This document shows, in pieces, positions 1 through 64,000 of a DNA stretch of 64,000 bases. Source of the DNA: Candidatus Gottesmanbacteria bacterium RIFCSPLOWO2_01_FULL_43_11b (GTDB lineage: Bacteria > Patescibacteriota > Microgenomatia > UBA10105 > UBA927). A program made the position numbers and the translations under genes. The stretch covers positions 158,980 to 222,979 of the forward strand of contig MFJV01000001.1 of assembly GCA_001780985.1 (NCBI GenBank), written 5' to 3'. The notes under the pieces were generated by a model. The model saw only the letters and a program-made list of their open reading frames with translations. It made no database searches and was not told where the DNA came from. Every line of letters begins with the position of its first letter. Position 1 is the first letter of the stretch.

Positions 1-1276
<1,276 letters not shown>

Positions 1277-1280
<4 letters not shown>

Positions 1281-1540
1281 TGCATGTTTTTTGATATTTC
1301 AGCCAGTTTACCTGCTGCCGCTTTTTGACTCGCTTTAATTGCGTCATTAAACGCTTGTTTGAGTGCTTCGTTTGCTACACCGTCAACCTCAACTGTCTTG
1401 ACGTTTTGATTTCCTGTTATAACTAATCGGACATTGCCTTGGATTACCTCAAATTCTTCCTGTTCCAGTGCAGCCTGAATTTGTGCCGCTTGCTTACGCA
1501 TCTGATTCACATCCCCTAACATCTTAAATGGATTCATCAT
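1277..1540 (-). CDS. ybaB: nucleoid-associated protein YbaB/EbfC family
   Basis: 87-aa ORF directly downstream of dnaX (the classic dnaX-ybaB arrangement). N-terminal MLGDVNQMRKQAAQIQ pattern. Confidence 0.8.
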
Positions 1541-1542
1541 AA

Positions 1543-2832
1543 TTAATTCCTTCCTAAGACAACCTCTACTTTTGTTTTTTCACCAAACAATTTTTTAAAC
1601 GTCGCTACCAACACTTCCTTTGTCTTTGGTTCAGATAACTTATCGAGGTGAAACTTGTAGAATGCCTCAATCGTTACTATACCATTCTTTACCTCTTTTG
1701 GTCTAGAAGATCGTAAGACGCCTGCAACAGAATGATTGTAGGACTTGAGTGAAGCAATCACATCTGTCCAATGCTCCGTGAGTTTTTCAGTTGTGAGTAA
1801 TCCTGTCTGTGAGGGTGTTGCATATGTTTGCTCTCCACAAAATTCAATGACTGCAAGTTCAAGAGGTAATTGAGGAATAGGTGAAATTCGTAGCTCCGCG
1901 TACGCTTGAGTGAAACGCTTTATTGCCTCACGGATCTCTTCGCTTTCTAAATCGTTCAGTAACTGTGTTTCAAGCTTTTGGAGAATGTCAATGAGAAACT
2001 GTTTCATATCGTGTCCGTTCACCACGAGTTGACCGATGATGGAAAGTCCTCTCTTTACATCTTTTTGCATGAGAGCGTCAATAAATTGATTAAGAATTTT
2101 TTCTTCGCTAAGAACAAGTGTCTTTCGCACGGTGTCTTCTGAAATTTTTCCCCTATGGAAACTTAACTGTTCAAGAAGTTTCGTCGCGTCACGAAATGAT
2201 CCGTCGGCAGCCTGCACAAGGAGTCCAAGTGCCTCTTTATCAATAACAATTTTTTCCTTCTTCACAATACGGACAAGCGCACTGGTCAGTTCATCTTTCC
2301 CTGCGGCAGAAAATGTTAGTCTCATACAGCGGGATTTAATTGTCACGGGAACTTTACCTGCATCAGTTGTTGCTAATACAAATACCGCATGGGGGGGAGG
2401 CTCCTCGAGAGTTTTGAGAAGAGCGTTAAATGCTTCCATCGTAAGCATGTGTACCTCATCAATAATGTAGATTTTGTAATCCCCGGAAACAGGGGTGAGT
2501 CCGATTTGCTCCCGAAGTGTTCGTATATCATCAATACCGCGGTTACTTGCAGCGTCGATTTCGAGCATGTCCATGTTGGTTCCTTTGGCAATACTTACAC
2601 ACTGTTCACATTTGCCGCACGGGCCTTCCCGTTTTGATAATTTTGTGCAATTAAATATTTTTGCAACAATTCTTGCTGCCGTGGTTTTTCCTGTTCCTTT
2701 TGGTCCGCTAAAAAGATACGCATGTGGAAGATCAGATTTGTCTTTGTGAAGAAGGGTTAAAAGCTGTTCCCTCACGGAAACATTATCAATTTCACTAATT
2801 ATTTGTGGTCTATAGATACGATAGAAAGACAT
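1543..2832 (-). CDS. dnaX: DNA polymerase III subunit gamma/tau
   Basis: YRPQ start, Walker A GPKGTGKTT, zinc module CGKCEQC, DEVHML and SRC motifs. Confidence 0.92.
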   Translation of the reverse strand: MSFYRIYRPQIISEIDNVSVREQLLTLLHKDKSDLPHAYLFSGPKGTGKTTAARIVAKIFNCTKLSKREGPCGKCEQCVSIAKGTNMDMLEIDAASNRGIDDIRTLREQIGLTPVSGDYKIYIIDEVHMLTMEAFNALLKTLEEPPPHAVFVLATTDAGKVPVTIKSRCMRLTFSAAGKDELTSALVRIVKKEKIVIDKEALGLLVQAADGSFRDATKLLEQLSFHRGKISEDTVRKTLVLSEEKILNQFIDALMQKDVKRGLSIIGQLVVNGHDMKQFLIDILQKLETQLLNDLESEEIREAIKRFTQAYAELRISPIPQLPLELAVIEFCGEQTYATPSQTGLLTTEKLTEHWTDVIASLKSYNHSVAGVLRSSRPKEVKNGIVTIEAFYKFHLDKLSEPKTKEVLVATFKKLFGEKTKVEVVLGRN

Positions 2833-2835
2833 AAT

Positions 2836-3231
2836 TTACTCCGGATGGTGCAGCCCGAACAAGTGATCAAGACCATGAAGAGTTAATTCAATTATCTTAT
2901 CATCTACCATTTTATTTTCATCAACAGCTTGGGAAACTGCCTGCGGGTAAGAAACAACGATATCGCCAAATCGCATCACTCCGTCAGGATTATCCACAAA
3001 AGGCATGCCTTTAATTGTTGGATCATTGAGACCGAAAGAAAGAACATCTGTTGTGTCATCCAATTGTCGATAGCGACGGTTGAGTTCACGCATCCTGCGA
3101 TCTCCGACAATGGTTACACTTACCTCCGCATCACTTTTAACTTTTTGGCTGAGTGCTTGCGAAAGAGCAGTTTTTATTTTTTTTCGGTCCACGGGAAAGT
3201 GTGATTCCGTTTGAAAAAGAATGGTAATCAT
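2836..3231 (-). CDS. ybeY: rRNA maturation endoribonuclease YbeY
   Basis: 131 aa with C-terminal HGLDHLFGLHH metal-binding motif. Confidence 0.85.
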   Translation of the reverse strand: MITILFQTESHFPVDRKKIKTALSQALSQKVKSDAEVSVTIVGDRRMRELNRRYRQLDDTTDVLSFGLNDPTIKGMPFVDNPDGVMRFGDIVVSYPQAVSQAVDENKMVDDKIIELTLHGLDHLFGLHHPE

Positions 3232-3674
3232 TTCGTCATCATTTGTTTAATGAGTCCTGATACACGCCCACCGTCCGCTTTTCCGGATACTTGTGCCATT
3301 GCTTGTTTCATGAGAATTCCGAAGTTCGTTTCACCAGAAGATACTATTGGTTCAAGGAGTTTTTTAAGTTCTTCATCACTTATCTGTTTCGGTAAGTACC
3401 CTTCGAGTATACCGAGTTCTACTTTTTCTTTATCCGCCAACTCCGTTCGTCCTGCCTTTTCAAACGCTTCAATAGATTCTTTGTGCGTCTTTACCTGTTT
3501 TTTAATGACATCCAGTACATCCGCTTCCGTCAGTTTCTTATCGGACTGATTACCGTACTTGGCAATTGCTGCGTTATTTATCGCAGAGAGAAGAAACCGG
3601 AGCGTATCACGGCCGGTTGTATTTCCGCTTTTAATTGCGGTGGTTAGTTCGGTTTTGAGCTGATCGAAAAGCAT
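3228..3674 (-). CDS. GatB/YqeY domain protein
   Basis: 148 aa with the typical YqeY N-terminus (LKTELTTAIKSGN..RDTLRFLLSAI). Sits next to rpsU, as in many bacteria. Confidence 0.8.
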   Translation of the reverse strand: MLFDQLKTELTTAIKSGNTTGRDTLRFLLSAINNAAIAKYGNQSDKKLTEADVLDVIKKQVKTHKESIEAFEKAGRTELADKEKVELGILEGYLPKQISDEELKKLLEPIVSSGETNFGILMKQAMAQVSGKADGGRVSGLIKQMMTK

Positions 3675-3679
3675 ATAGG

Positions 3680-3889
3680 TTAGTAATTGCGTCTTCCTGG
3701 ATGCTTCAGTCTTCGTTTGAGTTCTCTCTTTTTTTCTTTTCGGATTTCAGCAGGTTTTTGATAAAATTCTCTTTTTTTTAAATCCTGCAATACTCCTTCA
3801 GCTAAAACTTTGCGGGTAAATTTTCTGATAAGCGAATCGGAAGTATCTCCCGGTTGCGCTTTTACAAACACCATATGATTAAAATACAC
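3680..3889 (-). CDS. rpsU: 30S ribosomal protein S21
   Basis: 69-aa basic ORF with LIRKFTRKV..REFYQKPAEIRKEKKRE, a bS21 pattern. Confidence 0.85.
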   Translation of the reverse strand: MYFNHMVFVKAQPGDTSDSLIRKFTRKVLAEGVLQDLKKREFYQKPAEIRKEKKRELKRRLKHPGRRNY

Positions 3890-3895
3890 ACCTCC

Positions 3896-4216
3896 TTACA
3901 ACTTCCTCATCTTGTCAACGTTTCCGAGTATATGTATATGCATGTGATCGATAACTGCTGCGCCTTTACCGTTGTTGACTAAACGATACCCCATAATGTT
4001 CTGCTCTGCAATAACCTTTTTAATTGTTTTGACGAGATGCATCAAAATGTCCTCGTCAGCATCGGTCAATTGATCAATATGTTTTTTGGGTAAAACCAAA
4101 AAATGTACCGGTGCTTGAGGATGAATATCTGGAATTACCAAACAATTTTCATCCTCATAGATAGGTTTTGACGGAAGTTCTTTTGCAATAACTTTACAAA
4201 AAATGCAGTCGTTCAT
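3896..4216 (-). CDS. HIT-family (histidine triad) nucleotide hydrolase
   Basis: CIFCKV N-terminus and HMHIHILG histidine triad. Confidence 0.85.
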   Translation of the reverse strand: MNDCIFCKVIAKELPSKPIYEDENCLVIPDIHPQAPVHFLVLPKKHIDQLTDADEDILMHLVKTIKKVIAEQNIMGYRLVNNGKGAAVIDHMHIHILGNVDKMRKL

Positions 4217-5040
4217 ATTTTTTCTATCGCCTCAATAATTTCCAGTAATGGTCTTTTACTTGGTCGCATGTCAGGATTTTTACTGCTTCCGTTTAATACC
4301 ATATGGCGACTAGCGTGAAGAAACCAAGTCGCCTCGGGTTCATCTTTTTTTAATGTATCATAAAGGTTGGTGAGATCAATCTCCTCTTTGGGCAATGATT
4401 TAATACGTAAATATCCTTTCTTCGGATCTTTACGAACGACAATGACGTACCCCATTTTTTGTGCAAGGTGCACTGCTTCATCATTGATCGTTTCCAATCC
4501 AAGGCCTTTCCCCCATTTTGTCGTAAATTCCTGACCTTTTTCTTTAATATCTTTCTCAGCCCACACTTTGTTTTGAAATAATTTATAGATTCCGTCAAGC
4601 GCTTTCATTCCAAGTTCTACGATTTGAATAGGATTATCCGCATAGAGAAGTCGCCAACCGTCGATCTGTGATACTAACCCCATGTTCCAAAAGTCAGCGG
4701 TCGGATTTGGGAAAAAAACTTCACGAAAATGGTCTATTTCATTAACCACTGCGCAAAGCCTTTCAAGTGCAGGGTCTGCACCGTGTTCCCGTTTGACCTC
4801 TTGATATATAAGAAGTGCTGCACAGGTATCCGCATCAGTCTGGTGATGGTCAAATTTTCCAAATGCCGTGTCAACGTGCAAAATATTTGGGTCACTGTCA
4901 GGATCTTTATTTTCTAATGATTTCCCTGCAGGAACAAATGCAAGACTCGCTTCCTCCCATCCTGGCAAGAAGGTCTTAACAAGCCAAATCGATGTTATAG
5001 CATCCAAATCCGGCCCAATATGCGCTACGATCGTCTTCAT
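4213..5040 (-). CDS. DHH-superfamily phosphoesterase-like protein
   Basis: HIGPDLDAITS (DHH motif I/II-like) and FDHHQ (DHH motif III). Confidence 0.55.
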   Translation of the reverse strand: MKTIVAHIGPDLDAITSIWLVKTFLPGWEEASLAFVPAGKSLENKDPDSDPNILHVDTAFGKFDHHQTDADTCAALLIYQEVKREHGADPALERLCAVVNEIDHFREVFFPNPTADFWNMGLVSQIDGWRLLYADNPIQIVELGMKALDGIYKLFQNKVWAEKDIKEKGQEFTTKWGKGLGLETINDEAVHLAQKMGYVIVVRKDPKKGYLRIKSLPKEEIDLTNLYDTLKKDEPEATWFLHASRHMVLNGSSKNPDMRPSKRPLLEIIEAIEKI

Positions 5041-5082
5041 CGACTAAGTATACTGTTTTGGAGATTTGAGAACAAGTGGTTT

Positions 5083-5562
5083 CTATAACAGATCTATAGC
5101 CTTTTTAAGACCATTCCTTAAATCTACAAGCATAAGGGTCACCTCATAATTATGGACCCAGTTATTAGACAAATTCCGTACCTGGTTTTGGTACACTCTC
5201 TCAGACTCTGGAGATTCATCCACACGGAGTATTCGTTCTAGGGCATTGACAAAATCTTCCTTTTTCATTTTATGTTTTGGATGAAGTTTAATTCCAAAAG
5301 TCTCTATGTCTTCCCGATTTATTTCTTTTTGAGGGCTCACCGGCGGTTTGGTAAAAAATTCAGCCTCACATTCATTGCCACTTAGTAAATTCGACATTGC
5401 CTGTGCAAAGATCTTTACTGACTCAATACGGCGTAATTTTCCATTACCCATTTCGGGAAAGTATTTAAGTACTGTAACAGGATTTGGTTTTCCCGAAATT
5501 GCCTCCCGTGCTATTTGCCATAAACTACTCAAACCACCTTCGTTTCCTGGTAAGCGTGCCAT
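5083..5562 (-). CDS. hypothetical protein
   Basis: 159-aa ORF in an otherwise empty interval. No motif recognised. Confidence 0.45.
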   Translation of the reverse strand: MARLPGNEGGLSSLWQIAREAISGKPNPVTVLKYFPEMGNGKLRRIESVKIFAQAMSNLLSGNECEAEFFTKPPVSPQKEINREDIETFGIKLHPKHKMKKEDFVNALERILRVDESPESERVYQNQVRNLSNNWVHNYEVTLMLVDLRNGLKKAIDLL

Positions 5563-5684
5563 ATGAGGCGGATTCTAGTACTCCACGTTCTCTCTGTCAA
5601 ATTTAGTACGCTTGAGCAAAAAGGAAATCGGTGAAAAACGCTTCTACCGTAACGAGCTTCGATCTATCGATAAATCGAAGTATT

Positions 5685-6065
5685 TTATTTTCGTAATTTG
5701 CTAATTTTATCAAGTGCTCTATTAACCTTATCCCAAAACACTTCCATCTTTTCCTCATGTATCAACTTTTCTAGAATCCGCTTTACGCCCTCCCCTCCTT
5801 TATCCAACCAATTTCCTACTCTGTTAATCGTTGAAGTGCTCACATGAAGTATAAAGTGTATATCTTCATAGCTGTATTCTTTTTGTATCATAAGAGCAAT
5901 CGCTAATCTTTTTGCCAACATGACTCGTTCTGTTTTCGTAAAAAAATCGTAGAAAAAATCCTTCGCTTCTGATTGAGATCGAATTGCACCTAACACCCAC
6001 AAAAAATCATCTCGAATTGAGTAATAGACATCTTTATGAATCGGATTACGAGAAATTTGTGTCAT
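5685..6065 (-). CDS. TrpR-like DNA-binding protein, YerC/YecD family
   Basis: 126 aa. TERVMLAKRLAIALMIQKEYSYEDI..VSTSTINRV is the YerC/YecD helix-turn-helix pattern. Confidence 0.75.
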   Translation of the reverse strand: MTQISRNPIHKDVYYSIRDDFLWVLGAIRSQSEAKDFFYDFFTKTERVMLAKRLAIALMIQKEYSYEDIHFILHVSTSTINRVGNWLDKGGEGVKRILEKLIHEEKMEVFWDKVNRALDKISKLRK

Positions 6066-6124
6066 TGCGTTCTACTTTCATCTATCGATAGATGAAAGTA
6101 TTTTATAAGGAAAGTCAACGACTA

Positions 6125-7594
6125 TCAATACGCTTGGGCGAAAAGCCAGCGGTGGGTAGCGGGTTTGCCGCAGTGAACACACGTTCCCTTTTCTTCTTTC
6201 GGCACCTGCCTGCCGGCAGGCAGGTCTAAGGGTAAACAACGGTTTGAAGCTTTGGTTTCTGCTTTAATTTTTGTTTCGCACGAGGCATCCTCACACCAAA
6301 ATGCGGAAATAAATCCCCGCTCCCCCGCCATAATCTTTTTAAAATGATCATACGATTCTACCGTATGTGTATGATCCAGAGTAAATTTCTTGTGAGTTTC
6401 CAATAAATTTTGTTGTATCGTCTCTAACATGCCAGAAATTTCATCGATACTAACTTTCTTTTTTTGCATTGTATCGCGAGCAACAGCAGTAACTATTCCT
6501 TCTTCCGCTTCCTTATCACCAATCTCAAGTCGGATCGGCACACCCCGGACCTCCCATTTATTAAATTTAAAGCCTGCACTTTCCCCATCTTTATCATCGC
6601 ATTTGACGCGAATCCCTATTTTTTTCAGCGCCTCTCTTTGTGCTATTGCATATTTTATGGTTTTAGGGCTCGATCCAGGAATAGGAATAAGGATCACCTG
6701 AATAGGTGCGATATTTGGAGGCATAATGAGCCCTTGATCGTCTCCGTGCGCCATGATGAGCCCGCCGATACTTCTTGTGGAGAATCCCCAACTGTTTTGC
6801 CACGGATAGAGCGGCTGTCCTTTTTCATCCTGCACAGTCCAATGAAATGCTTTTGCAAAATTTTGACCTAAATCGTGTGACGTACAACCTTGAAGCGCCT
6901 TACCATCCGGCATCAACATTTCAAAGGTATACGTTTTCTTAGCACCGGCAAATTTTTCCGATTCGCTCTTAACACCTGCAACACCGTAGAGAGCGAGAAG
7001 ATTCTGGTACGTCTCTTTGTACATATCGAGTGCCCAACGAACCTCGGAAACCGACTCTTTGTGAGTATTATGAGCGCAGTGTCCTTCCTGCCACAGAAAT
7101 TCACTCGTTCGTAAAAAGAGATACGTTCGCTTCTCCCATCGAACAATGTTATTCCATTGATTGATGCGGATTGGCAAATCTCTGTAGCTTTGAGTCCAAC
7201 GTTTGTACATTTCATACATAATCGTTTCACTGGTCGGCCGCACCACTAAGCGTTCTTTGAGTTCTTCTCCGCCAGCAAAAGTCACCACAGCCATATGAGG
7301 AGCAAATCCCTCTACGTGTTCTTTTTCAAGATTAAGGAATTTTTCCGGTATAAAGAGAGGAAAATACGCATTCTCCACTTTATGAGCTTTAATAAGTGGA
7401 TCCATGTAGTGTTGAATTCCTTCCCATAGCGCGAATCCATACGGACGAATAACCATACACCCCTTTATCGGCGCGTAATCGGCAAGTTGGGCTTTCAAAA
7501 TAACGTCTGTATACCAATCCGATAGATTGTCGCTTTTTTTCTTGAGCTCTTTCTTTTCAAATTGCTTTTGCATATTAGTAAAGTTTTCCTCCAA
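6125..7594 (-). CDS. proS: proline--tRNA ligase (archaeal/eukaryote-like type, C-terminal zinc module ending in Y)
   Basis: 489 aa with class II aaRS motifs. The C-terminus CVHCGKPATHRWLFAQAY is typical of this ProRS type. Contains the DLPAGRQ palindrome insert. Confidence 0.92.
   Translation of the reverse strand: MEENFTNMQKQFEKKELKKKSDNLSDWYTDVILKAQLADYAPIKGCMVIRPYGFALWEGIQHYMDPLIKAHKVENAYFPLFIPEKFLNLEKEHVEGFAPHMAVVTFAGGEELKERLVVRPTSETIMYEMYKRWTQSYRDLPIRINQWNNIVRWEKRTYLFLRTSEFLWQEGHCAHNTHKESVSEVRWALDMYKETYQNLLALYGVAGVKSESEKFAGAKKTYTFEMLMPDGKALQGCTSHDLGQNFAKAFHWTVQDEKGQPLYPWQNSWGFSTRSIGGLIMAHGDDQGLIMPPNIAPIQVILIPIPGSSPKTIKYAIAQREALKKIGIRVKCDDKDGESAGFKFNKWEVRGVPIRLEIGDKEAEEGIVTAVARDTMQKKKVSIDEISGMLETIQQNLLETHKKFTLDHTHTVESYDHFKKIMAGERGFISAFWCEDASCETKIKAETKASNRCLPLDLPAGRQVPKEEKGTCVHCGKPATHRWLFAQAY
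6204..6225. repeat. 22-bp perfect palindrome acctgcctgccggcaggcaggt (copy 1, inside proS)
   Basis: Read directly from the sequence. It is self-complementary, and the same core occurs at 24939 and 37006. Confidence 0.95.
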
Positions 7595-7910
7595 TCATTG
7601 CATCATCTTTATCGGGAACAATCAAGATGCACTCGCCATCTTCGTCCGGTACACCCAGTGTCAGGCACTCCGAAAGAAACGGTCCGATTTGGCGTGGTGG
7701 GAAATTTACGACGCCCAATACTTTTTTCCCAACTAATTCATCTTTTTTATAATGTTTGACTATTTGGACGCTCGATCGTTTCTGCCCAATCTCCGGGCCA
7801 AAATCAATCGTGAGCTTATACGCAGGCTTACGCGCCTCTGGAAAATCTTCGACTGCAATAATTTTTCCTACCCGAATATCTAATTTTGCAAAATCATCAT
7901 ATGTTGCCAT
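7575..7910 (-). CDS. csaA: tRNA-binding domain protein (CsaA/Trbp111-like)
   Basis: 111 aa. FAKLDIRVGKI..AEDFPEARKPAYKL.IDFG is an EMAP/CsaA OB-fold pattern. Overlaps the proS start by 20 nt. Confidence 0.85.
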   Translation of the reverse strand: MATYDDFAKLDIRVGKIIAVEDFPEARKPAYKLTIDFGPEIGQKRSSVQIVKHYKKDELVGKKVLGVVNFPPRQIGPFLSECLTLGVPDEDGECILIVPDKDDAMIGGKLY

Positions 7911-7930
7911 AATTGTCAGCTCCTTTCCAC

Positions 7931-8080
7931 AAAAAAACCGTTCTCCTTCATAAGGGTGAACGGTTCGTCCACGGTACCACCTTATTTGATTCTTAATTCA
8001 AGCTATCACGGGCATTCCCGTTTCTGTTCTTAGCAGAACCGCTTGTCCCGTTCGGAGCGGGACTCAAACGCGTTTCAATA
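7931..8080 (-). promoter_or_regulatory. T-box riboswitch leader with intrinsic terminator, upstream of csaA-proS
   Basis: The minus strand contains aauaAGGUGGUACCGUGG (T-box sequence, 7969..7983). A terminator hairpin (aaccgttc..gaacggtt plus U7) follows at 7931..7965. A short Stem I hairpin gucccg-CUCCGAA-cgggac (8045..8063) has a loop that could present a CCG(A) proline specifier. Confidence 0.7.
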
Positions 8081-8113
8081 CTCCATGTAGTCTACCTTGA
8101 TCTGTTGTCCTTG

Positions 8114-8842
8114 TCAATTATCATTACCCTGTCCCTGGCCTTGTCCCTGGCCTTGCCCTTGTCCCTGGCCTTGTGATCCCATGCCTTGAGGATTATTATC
8201 ATTGCTATCATTTTCTTCTTCCAAATCCTCATCGTCGGTCTCCGTAATTTTTTCGAGTTCTTCAATTGTTTCTTCAATCGTTTCCTGGGTATCGGAAATT
8301 TCTTCCTGAATCGTGTCTTCTGTTTCGGGCTCTTGAATTATCGATTGCGTGGATGTTGGCGTAGGTGTCGACACAACGATTTGTGGGGTAAAAAAGGGTG
8401 TGGGCGTGGGGATGGGTGTTGGCATTTGTTGGGGTCTACTGGTTATTTCAGTTCTTTGTTGCTCGAGTTCTTGGGCAACTGTCTTGAGTGTTACCAGATA
8501 GGTTTGCGCAAGCTGTTTTTTCGCAGTTCTATTTGGCGCTCTGTCAATAACAGCTTTGGTTACCGCAACTTGCTTCTCTAAGTACGGCAATCCTTCAATG
8601 GATTGTTTATCCGATAGCAATCGTTTAACCTCCCCAAATCGCCGCTCTGTATACTTCACGTTAAGCGCACCGCTTGCCGCATAGGAAGGTTTTGCTAAAA
8701 ATAACAGTGTCGATTCAAGGGCAAGTTTCGTTGGATACAAGACATTCCCTGGAAGAGCATTCCAGGAAGCAACGATAAGAACACTTGGGACGGCAAAGAG
8801 GAGTAAAAATCCCCACGTAAAATAATCCAAGATTTTCCGCAT
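8114..8842 (-). CDS. membrane-anchored hypothetical protein with acidic low-complexity tail and terminal (GQ)n repeat
   Basis: N-terminal TM helix, PTP-rich linker, acidic stretch, and GQGQGQGQ encoded by 12-bp tandem repeats at about 8130..8180. Confidence 0.6.
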   Translation of the reverse strand: MRKILDYFTWGFLLLFAVPSVLIVASWNALPGNVLYPTKLALESTLLFLAKPSYAASGALNVKYTERRFGEVKRLLSDKQSIEGLPYLEKQVAVTKAVIDRAPNRTAKKQLAQTYLVTLKTVAQELEQQRTEITSRPQQMPTPIPTPTPFFTPQIVVSTPTPTSTQSIIQEPETEDTIQEEISDTQETIEETIEELEKITETDDEDLEEENDSNDNNPQGMGSQGQGQGQGQGQGQGQGNDN

Positions 8843-8843
8843 A

Positions 8844-9899
8844 TCAGCCTCGCACTAATCTAAGAATATCATTAATGGAAATCAGGAGAATGAGCGCAAA
8901 CAGAATGACCATGCCGATTTGGTGCGTGGATTTTTCAAACGCGGGTTTAATGCGCCTTCCCAGTATTTTTTCCAAAAACACAAAAGCAAGTCTTCCTCCG
9001 TCAAGGGCAGGAATAGGCAAAACATTGAGAACGGCAAGATTAAGAGAAAGAATGCTCATAAACTCAAGGACAGCTAACAAACCAAATTGGACTGCTTGAC
9101 CTGTTACCTGCGCGATACCAATTGGTCCGGCAACATCTGCTTGCAGTGGCTGCAATGTAATCAGTCTCCAAAATAGAATACCCAGGGAACCAAGCATGTC
9201 CCGACCCCGTAGAAGATTAATTTCTAATGATTTAATAGGTGCAATGGAAATTGGATAAGTCTTTTTTTCGAGGTCTGATATAGCAACCCCCATCGGTCCC
9301 TGACCTTGCGGATATTCTTTTCGAGGGGTCACCGATACTTGAAATTCTCTATTTTCGCGGATAACTGTTAGGGTAACTGCCTGCCCTGCAAGTGACTTTG
9401 TTGCATCAATGAGATCGCTTGGTTTTGTAATTTCTTTATCATCGAGTTTTGCTATCACGTCATTTTCCATAAGTCCCGCAGCCGCTGCCGGTGTTTCCTC
9501 CAACACCCGCTCTATGTGCACTCTTCCCGAAGGCTCCATCACTCCCTGCGTTAAAAGATATGACGTAATTCCAACTGCAAGGAAAAAGTTCATTGCAACA
9601 CCTGCAAGAAGTATCGCTGCCCGCTGTTTTTTGGTCTTTTGCCAAAAAAGAACTTTACCTTTTTGCTGGCCTTTCTCTTCGTCATCTTCTCCCGCAAGTT
9701 TGACAAATCCACCGATCGGAAGCCAGTTAACCGAATACATTGTTCCTCTTACTTTCTTTCCAAAAATCCGCGGCGGGAGTCCCAATCCGAATTCTTCAAC
9801 ATCCACTCCAAAAAAACGTGCAACGAGAAAATGCCCCAGTTCGTGGACAAGGACAAGAATGCTTAAGATGACAAAAAATGTTACGGCAGTGAGGATCAT
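8844..9899 (-). CDS. rseP: RIP metalloprotease RseP (site-2 protease, M50)
   Basis: HELGHF zinc motif in the first TM, a central PDZ-like region, and a C-terminal LPIPALDGG motif. Confidence 0.88.
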   Translation of the reverse strand: MILTAVTFFVILSILVLVHELGHFLVARFFGVDVEEFGLGLPPRIFGKKVRGTMYSVNWLPIGGFVKLAGEDDEEKGQQKGKVLFWQKTKKQRAAILLAGVAMNFFLAVGITSYLLTQGVMEPSGRVHIERVLEETPAAAAGLMENDVIAKLDDKEITKPSDLIDATKSLAGQAVTLTVIRENREFQVSVTPRKEYPQGQGPMGVAISDLEKKTYPISIAPIKSLEINLLRGRDMLGSLGILFWRLITLQPLQADVAGPIGIAQVTGQAVQFGLLAVLEFMSILSLNLAVLNVLPIPALDGGRLAFVFLEKILGRRIKPAFEKSTHQIGMVILFALILLISINDILRLVRG

Positions 9900-9908
9900 A
9901 CTTTTGTA

Positions 9909-9981
9909 TTGTCATCCCGGGCTCGACCCGGGATCCCTCTTTTTCAAATACTGGATTCCGGCTCAGGGGCCGGAATGACAA
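9909..9981. repeat. 73-bp MITE-like intergenic element with ttgtcat..atgacaa termini and two internal hairpins
   Basis: ttgtcatcccgg ... ccggaatgacaa terminal inverted repeat. Internal hairpins are cccggg-ctcga-cccggg and attccggc-tcaggg-gccggaat. A related 35-bp element sits at 51505. Confidence 0.6.
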
Positions 9982-9986
9982 GAATA

Positions 9987-10550
9987 CTAAACCTGTAGTA
10001 ATTCCGCTTCCTTACGTTCCCCAATCGTATCGATTTCTGCAATCATTTCATTAGTGAGTTCCTGAACTACTTTTTCGCCGTGTTTTCGTTCGTCTTCCGA
10101 AATAGTCGCGTCTGATTCTAGTTTTTTAAGGTGTTTCATCGCTTCTGCCCGTACTTGACGCACCATTATGCGTCCTGCTTCAAGTTTTGTACGTGCGAGC
10201 TTAATGTACTCTTGCCGGCGTTCCTCAGATAACGGGGGAAGTGTAATACGAATAATCTCTCCGTCGACGACCGGTGTAAACCCTGCATTTGCTTCCTGTA
10301 ATCCCCGTTCTATTTCAGCAATAATTGAGGGATCAAATGGCGCAATCACAATTGTTTTGGCCTCCATGGTTGTAATTGTCGCTAGTTCCTTAACTTTAAG
10401 TTTTTGCGATCCGCCATAGACGGAAATGATTATATTTTCAACAAGTGCTGATGTAGCACGACCGGAGCGAATTGAGGAAAGATCCGTATGCGTGACCTCG
10501 ATGGCTTTTTTCATCTGGTCACGGGCTTGGTTCGTAACAGGATCGATCAT
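9987..10550 (-). CDS. frr: ribosome recycling factor
   Basis: 187 aa with a conserved RRF pattern (LSSIRSGRA, ..PLSEERR..). Confidence 0.92.
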   Translation of the reverse strand: MIDPVTNQARDQMKKAIEVTHTDLSSIRSGRATSALVENIIISVYGGSQKLKVKELATITTMEAKTIVIAPFDPSIIAEIERGLQEANAGFTPVVDGEIIRITLPPLSEERRQEYIKLARTKLEAGRIMVRQVRAEAMKHLKKLESDATISEDERKHGEKVVQELTNEMIAEIDTIGERKEAELLQV

Positions 10551-11011
10551 TTATCTAATCCTAAAGCAATTCGACTGAATTTAGCAACTGCGATGTTTTC
10601 TCCGACTTTGGCGACGGTTTGTTTGACAAAATCTCCTATTGTCACCTTTGGATCACGGATATATTCTTCTTTGAGAAGTTCCGTGATGTTTTTGGGGTTC
10701 ATGGAGGCAACTTGTAAACAAATCTCGTGAGCAAGATGCTTAAATTCATCAGTTCGTGCAACAAAATCCGTCTCACAACGGAGTTCGACAAGAACACCAA
10801 TTTTACCATTTGCATGAACGTATGACTCAATAATCCCCTGTGATGTTTCTTTCCCTTCTTTCTTAGCAGCTTTCTCAAGCCCTCGTTCTGTGATGAGTTT
10901 CACAGCTTTTTCGAAGTCACCCTTTGCATCCTCAAGTGCCTGCCGGCAGTCAGAAACACCGGCTTGTGTTTTTTCTCTAAGTTTTTTTATATCATCAAGT
11001 TTTACTTGCAT
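10547..11011 (-). CDS. tsf: elongation factor Ts (short form)
   Basis: The UBA-like N-terminus IKKLREKTQAGVSDCRQALE starts at the internal ATG 11011. The longer track ORF (to 11113) adds a K/R-rich extension that overlaps rpsB and is probably not translated. Confidence 0.88.
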   Translation of the reverse strand: MQVKLDDIKKLREKTQAGVSDCRQALEDAKGDFEKAVKLITERGLEKAAKKEGKETSQGIIESYVHANGKIGVLVELRCETDFVARTDEFKHLAHEICLQVASMNPKNITELLKEEYIRDPKVTIGDFVKQTVAKVGENIAVAKFSRIALGLDK

Positions 11012-11774
11012 CTTTTTTCTCCTTTTCCTTCGTCTCTTTCTTTTCTTCTTTCTTACTTTCTTTCTCTGTTTTTTCCCTTCCTTCTTTATATGCATCAGCG
11101 ATATATTTTGCAATGATTCGAATCGATCCTACCGCATCATCGTTTGCCGGGATGACAAAATTAATATCGGCCGGATCGGAATTAGTGTCAACCACACCGA
11201 CAATCGGGATCTCTCTGCGTTTCCCTTCACGGACTGCCGCGTCCTCTTTTCGTATATCGACGATAAAAAGTGCATCCGGAGGAGCATTGAGAGTAAGAAC
11301 CCCGCCATAAAATACGTTGAGTCTGCTTAGGTAGTGTCCAAGTTTCGTCTGTTCGTGCTTGGGAAACTTTTTCCATGCACCTGTTTTTTGCTCTTCTGCA
11401 AGTCTAATTATTTTTTTAATATTTTTGTGTACCTCATCCCAGTTGGTGAGGAATCCACCGATCCATCGTTGAGTCAGATATGGTGCACCGCAACTCTCTG
11501 CTAACTCTTTGACGATGCCACTTGCCTGGCGTTTGGTTGCGACAAAAAGCACAGTCCCGCCTCGTTGGGCAACTTCTTTGACAAATTGTGCTGCTGCCTC
11601 AAGACCTGTTTTTGTTTTGGCAAGGTCAATTATGTGGATGCCGTCTTTTTCGGCGTAAATAAATTCCGTTGCCTTTGGATTCCAGCGTTCGGCTTTATGC
11701 CCAAAATGGCACCCTGCTTCTAATAATTGTTGTAGTGTTATTTCTTCCATAAAAAAAGGCGCAACACGCGCCAA
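10995..11774 (-). CDS. rpsB: 30S ribosomal protein S2
   Basis: LLEAGCHFGH motif and an rpsB-tsf-frr gene order. The start may be the internal ATG at 11750. Confidence 0.92.
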   Translation of the reverse strand: MARVAPFFMEEITLQQLLEAGCHFGHKAERWNPKATEFIYAEKDGIHIIDLAKTKTGLEAAAQFVKEVAQRGGTVLFVATKRQASGIVKELAESCGAPYLTQRWIGGFLTNWDEVHKNIKKIIRLAEEQKTGAWKKFPKHEQTKLGHYLSRLNVFYGGVLTLNAPPDALFIVDIRKEDAAVREGKRREIPIVGVVDTNSDPADINFVIPANDDAVGSIRIIAKYIADAYKEGREKTEKESKKEEKKETKEKEKKDASKT

Positions 11775-11844
11775 AGTAATTGACTACGTGTTCCTTATCT
11801 CCGCCACTCATGACCCTTTTGGGAGGAACACTTATGAGTGTGAG

Positions 11845-13152
11845 TTATGGGACAGGAAACTTCTTAGTTAATATTATAACATTTTTTCTTATTGTCGCAA
11901 GTTTTTTGTTTTTCATTAGCTCTACACGGGTTTTTTTGAGAAATAAACCGCGGTCTACTTTCTTTTCAGGCAGTCGGTAGTGCGAAACTTCAGCGATAAC
12001 TTGGGCAATCCATTTCCCAATTTGGTTCATTTGTTTTTCCTTCATACCGCGAGTGGTAATTGCCGGTGTTCCGAGACGGATGCCTGAGGGATAAAAGGGC
12101 GGATTCGGGTCATGCGGGACACTATTTTTGTTTACGACAATATTGGCTACCTCAAGCGCTTCTGCAACAATATTACCTACGACTTTTTGGGGACGAAGAT
12201 CAACAACCATAAGATGATTATCCGTGCCATCGGTCGTTAATGTTAACCCCTGATCCATCAACGTTTTTGCTAACACTTTTGCATTCATTACAATTTGCTT
12301 AGCATATGCGCGAAATGCCGGTGTTGATGCTTCTTTGAGCGCGATGGCAATTGCGGCAGTTACATTATCATGCGGCCCGCCCTGGAGAGCCGGGAATACT
12401 GCTTTGTCAATTTTGTCTCCCATCATTGGATCTTTTTTTATACCCTGATCAGTTACCATGAGCATGGCACCTCTTGGACCCCGTAAGGTTTTATGTGTCG
12501 TGGTCATAATAATGTCTGCATACGGAACAGGTGTGGGATGAACACCGCCGATTATCAGCCCCGTAATGTGGGAAATATCTGCAAGGAAATATGCACCAAC
12601 ACTGTCGCAAATTTCCTTCCACCGTTTCCAGTCATAAATCCTTGGATACGCTGTTGTTCCGACAACAATTATCTTAGGCTTTGTCATAATCGCAAGATCT
12701 GCTACTTTGTCCATATTAATTCTGCCGTCTTCTTCAACATCGTACTGTGCTGGTCGGAAATATTTTCCTGAGAACGTTACTTGCGGATGGCCGTGTGTCA
12801 GATGTCCGCCGGCAGAAAGCTTGAGCCCCATTATTACGTCTCCTGGGTTAAGGAGCGCAAAATATACCGCAGCATTTGCAGGTGAACCGGAATAGGGTTG
12901 AACATTAACGTGAGGAACTTTAAATAATTTTTTGGCCCGTTCTATTGCGATATCTTCAATTTCGTCGATATACGTATTCCCCTGGTAGTAACGTTTATGA
13001 GGGTACCCTTCAGAATATTTATTCGTAAGAACCGAACCTGTTGCTTCCCGTACAGCCTTCGAGGTGTAGTTTTCGCTGGGAATCATTTCCAAAACTTCCG
13101 ATTGACGCTTTTCTTCAAGTGCTATTAATGATGATATTTCTGCGTCTGCCAT
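11845..13152 (-). CDS. glyA: serine hydroxymethyltransferase
   Basis: 435 aa with SENYTS, YSEGYP and TTTHKTLRGPRG (PLP lysine) motifs. Confidence 0.93.
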   Translation of the reverse strand: MADAEISSLIALEEKRQSEVLEMIPSENYTSKAVREATGSVLTNKYSEGYPHKRYYQGNTYIDEIEDIAIERAKKLFKVPHVNVQPYSGSPANAAVYFALLNPGDVIMGLKLSAGGHLTHGHPQVTFSGKYFRPAQYDVEEDGRINMDKVADLAIMTKPKIIVVGTTAYPRIYDWKRWKEICDSVGAYFLADISHITGLIIGGVHPTPVPYADIIMTTTHKTLRGPRGAMLMVTDQGIKKDPMMGDKIDKAVFPALQGGPHDNVTAAIAIALKEASTPAFRAYAKQIVMNAKVLAKTLMDQGLTLTTDGTDNHLMVVDLRPQKVVGNIVAEALEVANIVVNKNSVPHDPNPPFYPSGIRLGTPAITTRGMKEKQMNQIGKWIAQVIAEVSHYRLPEKKVDRGLFLKKTRVELMKNKKLATIRKNVIILTKKFPVP

Positions 13153-13190
13153 GTCTCACATCATACGTAATTTCTTGGTACAATACAAAT

Positions 13191-13736
13191 ATGAAATATA
13201 TGGTCATTCTCATATGCGGTGGGTCCTGTTCCGGAAAATCTGTGTTTGCATCACTATTTCAAAACGCAGTGATTTTGCCTCAAGATCACTTTTATTATTC
13301 TAAATCGCAAATGAAATCTGACAACTACGACGTACCTGAGTCAATTGACATTGCTGAGTGCGCGGAAGCTGCGAAAATACTTAGTGAAGGAAAATCCGTA
13401 ACAATTCCTGTGTATGATATGAAAATTTCAGATCGGGTGGGAACGCAGACAATCACACCAAAACCCGATACGAAATTTGTTGTCGTTGAAGGAATTTTTA
13501 CCTTCCATGAGCCGCTCCGTGAACTTGGCGACCTTAAGATTTTCATTGACACACCGACGGAAATTCGAGTGGCTCGGCGAATGCTTCGGGATGAGGAAAA
13601 AGGAAGAAGTGAAATCGATACGCTTTCGTGGTCAATAACAGTAGAAAAATATCATCGCCAACATGTAGAACCCATGAAGAAATTCGCAGATCTTATTATC
13701 CCCTTTTCATATAATCCGGTGCGGTTTGGAGATTGA
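13191..13736 (+). CDS. udk: uridine kinase / PRK-family P-loop kinase
   Basis: The likely start is ATG 13191 (MKYMVILICGGSCSGKS P-loop). A QDHFY motif is present. The track ORF's upstream extension overlaps glyA. Confidence 0.72.
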   Translation: MKYMVILICGGSCSGKSVFASLFQNAVILPQDHFYYSKSQMKSDNYDVPESIDIAECAEAAKILSEGKSVTIPVYDMKISDRVGTQTITPKPDTKFVVVEGIFTFHEPLRELGDLKIFIDTPTEIRVARRMLRDEEKGRSEIDTLSWSITVEKYHRQHVEPMKKFADLIIPFSYNPVRFGD

Positions 13737-13955
13737 TTAATACTGAACTTCTCGTTTTCCTCCTTTTCCTAATCGTTCCATAAATTGACGGTTATAATCC
13801 TCCGCGATTTTTGGATCGATATATAGAATATCATATCCCGAACCGTCGTCTTTTTGAATAAGATAGGCAACGCCGTTTCCATATCCTAAATCTTGAGGCC
13901 TAGGAAAAATTGTCTGTCCTCCATCCCCTTGTTGCCCTCCAACTTGTCGAGTCAT
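13737..13955 (-). CDS. hypothetical small protein
   Basis: 72-aa ORF filling the gap between udk and tdk. No motif recognised. Confidence 0.35.
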   Translation of the reverse strand: MTRQVGGQQGDGGQTIFPRPQDLGYGNGVAYLIQKDDGSGYDILYIDPKIAEDYNRQFMERLGKGGKREVQY

Positions 13956-13970
13956 ACTTCTTCCTCCTTT

Positions 13971-14552
13971 CTATCGATAAATTTTGTGATCGGATTCACA
14001 GACAGCGATATATTTATCAGCCGCTCCTACAACCACTTGCCCTTTTCCGCCTTTGAGTCTTTCCGTATGTCTTGCAAGCGATCCGCAGCGCTGGCAAATT
14101 GCAAATAGTTCAAGTCGCTCGTCGGCAAGTCCTAATAGATCCGGTGTTGCACCGAAAGGTTTTCTTTGGTAATCATATAAAAGCCCCGCCGCAATCACAT
14201 GAATACCGGCAGCTTTGAGTTTGAGGGCAACATCAATTATTTTTCTTTTATCAAAAAACTGCACTTCGTCTAATATTACTTTGTTCGCTCCGGAAGAAAG
14301 TATGCTTTCTACAATGGTTGCGGGTTTTTGCCCATCGACGATGATTGCTTTGCTTCTTTTGTTATCATGGCTGTGAATTTCTGACTTTGCTCCATATCGA
14401 TTATCAATGGAGGGTTTGACTGTGAGGACTTTATATCCCATCCGTGTAAATACCTCGACCATCGCAACAAGTTTTCCTGTTTTACCCGAGAACATCGGTC
14501 CGGCAATAACAGTGAGCTTGCCCTTTTTTTTACTTCGCTTCATGTCATTCAC
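13971..14552 (-). CDS. tdk: thymidine kinase
   Basis: P-loop GPMFSGKT, DEVQFF, and zinc ribbon CQRCG..AVCESDH. Confidence 0.9.
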   Translation of the reverse strand: MNDMKRSKKKGKLTVIAGPMFSGKTGKLVAMVEVFTRMGYKVLTVKPSIDNRYGAKSEIHSHDNKRSKAIIVDGQKPATIVESILSSGANKVILDEVQFFDKRKIIDVALKLKAAGIHVIAAGLLYDYQRKPFGATPDLLGLADERLELFAICQRCGSLARHTERLKGGKGQVVVGAADKYIAVCESDHKIYR

Positions 14553-15205
14553 AATATCCCGTTTTGGGCAAAAACGTCAAGTACCTCTTTATGAATTTCT
14601 TCACGCGGCCTGATTTGACTATCTTTGGTACATTGAATCATTTTCCAGTGTGGATATCTTGCTACCAATGAAAGGTACAGTGTCTCAACTGTTTTGAGAA
14701 GTTCCGTATCTTTTTCATACGTATCTTTCGTATTTCCCCGTTTATCTATAAGCGACTGAGCTGACTCTACCGGCATGTGAAAATACAAAACAAGATTTTC
14801 TTTGGGAAGTCCGATAATTTCCTGCTCGAGTTTATACACCCACTCAATAAAGCTTTGTTGTTCACTTTGAGGGAGTTTTGCCGCGTGATAGACAGCACTG
14901 CTTGCAGTGTAACGGTTACTTAATACAATCTTCCCTCCTTCAAGCCACGAAATCACGTCATTTTTAATTTGCCACCTATCGCAGGCAAAAGGTAAAACAG
15001 CAAGTTTTGGAGGTATGTTTTCTCCTAATTTTCCAAGGAGAAGGTCTTCGGCAATGCTTCCGAAAAATGATTCTTTATACCTTGGGAAGTCAATTGTCGC
15101 ATGGGAAATATTGTGGTTGGTTAAGTAGCGAACCAAAAATTCCGCTTGAGTTTTCTTCCCCGATCCATCCGTTCCCTCAAAAACAATTAATTTCCCTTGC
15201 GTCAT
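14549..15205 (-). CDS. tmk: thymidylate kinase
   Basis: LIVFEGTDGSGKKTQ P-loop and a DRY-like region. Overlaps tdk by 4 nt. Confidence 0.88.
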   Translation of the reverse strand: MTQGKLIVFEGTDGSGKKTQAEFLVRYLTNHNISHATIDFPRYKESFFGSIAEDLLLGKLGENIPPKLAVLPFACDRWQIKNDVISWLEGGKIVLSNRYTASSAVYHAAKLPQSEQQSFIEWVYKLEQEIIGLPKENLVLYFHMPVESAQSLIDKRGNTKDTYEKDTELLKTVETLYLSLVARYPHWKMIQCTKDSQIRPREEIHKEVLDVFAQNGIL

Positions 15206-15249
15206 AAGGTTATCTTATCATAGATCAATTTAGTGTATAATGGGGCGCC

Positions 15250-16224
15250 ATGACAAACCGTGAGACAATGACGTCGCAAGATGCCGTCGAAAGAGATGCA
15301 AGACTCGACAGCTGGCTTACAGAATTTCATAAAATCGTAGACCCAGAACTAGGAGTTTTGCGCTTCAACTTGAGAAAGTCCTGGGAACGATATGTTGAAG
15401 ACCATATTCACAGTCTTCTGCGCGACTTGCGTGATCCTGAAAATCGAATCAAACCAAAAACAGAAGATAATATAAAAATGATTCGCATACTCACGAGGGC
15501 TGACAGAAAATGGAAGATACTCTCGCAGCTCATTCGTCAGGGAGGGTTTATTGCTATATGGGATAATTCTCCTTTTGATGAAGAAGCTGAACACCGTTGG
15601 TTGAGAACCCGGGACGATTTTCCCAATCATTATTCTTTGAGAGTTGCTCATTCCAAACAATTGTTTGATTTATTGCAAACCCCGGTCTTCACATTGGACA
15701 CGGTCACCTTAGTCGATGGTCTACCGATAGAAAAACCAAAAACCATTGAAGACGCACAGGACAGAATCACACAGATGAGTGACAAGCAAATTTCCACTGA
15801 AACGGGTTGGGTTTTTGGGACCCAAGTAAAGTCCGGCGCATCCGTAACCCTCCTCAACAAAACTGGGATCACCTACCATGTTAAACCTGTTCTTCTATCA
15901 AACATCAATCGTTATCTTCAAACCGCATCATCGATTTTTGATGTGTCTGGAGGAATAGATTTAAGCTCTGTGCAGGCACGGACAGAATTTATTGATATGA
16001 ATGAGCCGGTAATGGTTTATAGTCACAATAATTACGCCGACACGGGGCAATTAACTCTGCGCGGTGAAGATATGAAAAGTCCTCTATTTGACCCTTTTTT
16101 TGCAGGTGTTCCAGTCCATGCTGTCAAAGCACTTCTTCCGCTGATTCCTGCAATTTATTTATTTGGAGACCCGTTTTACATGGAATCATCTTACATGGAA
16201 GCTAAAACCTCAAAAACGTCGTAA
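15250..16224 (+). CDS. hypothetical protein embedded in the nucleotide-salvage cluster
   Basis: 324-aa ORF with no motif recognised. Confidence 0.55.
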   Translation: MTNRETMTSQDAVERDARLDSWLTEFHKIVDPELGVLRFNLRKSWERYVEDHIHSLLRDLRDPENRIKPKTEDNIKMIRILTRADRKWKILSQLIRQGGFIAIWDNSPFDEEAEHRWLRTRDDFPNHYSLRVAHSKQLFDLLQTPVFTLDTVTLVDGLPIEKPKTIEDAQDRITQMSDKQISTETGWVFGTQVKSGASVTLLNKTGITYHVKPVLLSNINRYLQTASSIFDVSGGIDLSSVQARTEFIDMNEPVMVYSHNNYADTGQLTLRGEDMKSPLFDPFFAGVPVHAVKALLPLIPAIYLFGDPFYMESSYMEAKTSKTS

Positions 16225-16847
16225 ACAGTGGGGATCGAAACATCGGCCGCTGGATGTTTTTCAGTCGACCACACGAGACATGTTTTCATACCGAGTTTTT
16301 TAGCAGGAATCAGATCGACGTCAATCCGGTCGCCTATCATCAGATGTGTTTCAACCGGCTGTTGGGTCTTATCCAAAATATATTGGAATCCTTTCAGGCT
16401 TGGCTTTGTATCTCCAACTAGTTCCGCCGTAACAATCTCTGCAAAAAGTTCTTCCGGGACTCCAAGTGCATGCAAAGCCGGGATAATTTTCTTCTTTATT
16501 CCGTTGACGAATAGGAAATGAGTGTATGACGAAAGATTCATGAGCATTTGAATAAGCCGTTCATCACGTTTGAGATATTTCGTCCGATCATAATATGCTT
16601 CCATTTCAATTGCCGACTGCACTACAGAAAGATGAGATAATTTTGCGACAACCTGGGTAGCGCTCTTAAATTGTTTTTTATAGATCTCGTTGAACTTTTC
16701 GACTACTTTCTCCTTTGACCATCCAGCGTGATCAACAATGACACGGTACTCTGCTTCCCGAACATCGTTTTTGAGAGCTGGTATAAGTTTGTAAAATGTC
16801 CCATCAAAATCCCAAATGATTACTTTTATAGAAAAAAGTTTGGTCAT
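16191..16847 (-). CDS. HAD-superfamily hydrolase
   Basis: DFDGT motif I and GDRIDVD motif IV. Confidence 0.8.
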   Translation of the reverse strand: MTKLFSIKVIIWDFDGTFYKLIPALKNDVREAEYRVIVDHAGWSKEKVVEKFNEIYKKQFKSATQVVAKLSHLSVVQSAIEMEAYYDRTKYLKRDERLIQMLMNLSSYTHFLFVNGIKKKIIPALHALGVPEELFAEIVTAELVGDTKPSLKGFQYILDKTQQPVETHLMIGDRIDVDLIPAKKLGMKTCLVWSTEKHPAADVSIPTVYDVFEVLASM

Positions 16848-16851
16848 ACTT

Positions 16852-17532
16852 TTATGCTTCTAATTGTCCAAGGTGGAGTATTTGGCGAGAACTTCCCATA
16901 ATAGGCTTTCCGGCAAGTGCTTTTTTTACAGTTGACACAAGTTTTTCTCTCGCCTTTTTGTAATGCACGATATCTAAATGATTTGTTTTCACAATTAATA
17001 CCCGGATGGATTTATTTTCCCGTAACCATTTGTGATTGAGCATATCGAGGAGCTCTAAATAACTTGTAGAAATCTGCTGTTCGTAGGTCCTCCCGCGTTT
17101 TTTAATGCGAGTTTGTAAAACTTCTGTAGACGTTTCCAAAAAAACAATAAGGTCTGGCGCCCGCATAAATGGCTCGAATGCTTTATACACTTTAAGGTAA
17201 AGCCACCACTCTGCTTCATCCATATTTCCCAACACGTATTGGGCTTTTCCGTACGAGAGTGCATCCTGTTGGATCGGCGTATCCTGGACTATTGAATATT
17301 TCTCTAGAATTTTTATCGTCTCGAGCATTTGTTTTATTTTTTCCATGAGAAAAAACATTTGCGAATGAAACGCCCATCGCTTCATGTCTTTATAAAAACG
17401 GGGCAAAAAAGCATTTTCACCAAAATGTTCTTCTAACAATTTGAATTTCAACTCGTGCGCCAGCAATTTAGCTACTGTGGTTTTCCCGGCGCCAATAGTA
17501 CCCATGATTGAAATGTATATTCTCTTTTTCAT
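16852..17532 (-). CDS. deoxynucleoside kinase
   Basis: GTIGAGKTT P-loop plus a FLPRFY..W.F.SQ.FFL dNK family pattern. Confidence 0.82.
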   Translation of the reverse strand: MKKRIYISIMGTIGAGKTTVAKLLAHELKFKLLEEHFGENAFLPRFYKDMKRWAFHSQMFFLMEKIKQMLETIKILEKYSIVQDTPIQQDALSYGKAQYVLGNMDEAEWWLYLKVYKAFEPFMRAPDLIVFLETSTEVLQTRIKKRGRTYEQQISTSYLELLDMLNHKWLRENKSIRVLIVKTNHLDIVHYKKAREKLVSTVKKALAGKPIMGSSRQILHLGQLEA

Positions 17533-17539
17533 GTAAAAC

Positions 17540-17568
17540 TTGACAATATTCTAGCATATCTTTAGTAT
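17540..17568 (+). promoter_or_regulatory. candidate sigma70-type promoter for the glmS leader
   Basis: TTGACA (17540..17545), a 17-nt spacer, then TAGTAT (17563..17568). Located about 45 nt upstream of the ribozyme cleavage site. Confidence 0.45.
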
Positions 17569-17611
17569 GAAGAGGTTAGGTTCTTTAAAAGAGGGCGGAA
17601 ATTGGAAAATT

Positions 17612-17755
17612 TAAAGCGTGTGGACCAGCCCCTCGCGAGGAGCTGGTATACGAGGAAGGGGAAAATCGAATAGCCCGCCAGTCGGCGGATAAATCTGCGG
17701 ATACCCCTTGGTAGCGCTCTCTACCACAACAATAGACAGAAATGACTATTGAGGA
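17612..17755 (+). promoter_or_regulatory. glmS ribozyme/riboswitch
   Basis: aA|GCG cleavage-site context at 17615/17616. P1 hairpin gaccagc..gctggt. Conserved core strings ACGAGGA and AUCGAA..UCGGCGGAU. Sits directly upstream of glmS. Confidence 0.75.
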
Positions 17756-17778
17756 GCCCGTCTCTCTTTCTAAACTTC

Positions 17779-19551
17779 ATGTGTGGAATATTTGGCTACG
17801 TTGGTCCTAGCCCTCATGGTGCAAAGATAGTTCTTGAAGGTCTCAAACGACTTGAATATCGCGGTTACGATAGTTGGGGAGTTGCTGTTGTACCTGCTTC
17901 AAAGGGTAAAATTGTCGTAAAGAAAAAAGCCGGAAGAATAGGCAAAGCTAGTGTTTCTGATATGCCAAAAGGGTCTGTTGCGTTCGGGCATACCCGCTGG
18001 GCAACCCATGGAGGAGTTACCGATGTTAATGCACACCCTCACCTTGACTGCACAGGAAATCTTGCTGTCATTCACAATGGTATTTTTGAAAACTATGAGA
18101 GTATAAAGCAGGATCTTATTAAAAAAGGGCACCGTTTTATCTCCCAAACAGATACCGAAGTTATCGCCCACCTCATTGAAGAATATGCAAAGACCATGAT
18201 GTTAAGTAAGGCAGTGCAACGGGCGTATAACGAAATGGAAGGTCTTAACGCATTCATAGTTATCCAGACAAAAGAACACCTCCTCCTTGGGGTAAGAAAT
18301 GGGTCACCCTTAGTCGTCGGATTCGGAGATCCGGAAAATTATTTGGCAAGTGATGCTGCAGCGCTCATTCCCCATACCCGGCAGGTTCATTTTCTTGAAG
18401 ATGATCAAATGGTAATTGTTGGAACTGATCAGGTAAACATATTTAACGCAAGAACCGGTGAACGCATTCGTCCGCTTAAACAGAAACTTACCTGGTCAGC
18501 AGAGCAGGCAGAAAAAGGAAAATTCCCTTATTTCATGCTGAAAGAAATTTATGAACAGCCCGGGCTTATTTCAGAAATTGCCGGAGAATCAACGATCCAA
18601 GCCAAAAAAATTGCGGAGGTTCTTAAAAACGCACATGGCGCCTATATCGTTGGCTGCGGAACTGCCGGATATGCTGCTCTTGCTGCTCAATATCTCTTTT
18701 CAGCCATATCAAACAGACACGTTAACTCTGTTATTGGCAGCGAATTTGGCTACCTCCAAAATTTTCTCGTGAAAAGAAGTGCCGTACTTGCCCTTTCACA
18801 ATCCGGCGAAACCATGGATATTCTTGAGGGAGTCAAGAAAGCCAAAGACAAAGGTGCAAAAATTGTTTCTTTGGTTAATGTCGTCGGATCCTCGCTTTGG
18901 CGGTTATCAGATGTAAGACTCCCAATTGGTGTAGGGCCGGAGAAAGGGGTCGCATCTACCAAAGCATTCATCGGGAAACTTACCCATCTCATACTTCTCT
19001 CTTACGCAATGATAGGCAAAATTACCAAGGGTCAGCGGATACTCACGCGGGCTGCAAAAGCAGCAACCGAGGTTCTCAAAGAGCAGCGGGTGAGTAAAAT
19101 AATGAAACTTGCAAAAAAACTCAAAAATACGGAACATATTTTTGTTATCGGGAGAGGGCTTTCATATCCTGCGGCGCTTGAAACAGCGCTAAAAATTAAG
19201 GAAATTTCCTATATCCATGCCGAGGGCTTGGCCGCAGGGGAACTCAAACACGGCCCACTTGCGCTTGTGACGAAAGGCATTCCCTGCATCGTATTTGCAC
19301 CCAACGATGAAACACAGGGAGCAAATCTTGCGGGAGCCATGGAAATGAAAGCACGAGGTGCGTATATTATCGGGATCTCACCCAAAAAGCATGAGGTTTT
19401 TGATTATTATCTGCCGGTTAAAGACGTGGGAGAGGCAACAATTATTCCCAATGTCATCGTTGCCCAGCTTCTGGCGTACTATTTAGCAATAGAGCGCGGC
19501 TTCGACCCCGATATGCCGAGGAATCTAGCAAAAAGTGTAACAGTAAAATGA
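17779..19551 (+). CDS. glmS: glutamine--fructose-6-phosphate aminotransferase
   Basis: Starts MCGIFGY (Ntn Cys) at ATG 17779, contains two SIS domains, and ends ..AKSVTVK. Confidence 0.93.
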   Translation: MCGIFGYVGPSPHGAKIVLEGLKRLEYRGYDSWGVAVVPASKGKIVVKKKAGRIGKASVSDMPKGSVAFGHTRWATHGGVTDVNAHPHLDCTGNLAVIHNGIFENYESIKQDLIKKGHRFISQTDTEVIAHLIEEYAKTMMLSKAVQRAYNEMEGLNAFIVIQTKEHLLLGVRNGSPLVVGFGDPENYLASDAAALIPHTRQVHFLEDDQMVIVGTDQVNIFNARTGERIRPLKQKLTWSAEQAEKGKFPYFMLKEIYEQPGLISEIAGESTIQAKKIAEVLKNAHGAYIVGCGTAGYAALAAQYLFSAISNRHVNSVIGSEFGYLQNFLVKRSAVLALSQSGETMDILEGVKKAKDKGAKIVSLVNVVGSSLWRLSDVRLPIGVGPEKGVASTKAFIGKLTHLILLSYAMIGKITKGQRILTRAAKAATEVLKEQRVSKIMKLAKKLKNTEHIFVIGRGLSYPAALETALKIKEISYIHAEGLAAGELKHGPLALVTKGIPCIVFAPNDETQGANLAGAMEMKARGAYIIGISPKKHEVFDYYLPVKDVGEATIIPNVIVAQLLAYYLAIERGFDPDMPRNLAKSVTVK

Positions 19552-19554
19552 TAC

Positions 19555-19860
19555 CTAACGGATTTCAGGAGAACCGACAAGTGTGACGTTTCCATACTCC
19601 GGAACTGAAGCATTCAATCGCCCTCCTTCAGTCATTTGTCCGACGCGTCCACCAAAATAGTTAACATTTCCATTATCTGATACCTGTACTTCTTCTCCCC
19701 AATGGAACGTCGCGGTTTCTCCGTCCACGACAACACGCAATCCATCAGCAATTCTTACGTCTCCAAGTAAAAATTCATGAATTCCCTGTAAAAGCTCTTG
19801 GTCAATAGGGGCAAATCCTTCTCCAGTTTGATAAATAGTTCCGCTTATGGTTGTTTTCAT
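19555..19860 (-). CDS. hypothetical protein
   Basis: 101-aa ORF whose start (19860) overlaps by 4 nt the 3' end (19857) of the upstream ThyA-like gene, consistent with translational coupling. Confidence 0.45.
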   Translation of the reverse strand: MKTTISGTIYQTGEGFAPIDQELLQGIHEFLLGDVRIADGLRVVVDGETATFHWGEEVQVSDNGNVNYFGGRVGQMTEGGRLNASVPEYGNVTLVGSPEIR

Positions 19861-21374
19861 AACTCCTTATTTGCCGCAGGATCCTGATTATATTTTTCCG
19901 CCTTGCCGAGTTTAATATAATATTCTGCACGTTGCAACTCTGTGCCGATGTAGATGAGGTGGCTGGGTAAAACCAAGTAATCGCCAATGTTGATCATTTG
20001 AATGTAGAGTTCCATCGCAGTTTTCCCCCGCCATTCTTTGAGAAGCAATCCTCCCTCTGGCGCGTAGAGCTTCACTACAATTTCATATATTTTTGATTTT
20101 TCGGCATACTTTGTCGGTCTGCCTACTTGATTTGACTGCTCAATTTCTATTGTTATATTTCCACGCCTGTCATCCTCAAACATTTGACGACTCGTATATC
20201 CTAGTTCTTTATCGTAGTTATCTTTGAGTATTTTTTCGACAAGTTCGTAATCGTCGCTATAGATATGGGCTGAATGGGTAATCATGACAAACGGGCCCAT
20301 TGTGTAGTCCGTCTCGTCGCTGACGAGTTTTTGGAGCTTCAAGAGACTAAACACGTTTCGCGGCCACCCGTGCACCATATCCTGACTTCGAAAGTGCGTT
20401 GTACAAAAGAGTTTGCTGTCTTGAATGGAAAATAACACTTGGGTGAGGCAAGGTGTATCACCTTTATTTACCTGATTCCAGTCTTCGCTCACTTTTGCAG
20501 TAAAAGCAACCATTTTTTTGCTAAACGGCCGATTTTTGATAAGTTCAATAATCTTTGCGATCTGATCGACATTGTCATGATTCCGTAATCTCTGACCGTA
20601 TGTATAAGCTATACCGGAAATTTGTTTAGCGGAAAGCACTTGCGGGTAATATTGTAAAAGCTCTGTTTTAGAAAACGGAAAATAGTGCGGTAAATACGGA
20701 TCTTCTGGATTCTCTTTATACACAACTGCCATCACGTTGAGAAGCTCTTTGAGTTCATTTTCCTGGGTATATCGTGTTTGCTTATTTCTCCCGTAACGCA
20801 TAATATTTTGAAGAATTTTAAGCCAGGTTTGGGCCGCTGTATCGCCGTCAATACGAAACCCAATCTGTTCACTGGGGTATGTGAAAGGCTTTGGTCTACT
20901 CGTTGGGAAAACCTTGGGTTTTGTGAAGGGTTGAACACGCTCCTTACTCAATATATCAACCGTCTTTTGGAGCTCACTGACGGGCTTTCCGCGAAGATTG
21001 ATCACTTCTACACTTTTTCGAAACTGGTCAATAGCATCTTTTCCAATCTCTTTTTCTATCTGCCCCTTCTTTTCGTCACCGACGATGAAAAACTCATTGT
21101 CTACCCCATTTTGCATGAGATTTACTAGCGCCTGCCCGCTTCTCGATAAATCAGCACCCCATAGCACTATTTTCCTCACATGCGGGTTTGCATAGATATT
21201 CCGAATCATGGCTGAAATTCCGGCCGACGAGTAGAGATTCCCGATTGCACAGTAATTTGTGGCCTCAAGCATCTTGGCCACTACCTGTCGTTCCGTCCAC
21301 ATAACGGCAACCCCCACGGGATTGTTCGGATCTTTCACTTGGAGCACGTGACGATATAGTATTGGCCAATCCAT
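19857..21374 (-). CDS. thymidylate-synthase (ThyA)-family enzyme with about 250-aa N-terminal MtrA-like/DUF4346-like extension
   Basis: The C-terminal half carries ThyA-fold motifs: TPCLTQVLF (catalytic Cys region), RSQDMVHGWPRNVFS and THSAHIYSDD. The N-terminal AIGNLYSSAGISAMIRNIYANPHVRKIVLWGADLSRSGQALVNLMQNGVD resembles the MtrA-like domain (recalled from memory). Confidence 0.65.
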   Translation of the reverse strand: MDWPILYRHVLQVKDPNNPVGVAVMWTERQVVAKMLEATNYCAIGNLYSSAGISAMIRNIYANPHVRKIVLWGADLSRSGQALVNLMQNGVDNEFFIVGDEKKGQIEKEIGKDAIDQFRKSVEVINLRGKPVSELQKTVDILSKERVQPFTKPKVFPTSRPKPFTYPSEQIGFRIDGDTAAQTWLKILQNIMRYGRNKQTRYTQENELKELLNVMAVVYKENPEDPYLPHYFPFSKTELLQYYPQVLSAKQISGIAYTYGQRLRNHDNVDQIAKIIELIKNRPFSKKMVAFTAKVSEDWNQVNKGDTPCLTQVLFSIQDSKLFCTTHFRSQDMVHGWPRNVFSLLKLQKLVSDETDYTMGPFVMITHSAHIYSDDYELVEKILKDNYDKELGYTSRQMFEDDRRGNITIEIEQSNQVGRPTKYAEKSKIYEIVVKLYAPEGGLLLKEWRGKTAMELYIQMINIGDYLVLPSHLIYIGTELQRAEYYIKLGKAEKYNQDPAANKEL

Positions 21375-21943
21375 TATCTTTCCATTCCTATCTTACTTGG
21401 CAGGGGCTTACGCTGACCGATATATTTTGCGGTCTTACGCTTGTAGTACGGCATTTGTGCTGGGCTTGTAAGTTCTTCAAATACTATTGAGCAAATACGC
21501 ATCCCGGGGTATAACATGACTGGGATTCTGCCCATATTGGCAAGTTCCAGTGTGATATGCCCCCGAAATCCAGCGTCTATATTTGCTGCTGTTGAGTGCA
21601 CGACTACCCCCATCCGTCCGATTGAAGACCTACCCTCAAGCTCACCGGTCAAATCTGCCGGCATTTCTATGTATTCGCGAGTTACCGCAAGAATAAATTC
21701 GCCGGAGTGGATGGTAAACGCTTCCCCGTTTTTCACTCTCACTTCGTGAGTGAGATCTATAAGTGTTGACGGGTCTTTGGGATCGATATATGGGGTTTTG
21801 CTGTGATTAAATACCCTATACACATTGCCTAACCGTAAATCCAGTTTACAGCTTCCGAGCTGCTCTTCGAAATTTGGCTTCGGCACTATCTTTACTTTTC
21901 CGCTTCTTATTGCCTTTTTAATATCACGGTCGGAGAGAATCAT
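21374..21943 (-). CDS. dcd: dCTP deaminase
   Basis: MILSDRDIKKAI start at 21943, with LDLRLG and GRSSIGRMG..D.GF.G..TLE motifs. Confidence 0.88.
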   Translation of the reverse strand: MILSDRDIKKAIRSGKVKIVPKPNFEEQLGSCKLDLRLGNVYRVFNHSKTPYIDPKDPSTLIDLTHEVRVKNGEAFTIHSGEFILAVTREYIEMPADLTGELEGRSSIGRMGVVVHSTAANIDAGFRGHITLELANMGRIPVMLYPGMRICSIVFEELTSPAQMPYYKRKTAKYIGQRKPLPSKIGMER

Positions 21944-22061
21944 GGAGAAAGTATAGGGAAATTTATTCACCAATACAAGCTACAATCCAAAAACTAATAG
22001 AAAACGTCTCACCTCAACGATCTCTTGACCCACACATACGCTATGATGTATTATCCCAAAC

Positions 22062-22397
22062 ATGAAAATAGAAACACTAGAACAATTAGCTGAAGACGGT
22101 GCTGCATCTCGAATTGTTCCAGTTGAGCCACTTGAGCTTAAACATTGGAGGGGAATCCTACGACAGCTCGCTTCCAAATTTAAACCGTCGAAGTTTATAG
22201 GAATTCCAAGGTATCACAATGGCAAATTCACAAGGGAAGTGAGACCTTCTATTACCGTCAGGCGGGATCACCATTCACGAGCTGATGGTCACAGAGACGA
22301 TTGGGATAAAGAAAAACAAGCAAGAACAGCTCGTTTCAAAAATACACGAAAAGCTGAACCGGTTGAACCTGAAGATCTTGTATCTGATGGGGATTAA
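22062..22397 (+). CDS. hypothetical charged protein
   Basis: 111-aa ORF with no motif recognised. Confidence 0.4.
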   Translation: MKIETLEQLAEDGAASRIVPVEPLELKHWRGILRQLASKFKPSKFIGIPRYHNGKFTREVRPSITVRRDHHSRADGHRDDWDKEKQARTARFKNTRKAEPVEPEDLVSDGD

Positions 22398-23068
22398 TTC
22401 TTCTTGAGGTATTTCCTTCTCTTTTCCTCACTCATTTTCTCAATTGCATAGCGGAGCATTGTGCGGGGCATGGATTTGTAATGTTTCTTCAAAAATCTTT
22501 CCTCTGCTTTTTGATCAATCTTCCCCACTTCCCGAAGCGCCCATCCCACGGCTTTATGCATAAGATCATGGGAGTCGTGCAAAAGTATTTCGGTAAGTTT
22601 GAGGGAATCGGAAATATCTTTCTCACGTAAAAATGCGAATGTAGAAATGACTGCGATTCTTCGTTCCCAGATATTTTTAGATTTTGCCAGTTTGTATAAC
22701 AACGTTCGCGGCTTATCCAAAAGAAAGGTGCCAAGTATTTTATGTGACGATAAATCTACAAGATCCCAGTTGTTTATATATTTTGTGTTACGAAGATAGA
22801 GATCAACAATTTCTTTCGTATTGCCTTTTCCGGTAAGAATAATAAGCGCGGTCAGGCGATACTCATGAATCGGGCTATGGAGTAATTTTTCAATGTCTGA
22901 TAGTGGAAGGTTCGCATACTTCCATGCGATTTTCCTCAATTGCGGTACGGTGAGCCCGATAAACACATCCCCCTCTCCGTACTCCCCCTTCCCCGTCTTA
23001 AAATATTTTGCCAGCAGTTTCGCTTTTTCCGGGTTCTTTTGACTTTGTAAATCTGATTGTATATTCAT
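22394..23068 (-). CDS. DNA alkylation repair protein (AlkC/AlkD-like HEAT repeat)
   Basis: NPEKAKLLAKYFKTGKGEYGEGDVFIGLTVPQLRKIA is typical of the family. Start chosen at ATG 23068 so it does not overlap the divergent gene. Confidence 0.78.
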   Translation of the reverse strand: MNIQSDLQSQKNPEKAKLLAKYFKTGKGEYGEGDVFIGLTVPQLRKIAWKYANLPLSDIEKLLHSPIHEYRLTALIILTGKGNTKEIVDLYLRNTKYINNWDLVDLSSHKILGTFLLDKPRTLLYKLAKSKNIWERRIAVISTFAFLREKDISDSLKLTEILLHDSHDLMHKAVGWALREVGKIDQKAEERFLKKHYKSMPRTMLRYAIEKMSEEKRRKYLKKN

Positions 23069-23099
23069 AAAAATTCGATTTATTGTATCATTAAATTCT

Positions 23100-23711
23100 G
23101 TGATTGCCGAAATTATCTTTGATCTTGAGACGCAAAAATTGTTTAGTGAAATCGGAAGTTTTAATCCGAGTAAGTTGGGCGTGTCTATTATGTCCATGTA
23201 TGTGCGGGAAGTTTCTGAAAATCAGGAGGAGCTTAACGGCAAATTGTTAAGCTTTTGGGAAAATGAGCTTGAAAAATCGTGGGAAATATTTAAGAAGGCA
23301 AGGAGAATCATCGGTTTTAATTCAATTAAATTTGACAGTGAAGTCCTCAAACCGTATGCGCCGGTTACGTTTTCTCGTCTCCCCCACTTTGACATACTCG
23401 CGTATTTGCGGGAGAAACTTGGTCATGGTGTAAGTTTAGATGCACTTGCCACGGCAACATTAGGCCGGGAAAAAACTGAGGTAGGAACAAAAGCTGTTGC
23501 GTATTGGCAGAGTGGCAAGCCCGAAGACCTCAAGAAACTCCAAGCGTACTGCGAAGCTGATGTGCTGTTAACTCGTGATGTTTATGACTACGCAATTAAA
23601 AACAAAATGCTCAAATACAGAGACAAATGGAATACACTCCGATCTGTTACGGTAGATTTTTCGTATCCGCAAGAGGTACTGGATGCATCGCGGCAGATCG
23701 GGCTGTTTTAG
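23100..23711 (+). CDS. RNase H-fold DEDD 3'-5' exonuclease-like protein
   Basis: GTG start. Motifs are ExoI IIFDLET, ExoII GFNSIKFD and ExoIII YCEADVLLT. Confidence 0.68.
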   Translation: MIAEIIFDLETQKLFSEIGSFNPSKLGVSIMSMYVREVSENQEELNGKLLSFWENELEKSWEIFKKARRIIGFNSIKFDSEVLKPYAPVTFSRLPHFDILAYLREKLGHGVSLDALATATLGREKTEVGTKAVAYWQSGKPEDLKKLQAYCEADVLLTRDVYDYAIKNKMLKYRDKWNTLRSVTVDFSYPQEVLDASRQIGLF

Positions 23712-24885
23712 TCGATCTATGGAGGAGTACTCCGATAAGTATTGGTATAATGGGAAGCACTCGAAGCCATAACCGCGTCACAGCAATTTCGTCTCCAAAC
23801 TGCAGGAAAATGTAAAGCAAAATAAATCCTGCAACTCGAAATACGCTTATCACAACCGACTGTTCAAGTAATAAATGATATTTATTCTTCCATCCTCCGG
23901 GAGATGCATCAAGCACACGATAAACCTCAAGTGTCAGAGCATTCACATAAAAGGCCGCTGTCATTCCTAAAACAAGTATATACACCCATCCGCCAAAAAT
24001 AGTATCGAATGATCCCAATGAATACACTGCGATAACGGTGCCTATTACTCCTATCCAAAACCCATACCGATACCGTTTGAGAAATGCAATCGAGACAATG
24101 CTGCCGATTGCTCCCAAAGCGGAGGCGACTGTTAATGCAAGTCCAAGTGCCGCTTCCCCTCTCAAAAGTATGTACAGCAAGATTCCGGATACTGTTGACA
24201 ATGCAACGTCGAAAAATCCCATAAGCCCTTGCTGCCACAGCACAAGACCCCATCGTGTACTTCGACGGTGGTGTATTACGTGTCTATACGAAAATTGCGG
24301 TGGATCATGAGAAGGAAGTTTCTCTATAAGAATGACCGCTGCAGTCAAAATGGTAAACACGATGAGAAACAAAATCGCGTAACCTGTTGAAATCGATCCT
24401 GATAACTGTCCGATGCCGGCAATTATCCAGCCGCCCAAAACCGGCCCCAATGCGCTGGCAAAATTTATGAGCGCAAGATTCCAACCGATATACTCCGCAC
24501 GTCTTCCGGAATGGGTAAGTATATACTGATTGAGGTTAAACGCGGACCAGTAGTTACCGCCGGAAAATCCGCCTAAGATACCTAATGGCACTAAATACGC
24601 AATGCTCCTTTCCTTGAAGAAAAACAGTAGGAAATAATACAGGGCGCTTGCCAGAAAACTTATTTTCATCATAAGCCCTGATGAAATTTTCCGTAGCGTT
24701 ATTCCTGAAAGTCCGTAGAAAAATGCGAATGATGTAAATGAAACGATGTTATAAAAAATTGTGGTTTTAAGGTCGCTATGGGCAAAGAAAAACACGCTGA
24801 CAAACACCCCTGCAAGGGCGTAGGAGAGAAAGTTTAAAAATTGGATGATTATGAGCTTACGCTCTTCGTTAGATAAATTCCGCAT
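23647..24885 (-). CDS. MFS transporter
   Basis: About 12 predicted hydrophobic helices. The track ORF begins at a TTG (24906), so ATG 24885 is more likely. Confidence 0.78.
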   Translation of the reverse strand: MRNLSNEERKLIIIQFLNFLSYALAGVFVSVFFFAHSDLKTTIFYNIVSFTSFAFFYGLSGITLRKISSGLMMKISFLASALYYFLLFFFKERSIAYLVPLGILGGFSGGNYWSAFNLNQYILTHSGRRAEYIGWNLALINFASALGPVLGGWIIAGIGQLSGSISTGYAILFLIVFTILTAAVILIEKLPSHDPPQFSYRHVIHHRRSTRWGLVLWQQGLMGFFDVALSTVSGILLYILLRGEAALGLALTVASALGAIGSIVSIAFLKRYRYGFWIGVIGTVIAVYSLGSFDTIFGGWVYILVLGMTAAFYVNALTLEVYRVLDASPGGWKNKYHLLLEQSVVISVFRVAGFILLYIFLQFGDEIAVTRLWLRVLPIIPILIGVLLHRSTKTARSAAMHPVPLADTKNLP

Positions 24886-24938
24886 ATTTAGCCCATTGTA
24901 ACGCAAAAAACATTTTTCTCAAAGGTACCGAGCCGCCG

Positions 24939-24958
24939 CCTGCCTGCCGGCAGGCAGG
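24939..24958. repeat. 20-bp perfect palindrome cctgcctgccggcaggcagg (copy 2, disrupting the msrB 5' region)
   Basis: Read directly from the sequence. Removing exactly these 20 nt joins KGTEPP to [17 protein letters not shown] in one frame. Confidence 0.95.
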
Positions 24959-24994
24959 TTTAGTGGAAAATACTACAACAACCACGATCCCGGA

Positions 24995-25258
24995 ATGTAT
25001 GTTTGTGTTTCGTGTGGGAATAAATTATTCAGTAGCGACACCAAATACGATAGCGGCACCGGCTGGCCGAGTTTTTGGAAAACTTCGGGAAAAGTAAAAA
25101 CGAGTGAGGATCATTCTATGGGAATGATTCGCACCGAGGTTATGTGCGGAAACTGTAGCGCACACCTCGGACATGTCTTTAATGACGGCCCTCGAGACAA
25201 AACCGGTCTACGCTACTGCATTAATTCCCTCGCCCTCGATTTTCGACCGAAGGAGTGA
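24995..25258 (+). CDS. msrB: peptide-methionine (R)-S-oxide reductase MsrB, 5'-disrupted (possibly a pseudogene or truncated form)
   Basis: CVSCG..CGNC zinc site, GWPSF, and the RYCINS catalytic Cys region. The conserved upstream KGTEPP segment lies in another frame and has no start codon. Confidence 0.75.
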
Positions 25259-25266
25259 TATGCACT

Positions 25267-26853
25267 CTAAAGGTAACCACCGTCTCTCAGGTGTGTTTCT
25301 ATATCTTTCTCAGAAAACCCTATTTTTTGGGCTATTTTATCCGCATGACTGGAAGTCGAAATACCAGGAACCAATTTAAAGGTTGGGTGATCACCATCAA
25401 ACTCCACTTGTAGGAACTGTCCTTTCTCTTCTTCTTTGAAATCATAAACCAATTCATGGTTATGGGTAACCAAAACAGTAGTGCCACCTTTTTTCTCGAA
25501 ACCATTCAAAACTGCCTGTGAGACCTGCATTTTCTCCTCTCTTGTTGTTCCTTCTGCCAACTCGTCCAGAACAACTAAACTTTTTGACCCGATAGAAAAA
25601 AAGATGTCGCGGGTTCTTGAAAGTTCGGTCCCAAACCGTCCTTCAGAATCTTCCAGAGCATCAAATTTCGGAGCTTGGTAAGCAATCTTTGTAGCCACAT
25701 TAATGACAGCGTTTTTTGCCAAAATGTCGCATCCTATTTGAGCCATAAGCTGACTCTGCACCACAGTTTTGCAGATTGTGGTTTTACCGCCACTATTTGG
25801 GCCTGTCACAAAGATAAGACCACGTAAGTCTACGGCATTTGGAACAAAATTTTCATCCTCCTTACCTAAAACAGGATTTCTTAGATCTTCAGCCTTAAAA
25901 GAATGACTGTTGTTATCTGTAATTTTGGGCGTAACCGTTGAGCTGGCCGCGGTTTTTGAGAACTCGAGGAAAGAGTTTAATTCATCTACTTTGCCGACTA
26001 CATCAACAGCCTGCAAAAATATTTGATTTTTTTGAGCAAGTTCATTTAAAGGCTGAATAAACGTTCGAAGATCAATTGTTGGTTTGACCCGATTTGCCAT
26101 CATTCCAAACATTGGCAGATATAAATTAATGATAAGGTAAAGGTCCATTTTATCGTCAAAAATGCTTAGTACTTCCTTTTGTTTAAATCCGGTAAACGCT
26201 GAGATTGCAAAAAATCCAAATGGGATCATCGGAATGATTGTTGAAGGACCGAAGCTCGTTGGCCAAAATCTTCTTTTTAGAGTCCAAAATCGAACCTCCT
26301 CTTTTGATTTTAATCCCTGTCTTGTTTTATAGATTGGACCTCTCATGAGCTGATAGACCGAAGACTTTTCGTAACTCTTAATAACGTCGGCTAAATTTTT
26401 AAGATACGCAGATTCAGGTTTTGGGATAACTCTGGATATTTCTTTTAAGTCTGAGGCTGCTTTTGTCGCCAGTTTAAAATCTTTATACGGGAACATCGTA
26501 TCCAAATCGTCATTGATAAATTTAAGAAAAGAATCTTCGAGAGCCTTAAAATTTTCAAGATAATCAATAATTGGTTTTCTGATCCGGTCGTTATTTCTAA
26601 GCTCTGCAACTGCTTCCTGCTTTGCCTGCACCACATTAATATCCTGGGGTGGGTGGGTTAAAGACCGATACAGAGTCAATGAACCCAAAGAAGTTATCGT
26701 GTGGTTCAGAGACTCATGCAAGTCATCTACCTGAATGAGTCGAAGTGATTCGCGGTCAGTGACCCCATCTTCGAGTTCATCAAGTAAGTCGTTGTGAATT
26801 ATTTGTAAAAGAGGTTTCTCACCTCTTGCGGTAAATCTGAGATGCTCAACCAT
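25267..26853 (-). CDS. MutS-related ATPase (domain V only) with central hydrophobic helices
   Basis: Walker A GPNSGGKTT, and LVVLDELAEGTT followed by TH (MutS domain V). No mismatch-binding domain. There are two hydrophobic segments near residues 220-290. Start chosen at ATG 26853. Confidence 0.75.
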   Translation of the reverse strand: MVEHLRFTARGEKPLLQIIHNDLLDELEDGVTDRESLRLIQVDDLHESLNHTITSLGSLTLYRSLTHPPQDINVVQAKQEAVAELRNNDRIRKPIIDYLENFKALEDSFLKFINDDLDTMFPYKDFKLATKAASDLKEISRVIPKPESAYLKNLADVIKSYEKSSVYQLMRGPIYKTRQGLKSKEEVRFWTLKRRFWPTSFGPSTIIPMIPFGFFAISAFTGFKQKEVLSIFDDKMDLYLIINLYLPMFGMMANRVKPTIDLRTFIQPLNELAQKNQIFLQAVDVVGKVDELNSFLEFSKTAASSTVTPKITDNNSHSFKAEDLRNPVLGKEDENFVPNAVDLRGLIFVTGPNSGGKTTICKTVVQSQLMAQIGCDILAKNAVINVATKIAYQAPKFDALEDSEGRFGTELSRTRDIFFSIGSKSLVVLDELAEGTTREEKMQVSQAVLNGFEKKGGTTVLVTHNHELVYDFKEEEKGQFLQVEFDGDHPTFKLVPGISTSSHADKIAQKIGFSEKDIETHLRDGGYL

Positions 26854-27053
26854 AGCGACTGGGGCATTATAGCAGGTCTTTTGCCTTTTGCAAAAAATCG
26901 GTCGGGGCGCCGAATTGGTAGCGGATTGCGATCCACGCCACCCCCGCAATAAGAGCAATGAGCAGGATTACCAAAAGTGTGAGAGGAAATTTCATCTACT
27001 CGTACAATAGCGGGAAGTAATGACACGTGCAGTTCGATGGAGCACAAAGTGTG

Positions 27054-27252
27054 TGGGTGATCCAGGGATCGAACCTGGGACCTCGTTCTTATATCACCCG
27101 AGTGATATTTCACGCAAAATGATAATGTGGGTGCGCATGGAATCGAACCATGTGCCTCTTTCTTATCAGGAAAGCGTTCTACCAGTGAACTACGCACCCT
27201 TCTTCATTTTGCGTGAACGCAGGAACGCGCTCTACCACTGAGCCAATCACCC
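27054..27252 (-). tRNA. interrupted tRNA gene with a 127-nt insert in the anticodon loop (anticodon GCG/Arg if joined at 36/37; identity uncertain)
   Basis: Exon 1 (27252..27218) is gggtgat tg gctc agtggta gagc g cgttc ctgcg. Exon 2 (27090..27054) is aa gaacg aggtc ccagg ttcgatc cctgg atcaccc a. The acceptor, anticodon and T stems are all perfect once the insert is removed. Confidence 0.6.
27128..27199 (-). tRNA. tRNA-Ile (anticodon GAU), nested inside the interrupted tRNA
   Basis: Hand-folded 72-nt cloverleaf: gggtgcg ta gttc actggta gaac g ctttc cuGAUaa gaaag aggca catgg ttcgatt ccatg cgcaccc a. Confidence 0.85.
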
Positions 27253-27267
27253 TTTAAAACAAATTTG

Positions 27268-27339
27268 AGGTGCGGAGGGGAATCGAACCCCTGTGTTGCG
27301 GTTTTGCAGACCGCCGCGTTACCTCTTCGCCACCGCACC
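27268..27339 (-). tRNA. tRNA-Cys (anticodon GCA)
   Basis: ggtgcgg..gcggt cuGCAaa accgc..agggg ttcgatt cccct ccgcacc u. The U73 discriminator is typical of Cys. Confidence 0.85.
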
Positions 27340-27390
27340 AATATGACCAATTGTACCAGATACAAAAAATCCCCTCAACGAGGGGTATTG

Positions 27391-27702
27391 CTAGGATTGA
27401 TTGAAGACTTCTTGAGGAATTTTCTCTATTTCAAAAACAATTGCACCTTTAGGTAGAATGCATTTTGGTGTAACTCCTGCTTCTTTCGTCAGTTCATTAT
27501 TTTCTGCCACTAATCCAGCGGGACCACCGACTGTAACCGCCGAAAGAATTCCCTCTTTATATTTCAACGCTCTCAAAGCACGCATCGTATCAGCGGTTTG
27601 ATCGACAATATAAGAAAGGCTGACGTCGGTACCTCGATGAGATACCCAAACATGACCTTCAATTTCAATATTCCCTCCGCTTGTTAAATGCGCGCGTGGC
27701 AT
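27391..27702 (-). CDS. hypothetical protein between the 16S rRNA and the tRNA genes
   Basis: 103-aa ORF with no motif recognised. Confidence 0.45.
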   Translation of the reverse strand: MPRAHLTSGGNIEIEGHVWVSHRGTDVSLSYIVDQTADTMRALRALKYKEGILSAVTVGGPAGLVAENNELTKEAGVTPKCILPKGAIVFEIEKIPQEVFNQS

Positions 27703-27966
27703 AGAGGTGTTAGTGTAGCAGGATTTCTTTTCTTTGACAATCGAATGGTGACAGGAAGAAATTGAGAGTTGTCACTCAACCATCTTTTATACACTAAAAG
27801 ACGATTTGCTCGAGAGTGACTTTGTCCCGCTCTCAGCGGGACGGATAATCAATCTCATCTTGAATTCCTCGCTCCGATTAGATCGGAGTGTAAATTCTCA
27901 ATGACACTGATTTTATAAATAGAAAGGAGGTGATCCATCCCCAGCTTCGGCTAGGGATACCTTGTT

Positions 27967-28663
27967 CATGTTTATTCCCGGTTTTCACCGGGGCATGGAC
28001 TATATCTTCATCCGCAAAAATTGACGTTTTTCTGGATGAACCGAACCAATTATTTTTGCAAAATCGTTGTAAGACCTTGCCGAAATATAAAATCTCCAAT
28101 AATTCGGATCAACCGTTTTACTAGGATTATGAATTACTCCACAATGAATACTTAATTCTTCTAAATAGTGTTTTACTTGTAAAAGATCTTGCTTGTCCTT
28201 TTGACAAAAATACAAGTAATACCTCACCGAAGAATTTTTAGCAATACCACCTTCTGCATCGAAATAACCTCGGATATATTCGATTTTGTCGTTCTTAGAA
28301 CGTATTTCAATATCTCGTAAAATCTTTTTCGGAAATTCTACTATCCAAAGATTACGAGACTTTCCTTCTTTATATATCCAAGCTCCAACATGTAATTTAC
28401 GAATTCCTATTTTTAGAAACTGCGCAAATTCTCTACTGTTAGTTGCTATTCGATAGGTAGATTGCCGACTGGTACCATCGTGAGCCATTCCCAATAAATA
28501 TGGTTTCGTCATATGCGGCGCCAACGTGTAGTCTCTACGGAGTCCCCGATATAATCAGGGTTCCCTCGGTATTCCCATATGTTGATTATAAACCAAGCAT
28601 GAAGGGTTCACCGATACAGTTGGATTTTCCCATACCCTTACGGATATGGGTCGCAACAAACTT
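27967..28663 (-). mobile_element. group I intron (697 nt) in the 16S 3' region (inside the 1492R primer site), carrying a homing endonuclease ORF
   Basis: It splits AAGTCGT|AACAAGG. The 5' exon ends in U and the intron ends in G. Core strings AGAGACUACACG (28525..28536) and GAUAUAGUCC (27997..28006) flank the ORF. Confidence 0.8.
28000..28524 (-). CDS. LAGLIDADG homing endonuclease (intron-encoded)
   Basis: 174 aa with two LAGLIDADG-like motifs (YLLGMAHDGT and YIRGYFDAEGG). The TAG stop lies inside the intron core element GAUAUAGUCC. Confidence 0.82.
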   Translation of the reverse strand: MAPHMTKPYLLGMAHDGTSRQSTYRIATNSREFAQFLKIGIRKLHVGAWIYKEGKSRNLWIVEFPKKILRDIEIRSKNDKIEYIRGYFDAEGGIAKNSSVRYYLYFCQKDKQDLLQVKHYLEELSIHCGVIHNPSKTVDPNYWRFYISARSYNDFAKIIGSVHPEKRQFLRMKI

Positions 28664-29056
28664 ACGACTTAGTCCCCATCGCTGAGTTCGGCTTCGACCG
28701 TAAAAACGGCCTTCAGCCGCCCCCAACTTTGTTGGCTTGACGGGCGGTGTGTACAAGACCCGAGAACGTATTCACCGCAGCCTTCTGATCTGCGATTACT
28801 ACCGATTCCGACTTCATGAGGGCGGGTTGCAGCCCTCAATCTGAACTGAGGCGAAATTTCAGGGATTTGCTTGCCATTACTAGTTTGCATCCCATTGTTT
28901 TTCGCCATTGTAGGGTGTGTGTTACCCAGGGTATAAGCGCCGTGCTGACTTGACGTCGTCCGTTCCTTCCTCCCCGATACATATCGGGGCAGTCTCCGAT
29001 GACACTTATAACATCGGATACGGGTTGCGCTCGTTCTCCTACTTAAAGGAACACCC

Positions 29057-29087
<31 letters not shown>

Positions 29088-29202
29088 GCTGTGATACCAT
29101 CCTTGCGGATAGCCTACTATTTCTAGCGGGTTAAAACGGTACCATGTCAAACCCTGGTAAGGTTTTTCGCTTTGTCTCGAATTGAACCACACGCTCCACC
29201 GG

Positions 29203-29234
<32 letters not shown>

Positions 29235-29625
29235 TAATCTTGCGATCGTACTCCCCAGGCGGTCTGCTTAACGCGTTAGCTTACGTCAGTCCCCCTTGCG
29301 GCGGACCAACTAGCAGACATGCGTTTAGGGCTAGGACTACGCAGGTCTCTAATCTGCTTCGCTCCCCTAGCTTTCGTGTCTCAGCGTTAGGTGTGGGCCA
29401 GAAAGGTGCCTTCGCCTTTGGTGTTCCTCATGATATCAACGCATTTCACTGCTTCACCATGAGTTCCCCTTTCCTCTCCCATCCTCAAAGACTCCCCATC
29501 TCGAACCCAACGCCGAGGTTAAGCCTCGGGCTTTCAGGTTCGATGCGGAAATCCGCCTACACGACACTTTACGCCCAGTGAATCCGGATAACGCTTGCAC
29601 CCTACGTATTACCGCGACTGCTGGC

Positions 29626-29880
29626 CCGCCACAATTTTTTGTAGCGAACTTTGGACTATATCATCACCCCACAGATTGGGGGTCTCGCGTGTAGTCTCTG
29701 AGGACTCTCCCCGCCATCCTTTCATTATAAATGAAGGCGGAGGTTGCCTGCTGATTGTCTTGATACATGCTTGCTTTCGCAAAACTATTTCGCGGACATA
29801 TCAAGGTGTTCCAGCATATAGCGAGATTTTCTTTTACCGTATTACTACAGTAACTACGCACCATCCGATTACATCGAATC
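29626..29880 (-). mobile_element. ORF-less group I intron (255 nt) in the 16S 515-region
   Basis: It splits AACTACGT|GCCAGCAG. It has the same AGAGACUACACG (29688..29699) and GAUAUAGUCC (29653..29662) core strings as the other intron, with a short P8-like hairpin between them. It starts after U and ends in G. Confidence 0.75.
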
Positions 29881-30286
29881 ACGTAGTTTGTAGGTGCTTA
29901 TTCGCCAAACCTCGATGATCTGGCAAAAGAGGTTTACATACCGAAATACTTCATCCCTCACGCGGCGTCGCTCGGTCAGGCTTTCGCCCATTGCCGAATA
30001 TTCCTAGTTGCTGCCATCCGTAGATGTATAGCCCGTGTCTCAGTGCTATTGTGGGGGGTCGCGCTCTCACGCCCCCTACCCGTCATCGCCTTGGTAGGCC
30101 ATTACCCCACCAACAAGCTGATAGGAGCAAGGCCGCTCTTCCTCCGTGCCGTTACGCACTTTGATCTTACGACCTCATGGAATATTACCCCGTCTTTCGA
30201 CGAGCTATGTTCCAGAAAAAGGTACGTTCCTTGCTTATACTCACCCGTCCGCCACTAATCTTTCGACCGTTCAACTTGCATGCCTA

Positions 30287-30329
<43 letters not shown>

Positions 30330-30470
30330 AAAAAAAATTAACGTCCCGGATATCATGATTCGCTTACGCTCATCACCATCCGGGTCCGGCTGATGTCGCA
30401 ACGCGACATAATAGCCGGATTCCTATCACCATTCGTTTGTCAAATGTTAATGTGCGACTCTCAATGAGCG

Positions 30471-30497
30471 AAAAAAAGCCCCGCCATGCGGGGTTTT
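30471..30497 (-). terminator. intrinsic terminator-like hairpin downstream of the GH-like gene and upstream of the 16S leader
   Basis: The minus strand reads ccccgc-aug-gcgggg followed by cuuuuuuu. Confidence 0.55.
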
Positions 30498-30574
30498 GTT
30501 ACGAACCACACCTTTGGCGTTTGCGCTTCATTCACTCATTGCTTTTGTATTATATGAGGCTCAACTAGGTTACG

Positions 30575-31828
30575 TCAAGAGCCTTGAGGATTTAGCCTTG
30601 TGCTATTTAAATAAGGAAGTCGTTTTGCGGCATCCGTTAAATCCCAATCTTTCGTTTCTTTGTTAAAATGAAGCAGTGTCCACGGAAGAAAATCGATTTT
30701 CCCAGGCGCGTATGTTTGCACTGCAGCGTGGTCCCCTCCACAAAAAAGACCTACATGCGATATAAAATCTTCTGCTTTTCCACCCTGTCGTTCCCATTGA
30801 AGCATGACATGGTCTATCGCACGGTAGTAAAGATCATATCCGATTTGCGCAAACCAATCGTTATAAACTGGAAAATCTGATTTTTGGAATACCGGCATTC
30901 CCATTTCCGCAATAAGTACTTCTTTATCACGGAGAAATCCCGTACTTTTTTGTTCTAACAACCATTCAAATACTTCTTTCTTATCCTTGTATAAATCAAA
31001 CACTGATTGCGGCATAAGCGGTTCAAGAGGATGATCATAGGCAAAGTAATAATCAAAACCGACGGCTTCTAACGCATCCCCCGCTCGTTTAACGAGCGTT
31101 TCAACATCTTTACGCCATTTCGAGCGGTCTGCAAATGCGGTATTAGTAATTATCGTCGTCATTATTTTAGGCTTATCTGTTCGTAAAGAATATGCTTGGT
31201 GCGTTACATCAATCATCTTGACAATTGTGGACTGCTCAAAATTTTTAAAGAATGAATTGTTGACCTCATTCATAACTTGCACAAATGTTGGTTGCAAGCC
31301 TGCTTGGTCACAGATCATTTGCGCTTTTTCAATAAATGATTGATAGACTAAAAGAAAAGCAGTTTCATCGTGTTGGGCAAGATCAACCATCCATTCTGCC
31401 GGAGAAAATAAAACGAGAGCTGATAAAGAAAGTCCTGCTTCTTTCATTGCTTTGAGGCTTTCTCGATACGACTTTTCGATATTCAAGTCAAACGACCCAT
31501 CGTCTCGCATGAGTTTTCCAAGTCGAAACTCAGTCCGCACCCCAGCTACTCCGAGTTCTTTCAGTTTCGTATAAAAACTCAACCTTTGGTCAAGGGTATA
31601 TTCCAACTCATCGGGTAGATAATCAGAAACAAACGGCACAACGCGACGCTTCGCCCGAAACTCAGCTGCGTCAGTCCTCATATACATCGGCGCTTCTTTA
31701 CTACCCCCGGTAGTCTCACTTCCACGTAAATTAAACATAATAGAAGACGCTACTGCTAGTTTTGCCCCTTTTCCCAGTAATCGCAAAAAGTCTCTTCTAG
31801 AAAAACGAGGCTGTTCAGGAACGCCCAT
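30575..31828 (-). CDS. Tat-signal secreted TIM-barrel glycoside-hydrolase-like protein
   Basis: N-terminal FSRRDFLRLLG twin-arginine motif. VMNEVN and AEMG segments resemble the clan GH-A acid/base and nucleophile positions. Confidence 0.5.
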   Translation of the reverse strand: MGVPEQPRFSRRDFLRLLGKGAKLAVASSIMFNLRGSETTGGSKEAPMYMRTDAAEFRAKRRVVPFVSDYLPDELEYTLDQRLSFYTKLKELGVAGVRTEFRLGKLMRDDGSFDLNIEKSYRESLKAMKEAGLSLSALVLFSPAEWMVDLAQHDETAFLLVYQSFIEKAQMICDQAGLQPTFVQVMNEVNNSFFKNFEQSTIVKMIDVTHQAYSLRTDKPKIMTTIITNTAFADRSKWRKDVETLVKRAGDALEAVGFDYYFAYDHPLEPLMPQSVFDLYKDKKEVFEWLLEQKSTGFLRDKEVLIAEMGMPVFQKSDFPVYNDWFAQIGYDLYYRAIDHVMLQWERQGGKAEDFISHVGLFCGGDHAAVQTYAPGKIDFLPWTLLHFNKETKDWDLTDAAKRLPYLNSTRLNPQGS

Positions 31829-31842
31829 TAGAGCCCATTATA

Positions 31843-32433
31843 CTATAGGGTGATAAAAAATGCTGTCCCAGCGCCCAACAACCATCCTCCAACTACATCC
31901 GAGAACCAGTGGTGGCCGAGGTAGATACGGCTAAACGATATAAGTCCAATATATGCTGCCAACCCAAATCCTATCCACGATTTCTTTTTTATAAATGGAT
32001 AAGCAAGTAGTGCTAGAAACATTGCCCTTGCTGCGTGGCCGGAGGGGTAGGAAAATTCCTGCCAAACATGATATGTCGGGAATATTGTTGTCGGATTTTT
32101 GAGCATGAAAAATGGCGGCGCCGGATGACCGACGATAGTTTTTCCATACATTTCAGCAAGAGTTAAAAGAGCAAAAAGAACGGGGATGAGCAAAGATTTT
32201 CGTTTTGTTGCGAAGACAATAATTGCGGCTATAGAAAATAACGGGCTTGCGAAAAATCCTATATCTTCAAACAGTCCATCGCACCTCGTTGTACAGAATT
32301 TCCCAATAAAATCCTGTACCTTCACTGTTACAGTAAAATCCAGATTTCGGATTATCGCACGATCTTCATATTTTGAAAGAAGTGCAAAAGCAAAAAGAAA
32401 AAAGATAGAGAGAAACAAAAAGACACGCTTCAT
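31843..32433 (-). CDS. PAP2-family phosphatase
   Basis: PSGH and SRIYLGHHWFSDV motifs with multiple TM helices. Confidence 0.82.
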   Translation of the reverse strand: MKRVFLFLSIFFLFAFALLSKYEDRAIIRNLDFTVTVKVQDFIGKFCTTRCDGLFEDIGFFASPLFSIAAIIVFATKRKSLLIPVLFALLTLAEMYGKTIVGHPAPPFFMLKNPTTIFPTYHVWQEFSYPSGHAARAMFLALLAYPFIKKKSWIGFGLAAYIGLISFSRIYLGHHWFSDVVGGWLLGAGTAFFITL

Positions 32434-32463
32434 ATTAACGTATTACCATGTTGATATAAGAAT

Positions 32464-32652
32464 TTATACTGTAAGTAAATTGATACCAAAGAGGACAAAG
32501 AAAACACGAATTATGATTGCAATAACGATCAGAACAAAAATAGCAATAAGAAGAATCGGAAATGAAACAAATGGCGATGAGTATTGTTTCTGTTGTTCCC
32601 GTTCTCGCCACTTTTGATATTCGCTTCCAAGCCAAAAATGAAAAAGGCTCAT
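32464..32652 (-). CDS. small hydrophobic membrane protein (62 aa), translationally coupled to the GT39 gene
   Basis: ATG 32652 overlaps the GT39 stop as ATGA. MSLFHFWLGSEYQKWREREQQ is followed by a strong TM helix. Confidence 0.45.
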   Translation of the reverse strand: MSLFHFWLGSEYQKWREREQQKQYSSPFVSFPILLIAIFVLIVIAIIIRVFFVLFGINLLTV

Positions 32653-34235
32653 TGTGCTCCCTTCGGGTAATACACATTCCAAATTGTGTTTTTATAAAAA
32701 TCGCGGATGACGTGGTCCGGTTCTTCCTGGTCAAAACAATTCGGTCTCCCGAACACAATACTATACACTTTCGTGTCTAATACATCTGCCATAAGATGCG
32801 TGTCATTACAGTTTCCCCCAAACACAACGTTTTCCAACTCTAACTTTTGTGATGGATTTACTTGAGCATTTTTCCAAACTTCCTGCACGGTAGTCGGAGA
32901 AACGTGCGCATAAAACGCATACTGAAGCAGATCCGCAAGCGTTGTGCCCGTAAGTAGTGCTTTTTTAGTAGGAGTTGGCTGAGTTGCAATATCATGTTGT
33001 ACTTGCTTCATGTCAGAAACCCACACATCGGCTCGCTGATACGCGTACCTCAGGTAATAATCAAAAAGAAAATGGGTAAAACTAAAGAGGTATATTCCAA
33101 ATAAACCAATCGCAATCAACTTTCCGTAATTCCGTATATGGATCAAGCCATCTATACCCGTGGCTATAAGAAGTGCGAACGGAATCGTCATCGGAAGCGT
33201 CCGTGTTGCATATGGTTCGCCAACAATCGCTCCGGGAATTCCGGAAACTGCAAGCAGTCCGAAGACGAAAATGACCGCGCCCTTTTCTTGTTTTTTTCGA
33301 ATAAGAAAAAATGCACCTGCCAGAAGTAACAATAAATCAACAAGGTATAATTTCCCCCGCATGTACATAGTGTAAATTTGGCTTGCCTCTCCGTGAAGAA
33401 ACAGATGTCCGACTGAATACGAATAGAGATAATTCGACGTCCATCGACCCAATACGCTCATTGGTTTATTTATGAACGCCTGTTTGAGTTTTTCGGGCCC
33501 CATTGTGTCACGGCGCATGAGTTCAATTTCCCAAGCAACCTTACCCACATCAATTTTTGTTTCAGCGAGAAATCCCCGATTCTTATTTGCAAAAGAAACA
33601 GCGGCAAACAGGACAATAACAACCAAAAAGCCAACCATTATCCGCACCGGAGTTTTTTTATAGATAAGGAGCAGTGCCATTAATGGAATTGATATTGGAG
33701 CCATACCACGATAACTAAGCAGTGCGAAGAGAAAACTTAACATGCTCAAAATCGGATATCTAAAAAACGCAACGACAGCAAGGAGATAAAAAAACGCCGC
33801 TGTGCCGATATCATAAGCTGTTCTGCTGAAAAATATATGCCATGGCATAATCGCAAGAGAAAGCGCGGATAAAAGTGCCACAGACTCTTTTTTGAAAATC
33901 TGTTTAGCCAAAAAATAAATAAGTGCAATGCTTATCGTTCCCATGAGCGCGTTGGGGAGCCTGCCGGCAAACGCAGAAAGGGGTAAGAATTTAAATACGA
34001 TCACCGATATATATGTCGTGACAGGCATGAATGGGTAACCAGCCCGAACGAGGTAGTTGAGGAACGGGTATGATTCTCCCAAAACATTTTTCCCGGTTTG
34101 TGCGAGCGAATAAGAATTAAAAATGTACCCTATTTCGTCGTGTGTAATACCATGGGGCACTTCACCTAATTGATATATCCGCAATATAAAACCAAATAAA
34201 ACAATCCCCAAAAGAAAAATGTTCATTTTTTTCAT
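32649..34235 (-). CDS. GT39/ArnT-like glycosyltransferase (dolichyl/undecaprenyl-phosphate sugar dependent)
   Basis: 528 aa, polytopic, with N-terminal RIYQLGEVPHGITHDE (the DE motif of the GT-C fold). Confidence 0.8.
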   Translation of the reverse strand: MKKMNIFLLGIVLFGFILRIYQLGEVPHGITHDEIGYIFNSYSLAQTGKNVLGESYPFLNYLVRAGYPFMPVTTYISVIVFKFLPLSAFAGRLPNALMGTISIALIYFLAKQIFKKESVALLSALSLAIMPWHIFFSRTAYDIGTAAFFYLLAVVAFFRYPILSMLSFLFALLSYRGMAPISIPLMALLLIYKKTPVRIMVGFLVVIVLFAAVSFANKNRGFLAETKIDVGKVAWEIELMRRDTMGPEKLKQAFINKPMSVLGRWTSNYLYSYSVGHLFLHGEASQIYTMYMRGKLYLVDLLLLLAGAFFLIRKKQEKGAVIFVFGLLAVSGIPGAIVGEPYATRTLPMTIPFALLIATGIDGLIHIRNYGKLIAIGLFGIYLFSFTHFLFDYYLRYAYQRADVWVSDMKQVQHDIATQPTPTKKALLTGTTLADLLQYAFYAHVSPTTVQEVWKNAQVNPSQKLELENVVFGGNCNDTHLMADVLDTKVYSIVFGRPNCFDQEEPDHVIRDFYKNTIWNVYYPKGAQ

Positions 34236-34771
34236 ATGTGTTTCATAATCTCATAGAGTACTATTCCCAACGATACCATAACGTTAAGACTTTTATTTAC
34301 TCCCCACATGGGAAGTTCCACAATTGCGTCAGCTATATCGAGGACTTCCTTTGATACTCCATGTGTCTCATGACCGACAACTATTGCTAGGGGGAATTCA
34401 TATGTTACCTTGTAAAACGGTTTACTGCGCTTGTCTTGCTCGACAGCAATGATTTTTACCCCGTCACTATGTAGTTTTTTTACGATATCAATCGTATTTT
34501 TCTGATATTCCCAATTCACCCATCCGGTTGTATTAATTGAAGCTTTTTTAATCCGTGAATTCGGTGGTGTTAATGTCTCACCGCAAAGGATTACTTTCTC
34601 TGCAGCAACTGCATCTGCGAGTCTAAAAATCGACCCAACATTATATGTATCAAGTACATTATCGAGAATTATATATATTGGATTTTTCTTAATGGATTTT
34701 GCCTTCTCTGGATCGACTTCAGTCGTCCGAAGTTCCCGCGCATTGAGCTTCACCATGAAGCTATTATACAC
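34232..34771 (-). CDS. TrmH/SpoU-family RNA 2'-O-methyltransferase
   Basis: NVGSIFRLADA motif and a C-terminal LNVMVSLGIVLYE motif. Confidence 0.82.
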   Translation of the reverse strand: MYNSFMVKLNARELRTTEVDPEKAKSIKKNPIYIILDNVLDTYNVGSIFRLADAVAAEKVILCGETLTPPNSRIKKASINTTGWVNWEYQKNTIDIVKKLHSDGVKIIAVEQDKRSKPFYKVTYEFPLAIVVGHETHGVSKEVLDIADAIVELPMWGVNKSLNVMVSLGIVLYEIMKHI

Positions 34772-34783
34772 GAAGCTCTTTTC

Positions 34784-35089
34784 CTAAGCCTTTGGTTGAA
34801 CCGAGAATTCTGGGGGCGCTAGTGTTATCCCCTTCTCTTCAACGAATTTAAGCGCCTTTTCGAGATCTTCTGGTTTTACTACAGCCGGCAAAGGCAACAT
34901 TGACGTTTCTGTATACATTGTTCCATTTGTATGATCAACCCAAGCTTCCATAGTTAATGGAACTTGAGCACCTTTAATTGTTGCCACTACATCCCAATCT
35001 CCCACTAGATAATACCTAGTACCATCACCAATTGGTTTACCTACCACCGATAATGGCGTTCCGGGAACAGAAAGATTTTCAAACCTCAT
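34784..35089 (-). CDS. hypothetical protein
   Basis: 101-aa ORF with no motif recognised. Confidence 0.45.
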   Translation of the reverse strand: MRFENLSVPGTPLSVVGKPIGDGTRYYLVGDWDVVATIKGAQVPLTMEAWVDHTNGTMYTETSMLPLPAVVKPEDLEKALKFVEEKGITLAPPEFSVQPKA

Positions 35090-35113
35090 AACTTAATCCC
35101 TTCTTTCTTTATT

Positions 35114-35923
35114 ATGGACGGATATTACTCTCCCTCTCTGCCAAAGTCAACTTTTGCTATGATACGGTATATGTCAAGTTTTCAAGCGATTGTTCTTTCT
35201 ATTATTGAGGGAATTACTGAATTTCTTCCCGTCTCATCGACGGGACATCTTATTTTGGCCTCAAAACTTCTGCACATTCAACCTACGGAGTTTACAAAAA
35301 GCTTTGAAATTTTCATTCAGTTAGGTGCAATTATGGCTGTTGCTACACTGTACGGGCGCGTACTTCTGATAAACCGTAAACTTTGGCTTCCTCTTATCTC
35401 TGCTTTTATTCCGACTGCAATTGTCGGATTTACATTCTATCCGTTAATTAAAACCTATTTGTTGGAAAGCACAACAATTACAACGATCAGTTTATTTGTC
35501 GGAGGATTTGTTCTCATTTTTTTTGAACGAATTGGTTTCAAAAAAGATAAAACTCTGACATGGCAAAACGCAATAATTATTGGTTTATGTCAATCCGTAT
35601 CAATTATCCCGGGAGTATCGCGGGCTGCTGCAACTATAGTCGGTGGACTTGCGATCGGACTACCGCGAAAAGAGGCAGTTGAATTCTCATTTCTTTTAGC
35701 TCTCCCCACAATGGCTGCTGCGTCTGGATTGGATCTTATAAAAAGTGCTGGGAATTTTACTCAATCAGAGTTATGGATACTTGTTGTCGGATTTATCGGG
35801 GCTTGGGTTGTTGCCCATGTAACAATCAAAGCGTTCTTACGCTTCATTAAAACAAATACATTCACTTCTTTCGGTGTCTATAGGATTTTACTTGCATTAA
35901 TCTTCTGGCTTCTATACCGATAA
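35114..35923 (+). CDS. uppP: undecaprenyl-diphosphate phosphatase
   Basis: IIEGITEFLPVSSTGHLIL signature. The true start may be an internal ATG near 35156-35171. Confidence 0.88.
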   Translation: MDGYYSPSLPKSTFAMIRYMSSFQAIVLSIIEGITEFLPVSSTGHLILASKLLHIQPTEFTKSFEIFIQLGAIMAVATLYGRVLLINRKLWLPLISAFIPTAIVGFTFYPLIKTYLLESTTITTISLFVGGFVLIFFERIGFKKDKTLTWQNAIIIGLCQSVSIIPGVSRAAATIVGGLAIGLPRKEAVEFSFLLALPTMAAASGLDLIKSAGNFTQSELWILVVGFIGAWVVAHVTIKAFLRFIKTNTFTSFGVYRILLALIFWLLYR

Positions 35924-36350
35924 TCCAACCCAATCCTGCACCGATTATGACATCAGATGGATAATGAACTCCTAAGTAAATTCGTGATATTCCAATAATC
36001 GTTGCCAGAAAATAAAGCGATCTTTTCCATCGCGGTTCAAAACCGGATAACACAGTCGCAAGAGTAAAAGCAACCATAGCGTGCGATGACGGAAATGAAA
36101 ATCCCGCATACACACTTGGCCGTGGGCGAGCAAAAAAGGGTTTGATAATAAATTCAGAAAAAATCCAGCTTACTCCGGCGGTAATCATGAGTGGGAAAAA
36201 AACTTTGTGTTTCCTCAATACATACCAGAGAAACCAACCTGCGCCAACGCCGGTAATAAGCATTGCAAATCCATCAAAAAAATCGTTATGCGGGAGACCA
36301 TTAATGATCGCAAATAGCCGTTGGTCGAGGGCAAGGAGCGTTTCGATCAT
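35862..36350 (-). CDS. PAP2-family phosphatase
   Basis: RPRP, PSSH and SRIYLGVHYPSDV motifs. Confidence 0.82.
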   Translation of the reverse strand: MIETLLALDQRLFAIINGLPHNDFFDGFAMLITGVGAGWFLWYVLRKHKVFFPLMITAGVSWIFSEFIIKPFFARPRPSVYAGFSFPSSHAMVAFTLATVLSGFEPRWKRSLYFLATIIGISRIYLGVHYPSDVIIGAGLGWIIGIEARRLMQVKSYRHRKK

Positions 36351-36514
36351 GGCGTGGGTGTTGGCGTGATAAAAATTATTTTAATTGCATCATCTTCCGG
36401 TACCGGTGAAATCACCCGTCTTGCTGATACAATAACACCGATAATGATAATTGCGAGGATAAGAATCCCAACAAGAACTGTAATGGCAGCAAGCGTCCGT
36501 TTGCGATCATCCAT
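36347..36514 (-). CDS. small single-TM protein (55 aa, below the ORF-track cutoff)
   Basis: Own translation: MDDRKRTLAAITVLVGILILAIIIIGVIVSARRVISPVPEDDAIKIIFITPTPTP. The stop overlaps the next ATG as ATGA. Confidence 0.45.
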   Translation of the reverse strand: MDDRKRTLAAITVLVGILILAIIIIGVIVSARRVISPVPEDDAIKIIFITPTPTP

Positions 36515-36520
36515 ACAGAG

Positions 36521-38524
36521 TTATTTTATATCTTCTTTCTTCCATGCTGCAAATGTGCAGTTGGGGTAGTTTGAACAACCGTAAAATGTTTTGCCGCGGC
36601 GGGTCTTTTTAATCACAATATCTCCCCCATCCCTCGGGCATTTCATATCAATTTTTTCTGCAAATTGGCGCGTATATTTGCACGCTGGAAAGTTACTGCA
36701 GGCGATAAATTTCCCGTATCTTCCCACACGCAAAACGAGCTGATGACCGCAGTCCGGGCACTTTTCATCAAGTAATTCAACCGGCGTTTTTACTTTTTCT
36801 GCCTGATCGAAAGCTGCGTCAAGCTCTTTGGCAAAAGGCGTATAAAAATCTCTTATTACAGGCACCCACTCTACTTGCCCGTCGGCAATAGCGTCTAAGT
36901 TATCCTCCATAGTTGCGGTAAAGGGGATATCAATAATATTCGGAAAATATTTTATTAGGAAATCGTTGACCAAAAAGCCCAATTCAGTTGGTTTCAACTT
37001 TTTTCCCTGCCTGCCGGCAGGCAGGTCTTCCCGCACTATGTACTGGCGTTCCTGAATTGTTGAAATAACCGGCGCATAGGTAGAAGGGCGTCCGATCCCT
37101 TTTTCCTCAAGCGTTTTAATTAGCGAAGCCTCATTGTAGCGAGGGGGTGGATTTGTAAAATGTTGTTCTGGTATGGCTTGGTTAAATCCTATTTCTTGCC
37201 CCTGTGTAACCTCGGGAAGAACAACTTCCCCGTTATCTTTTCCGAGAATTTTCAAAAACCCCTCAAATTTTATAACCGATCCCTGGGCTTCAAAAAGATA
37301 CGTATTGCTACTTGTAATTTTTATCGTTGTGGAATCAAAAATCGCTTCAGCTGCCTGGCTTGCGAGCGCCCGTATCCAAATAAGCTCATAGAGTCTGATA
37401 TGGTCACGGTTAAGTTCTGCGCTGTCGATCGTAAGCTGAGCGCCTTGTACAGTTGCATCTGTGGGTCTAATTGCTTCGTGAGCCTCCTGGGCTGATTTTG
37501 ATTTTGTTTTGTATCGACGCGCCTCTGCCGGTACATACTCTTTGCCGTATTCTTTTTCTATATAATCCCGCGCTTCACTAATAAATTTCTCAGACAGGTT
37601 AAAACTGTCGGTTCTGTGGTAGCTTATCAAACCCTCTTCGTAGAGTTTTTGAGCAAGTTGCATTGTGCGTTTCGCAGAAAAGTATAATCTTCGGCCCGCA
37701 TCCTGCTGGAGTGTGCTTGTCGTATAGGGAGGGGCCGGAAACCGTCTCACTTCTTTTTTGTCTACTGAAGAGACGATATAGGGTGATTTTAAATCTTTGA
37801 TTATGGTATCTGCTGCGTTTTGGTCAGTTATTGTCGAGGAAGCCGTAGTATATTTTCCGTCAAAAAGATCAAATTCAAGATTTTTTTCATACAAAACACC
37901 CTCTTTGGAAACCAGGTGTGCATGAATTTCCCCGAATACCCCTTCAATTGTCCAGAACTCTTCTTTTTGAAATTTTTCTATTTCTCTTTCCCGCTCAACG
38001 ATAAACCGTACGGCGACTGATTGAACCCTTCCTGCTGAAAGCCAACGGCGGGAAAGTTTCTGCCAAAGGAGTGGGGACAATTTGTATCCAACAAGTCGAT
38101 CTAATATCCTTCTAGCCTGCTGCGCGTTTACGAGTTTTTGGTCAATTTCACGCGGATGCGTTAGCGCTTCGGCAATCGCGTGTTCCGTTATCTCATGGAA
38201 TACTATTCGAGTAAACTTCGACTTTTTTAGTGTGTCCGCAACGTGCCAGGCAATTGCCTCTCCCTCCCGATCCGGGTCGGTTGCAAGAATAATCGAATCT
38301 GCCTTCTTTGCTGCGTCTTTGAGTTCTTTGGCGCGCTTTGCTTTCGCACGCGGGGTGACATATCTGGGGGTAAAGTCATGATCGACATCAACCCCGAGTT
38401 CGGATTTCGGCAAATCACGAATATGCCCCATCGATGCTTCAATTCGATAATCTTTACCGAGAAATCTCGACAGAGTTTTAGCTTTTGTTGGTGATTCAAC
38501 AATAATGAGATGATAATTTTTCAT
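36521..38524 (-). CDS. topA: DNA topoisomerase I
   Basis: Toprim start LIIVESPTKAKT, active-site region SYHRTDS, and two C-terminal zinc ribbons. Contains the DLPAGRQ palindrome insert. Confidence 0.93.
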   Translation of the reverse strand: MKNYHLIIVESPTKAKTLSRFLGKDYRIEASMGHIRDLPKSELGVDVDHDFTPRYVTPRAKAKRAKELKDAAKKADSIILATDPDREGEAIAWHVADTLKKSKFTRIVFHEITEHAIAEALTHPREIDQKLVNAQQARRILDRLVGYKLSPLLWQKLSRRWLSAGRVQSVAVRFIVEREREIEKFQKEEFWTIEGVFGEIHAHLVSKEGVLYEKNLEFDLFDGKYTTASSTITDQNAADTIIKDLKSPYIVSSVDKKEVRRFPAPPYTTSTLQQDAGRRLYFSAKRTMQLAQKLYEEGLISYHRTDSFNLSEKFISEARDYIEKEYGKEYVPAEARRYKTKSKSAQEAHEAIRPTDATVQGAQLTIDSAELNRDHIRLYELIWIRALASQAAEAIFDSTTIKITSSNTYLFEAQGSVIKFEGFLKILGKDNGEVVLPEVTQGQEIGFNQAIPEQHFTNPPPRYNEASLIKTLEEKGIGRPSTYAPVISTIQERQYIVREDLPAGRQGKKLKPTELGFLVNDFLIKYFPNIIDIPFTATMEDNLDAIADGQVEWVPVIRDFYTPFAKELDAAFDQAEKVKTPVELLDEKCPDCGHQLVLRVGRYGKFIACSNFPACKYTRQFAEKIDMKCPRDGGDIVIKKTRRGKTFYGCSNYPNCTFAAWKKEDIK
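37006..37025. repeat. 20-bp perfect palindrome cctgcctgccggcaggcagg (copy 3, inside topA)
   Basis: Read directly from the sequence. Translated in-frame as DLPAGRQ, the same frame as in proS. Confidence 0.95.
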
Positions 38525-39144
38525 AATTCCTCAATAATGTCATCCGCGGATTCTACCAGTTTCGCACCGTTTTTCAAAAGTATGTTCGTTGCCTGACTCA
38601 TTTTACTTGTAATCGGACCCGGTACAGCAAACACCTCTCTCCCTTGCTCTGCTGCGTATTTTGCTGTAATGAGTGCTCCGCTATGATCTGATCCTTCAAT
38701 CACAACAACACCCAAAGATAATCCGCTAATAATTCTATTTCTGGTTACGAACTGTTCCTTACTGGTTCTGGTACCGGGCGGTATCTCAGAAACAACAACG
38801 CCATTGCCATTAACAATATTCCAGTACAACCTAGCATTACTTGGTGGAAAGATAATGTCAACCCCGCATCCTAAAACTGCAATTGTTTTTCCTCCTTTAT
38901 CAATTGCGCTTTGGTGAGCAATAGAGTCGACGCCAATAGCCATTCCCGATACAATCGTAAATCCCTTTTTAACTAAATCAGTTACAAGATGCTTTGTAAT
39001 TTTTCTCCCATACGGGGTCATTGTCCGCGTGCCAACAACCGCAATAGTTTTTTCAAGATTTACCGTGGCTAAATCCCCCTTCACGTACAACACATCCGGG
39101 GGATCAGAAATTTCGGCAAGTAACCGCGGGTAGGTAGTAACCAT
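38521..39144 (-). CDS. dprA: DNA-processing protein DprA (Rossmann core only)
   Basis: VGTRTMTPYG and GMAIGVDSIAHQ motifs. At 207 aa it is shorter than typical DprA. Confidence 0.8.
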   Translation of the reverse strand: MVTTYPRLLAEISDPPDVLYVKGDLATVNLEKTIAVVGTRTMTPYGRKITKHLVTDLVKKGFTIVSGMAIGVDSIAHQSAIDKGGKTIAVLGCGVDIIFPPSNARLYWNIVNGNGVVVSEIPPGTRTSKEQFVTRNRIISGLSLGVVVIEGSDHSGALITAKYAAEQGREVFAVPGPITSKMSQATNILLKNGAKLVESADDIIEEL

Positions 39145-39878
39145 TACGTCCCTAGCGTAGCATATTTGAGGTATTCGAGAATCATCTTGTAAAGTCTTTT
39201 TATATGGGGAGTAACATTTCCGGTCTGCTGCTTTGCAACTTCTCTGGTCAAATCAATCGCCTCCTTAATGTATGAAACGGTTCCCTCCTGGAAGGTCTGT
39301 TTTTCATATTTTGTGAGAATTGAGACAAAGGGCATATTCACGTACCGAACATCTCTTTTTTTAAAATAGTTATTGAGAAATAGTTCCACACCGTATCCTA
39401 AATGTTTAATCTCTCCTAAAATCGGAAGAAGGTCATCGCGTTTGATCGCGCGTTCTCCCCCGATTGGCTTTGCGAGATTCGGCCGCTTTTTATTTGTCTG
39501 TCGGACGCCAATTGTCATGACTGCCTGCTTTCGGATAACGGGAGCAATAAGTCGATCGAGATCGCGATGCGTGAGACCAATCAGATCCCCGTCGAGAAAG
39601 AGGACATACCTGGCTTTAGCTATCTTAACGCCTGCGACCATCGCAAACGCTTTCCCTTTATTTTTCTTATACGAAATAACCTGTACCGTTTTTCCGAACT
39701 GCTTTACTGAGGCAACCGTATCGTCCGTTGATCCGTCGTTCACCACAATAATTTCGGCGGCTTTCCCCCAGGTCCTCACAATCTCAACAACTCCCGGCAG
39801 GGTCCGCTCCTCATTGTAAACGGGAATTATTACTGATAGAGTTGGTGTGGTCATTTGGGAAAGTATACCATGATTCAA
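39144..39878 (-). CDS. family 2 glycosyltransferase
   Basis: LSVIIPVYNEE start and a DGD motif (FLDGDL). Confidence 0.8.
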   Translation of the reverse strand: MNHGILSQMTTPTLSVIIPVYNEERTLPGVVEIVRTWGKAAEIIVVNDGSTDDTVASVKQFGKTVQVISYKKNKGKAFAMVAGVKIAKARYVLFLDGDLIGLTHRDLDRLIAPVIRKQAVMTIGVRQTNKKRPNLAKPIGGERAIKRDDLLPILGEIKHLGYGVELFLNNYFKKRDVRYVNMPFVSILTKYEKQTFQEGTVSYIKEAIDLTREVAKQQTGNVTPHIKRLYKMILEYLKYATLGT

Positions 39879-40310
39879 AGAGACATTATTATTTTTGTTG
39901 TCATTCAGCTTGCCATGGCACTATTTGCCTTCGCTGAGGCGTACATGGAGGGTCCGAACGGGTGGAAATGGAATCCAAAGTGGTGGCGCATTAATCTGCC
40001 CGGTGGATTTACCCTCAATAGCTATCACGTCTTTGTTTTCGCAGGTGTGTTTCCTCTTCTCCTTTCTTTACCATTAATAGTCAACGGCTGGAACAACCAT
40101 CTGTTTCTCGTTCTTCTTTTATCCTATGTGGTAGGGTTAATAGTAGAAGATTTTCTCTGGTTTGTCGTTAATCCTGACTATCCATTTCGAAAATGGAATC
40201 CGAAAGAGACGCGCTGGTATCCGTGGGTGATAATCGGAAAATTTGCCATCCCCCTCCCCTACGTTTTTGTCCTATTTGTTTCCGGTCTACTCATCTCGCT
40301 TATTTTGTAA
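39855..40310 (+). CDS. hypothetical integral membrane protein
   Basis: 151 aa with 4 hydrophobic helices. Confidence 0.55.
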   Translation: MGKYTMIQRDIIIFVVIQLAMALFAFAEAYMEGPNGWKWNPKWWRINLPGGFTLNSYHVFVFAGVFPLLLSLPLIVNGWNNHLFLVLLLSYVVGLIVEDFLWFVVNPDYPFRKWNPKETRWYPWVIIGKFAIPLPYVFVLFVSGLLISLIL

Positions 40311-41437
40311 ACATCCATAAGTTGGCTCCAGGATACTTTGCTATCATACTTTTGTCTTGCCTCTTTCTGACCGTTTGATGCGAGAAACAAGCGTTTTTCT
40401 CTATCACTCATAAGTTCCAGGACGCGTTGTGCAAAAACTTTGGGTGAGTGCTTAAAAACAATTCGACCCGTAACTCCATCCTGTAAAAGATCGATGATCG
40501 ACGGGCCTTTGAGAGCAATCACGCATAGCCCTGCTGCCATCGCCTCAACAATCACCCGTCCGTATGTTTCGGTTTGTGACGCATAGACAAACGAATCTGC
40601 AACTGCGTATATGTCCGGAATTGTTTTTATATTCTCATTCGTTGCGAAGAGGACATTGTTTGCAAATTTATGTTTTCTCGCGTATTCTTTCAACTTCGTC
40701 TCTTCCAATCCGTTACCCGCGAGCAAAAGTTTGATCTTCGGTGCTTTCTTATGAATGTAGGAGAATGCTCGTACAAGAAAATAGATATTTTTCTCTCTTG
40801 CAAGCCTGCCAACATAGAGAAGCACCATATCATCTTTATCTATCCCCAATCTCTGTCGGGCAACTCTTCTGTTGCCACTGGCAAATTCAACGGTGTCAAT
40901 TCCGGGAGGAACGACAAAAATAGGCGTACGCACCCCTCCTTGTAAGAGTTCTTGTTTGAGTGTTTCATTGGCAGCAGTTACTGCATCACATTTATTTATA
41001 AAATTAACCATGATTTTTGTCACAAAATGAGAAAGTGCCGTACCTGAAACCCAGGGTAAATATGACCTAAAGTAATCTGAATAGCGTGTGTGGTAAGTAA
41101 AAACAACAGGAATATGAAATTTCTTTTTCATTTTCAATGCAAGTTTTCCGATATAAAAGGGGTGGTGAACATGAAAAAGTGTAATGTGACGTCTTCGAAT
41201 TTCATTTTCAATCGTCGTTTCCGGAAACATGGGTATGGTTATGCCGATTTTTTTATAAAGCGGTATGGCGGGATACTCTACAACATCGGGCTGGTTTGAC
41301 TTTTTCCAATCTGCCTGTGAAGTAAATACGGTCATGTCAACACCACTCTGTTTTGCCTGGCTTTTCCAGTCACCGATGGTAATAACTACCCCGTTAATAA
41401 TCGGATAGTAATAGTATGTAAATACGCCAACGTGCAT
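40259..41437 (-). CDS. GT4-family (group 1) glycosyltransferase
   Basis: GT-B C-terminal pattern: VGRLAREKN..., E..G....EAMAAG. Confidence 0.82.
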   Translation of the reverse strand: MHVGVFTYYYYPIINGVVITIGDWKSQAKQSGVDMTVFTSQADWKKSNQPDVVEYPAIPLYKKIGITIPMFPETTIENEIRRRHITLFHVHHPFYIGKLALKMKKKFHIPVVFTYHTRYSDYFRSYLPWVSGTALSHFVTKIMVNFINKCDAVTAANETLKQELLQGGVRTPIFVVPPGIDTVEFASGNRRVARQRLGIDKDDMVLLYVGRLAREKNIYFLVRAFSYIHKKAPKIKLLLAGNGLEETKLKEYARKHKFANNVLFATNENIKTIPDIYAVADSFVYASQTETYGRVIVEAMAAGLCVIALKGPSIIDLLQDGVTGRIVFKHSPKVFAQRVLELMSDREKRLFLASNGQKEARQKYDSKVSWSQLMDVYKISEMSRPETNRTKT

Positions 41438-41440
41438 TTT

Positions 41441-41500
41441 TTACCTCCCAAACCACGTTTCCAAAATTTTCTTCGCGATGGGAGCTGCGACATTAATTGT
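41441..41500 (-). repeat. diverged duplicate of the mrdA 3' end (encodes NVAAPIAKKILETWFGR*)
   Basis: About 80% nucleotide identity by hand alignment to 42236..42295. Most differences are synonymous. Its GGGAGG provides the Shine-Dalgarno sequence for the GT4 gene. Confidence 0.85.
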
Positions 41501-41514
41501 TTTTTTGCAGCACT

Positions 41515-41916
41515 TCAATCGCTTCTTTGGGTATCATTAATTTCCTTTGGTTTAAGGAATTTTTTTACTTTTTCCGTCATAAAATGCTTGCGGTCAAGAG
41601 TGACGAGAGCGTCACATGAGGCTTTTTTAGCTTCAGCAAGAATAATCGCGTCTTTTTCTACAATAATCCTTCTTGCCTTACTCATTGCCGTATGGTCGGG
41701 TTTTTGGTCAATAATGGAAAGTTTTTCTGCCAGAAGAAAAAATCGCTCGAGGTGATACGTTTGCAGTTTTTTTCGGACATTTCGTTCAACCTCTGTGAGC
41801 ACGACCTTGGAAGTGACAAGTTCTACGCCATGAAGAGTAAACAGTTTTGCCGACCCGCCTGTCGGAGAGTTCACTGCAGTAAAAAAGACGCTTGAGTCCA
41901 AAAACAGGCGTTTCAT
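41515..41916 (-). CDS. vapC: PIN-domain toxin (VapC-like)
   Basis: 133 aa. FLDSSVF N-terminal acidic motif and TLDRKHF C-terminal motif. Immediately follows the antitoxin gene. Confidence 0.75.
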   Translation of the reverse strand: MKRLFLDSSVFFTAVNSPTGGSAKLFTLHGVELVTSKVVLTEVERNVRKKLQTYHLERFFLLAEKLSIIDQKPDHTAMSKARRIIVEKDAIILAEAKKASCDALVTLDRKHFMTEKVKKFLKPKEINDTQRSD

Positions 41917-42174
41917 TTAGAGGACGTCGTTTTTCTCCCACTCGGCAATCTCTCGATCACTAAATATTCGCGTGAACGGAAGAAGTACGGGATCGATAAA
42001 CGTTTTTTTGTAGAGTTTGCTCAGGTCTTTTTGGAGTTTGGCAAGGTAAGCAACATCAACGAGCGCTGCTTTTGGCATGCCGCCCTTGGTGAGAATAATA
42101 TAATCATCACCCTGCACTTTATCAACAAGATCACCCAGTTTCCCTCGTGCTTTCGTGATAGGAAGAATATTCAT
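41917..42174 (-). CDS. Phd/YefM-family antitoxin
   Basis: 85 aa with ITKARGKLGDLVDKV..YIILTKGGMPKAALV, a Phd/YefM pattern. Confidence 0.75.
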   Translation of the reverse strand: MNILPITKARGKLGDLVDKVQGDDYIILTKGGMPKAALVDVAYLAKLQKDLSKLYKKTFIDPVLLPFTRIFSDREIAEWEKNDVL

Positions 42175-42235
42175 AGAAACAAAGCATACTATACGTTACA
42201 TATTTTGTCAAGTATTATGTAACAAATAATGTACA

Positions 42236-43942
42236 TTACCTCCCAAACCACGCTTCTAAAATCTTTTTTGCAATGGGGGCAGCAACATTACTTCCCTCGC
42301 CCGCACCCTCTACTAATACTGTAACAGAAATTTCGGGATCTTCTGCCGGAGCAAACGTTGTAAACCAGGCATGGGTTCGATTATTAGGATCACCGAATTC
42401 AGCTGTTCCGGTTTTACAGGCAACGGAAATTTGAAAATCAAATAATGGCCAACCGGTCCCGCCCGAAGTACATGCTTCCTTCATCCCTTGCGTAATAAGA
42501 TCGATCGTTTCTTTTTGAATATTTAAACCCTTACACTCACTTTTGAGCTTCCGTATCGTTGGCTTACACACAATACCTCCATTGGCAACAATATTTGTCC
42601 ATGTATTTACCTGTAGGGGGGTTGTAAGTAAATATCCTTGTCCGATTGCGACATGATACGTATCTCCCAGGTACCATTCGTTATTTCGTAACTCCCGATC
42701 TACTTCCGTATTAAATTGGAGATTCTTCCAGGAAGGATCCGGCATGAGACCGGCAGCTTCTCCGCTTATTTCTATTCCCAATGGTTTTCCTATACCGATG
42801 TTTCGTGCCCATGCAGCAAGTTTGGTTATCCCTAACCATTCTCCTGTTTTATAAAAGAAAATGTCATTACTCCGTTGAATTGCCTTGACAATATCTACCA
42901 TTCCCTCAGTTTTCCCGTACTCCCGAAAGTACCAATTGGGAAATGTGAACGGCGGGATGCGTATAACACCCGTATCTTCTACTTTTGTATCTTTATCTAT
43001 CGCCCCCTCTTCAAGAGCAGCGATTGCCGTGACTATCTTAAATGTAGACCCGGGAGGATACACACCGCCTATTGCACGGTTAAAAAGCGGCTCATCAGGA
43101 CTATTTAAAACTGTTTCTACGTGTTCGGGAACAAATGATGGGCTTGAGAAAAGAACAAGTATTTCGCCGGTCGATGGTTTGCTGACAACCACCGCGCCTT
43201 TTGAGCCTAAGGGAAATTCTTTGGCAACAATTTGCGCAAGTCCTGCGTCGACAGAGAGCGTGACATCTTCGCCCGGACTTGCCTCTTCTCCTCCCAAACT
43301 TCGTACTATATCACCGTTTGCTTCTATTTCTACTAATTCCCTCCCGTCACGACCGCGCAGCCGCTCTTCAAACGCTGATTCGGCACCCATTCTGCCGATA
43401 AATGAACCGGGAAGGTAGTTTCTGAGCACGTAGTAATCATCTGCGAATTCTTTTGGACTGAGTTCCCCCATGTAACCAAGGACGTGTGCGAGTGCTTCTC
43501 CATATGGATACTGGCGGATATATTCACTTTCCAAAAACCAACCCTTTGGGAGTCCTTCGTTGGAAAGCTGATCTCCTTCTTCCTGACTTATTCTCTCTGT
43601 ACATACCTCTCCTTCTCTACATAGTTTTGTGAGTATGTACCGGGGAATATTAACGGTCAGAGCTTTCCCCGTGCGATCAAGTAAGACCCCTCGTGCAGCA
43701 TGTCTGATAAGATCGCGTGTTCTATTGGTATCGGCAAGCAACCTGTATCTGTGTCCTTGTACGAGGGTCAGTTCAAATAATCGCCAAACGAGAATAAAAA
43801 AGGCAACAAGAAAAACTGTCGTAAAAAAGAGAGCACGGCCTTTTCCGAACCACCAGCTTACCTCTTCTTCTTTCACCACACGCCGTTTCACTTTTTCTTC
43901 AAGGATTAGGTTATCGGAAAAAGCTTTTCCAAGTTTCAACAT
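42236..43942 (-). CDS. mrdA: penicillin-binding protein 2 (class B transpeptidase)
   Basis: N-terminal TM, then STFK, SND and KTGT motifs. The neighbourhood includes mreB. Confidence 0.88.
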   Translation of the reverse strand: MLKLGKAFSDNLILEEKVKRRVVKEEEVSWWFGKGRALFFTTVFLVAFFILVWRLFELTLVQGHRYRLLADTNRTRDLIRHAARGVLLDRTGKALTVNIPRYILTKLCREGEVCTERISQEEGDQLSNEGLPKGWFLESEYIRQYPYGEALAHVLGYMGELSPKEFADDYYVLRNYLPGSFIGRMGAESAFEERLRGRDGRELVEIEANGDIVRSLGGEEASPGEDVTLSVDAGLAQIVAKEFPLGSKGAVVVSKPSTGEILVLFSSPSFVPEHVETVLNSPDEPLFNRAIGGVYPPGSTFKIVTAIAALEEGAIDKDTKVEDTGVIRIPPFTFPNWYFREYGKTEGMVDIVKAIQRSNDIFFYKTGEWLGITKLAAWARNIGIGKPLGIEISGEAAGLMPDPSWKNLQFNTEVDRELRNNEWYLGDTYHVAIGQGYLLTTPLQVNTWTNIVANGGIVCKPTIRKLKSECKGLNIQKETIDLITQGMKEACTSGGTGWPLFDFQISVACKTGTAEFGDPNNRTHAWFTTFAPAEDPEISVTVLVEGAGEGSNVAAPIAKKILEAWFGR

Positions 43943-43981
43943 TGTTCTCTTGATTAAAATAGCCTATAATAATAGAAAACT

Positions 43982-45121
43982 ATGAATCATGAATGCAGTC
44001 CGATGCACGAACAACCGGCCGAGTGGCTGGTCACCAGTCTCCCTAAAATAAGAAAAGTAAATTCGCTATTACCGAAAAACCTTCATTCTAATAATCTGCG
44101 TTCTTTCGAGCATGCTCGTCTTACCACGCTCGAAGAAAGTTGGCTTGACACGACTGGTATCCGGCCACAGGAAACCCATTGTACTATTATCATACCAGTC
44201 CACAATGAGCACCGTAGTCTCCCCTCGTTTTTACGTGCATTAATGGCTTCCCAAATTCCCTCGAGTGCGGATTTACACTTTGTATTTGTCGTAAATGGAT
44301 CTAATGATGATAGCGCTGCTATTATATACGACCGGTTATCTGACTTTCATTCTTTTGGTGACATCCGCTATACCGTTATGGAAACCGTAATCGCTGGCAA
44401 AGCAAATGCATTAAACATTGGAAACGACATCGCTCTAAAAAACCACCACACGATCGCAATGAACATTGATGCGAACAACTGGGTTGAACCCGATACAATA
44501 CCGTTGTTGTTTAAAAGAGCGCATCAAGAATTCAGCGATAATCCCGGTGATGTTGTTTTAGTAGATGCAAAGGCGATCTACGCGATCAAAAATAATACGC
44601 AGAGCCCCATTGATCGTTTCTGGTTTCGAGTAAAAGGTAATAACGTTCATACCCCACTTCTGACAGGATGGATGTATGCTTGGAATCCTGAGTGGATAAA
44701 TGAGGTGGGAGGATTCCCTTCCACGGTAACCGAAGACAGCGCTATAGCGATAGAAGCTCTCGCTCGAGGCCGACGTATTGTACATTCGTCGGCTCGAATC
44801 TGGGGATATATTTCTTCGACACTTGTTGATCGACAAAAAGAATTTACCAGGTATCTTCTCGGTGCAGTACAGCTTCTTCGCCACTTTGGTCGAACTTCGC
44901 TTCTACAAAACGCCATCAGTCCCGAGTATCCTCTTGATAAATCTATGTGGGAAACACTGCAATATTTTTTTGATGATTCTACACGTGGCAAAAACATCGC
45001 GCACTTTCCCTTGAGTCTCATAAAATGGATACGATATGAATATAGCCTTCTTATCGCTACATTGATACTTCGAAAAAAACCGGATATTCAAACGTGGGCT
45101 CCCATTAAATCGACGAAGTGA
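43982..45121 (+). CDS. family 2 glycosyltransferase-like protein
   Basis: TIIIPVHNEHRSLPSFL and a DAN/DxD-like region. Confidence 0.65.
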   Translation: MNHECSPMHEQPAEWLVTSLPKIRKVNSLLPKNLHSNNLRSFEHARLTTLEESWLDTTGIRPQETHCTIIIPVHNEHRSLPSFLRALMASQIPSSADLHFVFVVNGSNDDSAAIIYDRLSDFHSFGDIRYTVMETVIAGKANALNIGNDIALKNHHTIAMNIDANNWVEPDTIPLLFKRAHQEFSDNPGDVVLVDAKAIYAIKNNTQSPIDRFWFRVKGNNVHTPLLTGWMYAWNPEWINEVGGFPSTVTEDSAIAIEALARGRRIVHSSARIWGYISSTLVDRQKEFTRYLLGAVQLLRHFGRTSLLQNAISPEYPLDKSMWETLQYFFDDSTRGKNIAHFPLSLIKWIRYEYSLLIATLILRKKPDIQTWAPIKSTK

Positions 45122-45659
45122 ACATAACGAGCATCCACGAGTAGATTGCTCCCAAAATAACCTGCAATACCGTATGATTTTTCGTTTCCACCCTCGCCCA
45201 AGCAATTAATGGAATCATCAAAAATACCTGCCACCACCCAAACCACTGGGTTACAACTCCTGCTGCTAACGTCGCAATCCCCACGTGTCCTGAAATTTTA
45301 TACTTCAATGTGATGAGGAAAAATCCCAAGAACCAGATGAAAAAAAGTATAAAAAGATTGATGAGTATTTCATTATTCCATGTTCGGATAAGGAAGAAAT
45401 TTCCTATAGTAACAGCGAGAAGTACAAGAAGCGGGAGGATTCTTTTCTTCCGCTCACGAATGTCCCAATCGGTTTTTAGTCGGAGCATTATAAAGAATTT
45501 AAAAATGAAAATAGCGCCAAAAAAAATCGAAATATACAAAATATAGAAGGATAATTGTGAAGCAATGAGATTGCTCCGAAACCCCCCGATGATAGAAAGT
45601 GCATAAAGCACTAACATCGGCTCGAAAAGGCGGGAAATAAAAGACGCAAGAAAAACCAT
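45105..45659 (-). CDS. hypothetical integral membrane protein
   Basis: 184 aa with 5-6 hydrophobic helices. Lies immediately downstream of mreB. Confidence 0.55.
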   Translation of the reverse strand: MVFLASFISRLFEPMLVLYALSIIGGFRSNLIASQLSFYILYISIFFGAIFIFKFFIMLRLKTDWDIRERKKRILPLLVLLAVTIGNFFLIRTWNNEILINLFILFFIWFLGFFLITLKYKISGHVGIATLAAGVVTQWFGWWQVFLMIPLIAWARVETKNHTVLQVILGAIYSWMLVMFTSSI

Positions 45660-45667
45660 TGATTCTA

Positions 45668-46723
45668 TTATACCCTGCGGGACGCAATTTTGACTTTATT
45701 CAAAAGCGCGTCGTCGTCGAGGAGTTTTCCTGCGCCGCGAACAACTGCTGTCTGAGGATCATCGGTGACCCAGACCGGCATCCGGAGTTCCGAGGCAATC
45801 AGCTTATCAATTCCCCGGAGTTTTGATCCGCCTCCGGCAAGCATAATTCCGTGTTCAACAATATCGGCAATTAACTCCGGAGGTGTCTCTTCAATTGTTT
45901 CAGCCAGAGCCTCGATAATTTCATGGACAATTGGAGATACTGCTTCCCGTACCTCTGATTCACTCACCCGAATTGACTTGGGTAGTCCAGTTTCTAAATC
46001 ACGACCTCGTACCACAGCTTGTTTCTCGGTTTTGTCAACAGGATAAGCACTTCCGACAGAAATTTTAAGGTTCTCAGCTGTTTGTTCGCCTATAAGAACC
46101 GAGTGTTTGAGCCGGACAAAGGATACGATAGCCTCATCCATTTCGTCACCGGCAATACGGATACTCCGATTAACGACAATTCCGCCTAAAGAAAGCACTG
46201 CAATTTCAGCAGTCCCCCCGCCGATATCGCAAATAAATGATCCCTGGCTCTCTTCAATGGGAAGTCCGGCTCCTATTGCTGCTGCCATTGGCTCTTCAAT
46301 GAGCCAGGCAGCCCGTGCACCAGCCAGAATCGCTGCTTCCTGGACGGCGCGCCTTTCAACTTCGGTCACCCCACTTGGAATTCCGATAACGACTTTTGGC
46401 CGGGGAATACTCGGAAGTCCTCTCCTTTTGGGACTTTCGTGGACAAGTTTTATGTAATGGGTGAGCATTGCTGCGGCTGCGTCAAAGTCTGCAATCACCC
46501 CGTCTTTTAATGGTCTAATCGCCTCAATAGTTGCCGGAGTTTTCCCTAGCATCTGTTTGGCTTCCCGGCCAATAGCCACAATCTGTTTTGACTTTTTGTG
46601 CCGTGCAACAACTGATGGCTCGCGGATAATTATTCCCTTATTCCGTACCCATACCAACGTATTTGCCGTCCCCAAATCAATTCCTAAATCATGGGAGAGT
46701 AATCCAAACAAAAAGTCAAACAT
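45668..46723 (-). CDS. mreB: rod shape-determining protein MreB
   Basis: DLGIDLGTANT start and actin-fold phosphate motifs. Confidence 0.93.
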   Translation of the reverse strand: MFDFLFGLLSHDLGIDLGTANTLVWVRNKGIIIREPSVVARHKKSKQIVAIGREAKQMLGKTPATIEAIRPLKDGVIADFDAAAAMLTHYIKLVHESPKRRGLPSIPRPKVVIGIPSGVTEVERRAVQEAAILAGARAAWLIEEPMAAAIGAGLPIEESQGSFICDIGGGTAEIAVLSLGGIVVNRSIRIAGDEMDEAIVSFVRLKHSVLIGEQTAENLKISVGSAYPVDKTEKQAVVRGRDLETGLPKSIRVSESEVREAVSPIVHEIIEALAETIEETPPELIADIVEHGIMLAGGGSKLRGIDKLIASELRMPVWVTDDPQTAVVRGAGKLLDDDALLNKVKIASRRV

Positions 46724-46773
46724 TGCTCGACCATTCTATCACAGCAGTGGATCGAACGTGATAAAATAGTGGT

Positions 46774-47292
46774 ATGAGAATTTTAAGTTTTGCAAAGAGA
46801 AAAGAAGGATCAATACGTGTGCAAGCTCAGGTCGTCGGACATACTCGTTGGCTCCAGGTTGGACGCGGGAGACAAGGACCAATTGAGGTAACATTTCATC
46901 AACCCCAACGAACCGATAAAACGCTTGCGCTTGATGAAACTGCCGGAGAAACGATCTTTGTTAGATCACAACAGGCAGAAAAAAAGAGTGGAAATTTCCA
47001 TGCTGTTGATTTTCCTAAACTATCACCCGGGGAAGTTCGAAAAAAAATTGACGTTGCCAATGTTTCTGGAGGTCAAGTACAGAATATTCGAGGGTCCAGC
47101 AGAGAAAATTGGCCGATAGGAGAAAAGCGGGATCCTGAATTTACACTCAAAAAATTGGCTCTTGGAGGATTTAAAACCAATCTCGGTGACCGTTATCAAC
47201 GCAGGTTGAAAGCATTGGATAGACTGAAAAAGAAAAGAGAAGAAGCAAAAAAAAGAAGTAAACAAGAAAGTAATGATGGCATCCCTTTCTAA
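46774..47292 (+). CDS. hypothetical basic protein
   Basis: 172-aa ORF with no motif recognised. Confidence 0.4.
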   Translation: MRILSFAKRKEGSIRVQAQVVGHTRWLQVGRGRQGPIEVTFHQPQRTDKTLALDETAGETIFVRSQQAEKKSGNFHAVDFPKLSPGEVRKKIDVANVSGGQVQNIRGSSRENWPIGEKRDPEFTLKKLALGGFKTNLGDRYQRRLKALDRLKKKREEAKKRSKQESNDGIPF

Positions 47293-47346
47293 GACGAACC
47301 TGCCTATAAACGTCAAGAGCGTAAAAAAGATGTTGGAGAAGTTTAA

Positions 47347-47835
47347 TTAAGTAGCTCGTCTACCAAGAAGAAACTCACATAATTGAGTAAGGGACTCTCC
47401 TATTAGAAAATTTTTAACATTTTTACCTGCATCAGGGCCGAAGCACGCGATAACATAGCGTTGTAACTCCTGGGGTTGTTCCTTTGCCATATGGGCAAGT
47501 TGGACGGCTTTCCTGTAGAGGTCTCCATCAAATTTTCCATTGTCGATTCCTCTCCACTGTTTTGGCAGGTTTATACCGTTTATAACATCCGGCAATCGAT
47601 TGACTGTGTCTGTTTCATCAGTGTTGGAACTCTTTAACTTCTCTTTTTTGGCGTTATCGAGCGATCGCAGATAGCCGAGTACACTCTTTTCCGGTGGTGT
47701 ATCATCCGGAAATATATGCAAATTTGCCTTTTGCCTCAATGACAAAGGATTACCAGGAATTCTTTTCTTATTCTCGTCATTTAGCCTCGGCAATCTGCCA
47801 TAATTTCTCAATCTTTCATATATTTTTATTGACAT
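47347..47835 (-). CDS. hypothetical protein
   Basis: 162-aa ORF with no motif recognised. Confidence 0.45.
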   Translation of the reverse strand: MSIKIYERLRNYGRLPRLNDENKKRIPGNPLSLRQKANLHIFPDDTPPEKSVLGYLRSLDNAKKEKLKSSNTDETDTVNRLPDVINGINLPKQWRGIDNGKFDGDLYRKAVQLAHMAKEQPQELQRYVIACFGPDAGKNVKNFLIGESLTQLCEFLLGRRAT

Positions 47836-47893
47836 ATAAACTATCCTATAATATTTAGCTCATAAAATCAAGTTCTTATGCTATACTAACTCC

Positions 47894-49864
47894 ATGTCAA
47901 CTGAACTTATTATCCGTATGTGTAATCGGGTAATACACGTAGGATTCTTTCTACTCTTTGCTCTTGTTCCTTTACTTTTAACCCCCTGGAATTACGAACT
48001 GTTTGAATACAACAAGATGATGGCTGTTTATTTTGTAACAGCGTTTGTCGTAACTTCGTGGATTATAAAATCCCTTGCTCAAAAAGAATTTCGAATTACA
48101 AGAACACCTCTTGATATCCCCATTGTTCTATTTGTTATTTCACAATTAATAAGTTCCATTTTCTCCATGGATCCGCACGTATCCTGGTTTGGGTACTACT
48201 CACGCTTTAACGGCGGCATGTGGTCAATTGTCTCATACGCACTTCTCTACTATGCGTTCGTATCAAATATTGAAAATATTACCCTTTTTATTAAAGCTTC
48301 CCTTTCAACTGCAATTGTTATTTCTCTCTACGGAGTTGCTGAAAGGTTAGGGATTGACAAACACCTGTGGGTGCAGGATGTGCAAAATCGCGTGTTCTCA
48401 ACCCTTGGACAACCGAATTGGCTTGCTGCCTACCTTGTTGCATTATCTCCAATTGCACTTACCTTGCGTTCTCCGTTTAGTTATATTCTTTCGTTTCTCT
48501 TATTTGCTGTCCTTCTTTTTACCCGTTCCCGCTCAGGCCTTTTGGGGTTTGCGGTTGCCGATGGTATATATTGGGTAATTTTGTATTTGAAAACCAAAAA
48601 AAAATTATCTCTCCGTCTTCCATTTATCATTTATCATTTATCATTTATCATTCTTTTCGCTCTCTTTAGCCCGAATTTCATTCTAAAACAGGTAGCCCCG
48701 ACTACCCCGTCTCCCACATATACTGCTCCACTTCTCGAATCCGGAGGGACGGAATCCGGAACAATTCGCAAATATGTCTGGGAAGGAGCAGTGAATGTTT
48801 GGAAAAGCTCAACAAAAACAATGCTCATCGGAACCGGAACCGAAACATTTGCGTTTGCGTTCTACCAATTCCGCCCCGCAGGGCACAATATGACGAGCGA
48901 ATGGGATTTTTTATACAACAAAGCACACAATGAATATCTCAATTCCCTTGCAACAACAGGACTGCTTGGATTAGGAAGTTATGTCTTTTTCCTTGGATTA
49001 TTTATTTGGTGGTTTATACACCAAAAGAAACAGTCAACGCTCGACTATGCGCTATTTACCGGGTGGCTTTCAATCCTCGTCACGAACTTTTTTGGTTTCT
49101 CCGTCGTCGTCACACAACTATTTCTCTTTCTCTTTCCTGCGATGATTTTTGTTCAACAATTAAACAATGCAACAATAAAACAATTGAGATTGCCATCATG
49201 GACTATCTGGATTCTCATTATTGGAGGTGCTTATGTATTGATCAAGATTGGCAGTTTTTGGTACGCAGATACACTTTTTGCCGCAGGGTATAGGTTTAAT
49301 CGAGCTGGTTCCTATGAGAAATCCCGCATATATCTCACTCAAGCAACCAAGGTAAATCCCAATGAACCGTTTTACCATGATGAGTTAGGAAGTGCGCTTT
49401 CAGGATTAGCTGTTCTTGCTATTGAGTCTCAGGATGCAACAGGAGCCTCAAAACTTGCCCAAGAAAGCATTAAAGAAAATGATAGAGCCCTTACTATTAG
49501 TCCGAATAATGTTAATTTTTGGAAATCGAGGACGAAGATATTTTACTCTTTTGCCACATTTGATCCTCAGTTTAATAGAGCGGCAATTGGAGCTTTAGAA
49601 AAGGCACTCTCGCTATCTCCCAACGACCCTAAAATCATGTATAATCTCGCAATTCTTTTCGGTCGTGAGGGAAATAATGAAAAAGCTATCGAGCTTTTGC
49701 AGCAGTCAGTTGAACTCAAACGCAATTATCGCGATGCGTACTACGCGTTGTTTATCTTTTACAATGAAACCAAACAGCCTGATGCTGCCCGGGCAATCCT
49801 CCAGTCGTACCTAGATAATGTCGACCCATCAGATAGCGACTTCCAAGAAAGAATAAAGCAATGA
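47894..49864 (+). CDS. O-antigen ligase (Wzy_C)-like polytopic membrane protein with C-terminal TPR repeats
   Basis: About 12 TM helices, an AHNEYL motif typical of the O-antigen ligase domain, and a TPR-like C-terminal 200 aa. Contains a 7-bp tandem repeat. Confidence 0.72.
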   Translation: MSTELIIRMCNRVIHVGFFLLFALVPLLLTPWNYELFEYNKMMAVYFVTAFVVTSWIIKSLAQKEFRITRTPLDIPIVLFVISQLISSIFSMDPHVSWFGYYSRFNGGMWSIVSYALLYYAFVSNIENITLFIKASLSTAIVISLYGVAERLGIDKHLWVQDVQNRVFSTLGQPNWLAAYLVALSPIALTLRSPFSYILSFLLFAVLLFTRSRSGLLGFAVADGIYWVILYLKTKKKLSLRLPFIIYHLSFIILFALFSPNFILKQVAPTTPSPTYTAPLLESGGTESGTIRKYVWEGAVNVWKSSTKTMLIGTGTETFAFAFYQFRPAGHNMTSEWDFLYNKAHNEYLNSLATTGLLGLGSYVFFLGLFIWWFIHQKKQSTLDYALFTGWLSILVTNFFGFSVVVTQLFLFLFPAMIFVQQLNNATIKQLRLPSWTIWILIIGGAYVLIKIGSFWYADTLFAAGYRFNRAGSYEKSRIYLTQATKVNPNEPFYHDELGSALSGLAVLAIESQDATGASKLAQESIKENDRALTISPNNVNFWKSRTKIFYSFATFDPQFNRAAIGALEKALSLSPNDPKIMYNLAILFGREGNNEKAIELLQQSVELKRNYRDAYYALFIFYNETKQPDAARAILQSYLDNVDPSDSDFQERIKQ

Positions 49865-50403
49865 AACCGATCGTTCATGTCCCCAATGCTGTTCTCACCA
49901 CCCCAAGTAAAACTGTAACATCATTTGATAAACGGCTCGCACAACTTATTTCTGATATGAAAAAAATTCTTCTTGGTGCGAGTAATCCTAAGGGAGTCGG
50001 GCTTGCCGCACCACAAATCGGAGAAAATTGGCGCATATTTATTACAAAACCATGGGAAAGGTCCAGAATCCGGGTGTTTATTAATCCGGAAATTATTAAA
50101 AGTTCAATAGAACGTACAGACGGCGTTCCGGGAAGAGATAACAAATTTGAAGGGTGCCTTTCCATTCTAAAAATTTGGGGGAAAGTGAAACGGATTGCAA
50201 CTATTTCGCTCCGTTATTACGACCAAAAAGGCCAGAAGCACGAAGAAGAATTCAAAGGATTTCTCGCAACCATTATCCAGCACGAAACTGATCACACCAA
50301 TGGCATTCTTTTTACCCAACGCGTTCTTGAACAGAAGGGAAAGCTCTATCAAACCGACAAAGATAAAGAAGGAAAAGAAATTCTCGAAGAAATTTCAATT
50401 TAA
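49861..50403 (+). CDS. def: peptide deformylase
   Basis: GVGLAAPQIG, EGCLS and HETDH motifs. Confidence 0.92.
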   Translation: MKPIVHVPNAVLTTPSKTVTSFDKRLAQLISDMKKILLGASNPKGVGLAAPQIGENWRIFITKPWERSRIRVFINPEIIKSSIERTDGVPGRDNKFEGCLSILKIWGKVKRIATISLRYYDQKGQKHEEEFKGFLATIIQHETDHTNGILFTQRVLEQKGKLYQTDKDKEGKEILEEISI

Positions 50404-51237
50404 ATGACCATTATTTTTTTCGGCTCATTTCAAAAGTACTCGGTTCAGGTTTTAGAAAAACTTACCAATAATTTTTCCGTTACTGCTGTTATTACTACAC
50501 CCCCAAAACCTGCTGGGCGACACATGGAACTTAAACCAACTGAGGTTGCTCTGTATGCGCGGTCCAACAAACTTCCACTTTATGAACTTTATGAACTTTC
50601 TACTATTCCCGACATTCCTCGTCCTGATTTTATCGTTGTTGCTGGTTACGGCAGGCTTATTCCTCCGCTTTGGCTCGAATTTCCCAAAATTATGGCAGTC
50701 AATATGCACCCGTCGCTCTTGCCGCAATACCGCGGCGCATTCCCTGCTGAATGGGCAATACTCAATATGGAAAAAGAAACAGGGGTAACTCTCGTTAAAA
50801 TGTCTGCGGAATTTGATAAAGGGGACATCATTGCTCAAAAAAAATTTGTAATTGAACCGAGCGATACCCGCGAAACGCTCTATAAAAAACTTTATGATAT
50901 GGGAGCAAAGCTTTTGGTCGATACGTTACCTGCCAAAATTACTCCCCGTCCTCAAGCAAGCGGTGATTTTTTCTACGCGCGAAGGCTCACAAGAGACGAC
51001 GGCTTTGTGCCGTGGGAAGAATTTACGAAGGATATCTCTAAACTTGAAAGGAAACTGCGCGCGCTAACCCCATGGCCCGGCGTTTGGACCCGCCTGCCAG
51101 CGCCTGAGCGCAGCGATGGCGGGCAGGCCAAAACCCCACAGGGAAAAAGGCTAAAACTCCTCTCTCTTAATCCTCCAACTGTTCAGCTTGAAGGCAAAAA
51201 GCCTTCCCTCTTGACAGACCTATCACACTTATCCTAG
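50404..51237 (+). CDS. fmt: methionyl-tRNA formyltransferase
   Basis: def-fmt gene order. N-terminal formyltransferase domain with NMHPSLLPQYRG. Confidence 0.88.
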   Translation: MTIIFFGSFQKYSVQVLEKLTNNFSVTAVITTPPKPAGRHMELKPTEVALYARSNKLPLYELYELSTIPDIPRPDFIVVAGYGRLIPPLWLEFPKIMAVNMHPSLLPQYRGAFPAEWAILNMEKETGVTLVKMSAEFDKGDIIAQKKFVIEPSDTRETLYKKLYDMGAKLLVDTLPAKITPRPQASGDFFYARRLTRDDGFVPWEEFTKDISKLERKLRALTPWPGVWTRLPAPERSDGGQAKTPQGKRLKLLSLNPPTVQLEGKKPSLLTDLSHLS

Positions 51238-51246
51238 TCTGAATAT

Positions 51247-51504
51247 ATGGCCCGCCGAAGACCTGCATTATTGCGACAAAAAGACATTGCTTCATGGAAT
51301 TTCATCATATTCCTCACTCTTGCTTTTATTCTTCTGGTTATCGTTTTGACTGCAAGTAACCGTATCGCTCTCGATGTTCGTAGTCGTGCAGCCGGAGCCT
51401 GTCCGTCTGTGACACTGCCGCGAGCAGAAGATTGTCCTGACGGATGGACGTTTAAGCGTGATACAACGGGTTGTGTGGCTTTTTTCTGCGAAGCTAAGCC
51501 TTAA
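51247..51504 (+). CDS. small membrane-anchored Cys-rich protein
   Basis: A TM helix followed by a DVRSRAA motif and a 4-Cys module. Confidence 0.5.
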   Translation: MARRRPALLRQKDIASWNFIIFLTLAFILLVIVLTASNRIALDVRSRAAGACPSVTLPRAEDCPDGWTFKRDTTGCVAFFCEAKP

Positions 51505-51539
51505 TTGTCATGGATCCTGAATCAAGTTCAGGATGACAA
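51505..51539. repeat. 35-bp palindromic element with ttgtcat..atgacaa termini
   Basis: ttgtcatggatcctgaa tca agttcaggatgacaa, located between convergent genes. Its termini are shared with the element at 9909. Confidence 0.6.
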
Positions 51540-51758
51540 ACTGCGGTCAAATCTCACCCTCTTAATACACCGTGTGCATAGATGCATTCTTTGAAGAGTT
51601 CCGTCAATAGGTAACGACACCCAGTGGAGGTTCGGAGCAAAGCGTCGGGAAGTAACCTGTGCCCGCTTTTTCCACTGACCTCCCGCAACTCCCGCATGGT
51701 GCGTGTGTTGCCGACCAGCAGATGAGTGTTTTTCGCAGATATCGCAAATCACCGCCAT
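51528..51758 (-). CDS. rpmB: 50S ribosomal protein L28 (zinc-ribbon type)
   Basis: MAVICDICEK...SRRFAPNLH..LCTRCIK is a bL28 pattern. Start chosen at the internal ATG 51758. Confidence 0.65.
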   Translation of the reverse strand: MAVICDICEKHSSAGRQHTHHAGVAGGQWKKRAQVTSRRFAPNLHWVSLPIDGTLQRMHLCTRCIKRVRFDRSLSS

Positions 51759-51777
51759 AGATTGTATACTATACCAC

Positions 51778-52446
51778 ATGATCGACACGCTCTTCAATAA
51801 TCCGTTAGGTTTTCTCTTCTGGCTTGTCGCCTTAGCAGTTGCGATTACAATTCACGAGTTTTCCCATGCGTACTGGGCTGACAGGCTTGGAGATCCCACC
51901 CCACGGCTCCAGGGAAGATTGACGCTTAATCCTCTCGCTCATCTGGATCCTCTTGGCACCCTGATGCTTCTTATTGTCCGTTTTGGTTGGGGAAAGCCGG
52001 TTGTTTTTGACCCGTTTAATCTTCGTCATCCCCGACGCGATGCCGCAATTATTTCCCTTGCCGGACCTGTATCAAACCTTATTCTGGCATTTGTATGCGC
52101 GGTTCTTTTGCGCATCTTATTTTCGTATCGGCTTACCGCACTATCGTCCGCAAGTACACTCGTCTATATGGCTATTGGCCTGTTACAACCCGTGATTATT
52201 TTAAACGTTGTTCTTGCCGTATTTAACCTTATTCCCATCCATCCTCTTGATGGATTTAAAATCGTCGGAGGCATTCTTCCGGCAGACAAAGCGAGAGAAT
52301 GGTATCAGCTTGAGTCCTACGGCATGATTTTTCTTATTTTCCTTATCTTCCCCTTCTTCGGCGGTGTCTCCCCAATCAGCCAACTCATCTCTCCTGTTAT
52401 CAACTTCCTCCTCAGTTTTCTCTTACCATCTCCCGCGATTATTTAA
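51778..52446 (+). CDS. M50-family (site-2 protease-like) zinc metalloprotease
   Basis: HEFSHA zinc motif in a TM helix, plus NLIPIHPLDGFK. Start chosen at ATG 51778. Confidence 0.8.
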   Translation: MIDTLFNNPLGFLFWLVALAVAITIHEFSHAYWADRLGDPTPRLQGRLTLNPLAHLDPLGTLMLLIVRFGWGKPVVFDPFNLRHPRRDAAIISLAGPVSNLILAFVCAVLLRILFSYRLTALSSASTLVYMAIGLLQPVIILNVVLAVFNLIPIHPLDGFKIVGGILPADKAREWYQLESYGMIFLIFLIFPFFGGVSPISQLISPVINFLLSFLLPSPAII

Positions 52447-52494
52447 CCCCGCGAGCACTTGACAGACACTATTCTCTTGTTCTACCATCATAAA

Positions 52495-52668
52495 TGCCCG
52501 TGTGGATTGGAGAATATTTTCCTCCACAAGTTCAAACCAAATGAGGTATCCCGCACCATACGGTGCAGGAAACAGGGTCAGGTGTCTCTCTACTGTTGTA
52601 TTGAGGCCAGCCCTTCCGATTTAAACAGTCGGGGAAAATACTTCACCACCGGGCGGAATTATTTTTCT
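52495..52668 (+). ncRNA. candidate structured small RNA (possible SRP-RNA-like; identity unresolved)
   Basis: A TTGACA-N18-TACCAT promoter lies at 52459..52488. The 5' gcccgtgtgg can pair with the 3' ccaccgggc. There are internal hairpins and GGGUCAGGUG...CCAGCCC strings reminiscent of SRP helix 8. It ends in a U-run. Confidence 0.35.
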
Positions 52669-52725
52669 TCTTGACACCTCCAACGGTTTCGCATTCTCTC
52701 ACACTTTTGATACAATAGTTTTCGT

Positions 52726-52797
52726 GCCGGAGTAACTCAGTGGTAGAGTAACTGTTTTGTAAACAGTAAGTCGCGGGTTCGAATCCCGCCTCCGGCT
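52726..52797 (+). tRNA. tRNA-Thr (anticodon UGU)
   Basis: gccggag ta actc agtggta gagt a actgt uuUGUaa acagt aagtc gcggg ttcgaat cccgc ctccggc t. An extended -10 element TGATACAAT lies 10 nt upstream. Confidence 0.88.
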
Positions 52798-53120
52798 CAC
52801 TTGGAATATTTTGACAGCACCTGTCGGTCAAAAGGTGTGTCTGAAAGAAAACGGTTAAACTCGAAAAACGCTTTGTCGTTTAAACGGTAGGTGACATTCC
52901 TCCCCTCTCTTGTTTTGAGAACCCATCCGGATAGATACATTTGTTTGAGGTGATGTGCGATTAAATTTTCGGGGAGATTGAGGTGATCAACAATATCTCT
53001 CACCCACATGGGATCATTAGCCAGAAGGTAGATAATTGCTAACCGGTGGGGATGCGCAATCCCGCGGTATTTTTTTGCAAACAATTTTGCTTTTTCTTTG
53101 AGTCTACCTCCCGTCACCAT
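52797..53120 (-). CDS. ArsR/SmtB-family transcriptional regulator
   Basis: HPHRLAIIYLLANDPMWVRDIVDHLNLPENLIAHHLKQM winged-helix pattern. Start chosen at ATG 53120 because the longer track ORF runs antisense through tRNA-Tyr. Confidence 0.78.
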   Translation of the reverse strand: MVTGGRLKEKAKLFAKKYRGIAHPHRLAIIYLLANDPMWVRDIVDHLNLPENLIAHHLKQMYLSGWVLKTREGRNVTYRLNDKAFFEFNRFLSDTPFDRQVLSKYSK

Positions 53121-53163
53121 GGTAAAGTCACTATAGCAAAAATGAGGTATAATACAACAACAA

Positions 53164-53248
53164 GCCAGGATGGCGGAGTGGCCAATCGCAACAGACTGTA
53201 AATCTGTCGCCCGTTCGGGCTGCCTAGGTTCGAATCCTAGTCCTGGCA
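53164..53248 (+). tRNA. tRNA-Tyr (anticodon GUA, long variable arm)
   Basis: gccagga..acaga cuGUAaa tctgt, a variable arm cgcccgttcgggctgc, then ctagg ttcgaat cctag tcctggc a. Confidence 0.88.
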
Positions 53249-53491
53249 CAGGCTATGAAAATGACAAAAGAAACAAACGCCATACTTTTATTAACAACGT
53301 TATCTGCATTCGCAAATCGTGACATCACCGGAATTCCAACCCCTCAATCAATAGAGCCTCTTCCATTTCATCCAAAAGGACCGATTATCAAACTTCCGGA
53401 AAAACCTAAACTATACGTTCGGACAAAAAATAAAGGACCACACAAACGCGGTACTTGACAGGATTGTACGTATCTTCTACTATTTCTCTCA

Positions 53492-53875
53492 ATGGACGGA
53501 GAACCGACGTCTGCCCCAATTTCTTCTGCCCCATCAATATCTCCAAAAGGCAAAAAGGCCGGATGGAAGCTGATTCTCTTAGGTGTCCTTCTTTTGGCTG
53601 CACTTAGTCTTGGAGGAACAGCCGTCTACCAGGCAATTCGTGGCGCACAACCTACCCCGACCCCAACACCGGCTCCCACGCCAACTCCTGAGCCGACTCC
53701 AACACCGCAGCCCTCACCGACAAAGAAACCAACGCCGACGCCAACCAAAAAACCAACGCCGACAGCAACACCAACATCAGCGCCAACCGGAACACCAACT
53801 CCCACACCAACTGAAGGCCCTACGCCAACACCGACACCGACCGGCACGCCTGCGCCCACTCCGACTGGCACATAA
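53492..53875 (+). CDS. membrane-anchored Pro/Thr-rich linker protein
   Basis: A TM helix followed by about 80 aa of PTPTP low-complexity sequence. Confidence 0.55.
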
Positions 53876-53924
53876 ATTTTTCTCCCCTCTTGATTTTTTC
53901 ACACTATGATGTTTAACTTATTCT

Positions 53925-54440
53925 ATGGAAGAAAAGACAAAAGCAGGTGAAGGAGAAAATTCAGCACTGTATTACGGCATTGGAGCTGCAGTTTTGGTTA
54001 TCTTGGTTGCCGGAATTTATATTTTCCGTCCGAAAACATCTCCCACCACATCTCCTGTTTCTCCTGGTGCACAAGTAACTGATATCCCCCTTGTACGGCC
54101 AACCGGCCCAATCACTGGCTTAGCCTGTGAACTCCAATATTACAACCCGGTTGTGGGAAAGAAAGAATTCTACGTGAGTGTTGAGGGAGCGGCGCTACCT
54201 GATGCTAAATCAGTCGACTGCAACTTTACTTTTAGCGTTGCAGGAAGCGTTGTGAAGACAGACAGTATTACTGATGCAAAACTTGTTGAAGAAAAATCCC
54301 GAAACGGAAAACTATTCACCTGCACGACAGTGCCGCTTGAACTGGAACCTAGTGTACCTACAACAGTTGACTTTGCCCTCTCTGATGATCTGAAAAATAC
54401 AGCCACCTGTTCCTCCACCTTCCTCTTCCCCGCCCCCTAA
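53925..54440 (+). CDS. membrane-anchored hypothetical extracellular protein
   Basis: N-terminal TM plus a beta-rich domain of about 110 aa. Confidence 0.55.
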   Translation: MEEKTKAGEGENSALYYGIGAAVLVILVAGIYIFRPKTSPTTSPVSPGAQVTDIPLVRPTGPITGLACELQYYNPVVGKKEFYVSVEGAALPDAKSVDCNFTFSVAGSVVKTDSITDAKLVEEKSRNGKLFTCTTVPLELEPSVPTTVDFALSDDLKNTATCSSTFLFPAP

Positions 54441-54518
54441 AGCAGTCCGTATCCTATATTACACTCCTTTTCTACGGAACTCATATAATGGATATGCGTC
54501 TATGATTGGGCAATAAAA

Positions 54519-55733
54519 ATGAAAAAGTATGGGCTTGTAGTTCTCATATTTTTACCGTTAGTCTTCCTTTTTCCTACCAGGGCGTTTGCCGAAGATTCCT
54601 CTTACTCCTGCTCCGTCACTCATCAGACAGTTTCCACAATTCCAAGGAGCTTCTTTGGCATGTTCACTCCCATCAACCGCATACCCGTGTCCGGGGATCA
54701 ACAACTGAAACTTTTTCAACGAATCAAGGATTCGGGTATTTATTCCGTCCGGGTGCAAATACAATGGCACAGAATTGAAAGGGTTGAGAATGAATATCAA
54801 TGGGAAAATTACGATTCCATCCTCCAAACTATCGAGAGTGTTGGCCTTAGAGCCTTGCCGGTACTTATTGGTGTACCTTCATGGGCCCGCCCATCAACGG
54901 GTCCAATGGCCAGAAAAATCGTCATAGATCCCGAACGCTATGAAGATTGGCAAGATTTCGTTGCTGAAGCAACCAGACGATACGGTGTAAACGGCGGCAC
55001 GGTTGCAAACGTTGCGTCTGACTGGGAAATCTGGAATGAGCCGAATGGGGAAAATTTCTTTCAAGGAACCCCGCAGGACATGGTCACAACCCTCAACCTG
55101 GCCTATCAGACAATCAAAAGCATCGATCCGCAATCAAAAGTCTGGTCGCAGGCTGCTTCCACCACAGGCTTAACCGGCACGAGAGATTTTTTTGAAGCGA
55201 TAGTCAAAGACGGATATTTCGATGTTCTTACCATCCATCTTTATGCAACCACCGAAAAAGCAATCGAACTTGCAACTTCAGCCCAACAATACCTTCGAGA
55301 AAACGGCAACAGCGTCAACAAAGAGGCAAAACTGTCAATTACCGAAACCAATCCCCTGCCTGTCGGGCACCAATGCGAATCCGTCAACAGTCTTAGTGAA
55401 CAGGAAATGGCCGATATAATAACTAATCACTATGCTTGTCTTTCCCAGGCGGGTGCCGATTCTGTCTACTATTTCATGGCGCTGGATTTACCTGATCCGT
55501 CATGTTCAGGAGGTACGGTTAAAGTAGGTATCCTAAACCCGGATCTGACCCCGCGCGCTTTATACAGTGCAATCAAAGAAATGATAACAATCGTCAGTCC
55601 GCAAACCCCTTTAGGCGACCTCAATTCTGACGGGAAAGTAGACATTTTCGACTACAACATCCTCGTTGAGAATTTCGGCAATCCGTACACAATTTTCGAC
55701 TATAATACACTTGTAGAGCGTTTTGGTACGTAA
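54519..55733 (+). CDS. secreted clan GH-A glycoside hydrolase with C-terminal dockerin-like module
   Basis: Signal peptide ..PTRAFA|ED. WEIWNEPN (acid/base) and SITETN (candidate nucleophile). The C-terminus is GDLNSDGKVDIFDYNILVENFG plus a second half-repeat. Confidence 0.72.
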   Translation: MKKYGLVVLIFLPLVFLFPTRAFAEDSSYSCSVTHQTVSTIPRSFFGMFTPINRIPVSGDQQLKLFQRIKDSGIYSVRVQIQWHRIERVENEYQWENYDSILQTIESVGLRALPVLIGVPSWARPSTGPMARKIVIDPERYEDWQDFVAEATRRYGVNGGTVANVASDWEIWNEPNGENFFQGTPQDMVTTLNLAYQTIKSIDPQSKVWSQAASTTGLTGTRDFFEAIVKDGYFDVLTIHLYATTEKAIELATSAQQYLRENGNSVNKEAKLSITETNPLPVGHQCESVNSLSEQEMADIITNHYACLSQAGADSVYYFMALDLPDPSCSGGTVKVGILNPDLTPRALYSAIKEMITIVSPQTPLGDLNSDGKVDIFDYNILVENFGNPYTIFDYNTLVERFGT

Positions 55734-55743
55734 AGGAAAATTT

Positions 55744-56316
55744 ATGATGCCACCTTCACCAAGTTCTGAAGACCTCACGGAGATTACTGAGGTACAAAAG
55801 CCAAAACGGAGATGGTGGGTTGTCGTGGCGATTCCTCTGGGAATATTCGTTCTGCTGGGAATTGGTTTTTACCCGTTGATACAAACTACTGCTCCAACTC
55901 CAACACCCAAACCCACACCGATACTGCAAGAGTCCAATGCGTCAACTGTCCTTTCGGTAGATAGCGACAACGCAACAAGCACTCCTCTACTAGTTTCCGT
56001 CCCAATTACTATTAATACAGGAAAAAATACAGTGTCTGCTGTCGAACTTCATCTCTCTTTCGACCCCCAAAAGTCAAAGAATGCGAGCGTCTCCGCAGGG
56101 GCATTTTTTACCGACCCGACAATTTTAAAAAATGAAGTTGACCAAACAAACGGAAAAATCACCTTCATCCTTGGCTCTCTCACCCCCAAGCAAGGAACCG
56201 GTGTCGTCGCCATTCTCTCTCTCGAGCCCGTCGGAACGATCACTCTAGCTATAGATCCTGAGACGAAAGTTGCGGCTATCGGAGAAAAAGAAAATGTTCT
56301 CAAAAGCTACAAATGA
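55744..56316 (+). CDS. membrane-anchored cohesin-like domain protein
   Basis: TM, a PTP linker, then a beta domain of about 130 aa (ITINTGKNTVSAVELHLSFDP...GTGVVAILSLEPVG) resembling type I cohesins. ATG 55744 is preceded by AAGGA. Confidence 0.55.
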   Translation: MMPPSPSSEDLTEITEVQKPKRRWWVVVAIPLGIFVLLGIGFYPLIQTTAPTPTPKPTPILQESNASTVLSVDSDNATSTPLLVSVPITINTGKNTVSAVELHLSFDPQKSKNASVSAGAFFTDPTILKNEVDQTNGKITFILGSLTPKQGTGVVAILSLEPVGTITLAIDPETKVAAIGEKENVLKSYK

Positions 56317-57284
56317 AACGATTCGCGCTCTTGCTTCCGTTACTTTTGCTTATCATAGCCATTCCGATCGGAGTCTACTATATTGGGCAAAGACAAGATA
56401 TTCGAGATCGGGCTGCTCCATCAACAACGCTCTCACTGTCTCCTTCATCCATATCAAAACAACAGGGTAATACTCTTTCCCTCGATGTAACTATCGACAC
56501 GGGAGAAAATACAGTCTCTGCGATTGAACTTGTCGTCAACACCGATCCGGCAAAAGTAAAAATAACAGGTATCGCTGCCGATGATTTTTTTAGCCAATCC
56601 CTCATTGAACCGGCGTTCACCGACAGCCGTGCCACCATGACCCGCGGTACACCACCGACATCTCCGCGTCAAGGAACCGGAACGGTGGCTACAGTCACAT
56701 TAGAAGTCGTCGCGGGAAACGGAACCGCCCAGATTACACTGGCAGGATCTCAAGTTGCTGGCATTGGTGAGCAGGGAAATGTTTTGAGTGGTACGGCGCC
56801 TGCAACGGTCACGATCACCTCTTCGACAAATCCGACTCCGACGCCCACTCCAACATCAGCTCCCGGGAGCACACCCACGCCCACACCCACCCCAACTCCA
56901 ACCCCAACAGAATCAGGGGAAACAGGAGCTGTTTCTCTTACAAGTCCGGTAAGCGGAGCAACGGTAACGACTGATACACCCACGCTTAAGGGAACCGCGC
57001 CTGCCGGCAGCACGGTCACGATTACTATTTACAGTGATCCGATCACGGTCACCGTAACCGCAGATAGTAATGGACGTTGGACCTATACTCCAACCCAATC
57101 ACTTTCCGATGGACAGCATCAGGTCGTCATATCAACAGCGGCAGAAGACGGATCGACGCTGACAGAGTCATCATCCTTTTATGTCCAAACGCAGGATATT
57201 CCGGTAACCGGAAATAACTGGCTTTACATAACCCTGATTGTCGCAGGGTTATTTTTCATTGGTTCTGGTATGCTGATACTGTGA
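56313..57284 (+). CDS. cohesin-like + Ig-like domain surface protein with LPXTG-like (IPVTG) C-terminal anchor
   Basis: N-terminal TM, cohesin-like LSLDVTIDTGENTVSAIELVVNTDP...GTGTVATVTLEVV, a PT linker, a Big-like TPTLKGTAPAGSTVTITI..ADSNGRWTYTP domain, then IPVTG plus a hydrophobic tail. Confidence 0.6.
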   Translation: MKRFALLLPLLLLIIAIPIGVYYIGQRQDIRDRAAPSTTLSLSPSSISKQQGNTLSLDVTIDTGENTVSAIELVVNTDPAKVKITGIAADDFFSQSLIEPAFTDSRATMTRGTPPTSPRQGTGTVATVTLEVVAGNGTAQITLAGSQVAGIGEQGNVLSGTAPATVTITSSTNPTPTPTPTSAPGSTPTPTPTPTPTPTESGETGAVSLTSPVSGATVTTDTPTLKGTAPAGSTVTITIYSDPITVTVTADSNGRWTYTPTQSLSDGQHQVVISTAAEDGSTLTESSSFYVQTQDIPVTGNNWLYITLIVAGLFFIGSGMLIL

Positions 57285-58066
57285 AGAAACTATCGATCAT
57301 TGTCCTTTTTATTTCTCTCTTGTTTCTGGCTGTAGTCGCCCTGACTGTATCTCTCGTCCAGCGAAGGCAGGAGGTGCGCACACGGGCAACCGCCGCTACC
57401 ACACTCTCCATTATCCCAAGCTCCGTCCAGGCACATATTGGCGATACGTTCTCCGTCGACGTGTGGATTAACACCGGAGAAAATACGGTCTCCGCTGCAA
57501 CCGTTGTTGTAACGTTTAACAGCAACGTGCTTACTGGGGTTTCAATTCAGCCGGGAACATTCCTCAGCGTGCCCCTTGAACCAGGCAGTTTCTCCGCAGG
57601 TGTCGCTCGCATAAGCCTCGGAAGTCAACCGACTGCGCCGGTCCAAGGAAGTGGGGCTTTATTTACCCTCACGTTTCAGGCAACCGGTGTTGGCACGACA
57701 ACTATCACATTTGATCCAACCACCGTCGTTGCCGCTCTCGGACACACAACGAGTGTCCTGACGGGAACGACCCCCGGCTCAATCACCGTCTCCCTTGTTC
57801 CCACTCCAACTCCCACACCAACAATCACGCCTACCCCAACCCCATCTCCAACACCCACGCCCACAGCAACACCTACCCCAACACCGCTGCCTCCTCGTCC
57901 TGGAGATCTAGATCTTGATAGAGATGTCGACATTTACGATTACAATCTCCTCGTTACTGATTTTGGAAAAACGGGGACAGCGGGTTTTATTGCGGCTGAC
58001 ATTGACAAAAACGGCAAAGTGGATATTTTTGACTACAATATTCTTGTGGAAGAATTCGGGAAATAA
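57281..58066 (+). CDS. cohesin-like + dockerin protein (adaptor-scaffoldin-like)
   Basis: Cohesin-like FSVDVWINTGENTVSAATVVVTFNSN...GSGALFTLTFQATG, a PT linker, and two dockerin repeats DLDLDRDVDIYDYNLLVTDFG and DIDKNGKVDIFDYNILVEEFG. Confidence 0.65.
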   Translation: MKKLSIIVLFISLLFLAVVALTVSLVQRRQEVRTRATAATTLSIIPSSVQAHIGDTFSVDVWINTGENTVSAATVVVTFNSNVLTGVSIQPGTFLSVPLEPGSFSAGVARISLGSQPTAPVQGSGALFTLTFQATGVGTTTITFDPTTVVAALGHTTSVLTGTTPGSITVSLVPTPTPTPTITPTPTPSPTPTPTATPTPTPLPPRPGDLDLDRDVDIYDYNLLVTDFGKTGTAGFIAADIDKNGKVDIFDYNILVEEFGK

Positions 58067-58072
58067 CCCACA

Positions 58073-59266
58073 CTAAATAACGCCAAGTTCTTTCCCAACT
58101 TTTTCAAAAATCTTCAAACCGAAATCCAAATCCTTCTTTGAGTGCCCAGCCGAAGGCATGACGCGAATCCTTGCTTTACCTAATGGCACCATTGGATACT
58201 TAATTGGGGTAGCAAACACTTTGTGTTCAAATAATTTACTGGAGAAGGTTTTGGCGAGATTTTCGTCTCCGAGCATTACTGGTGTAATTGGTGTTTGCGT
58301 ACTCCCGGTGTTAAATCCGAGTTTTTGAAAACTTTCCCTTAAATATTTTGCATTATCCCAAAGTTTTTTAACCAAAGATTTGGATCGGGACAAAATTTTT
58401 ACTCCTTCAATGACTGCAGCTGTGTCTGCAACAGTCAGTCCTGTCGAAAAAAGGTATGGTCTGCCTTTTTGACGGTAGTATTCAATCAGTTCTTTTTTTC
58501 CGGCAATAACCCCACCTAATACTCCGAATGCTTTTGAAAGTGTTCCAACTTCGATATCAATCTTCCCATGGAGCTTAAAGTGATGCGCTATACCGCGGCC
58601 TTGCCCCAAAACTCCTTCACCGTGGGCATCATCGACCATCGTAATGGCTCCGTATTTTTTTGCCAGGCGCACAATATCGGGCATCGGCGCAATATCGCCA
58701 TCCATGCTAAATACGCCGTCTGTGACGATGAGCATGAGATGATTCCCTTGAATTTTTTTTGCTTCATTCAAAACCCGCTCCAAATCAGTCATATCCAAAT
58801 GCTTATAGATAAATTTGTTTTTAATTTGAGCTAGCCGTATTGCATCGATAATGCTTGCGTGATTAAGTTCATCCGAGATGACAATATCTTCTTTCCCTAA
58901 AATCGTCTGGATGGCAACAATATTGCCGATAAATCCTCCCTGAAGGAGAAATGCCGCCTCAGCTCCCTTAAACTTGGCAAGAGCTGCTTCAGCCTCCATA
59001 TGGAGCTTCAGATTCCCTGAAATCGGCCGTACTGCCCCAGGACCTACCCCGTATTTTTTAACAGCTTTAATCACAGCACTAACGAGGCGTTTATCCTGTG
59101 CAAGCCCTAGGTAGTTATTCGAGCAGAAGTTGAGAACTTTTTTGCCGTCAATCGTAAACCAGGGGCCCTGCGGAGATTCCAAAACGCGAACAGGGGTATA
59201 CAACCCCTTTTGTTTCATTTCGTCAAGCGTTTTGTAATACGGTTCAAGTGGATCGTTCATACTCAA
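58073..59266 (-). CDS. kbl: glycine C-acetyltransferase / 8-amino-7-oxononanoate synthase family PLP enzyme
   Basis: [14 protein letters not shown] and GTLSKAFG (PLP lysine) motifs. Confidence 0.85.
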
Positions 59267-59448
59267 GCTTTTTCCACTGGCGATGGACTATCATTAGGTG
59301 GATTAATTGATTCACTGATTTCAACACGTTTTGGAACCGAAGATTGAACCGACGAAAACTGTATTGCTGCAAGTTCATCACTTGCCCCTCCCTGTTCGGC
59401 AATTCCGGCTAATGTCTCAAGACTAAGCTCTTTTGCTCCTCCTGTCAT
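59263..59448 (-). CDS. hypothetical small protein
   Basis: 61-aa ORF overlapping the kbl start by 4 nt. Confidence 0.3.
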
Positions 59449-59560
59449 ATCACAACCACCTCCTTAAGTAAAAAATGACTATATAGCCTCAGTCGGAAGT
59501 CACCTCAAAATCCTTCACTATATTTTTTAATAAAGCTTAGTCTATAATAGATATTACTGT

Positions 59561-60166
59561 ATGAATAAATCTCATCCCCTTTCAAAGAAAAAACTTCAAC
59601 AATTCTATGGACAGGGAAATTCACTGTCTGAAATTGCGACTCTGTTCGATTGTTCTGTTCATAAAGTGATTTATTGGATGCAACGTTACGCAATTGCACG
59701 TCGTTCTAGAAGTGATGCGGCGTATATAAAATTAAATCCTAACGGCGACCCATTCTTTATTCAAAAAGAAAAATCGTTATTTCTCTACGGTCTTGGATTA
59801 GGAATCTATTGGGGTGAGGGAACAAAAGTAACTGGTCTTGTTCGAGTGACCAATTCTGATCCTGCGATGATCAAGGTTTTTAGAGAATTCTTGATACAAA
59901 TATGCGGAGTGCGAGATGATAAAATTCATTACAGCATTGTTGCGTTCAATGATAGTCATATTCCGACAGTTCAATCATTCTGGGCGACCTATCTGAAGAT
60001 TTCTCCTGACAAATTTGGTAAAATCGTACAGATACCGCCGCAAGGCAAAGGCTCATATAAGCGAAAGTCTCAATTTGGCGTCTGCTCTATTTCAGTAGGT
60101 AATATTAAACTGAAACATTGGATCATGCAGGAGCTGGAAAAAATTAAAGAAGCCCGGATAGTTTAG
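59561..60166 (+). CDS. HTH + LAGLIDADG-like (homing-endonuclease-like) protein, free-standing
   Basis: N-terminal HTH (GNSLSEIATLFDCSVHKVIYWM) and a single LAGLIDADG-like motif LFLYGLGLGIYWGEGTK. The 3' end overlaps tRNA-Thr by 15 nt. Confidence 0.4.
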   Translation: MNKSHPLSKKKLQQFYGQGNSLSEIATLFDCSVHKVIYWMQRYAIARRSRSDAAYIKLNPNGDPFFIQKEKSLFLYGLGLGIYWGEGTKVTGLVRVTNSDPAMIKVFREFLIQICGVRDDKIHYSIVAFNDSHIPTVQSFWATYLKISPDKFGKIVQIPPQGKGSYKRKSQFGVCSISVGNIKLKHWIMQELEKIKEARIV

Positions 60167-60223
60167 TGGCAAAACGTTCCCTTGGTAAGGGAATGAGCGG
60201 GGGTTCGATTCCCCCTCCGGGCT
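60152..60223 (+). tRNA. tRNA-Thr (anticodon GGU)
   Basis: gcccgga ta gttt agtggca aaac g ttccc uuGGUaa gggaa tgagc ggggg ttcgatt ccccc tccgggc t. Confidence 0.88.
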
Positions 60224-60224
60224 C

Positions 60225-60611
60225 ATGTCCAAACTGCCCAAAAAACAAATTCAAAAATCATTCGGTCGGGAGCTCGTGCTCGATCTCTACGATTGCGACC
60301 TCAAGAAAATTTCATCAAAGAGGGAAATCCACAAGTTTGTTATAGAGCTTTGCGATAATGTCATCAAAATGAAGCGGTATGGCAGAGCGCTCATCCCTCA
60401 CTTTGGCCATGCCGATCCCGTAACAAGCGGCTACTCACTCGTCCAACTTATTGAAACAAGCTCCGTGTCCGCCCATTTTTCGGAACTGAAGCGAAGCGTG
60501 TATCTCAACATCTTCTCTTGCGCACCTTTTGATGCCAAAAAAACAACAGCCTTTTGCAAAAAATTCTTTAGGGCAAAGCGCGTGAAATTACATCTTATTA
60601 AAAGAAGCTAA
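60225..60611 (+). CDS. speH: S-adenosylmethionine decarboxylase proenzyme (SpeH-type, pyruvoyl)
   Basis: FGRELVLDLYDC and the self-cleavage region LIETSSVSAHF. The ATG begins 2 nt after the tRNA-Thr 3' end. Confidence 0.75.
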   Translation: MSKLPKKQIQKSFGRELVLDLYDCDLKKISSKREIHKFVIELCDNVIKMKRYGRALIPHFGHADPVTSGYSLVQLIETSSVSAHFSELKRSVYLNIFSCAPFDAKKTTAFCKKFFRAKRVKLHLIKRS

Positions 60612-61471
60612 ACGGATAACTTCAGTGCGGCAAAAAACATGATTGCAGCCCCGGTAAAACGCACTGCATAAACTTTCAACGTATGTTTTTCCAAAAGTTC
60701 TGGTGCAACGCGGGAAAATATAAACGCAATAATCATCGAAAACGGCAGCGATAGTATCGTACTGGTTATGCCTACGTTTTGGGCAAGAGCCCGATTTGCA
60801 GCAATATATCCTAATACAAAAAAGAGTGATGAAAATGCGATCCCACCCATACCGGCAGGTCGTACTTTTTTTAAATCCTTTATAAACAGAGGAACAAGCA
60901 CCAAGAGTGAAATTTGTGCCACTACAGCTGTGAAGAGTGTCACTTCCCAATATCCGTTTGTTTGAAGAGCCTGATGGAGAGCAACGTTCATCACTGCCGA
61001 GATGAATATAGCTAGTAATGCTACCATCACCCCTTTTTGGAAAAACGTTGAGAGCTTCATCCGCTCATCCATGCTCACTAAAAACCCACAAAACGAAATG
61101 AGTGCGATAAGTCCGATTTGCATCGGTGTCAATCTTTCCCCTAAGACAAAAACACCTAAAAGTACGCTAAACGGACCGCGGAAGTTATAAAGCGATCCGA
61201 GCGTAGATACATCAAGCATATAGAGTGACAAAACGTAAACTATGCCAGCAAGAGCGTAAGTCAATCCTGAAAAAATAATTGGTCCCCATTGTTGGGGCCA
61301 AGTTACGCCGTAGACGAGGGCGACTGGAAGAATGAAAAACAAGGAACACGCCTCCCAAAAAAATTCGTACATCCATGGGTTTTTTATTGCGTGTTTTGTG
61401 GTCAGCTTGCCGGCAACGAGCGTTGCACCATAGAATAAAGATGCAATCCAGGCAAAGGAAATAGACGACAT
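60608..61471 (-). CDS. EamA/DMT-family transporter
   Basis: 287 aa with 10 hydrophobic helices in two EamA-like halves. Confidence 0.75.
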   Translation of the reverse strand: MSSISFAWIASLFYGATLVAGKLTTKHAIKNPWMYEFFWEACSLFFILPVALVYGVTWPQQWGPIIFSGLTYALAGIVYVLSLYMLDVSTLGSLYNFRGPFSVLLGVFVLGERLTPMQIGLIALISFCGFLVSMDERMKLSTFFQKGVMVALLAIFISAVMNVALHQALQTNGYWEVTLFTAVVAQISLLVLVPLFIKDLKKVRPAGMGGIAFSSLFFVLGYIAANRALAQNVGITSTILSLPFSMIIAFIFSRVAPELLEKHTLKVYAVRFTGAAIMFFAALKLSV

Positions 61472-61505
61472 AGGCGAAGTATAACAAATCAGGTATGATG
61501 ACTAT

Positions 61506-62354
61506 ATGAGTATTTTTTCGCTGTTTACATTCGCCGTCTTTGCTTTTGAAACTGTGCTTTCGCCGCTACCCGATGATGGTATTGCTATACCGGTGCCTGA
61601 GCCAACTCCTGAGATCTCATTTGGACAACTTCTCAATTACACCCCTCCAGCGGTCTTGGGCGCCGCGACAGAAGAACCGCCAACTCCTTCGCTGACTCCT
61701 CGGCGAAGCCGCAAAGATAACTTTACGATTGCCGTTTTGGGTGATTCTATGGTTGATACGCTGGGTCCGGATATCGGACATCTAAAAGCGGAGCTAAAAG
61801 ATGCCTACACCAGTGTCGCCTTTGCGATCCTAAACTACGGCGTTGGTGGAGAAAATATCGACAGTGGTATATCTCGCCTGACGAATGACTATACGTATCT
61901 GGGCCAATACGTCCCGTCACTTGTCTCTCAACGACCTGACGTTGTTGTGGTGGAATCGTTCGGGTATAACCCATATATTGACCCGACGAACGAACTCGAT
62001 CGTCATTGGTTAGCACTTGCAAAAATAGTCGATACGCTCAAAAAATCATTGCCAGATGTAAAAATCGTGATTGCATCAACGATTGCTCCGAATGCGGCGA
62101 TATTCGGCGACGGAGCGCTTAACTGGGACTCAACGCAAAAGCAAGAAAAAGTTGCTCGTATTAAAAGCTACTTGGAAAGTACTATTAAATTCGCCCAAAG
62201 CCAAAGGATCCCAGTCGCAGATGTCTATACACCTAGTGGCGGAAGAAGCGAATTCATTAATCCCGGCGACCATATACACTACTCTGACGCGGGAAGAGAA
62301 CTCTTCAGCAAAGTTGTTTCTGATACAATTGTAACGGCAAAACTTCTTGAGTAA
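61506..62354 (+). CDS. SGNH/GDSL hydrolase
   Basis: Block I VLGDSMVD, block II GVGGEN, and block V DHIHYS. Confidence 0.8.
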   Translation: MSIFSLFTFAVFAFETVLSPLPDDGIAIPVPEPTPEISFGQLLNYTPPAVLGAATEEPPTPSLTPRRSRKDNFTIAVLGDSMVDTLGPDIGHLKAELKDAYTSVAFAILNYGVGGENIDSGISRLTNDYTYLGQYVPSLVSQRPDVVVVESFGYNPYIDPTNELDRHWLALAKIVDTLKKSLPDVKIVIASTIAPNAAIFGDGALNWDSTQKQEKVARIKSYLESTIKFAQSQRIPVADVYTPSGGRSEFINPGDHIHYSDAGRELFSKVVSDTIVTAKLLE

Positions 62355-62375
62355 GGTATAGATTTACAGTATAAT
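62347..62375 (+). promoter_or_regulatory. candidate promoter for the rpmG leader
   Basis: TTGAGT (62347..62352), a 17-nt spacer, then TATAAT (62370..62375). Confidence 0.5.
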
Positions 62376-62529
62376 CTCCACATTACGCCAGGTAGTAGAA
62401 TTTCGACATGGTTTTTATTCTTTGCCCGATAACACATAAACTATTTGGTTGTAAACATATTTTTATAAAGAAAGGACCGTAAAATTTCGAAAACCATAAA
62501 AGGCAAAGGTCGAAATTTCACTACCTGGT

Positions 62530-62703
62530 ATGGCTCAAAAAGATCAACGGTTACTTGTAGCTTTAATTTGTACGGTGTGTAAAAGCCAAAATTACATTAC
62601 TGACAGGAATAAAATCAACACTCCGGAAAAAATAGTGCTTAAAAAGTACTGCCGTCACTGCCGAAAACACACAGAACACAAGGAAACAAGTAAACTTGAT
62701 TAA
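62530..62703 (+). CDS. rpmG: 50S ribosomal protein L33 (57 aa, below the ORF-track cutoff)
   Basis: Own translation: MAQKDQRLLVALICTVCKSQNYITDRNKINTPEKIVLKKYCRHCRKHTEHKETSKLD. CxxC..CxxC zinc-ribbon bL33 pattern. Confidence 0.85.
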   Translation: MAQKDQRLLVALICTVCKSQNYITDRNKINTPEKIVLKKYCRHCRKHTEHKETSKLD

Positions 62704-62706
62704 GTC

Positions 62707-63210
62707 ATGCGAAATACAATCCTCTTTATTTCAGTTCTTGCGGTTGTCGCAGCGCTTCTTTTAGGATTTAATTTAGGCCGTAATCTAAAACCTACAACCT
62801 ACAACCTACAACCTACCCCAACCCCTCTCGCTTTACCGTCACCTACAATATCTCAATACACAAACACTATCTGCGGTATATCTCTAAACTACCCCGGTTC
62901 ACTGACGAAACTTGAGGCAACAGCTGGTGCTATGTTTATCGATTCGCAAAACGCCTCAAATTCAGTTGCACTTGCTTGCCAAGAAGAGATTCCCCGACCG
63001 CCTCTCACCCTCGAAAATATTGAAGAAGTGACGCTTATTTCAACGAGTGGAGCAAGTATTTCGGGGAGTCTCTATCATGATGCATCAGCAAAAGACGGAG
63101 CACCAGTTGACGAACTCATCTTCACACATCCGACAACTGGCCTGGACGTGTTTCTCGCCGGATTCGGTGCTACCTTCCAACAGATCCTCTCTTCGCTTAA
63201 AGTGTTATAA
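62707..63210 (+). CDS. membrane-anchored/secreted hypothetical protein
   Basis: N-terminal TM or signal, a PT-rich linker containing a 7-bp tandem repeat, and a domain of about 110 aa. Confidence 0.55.
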   Translation: MRNTILFISVLAVVAALLLGFNLGRNLKPTTYNLQPTPTPLALPSPTISQYTNTICGISLNYPGSLTKLEATAGAMFIDSQNASNSVALACQEEIPRPPLTLENIEEVTLISTSGASISGSLYHDASAKDGAPVDELIFTHPTTGLDVFLAGFGATFQQILSSLKVL

Positions 63211-63224
63211 TATATCCCAATTCT

Positions 63225-63295
63225 AGGGACGTAGGTTAATGGTAGACCTGAGCTCTCCAAAAGCTCTAGTGGGGGTTCGATTCCCTCCGTCCCTG
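63225..63295 (+). tRNA. tRNA-Trp (anticodon CCA)
   Basis: agggacg ta ggtt aatggta gacc t gagct cuCCAaa agctc tagt ggggg ttcgatt ccctc cgtccct g. Confidence 0.82.
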
Positions 63296-63305
63296 CTCTC
63301 TTTTT

Positions 63306-63605
63306 ATGATAGAATCCATATCTCCATTCAGTAAATCTCAGACTATCGTTGGCGGAAAACTGGGATCGTGCGACTTATATGTCATGAAGCCTGGTGGAGT
63401 GGAAAACAAACACTTCCACAATGGAATTGAAATTGTCCTCGTTCTTAAAGGCAACTGCCAAACACATAAACAGGGGCATGGATATATGTATAGAAAAGGG
63501 CAAATTCACGAAGTAATCAATGACTCAAAAAATGAACTTATTTTTATTTGTCTGACTATCCCCGCAGAATCACAAAAAAACACACACTATATTTCCTCTA
63601 TTTGA
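63306..63605 (+). CDS. cupin-domain protein
   Basis: G..N.HFH....E....LKG and G.IHEV motifs in a 99-aa protein. Confidence 0.7.
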   Translation: MIESISPFSKSQTIVGGKLGSCDLYVMKPGGVENKHFHNGIEIVLVLKGNCQTHKQGHGYMYRKGQIHEVINDSKNELIFICLTIPAESQKNTHYISSI

Positions 63606-63638
63606 TCTTTTTGTCAGTTCGCGCTAAACTCTACACCT

Positions 63639-63986
63639 ATGTCTCCAGAATACCAACGATGGAATCAGGTGCCGGAAGAGTTAAGAGCTCAACTAAAACA
63701 ATTAGCCGCAGCTTCAATTTCCCGACTTATTAATGAAGGTTTTTCTTTTATTGTGAATGGTCATGGCATTAAGATAGAACACGACTTAACACTGTTATCA
63801 GATACACAACGAGCGGATGCACGTAAACAAAATAGCTCTCGACACGTTATGTTGCCGCTTCGTGGTAGTTCGCCGAAAAAAGTAGAAAATCATCCGATAT
63901 TTAATACAGCGCAAGAAACACCATCGTTTAAAACCGGACACAATGTGAAACCCCGAAATCCTTGGCATCGCAGACGAATTATATAA
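63639..63986 (+). CDS. hypothetical protein
   Basis: 115-aa ORF with no motif recognised. Confidence 0.4.
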   Translation: MSPEYQRWNQVPEELRAQLKQLAAASISRLINEGFSFIVNGHGIKIEHDLTLLSDTQRADARKQNSSRHVMLPLRGSSPKKVENHPIFNTAQETPSFKTGHNVKPRNPWHRRRII

Positions 63987-64000
63987 TCAATCCTCTTGAT

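Follow-up and report, generated by a model that had tools for sequence, protein, structure and literature searches.

The insert in the topA gene studied here is probably a copy of an insertion element, a very small and selfish palindrome that we call PAL, and the movement of PAL may depend on GIY-YIG nucleases. The window, that is the whole stretch of Candidatus Gottesmanbacteria DNA that was analysed (64,000 nt), holds the following features.

topA: 36521-38524, minus strand, type IA DNA topoisomerase I of 667 aa, the intact host gene of a PAL copy
PAL copy in topA: 37006-37025, minus strand, perfect 20-nt palindrome CCTGCCTGCCGGCAGGCAGG
PAL copy in proS (ORF 6125-7594, minus strand): 6205-6224, minus strand, net 21-nt in-frame insertion
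PAL copy in the msrB remnant: 24939-24958, plus strand, 20-nt insertion, frame broken
msrB pseudogene: 24851-25258, plus strand, pieces in different frames

The insert in topA and the other copies in the window

The product of topA has a Toprim domain (Pfam PF01751), a Topoisom_bac core (PF01131), zinc ribbons (Zn_ribbon_Top1, PF01396) and the catalytic tyrosine motif Y302-H-R-T-D-S, a combination that identifies it as a type IA topoisomerase I. The motif is invariant in 48 sequences and the catalytic and Zn-ribbon regions are conserved. The protein is 100% identical to one named DNA topoisomerase I from Candidatus Gottesmanbacteria RIFCSPLOWO2_01_FULL_43_11b and matches TopA entries in the PDB with E-values down to 1e-146. 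Directly upstream of topA lies dprA, a DNA-uptake gene.

The insert consists of PAL and one extra G (37005), making 21 nt in frame. The DNA reads GAA GA[C CTG CCT GCC GGC AGG CAG GG]A AAA AAG, where the brackets enclose the net gain of 21 nt, and the insert encodes TopA residues 501-507 (LPAGRQG) in the context ...VRED-LPAGRQG-KKL.... In two relatives with an empty site (L201 and L242) the DNA is GAA GAA AAG AA(G/A); the empty site, with the insertion point marked by a bar, is AAAGAAGA|AAAGAAG. An alignment of 120 close TopA homologues has no residues in the insert columns of 112, and the nearest homologues (73-82% identity) are empty, reading YVV(K/R)E(E/D)KKLKPTELG.

The original prediction had called this a clean in-frame insertion of 21 nt into a contiguous conserved segment of TopA, and that description holds against the 120 homologues and the solved structures. 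Orthologs that lack the palindrome might have had a loop of the same length and unrelated origin here, which would have spoken against it; none does. Its codon reading (gtg cgg gaa GAC ... CAG gga aaa, translated as V R E D L P A G R Q G K) was exact, and its coordinates, 37006-37026, were off by one, as GAC...CAG occupies 37007-37027. Seven residues are indeed added, but the alignment gives them as LPAGRQG, with the native E/D kept as D, and not as DLPAGRQ. The two placements are the same at the DNA level: the palindrome and one base.

Mapping onto TopA structures had also been proposed at the outset. PDB alignments place a seven-residue gap at the insert position in the Streptococcus mutans (6ozw) and Escherichia coli (4rul) proteins. 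The AF2 model (mean pLDDT 79.9, down to 59 for the block 501-510) has a helix at 480-492, a strand at 496-501, a turn at 502-504 and a strand at 505-512. In this model the insert occupies the tip of a surface beta-hairpin that belongs to domain D4. The permissive loop would be the tip of the hairpin 'wing' that follows the RPSTYA helix; the hairpin would merely be seven residues longer, and the peptide would be harmless and have no role. Two other TopA proteins carry PAL elsewhere, after SSN(A) at position 409 (P0056, DNA with one mismatch to PAL) and after NTTN at position 217 (P0087, no mismatches). On the model, these two inserts fall in different beta-hairpin turns from the one above.

The proS copy shares 23 identical nucleotides, AGACCTGCCTGCCGGCAGGCAGG, with topA in the same reading phase, giving DLPAGRQ. 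That nucleotides and phase are the same had been predicted, and the proviso 'apart from the first base' proved needless. The insert lies in a loop of the C-terminal zinc-binding domain of ProS (CLPLD-LPAGRQV-PKEEKG). The empty site in a relative (L241) reads CTG GAC GCG AAG GAA GAA AAG, and the other 119 ProS homologues have no insert at this position; one protein (P0171) has PAL elsewhere in the same loop.

In the msrB remnant, three-frame translation shows that PAL lies between GTEPP (24924-24938) and FSGKYY... (24959 onward), which are in different frames. The pseudogene consists of an N-terminal piece (24851-24898) that runs into a stop (24899-24901), the piece encoding GTEPP in another frame and a C-terminal piece (24959-25258). 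When the 20 nt and 1 nt near 24899 are taken out, the sequence aligns without gaps across the junction to the MsrB structures 2k8d, 3cez and 6q9v.

The 18-nt core of PAL occurs exactly three times in the 64-kb window (6206, 24940 and 37007), and 100 dinucleotide-preserving shuffles gave no match to it. A PAL-like sequence with two mismatches in tsf (10935-10954) was rejected as a chance resemblance and not an insertion: SDCRQAL is native there, the relative L241 having the same residues in other codons and no added length.

Distribution, form and targets of the palindrome

Exact copies of PAL were found in at least 120 genome stretches from about 115 species, with unrelated flanks. The hosts are Patescibacteria, Bacteroidota (including cultured isolates such as Winogradskyella echinorum KCTC 22026 and Flagellimonas yonaguniensis), Omnitrophota, Planctomycetota, Thermodesulfovibrionales, Bdellovibrionales and others; the identical palindrome is present in at least eight phyla, and 35 viral-contig stretches carry it as well. 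The examined loci hold about 170 exact copies. The full 20-mer is present in 122 of 126 copies, and a variant, CCTGCCTACCGGCAGGCAGG, occurs in five loci from different taxa. PAL is free of stop codons in all frames and is predicted to fold into a hairpin of 8 bp with a 4-nt loop (-8 kcal/mol as DNA). Besides topA, proS and msrB, other long ORFs also contain copies.

Insertion adds exactly the 20 nt of PAL and neither duplicates nor removes target bases. This can be seen in seven loci where a partial and an intact tRNA stand side by side and differ by exactly 20 added nucleotides, no base being duplicated or lost (L038, L109, L084, L004, L237, L246 and L247). PAL also spreads within genomes, and after insertion it decays by point mutation. 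The topA copies of L204 and L205 have one and three mismatches, and the changes are mostly non-synonymous and include palindrome-breaking ones.

No sequence-specific target could be defined, the flank logo being nearly flat. There is a weak flank preference (GA is enriched 2.3-fold and AGA 3.8-fold, and T is avoided just 5' of PAL), and flanks of this kind do not explain the hot spot in TopA. Pre-existing hairpins or tandem repeats were also rejected as the main targeting rule as their enrichment is only mild: 4.3% of copies lie in pre-existing hairpins (0.8% of controls) and 5.6% in a tandem-repeat context (1.5% of controls), for example in L051, L103, L059 and L214. No split halves of PAL flanking a cargo were found in 2.1 Mb of loci.

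All-against-all BLAST of the ORFs within 2.5 kb of 125 sites found no family in more than three loci, and a shared neighbour gene was rejected on these grounds. ParB appears three times among the neighbours and is adjacent to PAL twice, in L049 (PAL at the 3' end) and in L001 (about 50 nt upstream), any link with ParB being tentative. Neighbour-ORF clustering together with a GIY-YIG HMM scan identified the GIY-YIG nuclease as the only recurrent neighbour family.

Rfam has no family that matches PAL; the only matches are to tRNAs, SSU rRNA (L127), the LOOT sRNA (L078) and one group I intron (L237). A metagenome scan for relatives of TopA returned few close ones. Their loci held three PAL copies, one exact (L125) and two with one mismatch (L132), and none of these was in topA. 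A search of 8 million full texts gave no match to the 18-mer core, and literature searches gave nothing relevant linking GIY-YIG, a palindrome and tRNA in Patescibacteria or Bacteroidetes.

The GIY-YIG and tRNA cassette and the origin of the TopA insert

The HMM scan found ten GIY-YIG ORFs in the 2.1 Mb of loci. PAL lies 19-40 nt upstream of five of them, and L101, where the ORF is truncated, is a sixth case. The PAL-associated ORFs carry the GIY-YIG catalytic domain (Pfam PF01541; E = 7.6e-14 in L038, 2.5e-15 in L237 and 4.5e-15 in L061). They are arranged as a cassette: an ORF of about 80 aa has a partial copy of a tRNA gene (its 5' part) on one side and an intact copy on the other. In nearly every case inspected the partial copy contains PAL, which lies where D-loop and D-stem meet and precedes the ORF by about 16-40 nt. 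Two loci that were chosen without any sign of PAL, from Dokdonia (L246) and Shapirobacteria (L247), both have this order of partial tRNA with PAL, ORF and intact tRNA. Additionally, a PAL peptide is found 4-20 residues before MYFVYVLK in 9 of the 12 GIY-YIG homologues that have an N-terminal extension, a count biased by the fact that a stop-free PAL favours long upstream ORFs. The named homologues belong to CPR and Bacteroidota, which are also the two main groups of PAL carriers. Two GIY-YIG cassettes (L134 and L127) have other GC-rich hairpins in place of PAL. In the 64-kb window tblastn found no GIY-YIG gene, and no locus examined has a nuclease gene linked to topA.

The most likely mechanism is that PAL would be mobilised in trans by the GIY-YIG nucleases of about 80 aa, or inserted at breaks that they make. 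A GIY-YIG protein of 79 aa has no obvious DNA-binding domain. A uniform distance from PAL to the junction of the cassette was sought and rejected: the spacer derived from the target is between 8 and 33 nt long, so a fixed offset like that of I-TevI is unsupported. The surviving copies suggest that dispensable DNA (leftover partial tRNA copies, intergenic DNA and the inactivated msrB) keeps the bare +20 form. Essential genes, by the same reasoning, would keep only the rare events in which the frame is regained (+21), PAL is read in the open LPAGRQ frame and the insert falls in a permissive loop.

Eight proteins, from five separate lineages, have the TopA site filled. PAL is identical at 20 of 20 positions in topA of the window, L202 and L203, while their four-fold sites differ by 65-68%; in the sister pair L202/L204, 38% of four-fold sites and one of 20 PAL bases differ. 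Between the window and L202, differences within 10-20 codons of the insert (4 of 5 and 8 of 12 four-fold sites) are as frequent as gene-wide, and no co-conversion tract was detected in the flanking four-fold sites of the filled alleles. Judged by these sequence comparisons, neutral vertical inheritance of the TopA copy is excluded: PAL has stayed identical beside synonymous sites that are saturated and free of any co-conversion tract. Under the mechanism proposed above, repeated filling of the one site would reflect a preferred cleavage or insertion site and not common descent.

It is possible, though we hold this only tentatively, that Patescibacteria, Bacteroidota and others have an undescribed nuclease-driven system in which a GIY-YIG protein of about 80 aa cuts conserved DNA and a fixed 20-nt palindrome is written into the break. 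Examples of the cut sites would be the tRNA D-arm (GGTAGA|GC) and the codons of the topA hairpin. The D-arm sequence is unchanged in the intact tRNA beside the nuclease gene, which leaves any simple account of PAL as a shield for the cleavage site incomplete.

Every filled TopA allele has the same junction, GAC...GGA, including the extra G and the E-to-D codon, and a single origin accounts for this more easily than five independent events do. The insert could have arisen once in an early ancestor of the Gottesmanbacteria and been inherited vertically, with precise loss in most descendants and repeated correction of PAL, by its own machinery, against other PAL copies (concerted evolution). The sister pair L202/L204 clearly inherited the insert together, and perfect palindromes are prone to deletion. 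However, parsimony on a neighbour-joining tree requires either 5 gains or 23 losses, each loss a precise removal of 21 nt, and 20 nt of identity is short for RecA-type conversion. The neutral version fails on the saturated flanking synonymous sites, and PAL at other TopA sites in other lineages shows that new insertions into the gene do occur. We consider a single origin rather unlikely.

Perfect identity of PAL beside saturated four-fold sites, and its identity across phyla, would also be expected of a functional cis-element under selection, either a binding site for a conserved dimer-forming protein, comparable to parS and its protein ParB, or an RNA hairpin that governs mRNA fate. The stable 8-bp hairpin and the two copies that adjoin parB point the same way. 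Against this, the closest TopA relatives lack PAL, msrB was destroyed by it and it is found in dead partial tRNA copies. Over the roughly 170 sites neither the flanks nor the position relative to genes are related, the neighbouring genes share no family beyond chance-level groups of three loci, and some copies decay freely. Selection for a cis-acting function is distinctly unlikely.

Homing of the filled topA allele between lineages, in which a site-specific nuclease would cut the empty site and repair would copy the insert from a filled allele acquired from another cell, fits the common site and junction in five lineages, the association of PAL with a GIY-YIG family and the position of dprA next to topA. 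Against it, the filled alleles lack a co-conversion tract, the 21-nt insert has no coding capacity and no nuclease gene is linked to topA in the loci examined. We regard homing as very improbable.

Finally, the identical short palindrome in many metagenome-assembled genomes could suggest a technical sequence, but an assembly, adaptor or chimera artefact is refuted by its presence in isolates grown in culture and in assemblies made by many laboratories on many platforms, its restriction to particular phyla, the point mutations between orthologous copies, its in-frame position in essential genes and an independent assembly that encodes the same TopA protein (P0002), and a native lineage-specific loop is refuted likewise, as no homologue has an unrelated loop at the site.

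Relation to known elements and significance

The preferred reading, that of a selfish palindromic insertion element, brings PAL closest to several known kinds of repeat. The small dispersed repeats (SDRs) of Nostocaceae, reportedly described by Elhai et al., are said to be 21-27 nt long, hairpin-forming and dispersed. PAL likewise is 20 nt, forms a hairpin, is dispersed and is too small to encode anything; it is present or absent at orthologous sites of related genomes (filled and empty in TopA and ProS), and both are often embedded in short tandem repeats. Unlike SDRs, PAL is a perfect palindrome of one sequence in at least eight phyla and viral contigs, its hosts here are not cyanobacteria, it lies in frame in essential genes and it is tied to a GIY-YIG/tRNA cassette. 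We know of no such GIY-YIG or tRNA link for SDRs. One report (PMC5861425) places SDRs in Nostocaceae only.

PAL resembles the Rickettsia palindromic elements (RPEs) in being palindromic, in frame in coding genes, some of them essential, and in giving a surface peptide with function kept. RPEs, reportedly described by Ogata et al. in 2000 and by Claverie and Ogata in 2003, are said to be 100-150 bp long, to encode 30-50 aa and to occur in one genus. In contrast, PAL crosses phyla and at 20-21 nt (7 aa with the extra base) falls well short of the size of an RPE.

REP and REPIN sequences are short GC-rich palindromes that are extragenic, species-specific and linked to an HUH Y1 transposase, RAYT (TnpA-REP) (PMC3116915, PMC6006769). 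Like them, PAL is a palindrome multiplied in genomes, presumably through one trans-acting enzyme whose single-copy gene is flanked by the repeat. Unlike them, it enters genes and so is not extragenic, and it is identical across phyla. The GC clusters, or palindromic mini-elements, of fungal mitochondria are organellar and variable in sequence, and some classes have target duplications. PAL resembles them as a short, mobile, GC-rich palindrome in a genome of lower GC content that is sometimes in frame in genes; they coexist with GIY-YIG and LAGLIDADG homing endonuclease genes, as PAL does with GIY-YIG.

The cassette has the same form as free-standing GIY-YIG homing endonucleases (T4 Seg, I-TevI; PMC3943268) in that a small ORF lies beside or inside conserved genes, here tRNA. 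By analogy with these enzymes, the nuclease of the PAL system is proposed to act at an offset from the position of its ORF. In contrast to them, the PAL-linked proteins have about 80 aa and only the catalytic domain. To our knowledge, a partial 5' duplication of a tRNA together with a fixed 20-nt palindrome is undescribed for known GIY-YIG homing enzymes.

Other classes were considered and rejected. The element is not a MITE: there is no target-site duplication in the seven comparisons of partial and intact tRNAs, the whole element is one 20-nt palindrome and the neighbours of the 125 sites share no transposase family. At 21 nt (7 aa) it is too small for the splicing domain of an intein or the ribozyme core of a self-splicing intron. 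Removal at the RNA level was also rejected, as msrB remains out of frame with its +20 copy, and removal of 20 nt would break topA and proS.

If a nuclease-made break is indeed filled by the palindrome, PAL would be the smallest known actively propagated DNA element, and its recurrent same-site insertions in essential genes would possibly protect those sites from further cutting. The pairing of PAL with a minimal GIY-YIG protein at tRNA genes provides a candidate enzyme for the long-open question of how mini-repeats move. For annotation, one source of spurious indels and frameshifts in the gene models of CPR and Bacteroidota is PAL, recognisable by its peptides LPAGRQ, CLPAGR and PACRQA, and PAL copies may serve as markers of permissive loops in proteins such as TopA. 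As an element, PAL lowers the known size limit of mobile elements and widens the host range of a kind represented so far mainly by SDRs and the larger RPEs. It suggests that 20 bases without coding capacity can act as a mobile element, identical across phyla, and reshape essential proteins by seven residues at a time.

PAL copies in the window and the TopA insertion

The perfect palindrome PAL lies in three genes of the window, which has a GC content of 43%; the 18-nt core of PAL gave no match in 100 shuffles of the window.

36521-38524, minus strand: topA ORF, host gene of one PAL copy
37006-37025: PAL (CCTGCCTGCCGGCAGGCAGG) in topA, perfect 20-nt palindrome
6205-6224: PAL in proS, exact copy
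24851-25258, plus strand: apparent msrB pseudogene, with PAL and a second frame break (TAA at 24899-24901)
24939-24958: PAL in the msrB remnant, exact copy

The TopA of the window matches, at 100% identity, the protein named DNA topoisomerase I in Candidatus Gottesmanbacteria RIFCSPLOWO2_01_FULL_43_11b. The original prediction was of a clean, in-frame 21-nt insertion in topA. The codons on which it was based (gtg cgg gaa GAC CTG CCT GCC GGC AGG CAG gga aaa) were re-read identically, with the coordinates one base off (GAC to CAG is 37007-37027). The insert columns are empty in 112 of 120 homologues, and those without an insert include the closest sequences, which at 73-82% identity have YVV(K/R)E(E/D)KKLKPTELG. 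The empty site in the DNA of two relatives is GAA GAA AAG AAR and the filled site in the window is GAA GA[C CTG CCT GCC GGC AGG CAG GG]A AAA AAG. Against this empty-site DNA the insertion is indeed clean, in frame and 21 nt long, consisting of PAL plus one G. The solved TopA structures of S. mutans (6ozw) and E. coli (4rul), when aligned, also have a gap of 7 residues here. There is no unrelated loop of similar length at this site in the 120 homologues, so the alternative that orthologues without PAL have an equally long loop of other origin does not apply.

The TopA model (AlphaFold2 from 48 sequences; mean pLDDT 79.9) has the following elements around the insert.

Residues 480-492: helix, RPSTYAPVISTIQ
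Residues 496-501: strand
Residues 502-504: turn
Residues 505-512: strand
Residues 514-526: helix

From this order of helix, strand, turn and strand, the insert (L501-G507) lengthens, at its tip, the beta-hairpin after the RPSTYA helix; pLDDT is down to 59 over residues 501-510. According to the domain boundaries published for the E. coli enzyme, this position belongs to domain D4. Every invariant column, the catalytic motif included, is intact. At a separate locus, L132, two 1-mismatch PAL copies (at 5928 and 8346) flank topA just beyond the gene ends; the TopA encoded there is a distant relative (48% identity).

In proS the window reads CLPLD-LPAGRQV-PKEEKG and the remaining homologues CLPL-D-AKEEKG, and the empty-site DNA in one relative is CTG GAC GCG AAG GAA GAA AAG. 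Together these give a net gain of 21 nt in the same frame as in topA. The proS ORF as listed (6125-7594) has a TTG start and extends about 14 residues beyond its homologues (about 475 aa); the true start probably lies further in. The matches returned for its product included no 100% identical full-length protein.

In msrB exactly the 20 nt of PAL separate GTEPP, in one frame, from the downstream coding sequence, in another. When PAL is removed together with one base near 24899, which creates the TAA, the resulting protein matches MsrB structures through the junction in a gap-free alignment. Starting at the ATG further downstream (24995) would yield an 87-aa C-terminal fragment only, and msrB looks like a pseudogene. 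The msrB junction indicates that the bare element is 20 nt and able to kill a gene. PAL disrupts genes when out of frame, and being in frame is a property of the survivors in essential genes, not of PAL itself. A PAL-like stretch in tsf (10935-10954, minus strand; a 2-mismatch match at 10936, 16/20 vs PAL) was rejected. It is part of the native EF-Ts N-terminal motif AGVSDCRQAL, and because a relative has the same residues (SDCRQAL) in other codons the resemblance is put down to chance, not to insertion.

Recurrent filling of one TopA site

The TopA site is filled in eight of the 120 homologues. In a neighbour-joining tree the filled alleles form five clades, each amid empty alleles, and parsimony requires either 5 gains or 23 losses. 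PAL is identical at 20/20 positions in the window allele and in loci L202 and L203, and four-fold sites differ by 65-68% (saturation). The sister pair L202 and L204 differ at 38% of four-fold sites vs 1/20 PAL bases, for which we estimate arithmetically a P of about 1e-3 if all 20 sites are neutral.

Two explanations remain. The first is repeated insertion of PAL at a preferred TopA site. Two other hairpin tips of TopA have also been entered by PAL (proteins P0056 and P0087), and ProS has a second insertion place (P0171); these three cases show fresh insertions into topA and proS to be common. The second is that the TopA insert is old and its sequence is actively kept perfect; the extra G common to all filled TopA alleles argues for one origin. 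PAL decays after insertion, and in the degenerate copies at the TopA site (L204, L205 and P0077) the changes are mostly non-synonymous, so the PAL peptide in TopA is free of selection. Recombinational spread of a longer segment carrying the insert is excluded: four-fold sites no more than 10-20 codons from the insert are as divergent as the rest, and TopA thus shows no conversion tract. Neutral vertical inheritance of the insert is likewise excluded.

Insertion at tRNA genes and the GIY-YIG cassette

At seven loci a partial 5' tRNA copy and the adjacent intact tRNA gene could be compared as after and before insertion. The junctions (slash) are as follows.

L038: ggtaga/gcagc
L109: gtcagc/cttcc
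L084: ggagt/ggtta
L004: gtggcg/gaatt
L237: ggta/gagc
L246: ggata/gaat
L247: ggtaga/gcgc

In all seven pairs the two copies differ by PAL alone, exactly 20 nt, with no base duplicated or lost. Flank preference is weak (GA 2.3-fold and AGA 3.8-fold enriched, an adjoining T avoided), and there is a mild preference for pre-existing hairpins and short tandem repeats. Flanks resembling tRNA are enriched (12/163 PAL sites vs 2.3% of control positions in the same loci).

PAL regularly occurs together with a cassette, located at tRNA genes, that encodes a minimal GIY-YIG nuclease. L038, L109, L237, L101, L078, L246 and L247 share one layout: a partial 5' tRNA copy, an ORF of about 80 aa and the intact tRNA gene. 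PAL (degenerate in L078) is in the partial copy at or near the D-loop/D-stem junction, and the intact copy is unaffected. The ORFs, which frequently extend into the intact tRNA, are GIY-YIG catalytic domains. An HMM scan of the 2.1 Mb of fetched loci found 10 GIY-YIG ORFs, five with PAL 19-40 nt upstream; L101 is a sixth. Among 120 homologues of the L038 nuclease the named ones are all from CPR or Bacteroidota, and in 9/12 N-terminally extended L038-type homologues the PAL peptide stands just before MYFVYVLK. Two GIY-YIG homologues picked without any hint of PAL both had the full cassette layout. In a type I restriction HsdS gene of a Thermodesulfobacteriota MAG (L061, 3861-4180), PAL, 21 nt of native HsdS sequence and a GIY-YIG domain follow one another in frame, the +20 of PAL and the cassette length together restoring the HsdS frame. 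No GIY-YIG gene lies within the 64-kb window.

GIY-YIG cassettes that lack PAL (L134, 11700-11807; L127, 13540-13604) have other GC-rich hairpins (ccgccttcgccgaaggcgg, cccgccagaggcggg and cccgccgaagaggcggg) at the corresponding place of the partial tRNA copy; the L134 hairpin is at the very tRNA-Leu position that PAL takes in L101. There are thus several hairpin families, of which PAL is one.

Three loci show further features. In L237 (1182-1416) the GIY-YIG ORF is followed by a group I intron (Rfam RF00028, 86 bits), which apparently interrupts the tRNA copy after the ORF. In cultured Agriterribacter humi (L086, 1-137; a locus of 137 nt) PAL occupies the tRNA D loop downstream of the GIY-YIG ORF instead of an upstream partial copy. 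In L109 (3746-3985) an internal frameshift puts MVHVYVLQS and KDKTLYTGITNDL of the PAL-adjacent GIY-YIG ORF in different frames, which suggests that this nuclease gene is decaying.

In the favoured model, PAL insertion is driven by the GIY-YIG nuclease or its breaks. The TopA site would be a preferred break or insertion site, and the survivors in essential genes would be insertions that gained one extra base.

Distribution of PAL and comparison with known elements

One genome per GTDB species (596 Gb) was scanned with the 18-nt core, which was found in at least 120 genome stretches; about 9 matches are expected for a random 18-mer (arithmetic estimate). Among the matches listed, the hosts include many Patescibacteria classes, Omnitrophota, Planctomycetota, Thermodesulfovibrionales, Bdellovibrionales and uncultured Gammaproteobacteria, besides single members of further phyla. 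Bacteroidota are also hosts, cultured strains among them (Winogradskyella echinorum, Flagellimonas yonaguniensis, Longitalea luteola, Flavivirga, Aquiflexum lacus, Agriterribacter humi and Aestuariivivens sediminis), and the exact 20-mer is present in 35 stretches of viral contigs. The flanking C and G that complete the 20-mer are present in 122/126 copies, and the sequence further out is unrelated. As a 20-nt insertion element, PAL combines precise insertion, a wide host range and insertion polymorphism.

The one-substitution variant CCTGCCTACCGGCAGGCAGG occurs at five loci in unrelated taxa (L087, 4005 and 5137; L039, 3289; L088, 1062; and L132, 8346), the two copies in L087 having longer flanks in common. 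Since it recurs across different taxa, existing PAL copies serve as templates for new ones. Within real genes, when the genome is low in GC, PAL is almost always read as xxC CTG CCT GCC GGC AGG CAG Gxx, giving LPAGRQ. A tandem array in the viral contig IMGVR_UViG_3300025106_000007 (L239, 3916-4125) repeats the 21-nt unit CATGCCTACCGGCAGGCAGGC at least 10 times; the unit adds one base to a PAL variant, and its period therefore keeps the reading frame. A Planctomycetales MAG also has PAL at the parB 3' end (L049, 7461-7480), and in a Parcubacteria MAG it is upstream of parB at a distance of about 50 nt (L001, 2446-2465), a proximity that may be due to chance, many gene families having been tested.

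A full-text literature search found no occurrence of the PAL sequence. Cyanobacterial small dispersed repeats, which one study describes as reported only from Nostocaceae (PMC5861425), are like PAL very small, hairpin-forming and mobile. Fungal mitochondrial GC clusters are another of the nearest kinds. PAL is not a MITE, having neither target duplication nor a parent IS, and it is not a REP, since it is not confined to extragenic DNA; REP/RAYT systems combine palindromic repeats with a trans-acting enzyme, yet are extragenic and HUH-based. Rickettsia palindromic elements are 100-150 bp long and lie in frame in genes. PAL is similar in its in-frame location but is of the wrong size. Mobile mini-repeats of this kind are already known, mainly from the cyanobacterial small dispersed repeats and, in a longer form, from the Rickettsia elements. 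What is new in PAL is its identity across phyla, its recurrent insertion at the same site of an essential gene and its link with GIY-YIG nucleases and tRNA genes.

Follow-up and report, generated by a model that had tools for sequence, protein, structure and literature searches.

Integrase-mediated islands and ICEs that insert at the 3' ends of genes, and their integrase-less derivatives (cis-mobilizable elements), are flanked by direct repeats, regenerate their target gene and accrete in tandem. In the CPR bacteria (Patescibacteria), gene exchange is poorly understood because recognisable transposons, integrases and plasmids are scarce in their small genomes. Homology-facilitated illegitimate recombination and 'C-terminal displacement', which leaves orphaned 3' regions, have been described for Rhs, CDI and T6SS effector loci (de Vries & Wackernagel 2002, Prudhomme et al. 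2002, Jackson et al. 2009, via PMC5361080). In that account, new DNA is placed behind a conserved upstream anchor, the old 3' end is pushed downstream and kept, and repeated events build arrays of orphaned ends. The minimal mobile elements of Neisseria are alternative unique loci at syntenic positions (Saunders & Snyder 2002, via PMC1797815); as described there, they carry no mobility genes, spread via recombination in conserved flanks, keep both flanking genes conserved and show no terminus duplications. In Microcystis, a ParDE-like module downstream of MaOC1 is bracketed by identical 152-bp intergenic repeats with internal inverted repeats (PMC7935541).

The locus described here is best read as a fresh variation on these known recombination phenomena, in which a toxin-antitoxin (TA) pair is one integrase-less cassette of a hotspot at the end of mrdA. 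The window, by which we mean the whole stretch of 64,000 nucleotides that was analysed, comes from Candidatus Gottesmanbacteria, an uncultured groundwater bacterium of the CPR. The cassette interrupts the gene string mreB-mrdA-GT4-dprA-topA, which combines cell-wall and housekeeping genes, and mrdA, Phd, PIN and GT4 all lie on the minus strand. The mrdA gene (42236..43942), which encodes a class B penicillin-binding protein 2 (PBP2) of 568 aa, was identified by the Pfam families Transpeptidase (3e-57) and PBP_dimer (6e-21), and scores 451 bits with NCBIfam pbp2_mrdA, for which the cut-off is 455. The GT4-family glycosyltransferase (40259..41437; 392 aa) was identified by Glycos_transf_1 (2e-37) and Glyco_transf_4 (1e-25). 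The GC and GC3 of the cassette are indistinguishable from those of its flanks. Elsewhere in the operon, a GT2 gene (43982..45121) constitutes a second lineage-specific insertion, around which no bracketing duplicate was found.

The cassette comprises a Phd/YefM-family antitoxin (41917..42174, minus strand; 85 aa) and a PIN-domain, VapC-like toxin (41515..41916, minus strand; 133 aa), co-oriented with the antitoxin first and with the Phd stop abutting the PIN start (TAAATG). The antitoxin exceeds the cut-offs of PF02604 (33.0 bits, cut-off 29.8) and of NCBIfam phd_fam (TIGR01552; 38.4 bits, cut-off 20.8). The toxin exceeds that of PF01850 (36.9 bits, cut-off 23.6), stays under that of NCBIfam TIGR00305 (25 bits, cut-off 29.15) and has acidic residues D7, E42, D89 and D108 that are invariant in 27 homologues. 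A promoter scan and an inverted repeat search delimited a putative TA promoter/operator region (42175..42235, minus strand), which begins right after the mrdA stop. It contains a sigma-70-like promoter, TTGACA-17-TATGCT, at 42211..42183 on the minus strand (-35 at 42211..42206, -10 at 42188..42183), with an imperfect palindrome, GTTACAT / ATGTAAC, surrounding the -35 element. The motif ATGTACA..TTGTTACAWAATACTTGACA of this region is kept in lineages L091, L143, L164, L165 and L169. The preliminary description of this DNA had placed a complete Phd/PIN operon with its own promoter between two copies of the mrdA end, and the Pfam and NCBIfam matches and the sigma-70-like site bear this out. Small abutting co-oriented genes, domains above the Pfam cut-offs, the four acidic PIN residues and a promoter with palindromes are shared with type II systems of the Phd/YefM plus PIN/VapC kind, and the pair is predicted to be a type II toxin-antitoxin operon with an RNase toxin and an autoregulated-type promoter of its own. 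Unlike such systems, the predicted pair is embedded in the mreB-mrdA-GT4-dprA-topA string: no terminator-like site was found on the minus strand of the PIN-GT4 interval. As there is no terminator after the cassette, the TA promoter probably also feeds GT4, and a TA promoter inside the mreB-mrdA-GT4 operon could change the expression of downstream envelope genes.

The cassette is bracketed by a direct repeat of 58 nt (41441-41498 and 42236-42293, 83% identity, 795 nt apart). When the whole window was scanned, this was the sole direct repeat of at least 30 nt within 6 kb that was not of low complexity. The terminal 60-mer of mrdA reached a best local score of 66 elsewhere in the window, against a maximum of 34 in 100 dinucleotide shuffles (maximal scores with a mean of 25.6 and an sd of 1.8), which puts the repeat about 22 sd over the shuffles and the similarity beyond chance. 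The functional copy ends mrdA (42236..42293, minus strand; ..S NVAAPIAKKILEAWFGR*; repeat search, codon alignment and shuffle test), and the second copy, or remnant, is a displaced mrdA terminus (41441..41498, minus strand; (I)NVAAPIAKKILETWFGR*; repeat search and codon alignment). The homology runs from an Asn codon, plus one shared base before it, exactly to the TAA. Over these 18 codons the copies differ at nine positions, eight of which are synonymous third-position changes and one of which replaces Ala by Thr, so the peptides, NVAAPIAKKILEAWFGR at the mrdA end and NVAAPIAKKILETWFGR in the remnant, are nearly identical, as had been claimed at the outset. The spacer from the PIN stop to the displaced terminus (41499..41514, minus strand), as read from the sequence, would be the right-hand junction of the cassette. 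The remnant TAA (41443..41441) is separated by 3 nt from the GT4 ATG (41437..41435). A GGGAGG at 41449..41444, inside the remnant and 6 nt ahead of that ATG, is the predicted Shine-Dalgarno sequence of GT4; the coordinates agree with the earlier proposal that the downstream copy supplies it. A search of the repeat against Rfam gave nothing credible, only one sub-threshold snoRNA match.

In relatives, the mrdA-GT4 junction was found with the cassette, without it or with another gene in its place. Four Gottesmanbacteria relatives (L094, L128, L129 and L131) have an empty site, in which the mrdA stop lies 1 nt from the GT4 ATG (...TGGTTTGGAAGATAA-N-ATGCATATCGG). This supports the suggestion, already made in the preliminary description, that direct adjacency of mrdA and GT4 is probably the ancestral state. 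In L011 the site is occupied by a reverse melibiase-like gene, in L159 by a 1.1-kb insert that reads like the gene of L011 (by sequence reading, with no domain scan), and in L139 by a 64-nt relic. Homologous mrdA-Phd-PIN loci were found in three lineages that are scattered on an mrdA tree, L091, L143 and L164, of which L091 is sister to empty-site lineages. In L143 and L164 the TA pair is followed by a different downstream gene, in reverse orientation. The remnants are intact before GT4 (window and L091) and decayed before the reverse gene (L143 and L164), a pattern that could reflect selection rather than age. With regard to the window species itself, the layout was seen again in independent metagenome assemblies, in fetched contigs with an identical PIN or mrdA and as far as the contigs reach, which rules out an assembly artefact. 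Among the contigs obtained from exact-protein look-ups (PIN, GT4, a 99% PIN variant and mrdA), no same-species empty site was found; the cassette is fixed in all sampled contigs, and therefore no ongoing mobility is seen. The closest GT4 to that of the window has 61% amino-acid identity, and no close cassette-free relative was found. A contig scan with the GT4 alignment, for which the back-translated patterns were too generic, gave one Gottesmanbacteria locus (L011) among 80.

The origin of the two termini is most legible in L091, a distant relative with the same layout as the window (mrdA-Phd-PIN-remnant-GT4). The remnants of the two have a common 5' boundary, with an Ile codon that is absent from functional mrdA. 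Compared with L128, its remnant has 4/51 mismatches (7.8%) and its GT4 has 30/450 (6.7%; a second GT4 value is 6.0%), whereas the mrdA 3' region left of the cassette has 81/363 (22.3%, positions -450 to -54) and the functional mrdA end 16.7%. The left flank differs from the remnant plus GT4 in its divergence with a Fisher P of 5.6e-11. Because of this contrast of 22% with 6-8%, the L091 cassette appears to have come with a foreign mrdA 3' end, and its remnant would be the recipient's displaced terminus. The foreign mrdA reaches about 400-500 nt upstream of the repeat. Concerted evolution, in which the remnant would track the resident mrdA, was rejected for L091: any two functional ends are about 78% identical, and the remnant is nearer L128/L129 than its own mrdA copy. 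Since the genomes are mosaic (mrdA of different lineages shows 62-100% identity in 90-nt windows), an independent recombination event that happens to end at the cassette could in principle account for the L091 switch.

Taken with the empty sites, these data make it probable that the TA operon was brought between mrdA and GT4 by homologous recombination of the host, without an enzyme of its own. The donor DNA would have consisted of the TA operon preceded by the 3' part of the mrdA of a diverged relative. On the left, the crossover would lie within mrdA; on the right, the junction would fall some 54-57 nt short of the end of the recipient mrdA. That junction might be an illegitimate join, as in homology-facilitated illegitimate recombination; for the window cassette, a second homologous crossover between a donor-attached remnant and the recipient mrdA end is judged likelier. 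The outcome would be an intact mrdA with a donor-type end, the cassette, and the displaced terminus of the recipient, which would still hold the Shine-Dalgarno sequence and the stop-start spacing needed by GT4. In the window, the functional 58-nt copy thus probably came from the donor along with the cassette, and the remnant may be the recipient's original mrdA terminus, both on the pattern of L091. Since one copy would be a donor end and the other a recipient end, they differ like two functional alleles, with nearly all changes synonymous. We infer that the window cassette arrived by the route of L091, and this donor and recipient assignment is made by analogy only, because the window lineage has no close cassette-free relative. 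The earlier claim that the cassette arrived with the mrdA terminus of a different strain is accordingly supported by analogy: the haplotype switch of L091 speaks for arrival with the terminus of another lineage, and relatives of the window lineage are too distant to show it directly.

Another reading holds that the duplicate arose in place at an old TA insertion, as a long target duplication, and was kept by selection since it is translated, with an ORF starting at TTG relaying translational coupling from PIN to GT4. Sequence features on the minus strand fit it: a possible 25-codon ORF (41441..41518) opens at a TTG that overlaps the PIN TGA (TTGA), passes through the remnant and ends at its TAA by the GT4 start, and L091 has a TTG just ahead of its PIN stop, in the same -1 frame as its remnant. 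A role of this ORF as a coupling relay is speculative. The intact state of the remnants ahead of GT4 and their decay ahead of the reverse gene would also be expected, and the two window copies both have the rare xCG state at codon 13 and are identical over their last 17 nt, which could point to local duplication or gene conversion; the 17-nt stretch is also the most conserved part among all mrdA ends. The window remnant, at 83% identity to its own mrdA end and 87% to the best other lineage, is not clearly closer elsewhere. Coupling, however, needs an open frame and not a peptide, and yet 14/15 differences of the window and L091 together are synonymous (6/6 in L091), with a synonymous trend also in the terminus copies of L108, L121 and L136. 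Neutral decay of an in-situ duplicate is rejected for the window alone (P=0.002) and for the window and L091 pooled (P=4e-6). The L091 remnant belongs to the L128-like haplotype of the GT4 side rather than to its own mrdA. Intact remnants also occur without an in-frame start codon or an adjacent downstream gene (for example the second remnant of L104, and L112, L145, L154 and L155). Finally, between the window and L091 the TA proteins have no more than 66-69% identity, and a remnant of equal age under neutral or weakly selected change should be unrecognisable. We therefore regard in-place duplication as unlikely. A separate idea, that ribosomes pass from PIN to the remnant frame by programmed -1 frameshifting, was rejected: a canonical slippery heptamer is lacking, and in the window a -1-frame stop lies 6 codons before the PIN stop.

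Displaced mrdA termini are not confined to this TA family, and the phenomenon is broader than one TA island: they bracket varied cargo across related lineages, in at least 12 of 71 metagenomic mrdA loci. Such termini were found in L104 (two), L108, L121, L136, L146 and L149 (two), where they end at the stop codon or a degraded stop position and have 5' boundaries at -30 to -57. Detached mrdA termini were found in L112, L145, L154, L155 and L122. Large secreted proteins and unknown gene pairs are among the cargo, as are a PaaX/Cas2-like protein, a DUF2283 protein and an MqsA-like antitoxin. Most remnants of the metagenome scan were found by a pattern demanding an intact peptide, and their intactness is therefore partly an ascertainment effect. 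Functional mrdA ends have a mean nucleotide identity of 78% over 69 lineages, in which the proteins are merely 41-64% identical. Because the tail NVAAP[IV]AKKILEEWFGR* is conserved at the nucleotide level over very divergent lineages, it could act as a portable homology arm. Two further sites of the TA family found in the window show terminus duplications as well: in L165 it is 48 nt of the mreB 5' end that is duplicated, in L170/L172 22 nt of the ytxH 3' end.

Under host recombination, as favoured above, the mrdA 3' end would be a hotspot at which integrase-less cassettes accumulate and leave serial displaced termini. A bolder extension, which we offer as a tentative possibility, is that in Gottesmanbacteria and neighbouring Microgenomates the ultra-conserved last 30-57 nt of mrdA serve as a universal 'docking arm' that needs no enzyme. 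Cassettes carrying a displaced copy would then move by double crossover into very divergent genomes, whatever lies downstream, and would build arrays of cargo between displaced termini, like an integron without an integrase. If true, it would give the CPR bacteria, whose genomes have few classical mobile elements, a general route for gene flow, and the Phd-PIN family would repeat the trick at the mreB 5' and ytxH 3' ends.

The search for mobility machinery bears on two further readings. Pfam scans of cargo from six loci gave no integrase, transposase or recombinase; they covered the window cassette as well as cargo of L104, L108, L136, L149 and L155. Inverted terminal repeats were at chance level and not conserved over 8 homologous cassettes. 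An integron gene cassette was rejected, there being neither an integrase nor an attC hairpin (the repeat strands fold no better than shuffles, with z-scores of -0.7 to +1.3). The palindrome past the mrdA stop is not a dif/Xer-like site, because it is a conserved TA promoter/operator in all contexts of the TA family. The mrdA 3' end might nevertheless be the attachment site of a recombinase encoded elsewhere, and the cassette a non-autonomous integrative element with attL and attR, like the cis-mobilizable elements of streptococcal ICEs. Integrase islands are classically recognised by direct repeats of a gene 3' end around an insert and by tandem accretion of the kind seen in L104 and L149 (two remnants each), and the 17 nt identical in both window copies could be a crossover core. 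However, the absence of integrase and recombinase domains from the scanned cargo speaks against it. Nor is there a fixed core: the 5' starts of the remnants range from -30 to -57 nt, and in L091 the two copies differ all along their 3' part. The TA family also shows analogous duplications at quite different genes, and site-specific integration would not yield the foreign mrdA upstream of the repeat in L091. We consider this attachment-site reading very doubtful. A transposon-like insertion with a target-site duplication, or chance similarity or an assembly artefact, is effectively refuted. A 12-nt imperfect inverted repeat does lie at the ends of the window cassette, but it is not conserved in 7 other cassettes, the cassette has no transposase, and duplications of 22, 48 and 58 nt with 17% divergence are unlike target-site duplications; the repeat score and the independent assemblies also stand against chance and artefact. 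The preliminary description proves largely correct; its small mobile TA island holds as far as spread via host recombination is concerned, but the island lacks an integrase, a transposase and inverted terminal repeats, and is fixed in the sampled contigs of its species.

Compared with the described systems, the locus shares with the Rhs, CDI and T6SS displacements (PMC5361080) the conserved upstream anchor, the new DNA behind it, the retained old 3' end pushed downstream and, in L104 and L149, arrays of orphaned ends. Unlike in those loci, the piece is 30-58 nt of a housekeeping PBP2 gene rather than a toxin domain with an immunity gene, anchor gene and cargo are unrelated, and the hosts are CPR bacteria. 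The retained piece would owe its usefulness to the ribosome-binding site of the next gene, which it contains. With islands and ICEs the mrdA cassettes share 3'-end direct repeats that flank the insert, a regenerated target and tandem accretion; in contrast to them, they have no integrase or fixed core, their boundaries vary and, in L091, the foreign DNA reaches past the repeat into the upstream part of mrdA. As in the Microcystis module (PMC7935541), a TA pair lies directly downstream of a host gene and is bracketed by direct repeats, but the window repeats derive from the coding terminus of the neighbouring gene, have diverged from each other and form no hairpin.

Taken by itself, the window finding is an accessory TA cassette of an ordinary kind, whose history of insertion is unusually easy to read. 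The locus provides a concrete, testable example of a conserved housekeeping terminus that would serve as a recombination anchor, with accessory modules such as TA pairs, regulators and secreted proteins entering behind it. The displaced terminus would be a molecular scar that records both donor and recipient. Short peptide-coding duplicates beside operon genes should therefore be neither annotated as genes nor dismissed as noise.

The minimal mobile elements, as described in PMC1797815, resemble the mrdA site in that a syntenic spot is empty or filled by alternative cassettes (here a melibiase-like gene or a TA pair), and in spreading without mobility genes via recombination in conserved flanks. 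Unlike in those elements, the duplicated mrdA terminus can replace the right-hand flank, which would explain why the cassette also occurs in lineages with a different downstream gene (L143 and L164). Beside this comparison we note that dprA, identified by Pfam, sits in the operon of the cassette.

The last 58 nt of mrdA (42236-42293) were found to be directly repeated at 41441-41498 with 83% identity, and a complete Phd/YefM-PIN operon lies between the two copies. All genes involved are encoded on the minus strand and were assigned with Pfam and NCBIfam: mrdA, a class B PBP2 (42236..43942), the Phd/YefM antitoxin (41917..42174), the PIN toxin (41515..41916) and a GT4 glycosyltransferase (40259..41437). 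A PAP2-like gene and mreB are located upstream of mrdA, and a GT2 gene, dprA and topA downstream of GT4. The repeat search of the 64-kb window revealed no other non-low-complexity direct repeat of this size class. The preliminary description, in which the toxin-antitoxin (TA) cassette was bracketed by a diverged mrdA 3' end, had called for a check on chance likeness; the two copies gave a local-alignment score of 66, whereas 100 dinucleotide shuffles never exceeded 34 (mean 25.6, SD 1.8), a result that confirms the duplication. The homology starts at an Asn codon and stops exactly at the TAA, and the copies show nine differences in 18 codons, eight synonymous and one Ala to Thr. Both have a rare xCG as codon 13 and they agree in all of the final 17 nt, which could be the mark of a crossover or conversion tract, or of a local origin. 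The position described for the downstream copy was borne out by the coordinates, with its TAA 3 nt and its GGGAGG (41449..41444) 6 nt upstream of the GT4 ATG. As contigs coding for the identical PIN or mrdA protein, fetched from independent assemblies, exhibit the same layout, within their reach, this arrangement is not an assembly artefact.

The acidic residues D7, E42, D89 and D108 of the PIN protein are all present and are invariant across 27 homologues. A sigma-70-like promoter (TTGACA-17-TATGCT, 42211..42183), surrounded by an imperfect palindrome, starts 25 nt past the mrdA stop, and no terminator-like site was seen on the minus strand between PIN and GT4. Judged by its sequence, the Phd/PIN pair qualifies as a putative type II TA system.

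With regard to relatives, the top named homologues belong to Candidatus Gottesmanbacteria (CPR/Microgenomates), and the nearest match of GT4 outside the species shows only 61% identity. A metagenome collection was scanned with a degenerate pattern for AKKILExWFGR-stop, yielding 71 loci (designated by L-numbers), the gene order of which was determined by tblastn with the window proteins. The preliminary description had proposed looking for the junction without the cassette. Such an empty site was indeed found in four relatives (L094, L128, L129 and L131), where it reads ...TGGTTTGGAAGATAA-N-ATGCATATCGG, with 1 nt between the mrdA stop and the GT4 ATG. Given these sites, an ancestral state with mrdA directly adjoining GT4, as had been suggested, is plausible. 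Other inserts also occur at this junction: a reverse-oriented melibiase-like gene separates mrdA and GT4 in L011, a 1.1-kb insert in L159 reads like that gene, and a 64-nt relic of it is present in L139.

CPR metagenomes contain PIN homologues in great number (510 matches). Those of L164 (the closest, 73%), L091 (66%) and L143 (60%) are each encoded directly after mrdA, and the TA pair is preceded in all three by the conserved promoter/operator motif of the window cassette. The complete order mrdA-Phd-PIN-remnant-GT4 is found in L091, whose remnant reads NVA-PVAKKILEEWFGR-stop; relative to the resident end, six changes are synonymous and one codon is deleted in frame. In L143 and L164, PIN is followed by a reverse-oriented gene and the remnant has decayed (EEWF.. 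and GKKILLELFFR-stop). The four TA-bearing lineages are scattered in a rough neighbour-joining tree of mrdA, in which L091 is sister to the empty-site lineages L128 and L131.

The two sides of the L091 cassette could be compared with an empty site. Relative to L128, L091 shows 81/363 mismatches (22.3%) and a 15-nt indel in mrdA positions -450 to -54, and 9/54 (16.7%) in the functional mrdA end; the remnant shows 4/51 (7.8%), the first 450 nt of GT4 30/450 (6.7%) and the next 450 nt 27/450 (6.0%). The region left of the remnant differs significantly from the remnant plus the first 450 nt of GT4 (Fisher's exact P=5.6e-11). This switch in divergence indicates that the remnant is part of the right-hand, L128-like haplotype, and the cassette of L091 appears to have entered together with several hundred bases of diverged mrdA. 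The mrdA gene is a mosaic among Gottesmanbacteria lineages, its identity in 90-nt windows ranging from 62 to 100% (L091 versus L096, L128 and L131), which points to frequent homologous exchange between lineages at this locus. Gene conversion of each remnant to its own mrdA was also considered, and was dropped since the L091 remnant is 92% identical to L128/L129 and 88% to its own copy. The idea that remnants track their own mrdA is further weakened by the similarity of functional ends in general, which average 78% pairwise nucleotide identity across 69 lineages (5-95% range 68.5-87%); at 83%, the functional copy of the window ranks fourth of 69 as a match to its remnant. Neutral decay of a duplicate formed in situ was rejected for the window alone (P=0.002) and for the window and L091 together (14 of 15 differences synonymous, P=4e-6), with synonymous drift of the functional copy allowed for. 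The suggested arrival by recombination, together with a foreign mrdA end, is thus supported by the haplotype switch of L091; because a close cassette-free relative of the window lineage is absent, the donor and recipient roles of its two copies are assigned by analogy with L091.

Recombination performed by the host fits the evidence on the insertion. A homologous crossover in the conserved mrdA gene would anchor the incoming DNA, and the far junction would then be closed in one of two ways: by an illegitimate join, as in homology-facilitated illegitimate recombination, or by another homologous crossover, in which the mrdA end of the recipient recombines with a remnant that the donor cassette already carried. 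We favour the latter for the window cassette because the remnants of the window and L091 begin at one and the same 5' boundary, where both contain an Ile codon (ATT/ATA) in place of the Ser of functional mrdA. The duplicate would be kept because mrdA abuts GT4 and the last mrdA codons contain the GT4 Shine-Dalgarno sequence, such that only insertions duplicating the terminus would leave both genes working. Site-specific integration, with the mrdA 3' end as its target, is disfavoured: no integrase was found in the cargo scanned, the repeat boundaries vary, L091 lacks a fixed core, and foreign DNA reaches upstream of the repeat. Transposition was excluded, as a transposase and a conserved inverted terminal repeat are both absent and the lengths of the duplications do not suit it. 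The repeat shows no attC-like hairpin fold, and a search of Rfam found nothing credible. The remnant might instead be retained as a relay of translational coupling to GT4, since a 25-codon ORF runs from a TTG that overlaps the PIN TGA to the remnant TAA, and remnants preceding GT4 are intact, in contrast to the decayed ones elsewhere. However, coupling would leave the peptide unpreserved and the L091 haplotype also speaks against it, which makes this relay improbable.

When each locus was queried with its own terminal mrdA 60-mer, displaced termini were identified downstream of the resident mrdA in L104 (two), L108, L121, L136, L146 and L149 (two). Detached termini that do not directly follow an mrdA gene are present in L112, L122, L145, L154 and L155. 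With L143, this amounts to 12 of the 71 loci scanned. The 3' boundary is the stop codon, or the degraded stop position in L121, and the 5' boundary lies anywhere between -30 and -57 nt. The cargo comprises a PaaX/Cas2-like protein in L104 (with a homologous region in L112), a DUF2283 protein and an MqsA-like antitoxin in L149, and large secreted proteins in L155. A conserved pair of unknown genes (~92 aa and 506-579 aa), for which no Pfam match was found, lies between mrdA and the displaced terminus in two different lineages (L108 4072-6083 and L136 926-2724, oriented coordinates). A recombinase domain is absent from all cargo proteins scanned. The small mobile TA island of the preliminary description stands as an accessory TA cassette, but within a hotspot with varied cargo. 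L104 (3598 nt; oriented minus) contains three mrdA terminus copies (373-476 and 2224-2259), in the order resident end (..KEWFSR-stop), palindromic insert of ~70 nt (TGTCATTCTGAGTGAAACGAAGAATCC...GGATGACA), displaced terminus, PaaX/Cas2-like gene and second displaced terminus. In L122 (1-1419), a membrane protein ORF of >470 aa runs in frame into the displaced terminus, ending ..VAKKILEEWFGR-stop; this fusion may be due to chance or to capture of the tail, and the conserved tail of PBP2 might serve a separate function.

The same Phd-PIN family was also found at other sites. In L165 (Gottesmanbacteria MAG GCA_016204905), it lies immediately upstream of mreB and is flanked by a diverged 48-nt duplicate of the mreB 5' end (MLDFLFGLF..; copies at 2009-2056 and 2842-2890), the first nine codons of which differ synonymously; L166-L168 are alike. 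In L170 and L172, it follows a ytxH-like gene, and a 22-nt duplicate of the ytxH 3' end (L170 copies at 3620-3650 and 4406-4435; L172 likewise) is fused to the PIN C-terminus. The last ~9 PIN codons (..TRNGKSLS-stop) are encoded by this duplicate, the ytxH end itself reading ..TRNGKPLS-stop, so the toxin has a borrowed C-terminal tail. No duplicate was detectable in L169, where Phd-PIN follows topA.

In its insertion history, the window cassette resembles the minimal mobile elements of Neisseria (PMC1797815), homology-facilitated illegitimate recombination, and the C-terminal displacement by which Rhs and T6SS loci come to contain orphaned 3' ends (PMC5361080). A TA module of Microcystis is likewise fenced by direct repeats (PMC7935541), but its repeat is of a different kind. 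In contrast to the known systems, a housekeeping PBP2 provides the anchor here through its ultra-conserved tail, a coding terminus of 30-58 nt is displaced and doubles as the ribosome-binding site of the next gene, the cargo is unrelated to the anchor, and the hosts are CPR bacteria. The initial interpretation is thus supported with qualifications. Taken singly, the window cassette is an accessory TA module of an ordinary kind, whose insertion scar is unusually easy to read. The serial displaced mrdA termini, present in about one sixth of the related loci, are a new form of known recombination-driven gene flow, of moderate interest for CPR genome biology.

Three further features of the window were observed. 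A reverse-oriented GT2 glycosyltransferase gene (43982-45121, plus strand) lies between the PAP2-like gene (45105..45659, minus strand) and mrdA. Since the PAP2-like gene directly precedes mrdA in all relatives examined (L091, L094, L128, L131, L143 and L011), this GT2 gene is another insertion specific to the lineage, the second in this cell-wall operon; no duplicate was found to bracket it. An opposite-strand ORF of 151 aa (39855-40310, plus strand), encoding a hydrophobic protein, overlaps the GT4 3' end by ~50 nt, and its counterpart in metagenome contig L001 is called as a 146-aa gene. Finally, Pro/Thr-rich low-complexity coding repeat arrays with ACNCCN periodicity (repeat families D1 and D2) occur in three places within 53654-57890, and presumably form the linkers of large proteins that are secreted or surface-located.

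Follow-up and report, generated by a model that had tools for sequence, protein, structure and literature searches.

The window, a stretch of 64,000 nucleotides (64 kb) analysed over its full length, comes from Candidatus Gottesmanbacteria, a CPR bacterium from groundwater with a tiny genome; the ORF6 protein described below matches a protein of Candidatus Gottesmanbacteria RIFCSPLOWO2_01_FULL_43 at 100% identity. Six co-directional open reading frames (ORF1 to ORF6) occupy positions 53492-58066 on the plus strand, where and with the features that an earlier note on this DNA had described. The following features were assigned (basis in brackets).

53492..53875, plus strand: ORF1, a TM helix and a pure Pro/Thr linker (ORF present in the sequence)
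53925..54440, plus strand: ORF2, a conserved membrane-anchored protein with a 4-Cys extracellular domain (TM helix, homologs)
54519..55733, plus strand: ORF3, a secreted GH39/PslG-like glycoside hydrolase with a C-terminal short dockerin (Pfam, PDB sequence match, AF2, Foldseek)
55608..55730, plus strand: short (truncated) dockerin of ORF3, 41 aa (profile, family conservation, AF2)
55744..56316, plus strand: ORF4, an N-terminally membrane-anchored single-cohesin protein (Pfam, orthologs, ribosome-binding site)
56313..57284, plus strand: ORF5, a putative envelope-anchoring cohesin protein (Pfam, similarity to ORF6, tail motif)
57281..58066, plus strand: ORF6, a cohesin-dockerin protein (Pfam, AF2, Foldseek, dockerin profile)
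57905-57940 and 57998-58033, plus strand: Ca loops of the ORF6 dockerin (sequence pattern)

ORF3 to ORF6 (54519-58066) form a unit of four genes inserted in a conserved backbone. The ATG of ORF4 lies 11 nt past the ORF3 stop codon and has an AGGA-type ribosome-binding site 8 nt upstream (an alternative start, TTG, is present at 55723). Downstream genes are translationally coupled, the ORF5 start overlapping the ORF4 stop as ATGA and the GTG start of ORF6 overlapping the ORF5 stop as GTGA. ORF3 to ORF6 are thus a small operon-like cassette. Its features are real and not a product of chance: local HMMs detected no cohesins or dockerins elsewhere in the 64-kb window, and a degenerate DNA motif for GNPYTIFDYN occurred once where 0 occurrences were expected by chance. 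Three cohesins are encoded in it versus only two dockerins, and ORF3 is the only dockerin-bearing enzyme visible in the window.

The two upstream genes had been counted as part of a six-gene kit, which the comparison with relatives reduced to four. ORF2 consists of a TM helix and a domain of ~110 aa with 4 Cys and had no match in a Pfam search, nor did any of its 46 homologs (158-190 aa). ORF2 and cohesin shared no similarity in hhalign (4 columns only), and no PDB chain resembled ORF2. In three relatives (loci L014, L015 and L016) the ORF2 family lies in this conserved backbone too, with neither cohesin nor dockerin genes beside it, and ORF1 and ORF3 to ORF6 are missing from these syntenic loci. 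ORF2 belongs to the backbone; it adjoins the cassette without demonstrably being part of it. ORF1 has a basic N-terminus and a single hydrophobic helix, followed by nothing but Pro/Thr linker; its exact sequence is missing among public gene products, and it may, with uncertainty, be a "brush" protein or what is left of a TM-linker-module gene. A promoter-like TTGACA-17-TACTAT is present at 53455-53483, and such sites were no commoner than in shuffled sequence.

PslG of Pseudomonas aeruginosa, an endoglycosidase of family GH39, cleaves the Psl exopolysaccharide. ORF3, previously proposed to be a clan GH-A hydrolase, is GH39-like by Pfam (Glyco_hydro_39, 39.6 bits; cut-off, 26), and its best PDB sequence match was PslG (5bx9; E = 1e-13), with the NEP acid/base and TE nucleophile motifs aligned at an overall identity of only ~20%. 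A Sec-type leader (residues 1-24, ending in TRAFA before ED) precedes a (beta/alpha)8 catalytic domain at approximately residues 40-360 (catalytic part, ~320 aa). The predicted acid/base is E174, within WEIWNEPN (residues 169-176), and the predicted nucleophile is E276, within SITETN (residues 273-278). Among 40 homologs, E174 was invariant and N173, H240 and E276 were conserved in at least 90%. The barrel was modelled by AF2 with a pLDDT of >95, and PslG was the top Foldseek match of the model (E = 1e-18), followed by other GH39 enzymes. ORF3 is GH39/PslG-like (clan GH-A) by its Pfam score, barrel, both Glu residues and top fold matches. In the model the barrel stops near residue 360 and the dockerin helices follow directly; the model has no counterpart of the C-terminal beta-sandwich of PslG and GH39 beta-xylosidases, the dockerin standing where PslG has this domain, and the enzymes matched by Foldseek measure 410-500 aa versus ~320 aa for the catalytic part of ORF3. 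Unlike PslG, ORF3 does not lie within a polysaccharide-synthesis operon in the 64-kb window. Exopolysaccharide, biofilm or other complex glycans are its likely substrates, rather than crystalline cellulose. UniRef entries already describe ORF3 and ORF4 as GH39-domain and cohesin-domain proteins, respectively.

The cohesin identity proposed for parts of ORF4, ORF5 and ORF6, and the strings (I/V)(N/D)TG(E/K)NTVSA and QG(T/S)G that these domains share, were borne out. The Pfam cohesin threshold (PF00963; 24.1 bits) was passed by ORF4 (32.5 bits) and ORF6 (41.1 bits); ORF5 scored marginally below it (23.6 bits), yet its cohesin is 39% identical to that of ORF6 (E = 5e-28). The fold was modelled for ORF6 only (AF2; pLDDT, 92.7) and is the nine-stranded beta-sandwich (jelly-roll) of cohesins. 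Its top 37 PDB matches in Foldseek were all cohesins (TM, 0.77-0.82; rmsd, ~2.1 A), type I cohesins being the closest (6kgf and 1g1k). In ORF4, a TM segment (residues ~23-46) and a short Pro/Thr linker precede the cohesin (residues ~70-190). ORF5 begins with a leader or TM segment and continues with a cohesin (~35-170), a Pro/Thr linker, a Big_13 Ig-like domain (214-291; 40.1 bits) and a C-terminal tail, whereas in ORF6 a leader or TM segment is followed by a cohesin (38-172), a Pro/Thr linker and a two-repeat dockerin (207-261). ORF5 and ORF6 both start with a long hydrophobic helix and then a charged conserved motif; if this helix is an uncleaved anchor, which it may be, ORF6 would be membrane bound and not a free adaptor.

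Dockerins were defined by two segments of ~22 residues, each with a 12-residue Ca loop of the pattern D-x-[DN]-x-[DN]-G-x-[IV]-[DN]-x-x-D and a helix, and ORF6 alone has two such segments in tandem, as the full dockerin ascribed to it implied. Its loops are DLDLDRDVDIYD and DIDKNGKVDIFD, and its helices (218-227 and 249-258) were modelled with a pLDDT of 88-97. The profile of this long dockerin aligned over its full length with the Cel48 dockerin of B. cellulosolvens (2y3n_B; E = 1.4e-9), which ranked ahead of calmodulin EF-hands, and also with the dockerins of CipA, Xyn10B and CelS, although ORF6 scored below the Pfam Dockerin_1 cut-off (PF00404, 19.3 bits; cut-off, 22.9). A precomputed PF00404 match is present in many homologs. 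We infer that ORF6 is most likely a monovalent adaptor that combines a single cohesin with a single dockerin.

The tail of ORF3 (GDLNSDGKVDIFDYNILVENFGNPYTIFDYNTLVERFGT) had been called dockerin-like, and it is dockerin derived. It contains one 12-residue Ca-binding loop (DLNSDGKVDIFD) followed by helix 1, then an NPYT turn (within FGNPYTIFDYN) in place of the second loop, and helix 2 (IFDYNTLVERFG). With one loop only, the tail falls outside the two-repeat definition of type I dockerins; it scored 14.0 bits with PF00404 (cut-off, 22.9), and its profile aligned to a single repeat of solved dockerins. AF2 predicted two helices (376-386 and 392-402) with moderate pLDDT (57-74). A 38-aa core of this short dockerin is common to 105 fetched proteins, in 98 of which it forms the extreme C-terminus. 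Residues Y24-N30 are essentially invariant, positions 10/11 are Ile-Phe or Ile-Tyr, and the module is 70-89% identical between proteins from many different metagenomes. Its carriers with a recognisable domain are mostly enzymes, and the cargo comprises GH5, GH10, GH16, GH39, GH43, pectate-lyase-like, sulfatase, sialidase-like and other domains. Cohesin genes adjoin the short dockerin at every locus examined, and one locus (L018) has the identical architecture, including a cohesin-dockerin adaptor, with short dockerins only, which was counted in favour of the short dockerin being a working module. The idea that the ORF3 tail is a degenerate fragment was rejected, the tail belonging to a conserved single-loop dockerin class. 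This 41-aa dockerin, of an unusual type that is common in this group, appears to be the new element of the cassette.

High-affinity binding to cohesin has been reported for naturally truncated single-loop dockerins of Ruminococcus flavefaciens (Duarte et al., J Biol Chem 2025, PMC12270676), and those of group 2 are rare, with five sequences (PMC12270676). Like these, the CPR short dockerin is ~40 aa long with a single Ca-binding repeat, forms, in ORF3, the C-terminal end of a secreted protein, coexists with a longer, closely related two-repeat class and has one member on a cohesin-containing adaptor (at L018). In contrast to group 2, the CPR form keeps both helices, NPYT replacing the second Ca loop and linker; Ile-Phe or Ile-Tyr stands where groups 2 and 4 have the Gly-Arg recognition pair; and the CPR family is large, spanning many enzyme types in 105 fetched proteins, versus five sequences in group 2. 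The short dockerin most resembles the long CPR dockerin from its own lineage, and it is an analogue of group 2, of independent origin, and not a member.

The C-terminal tail of ORF5 (57198-57281) had been read as a sortase-type anchor. The IPVTG motif and the 23 hydrophobic residues after it are present, and tails of the form [LIVP][PA]x[TSA][GAS] plus a hydrophobic stretch (LPETG, LPEAG, IPVTG and VPVSG types) end 20 of the 111 ORF6 homologs. However, no positively charged end follows the hydrophobic stretch of ORF5, NCBIfam gave no LPXTG-anchor match at E <= 1, and no Pfam sortase match was obtained in the 64-kb window or beside the homologs at L019 and L020; we regard the putative sortase-type anchor as unproven.

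Counterparts of the ORF4-like and ORF5-like cohesin proteins are present at five loci of relatives (L005, L007, L010, L019 and L020), the ORF4 orthologs having the same layout and 171-196 aa. ORF6-like cohesin-dockerin adaptors are present at L005, L007 and L011. In every locus examined, dockerin-bearing enzymes directly adjoin the cohesin genes, and such neighbouring dockerin-bearing proteins include sulfatases, GH5, F5/8-type-C, beta-helix and DUF4434 proteins. All three classes of cohesin and both classes of dockerin are conserved, and their linkage is tight from locus to locus.

We estimate a probability of roughly 0.7 that ORF3 to ORF6 serve to tether a secreted glycan hydrolase to the envelope of its own cell by monovalent cohesin-dockerin contacts, presumably Ca dependent; pairing within the cassette is suggested by genomic linkage only. 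A Sec leader would export ORF3, a putative endo- or exo-glycosidase, with its single-loop dockerin. ORF4 would display one cohesin near the membrane by its N-terminal TM anchor, and ORF5 one cohesin further out, retained by IPVTG and the hydrophobic tail, which might stay embedded in the membrane or become wall bound through a sortase encoded elsewhere. The two-loop dockerin of ORF6 would plug into the cohesin of ORF4 or ORF5, its own cohesin offering a further docking site. The result would be a linear relay from envelope anchor via an optional adaptor to the enzyme, with no multi-enzyme scaffold, and it would hold the hydrolase and its sugar products beside an ultra-small cell that must scavenge. 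The logic of anchor, adaptor and dockerin-bearing enzyme, as set out in the earlier note, appears the most economical reading of these sequences. Counted against tethering were the sub-cut-off dockerin scores, the moderate pLDDT of the short dockerin, possible uncleaved anchors in ORF5 and ORF6, the missing sortase and basic tail, the lack of a beta-sandwich in ORF3, its low identity to PslG and the single enzyme in the window.

In R. flavefaciens, ScaE carries a single cohesin and is joined to the wall by sortase, the adaptor ScaC combines one cohesin with one dockerin, and enzymes and non-cellulosomal proteins can dock straight onto cell-surface cohesin (PMC11557425, PMC12270676). ORF5 resembles ScaE as a monovalent anchoring protein with an LPXTG-type C-terminal signal, differing in its tail without a basic end and in the absence of a sortase from the window and from near homologs, and ORF6 resembles ScaC as a monovalent one-cohesin, one-dockerin adaptor, although its fold is nearest to type I and R. 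flavefaciens has type III cohesins. No multi-cohesin primary scaffoldin of the ScaA/ScaB type is present in the cassette, and for this reason no multi-enzyme complex is expected here.

We consider it highly improbable that the cassette encodes a true cellulosome, in which scaffoldins would gather several enzymes to degrade cellulose. Cohesin, dockerin and glycoside hydrolase are indeed clustered, and Bell et al. (PMC9123182) term equivalent Microgenomates proteins "cellulosome" components. However, with one cohesin each, none of ORF4, ORF5 and ORF6 can gather several enzymes; a CBM match was obtained in none of the six proteins; the sole enzyme is PslG/GH39-like, with no GH48, GH9 or GH5 cellulase; and the partner enzymes of relatives include sulfatases and lectin-domain proteins. 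The multi-cohesin scaffoldin, CBM and multiple dockerin-bearing cellulases that define a cellulosome were not found within the 64-kb window, and the label "cellulosome-like" was an overstatement. Also decidedly unlikely is a structural role, in which Ig-fold proteins of the envelope or S-layer type would carry EF-hand tails as mere Ca-stabilised C-terminal extensions, with no specific pairing. Non-cellulosomal cohesins are widespread, for example that of A. fulgidus, which (as 2xdh) is among the fold matches of ORF6, and both dockerins and, marginally, the ORF5 cohesin score under their Pfam cut-offs; however, those matches are to cohesins specifically and not to generic Ig domains, the long dockerin aligns over its full length with solved dockerins, and the conservation and tight linkage of three cohesin and two dockerin classes, hard to explain otherwise, favour interaction.

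CPR bacteria are widely held to be host or community dependent. Such dependence, the excess of cohesins over dockerins in the cassette and the Big_13 domain of ORF5, typical of adhesins, would fit adhesion or host attachment (episymbiosis), or the capture of dockerin-tagged enzymes from related cells, with display of the cell's own enzyme secondary; cross-strain compatibility is conceivable from the high identity of the short dockerin across metagenomes. We consider this unlikely, since the short dockerin is almost always C-terminal and carried mostly by enzymes, cohesin genes consistently adjoin dockerin-enzyme genes in the same genome, and nothing in the data points to a host-side partner.

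The cassette is not unexpected in such a genome, contrary to what was first supposed, cohesin and dockerin proteins in Microgenomates being already known from Bell et al. 2022 (PMC9123182). These authors record their detection in the proteome of Cand. Shapirobacterales (Microgenomates, groundwater), a related order, which was counted in favour of tethering, and cite Geesink 2020 for those of a Roizmanbacterium, both sharing with the present host the CPR supergroup, a groundwater origin and cohesin/dockerin proteins alongside glycoside hydrolases. In their accessible parts, these reports note the presence of the domains under the term cellulosome, and we found there no description of the short dockerin class, of how the cassette is built or of cohesin proteins being monovalent. 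Unlike R. flavefaciens, the present host is a CPR member whose genome measures ~1 Mb, and its 16S rRNA carries a group I intron.

ORF3 to ORF6 probably (we put this at roughly 70%) tether an enzyme to the cell surface through monovalent cohesins and do not form a multi-enzyme scaffold. They belong to a run of six co-directional open reading frames (ORFs), present exactly as set out in an earlier note that had proposed a six-gene, cellulosome-like cohesin/dockerin cluster:

53492-53875, + strand: ORF1, transmembrane (TM) helix and Pro/Thr linker only
53925-54440, + strand: ORF2, member of a 46-protein family (~170 aa) without a known domain
54519-55733, + strand: ORF3, GH39/PslG-like hydrolase (Pfam Glyco_hydro_39, 39.6 bits; cut-off, 26) with a short dockerin tail (Pfam Dockerin_1, 14.0 bits; cut-off, 22.9)
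55744-56316, + strand: ORF4, TM-cohesin (Pfam Cohesin, 32.5 bits; cut-off, 24.1)
56313-57284, + strand: ORF5, cohesin (Pfam Cohesin, 23.6 bits; cut-off, 24.1) with a Big_13 domain (40.1 bits) and an IPVTG tail
57281-58066, + strand: ORF6, cohesin (Pfam Cohesin, 41.1 bits; cut-off, 24.1) with a long, two-repeat dockerin tail (Pfam Dockerin_1, 19.3 bits; cut-off, 22.9)

The proposed kit held for four of the six genes. ORF3 to ORF6 are tightly coupled: the ORF3 stop codon is followed after 11 nt by the ATG of ORF4, with a ribosome-binding site, and stop and start codons overlap at ORF4/ORF5 (ATGA) and at ORF5/ORF6 (GTGA). ORF2, however, is made a backbone gene by synteny. The window and three related genomes (L014, L015, and L016) share the order Wzy/TPR, def, fmt, small Cys-rich protein, M50 protease, ArsR, ORF2, variable stretch, aminotransferase, AdoMet decarboxylase, and GDSL lipase, with 34 to 82% identity between the backbone proteins of the window and those of the relatives, and ORF1 and ORF3 to ORF6 were absent from the syntenic loci of all three. 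Because ORF3 to ORF6 are coupled, while the ORF2 backbone occurs without them in three relatives, we regard them as a cassette in a variable slot. The status of ORF1 is uncertain; it was not found in the relatives or in public gene calls and may be a remnant. ORF2 was also rejected as a hidden cohesin, with only 4 columns aligned in a profile-profile comparison with the cohesin alignment, and as a hidden cohesin or CBM in a PDB profile search, which gave nothing below an E value of 0.3. The GC content of the cassette was 0.46 to 0.52, versus 0.43 for the window, and was not used as evidence of horizontal transfer because Pro/Thr/Ala/Gly-rich coding accounts for much of the excess; nor were promoter and terminator matches used as evidence, since they were no commoner than in shuffled sequence. 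A 201-aa ORF with no Pfam match at E ≤ 1e-3 (59561-60166, + strand) overlaps tRNA-Thr (60152-60224), occupies the same place in L015, is absent from L014 and L016, and is variable and possibly mobile.

The cohesin domains of ORF4, ORF5, and ORF6 were 36 to 44% identical in pairwise comparisons, and the sequence strings quoted in the earlier note are common to all three. With local HMMs derived from homologs, no further cohesins or dockerins were detected in the 64-kb window. An AlphaFold2 model of ORF6, computed from a 30-sequence alignment, had a mean pLDDT of 92.7, and its best 37 PDB matches (Foldseek) were all cohesins (37/37), the closest being of type I (C. acetobutylicum CohA2 and C. 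cellulolyticum 1g1k; TM score, 0.77 to 0.82; rmsd, ~2.1 Å); a non-cellulosomal cohesin of Archaeoglobus fulgidus was also among them. As these leading matches are without exception cohesins, the objection that the domains might be generic Ig-like folds fails. The cohesin distance tree contained three groups (ORF4-like, ORF5-like, and an adaptor class), and the ORF6 cohesin was placed with the ORF5-like class, apart from other cohesin-dockerin adaptors, a grouping which is a hint only because this neighbour-joining tree covers ~130 aa and carries no support values.

The dockerin of ORF6 consists of two loop-helix repeats, whose canonical 12-residue loops are DLDLDRDVDIYD and DIDKNGKVDIFD. A profile built from 27 such long tails aligned end to end with solved dockerins (best match, B. 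cellulosolvens Cel48 Doc; E = 1.4e-9), followed by C. perfringens GH84, CipA, Xyn10B, and CelS, and calmodulin EF-hands ranked below all of these. The short-dockerin profile matched one repeat only of the solved dockerins. In the ORF3 tail there is a single Ca loop with two near-identical helices, and NPYT stands where the long form has its linker and second loop; AlphaFold modelled two helices with moderate confidence (pLDDT, 57 to 74).

The barrel of ORF3 was modelled at a pLDDT of >95. PslG was the nearest solved relative of ORF3 both in the sequence comparison (E = 1e-13), where WEIWNEPN and SITETN fell on the catalytic motifs, and in the fold comparison (E = 1e-18), where other GH39 enzymes came next. 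In 40 ORF3 homologs, E174 was invariant and N173, H240, and E276 were conserved in at least 90%. PslG is a GH39 enzyme that cuts Psl exopolysaccharide; it and the GH39 xylosidases have a β-sandwich domain, whereas ORF3 does not. Elsewhere in the window (30575-31828, − strand), a 417-aa protein whose leader is twin-arginine-like (RRDFLRLLG) and which weakly matches clan GH-A/GH53 (25.7 bits) is a second candidate secreted glycosidase, without a dockerin.

ORF4 has a clear TM anchor at its N terminus. ORF5 ends in IPVTG and 23 hydrophobic residues, which had been read as a sortase-type anchor, and comparable tails (LPETG, LPEAG, IPVTG, and VPVSG) were found in 20 of 111 ORF6 homologs, a recurrence that favours such a signal. 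On the other side, a basic tail after the motif was present in none of ORF5 and the 20 homologs, the NCBIfam LPXTG-anchor model did not match ORF5, no sortase family was matched in the window (almost all ORFs of ≥85 aa, leaving out ~10 that were mostly housekeeping-like), and no sortase gene was next to the LPETG/IPVTG homologs in the neighbourhoods searched. ORF5-like cohesin proteins elsewhere end not in an LPXTG-like tail but in a conserved amphipathic helix (e.g., …FVRKVLSLFGIRF and …INSIVSFLKNLFGK), which seems to be another kind of anchor, so far uncharacterised, and occurs at the following loci in other genomes:

L005, 9366-10181
L007, 9367-10206
L010, 3236-4180
L017, 11323-12477
L018, 11950-13272

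An N-terminal leader consisting of MKK, ~20 hydrophobic residues, and xQxQE(L/I/V)Rx(R/K)A(A/T)PAT precedes the cohesin domains of ORF5, ORF6, and many of their homologs; it was present in 29 of 400 fetched proteins. Whether this leader is cleaved decides between ORF6 as a free adaptor and as a membrane-bound protein. The same type of leader (LDVRSRAAGA) precedes the 85-aa Cys-rich backbone protein (51247-51504, + strand). This leader may be a motif for secretion or processing that is specific to the lineage, and we know of no described equivalent.

Cohesin-dockerin pairing, much exploited in biotechnology, is the model system for how protein modules assemble with high affinity. In the surface tethering that we favour, the secreted GH39-like enzyme would dock by its short dockerin, presumably in a Ca-dependent manner, on a monovalent cell-surface cohesin; ORF4 would provide the docking site near the membrane and ORF5 a site further out, each held by its putative anchor, and ORF6 would form a bridge, bound to ORF4 or ORF5 by its long dockerin and open to cargo on its own cohesin. 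The analysis establishes what the domains are, their fold, the catalytic residues, the coupling of the genes, and their conserved linkage, whereas the pairings, the dependence on Ca, the chemistry of anchoring, and the substrate are inferred. With one cohesin per protein, we consider a true cellulosome highly improbable. We give a small chance to an adhesion or enzyme-capture device, against which it counts that dockerin-bearing enzyme genes adjoined cohesin genes at every locus examined. A similarly small chance goes to the reading of ORF4 to ORF6 as structural Ig-fold proteins without pairing: the score of the ORF5 cohesin just under the Pfam cut-off speaks for it, and the cohesin-only fold matches of ORF6 speak against it.

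The cassette recurs in other genomes, which is consistent with surface tethering. In two other Gottesmanbacteria-like genomes (L005 and L007/L008), the same three proteins are arranged differently (cohesin-dockerin, then TM-cohesin, then a cohesin anchored at its C terminus), adjoining dockerin-tagged sulfatases and other enzymes as well as polysaccharide-synthesis genes. A genome labelled Patescibacteria (L010/L011) has the same set of parts as the window, namely enzymes bearing short dockerins, a TM-cohesin of 186 aa, a cohesin protein of 315 aa, another of 261 aa that carries a long dockerin, and an enzyme with a long dockerin. At L019 and L020, a dockerin enzyme is followed by a TM-cohesin of ~195 aa and then by a cohesin with either LPETG or Big_13 plus IPVTG at its end. 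At L018, the whole system, including a TM-cohesin-short-dockerin adaptor, is built on the short dockerin only; upstream of this cluster (1-6938, + strand; "bacterium DBS2-1.bin48") lies a Ser/Thr/Ala-rich giant ORF of >2,300 aa, cut by the locus end and called at 2,889 aa. The 385-aa cohesin ORF of L017 (11323-12477, + strand; local HMM E = 4.5e-29), directly after a DUF4434-dockerin enzyme, is absent from the public gene calls; these have two short minus-strand ORFs in its place.

The 38-aa core of the short dockerin was present in 105 fetched proteins, at the extreme C terminus in 98, with Y24-T-I-F-D-Y-N30 essentially invariant; because the same core is conserved in all of these, the ORF3 tail is not a decay product. 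Its fusion partners included GH5, GH10, GH16, GH39, GH43, pectate-lyase-like, F5/8-type-C, sulfatase, sialidase-like, and other domains. When 1.84 billion representative proteins were searched exhaustively with the 41-aa tail, there were 2025 matches at E ≤ 1e-3 (69 at E ≤ 1e-10), a mixture of short dockerins, long dockerins, and other EF-hand-like repeats, and ~60 of the best 150 covered the whole 38-aa short module in one piece. The homolog tables are unreliable for counting dockerins of the source genome, since the same search missed ORF4 and ORF5 of that contig, and an exact scan of species-representative genomes, evidently not including the source genome, for the coding motif GNPYTIFDYN (5 stretches in 3 genomes) is too stringent for a distribution and served for context only. 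A contig binned as "uncultured Gammaproteobacteria" (L012; CAZOUV010000009.1), with a short-dockerin enzyme and an adjoining cohesin gene, is either mis-binned CPR DNA or a transfer outside CPR.

According to a 2025 study, no functional, naturally truncated dockerins are known besides the five that make up group 2 in R. flavefaciens (~40 aa, one Ca repeat), and one ScaE cohesin can bind two of them (PMC12270676). The far more numerous CPR short dockerins are analogous to these but of independent origin, as positions 10/11 are Ile-Phe instead of Gly-Arg and the closest likeness is to the CPR long form. We suggest only tentatively that functional, naturally truncated single-Ca-loop dockerins evolved independently a second time, as the 41-aa GNPYTIFDYN module, in a family far larger than the first, and that short (enzyme) and long (adaptor) forms are read by different cohesin classes where both co-occur, as here. 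The outcome would be a two-specificity, three-tier membrane/wall/adaptor relay displaying hydrolases in an ultra-small cell, which, the tag being so conserved, might even capture hydrolases of related cells.

Most CPR bacteria are uncultured, and their ultra-small cells have little capacity for biosynthesis; a one-cohesin-per-protein system holding scavenging enzymes on the surface would be a concrete and testable feeding mechanism for them in biofilms and aquifers. Of more use as a lead than the cassette is the short single-loop dockerin: if real, a large, highly conserved truncated family would mean that one Ca loop suffices in a second lineage besides the rumen species R. flavefaciens, and would offer a compact affinity tag and a marker for secreted Microgenomates enzymes in metagenomes. 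The cluster as such is of a known kind, since UniRef already labels ORF3 a GH39-domain protein and ORF4 a cohesin-domain protein, and one article reports cohesin and dockerin proteins detected in the Cand. Shapirobacterales proteome and cites a "cellulosome" for Cand. Roizmanbacterium (PMC9123182). Three features appear to be undescribed in the literature searched: foremost the large family of single-loop dockerins, and also the all-monovalent cohesin set and its organisation as a cassette.

The host is a CPR bacterium. A protein identical to ORF6 is encoded on a 1.02-Mb contig of Candidatus Gottesmanbacteria RIFCSPLOWO2_01_FULL_43. The window contains no 23S rRNA gene; its 16S rRNA gene (28616-30335, − strand; 1720 nt) carries a group I intron (29631-29890; Rfam RF00028, 57 bits), and a LAGLIDADG_3 homing-endonuclease-like ORF (28000-28524, − strand) lies just downstream. 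An unusual 505-aa fusion of MtrA-like, thymidylate-synthase, and PterinBD-DUF4346 domains (19857-21374, − strand) adjoins a dCTP deaminase gene, and a glmS ribozyme (17604-17761, + strand; Rfam RF00234, 43.7 bits) is located directly upstream of glmS (17749-19551).
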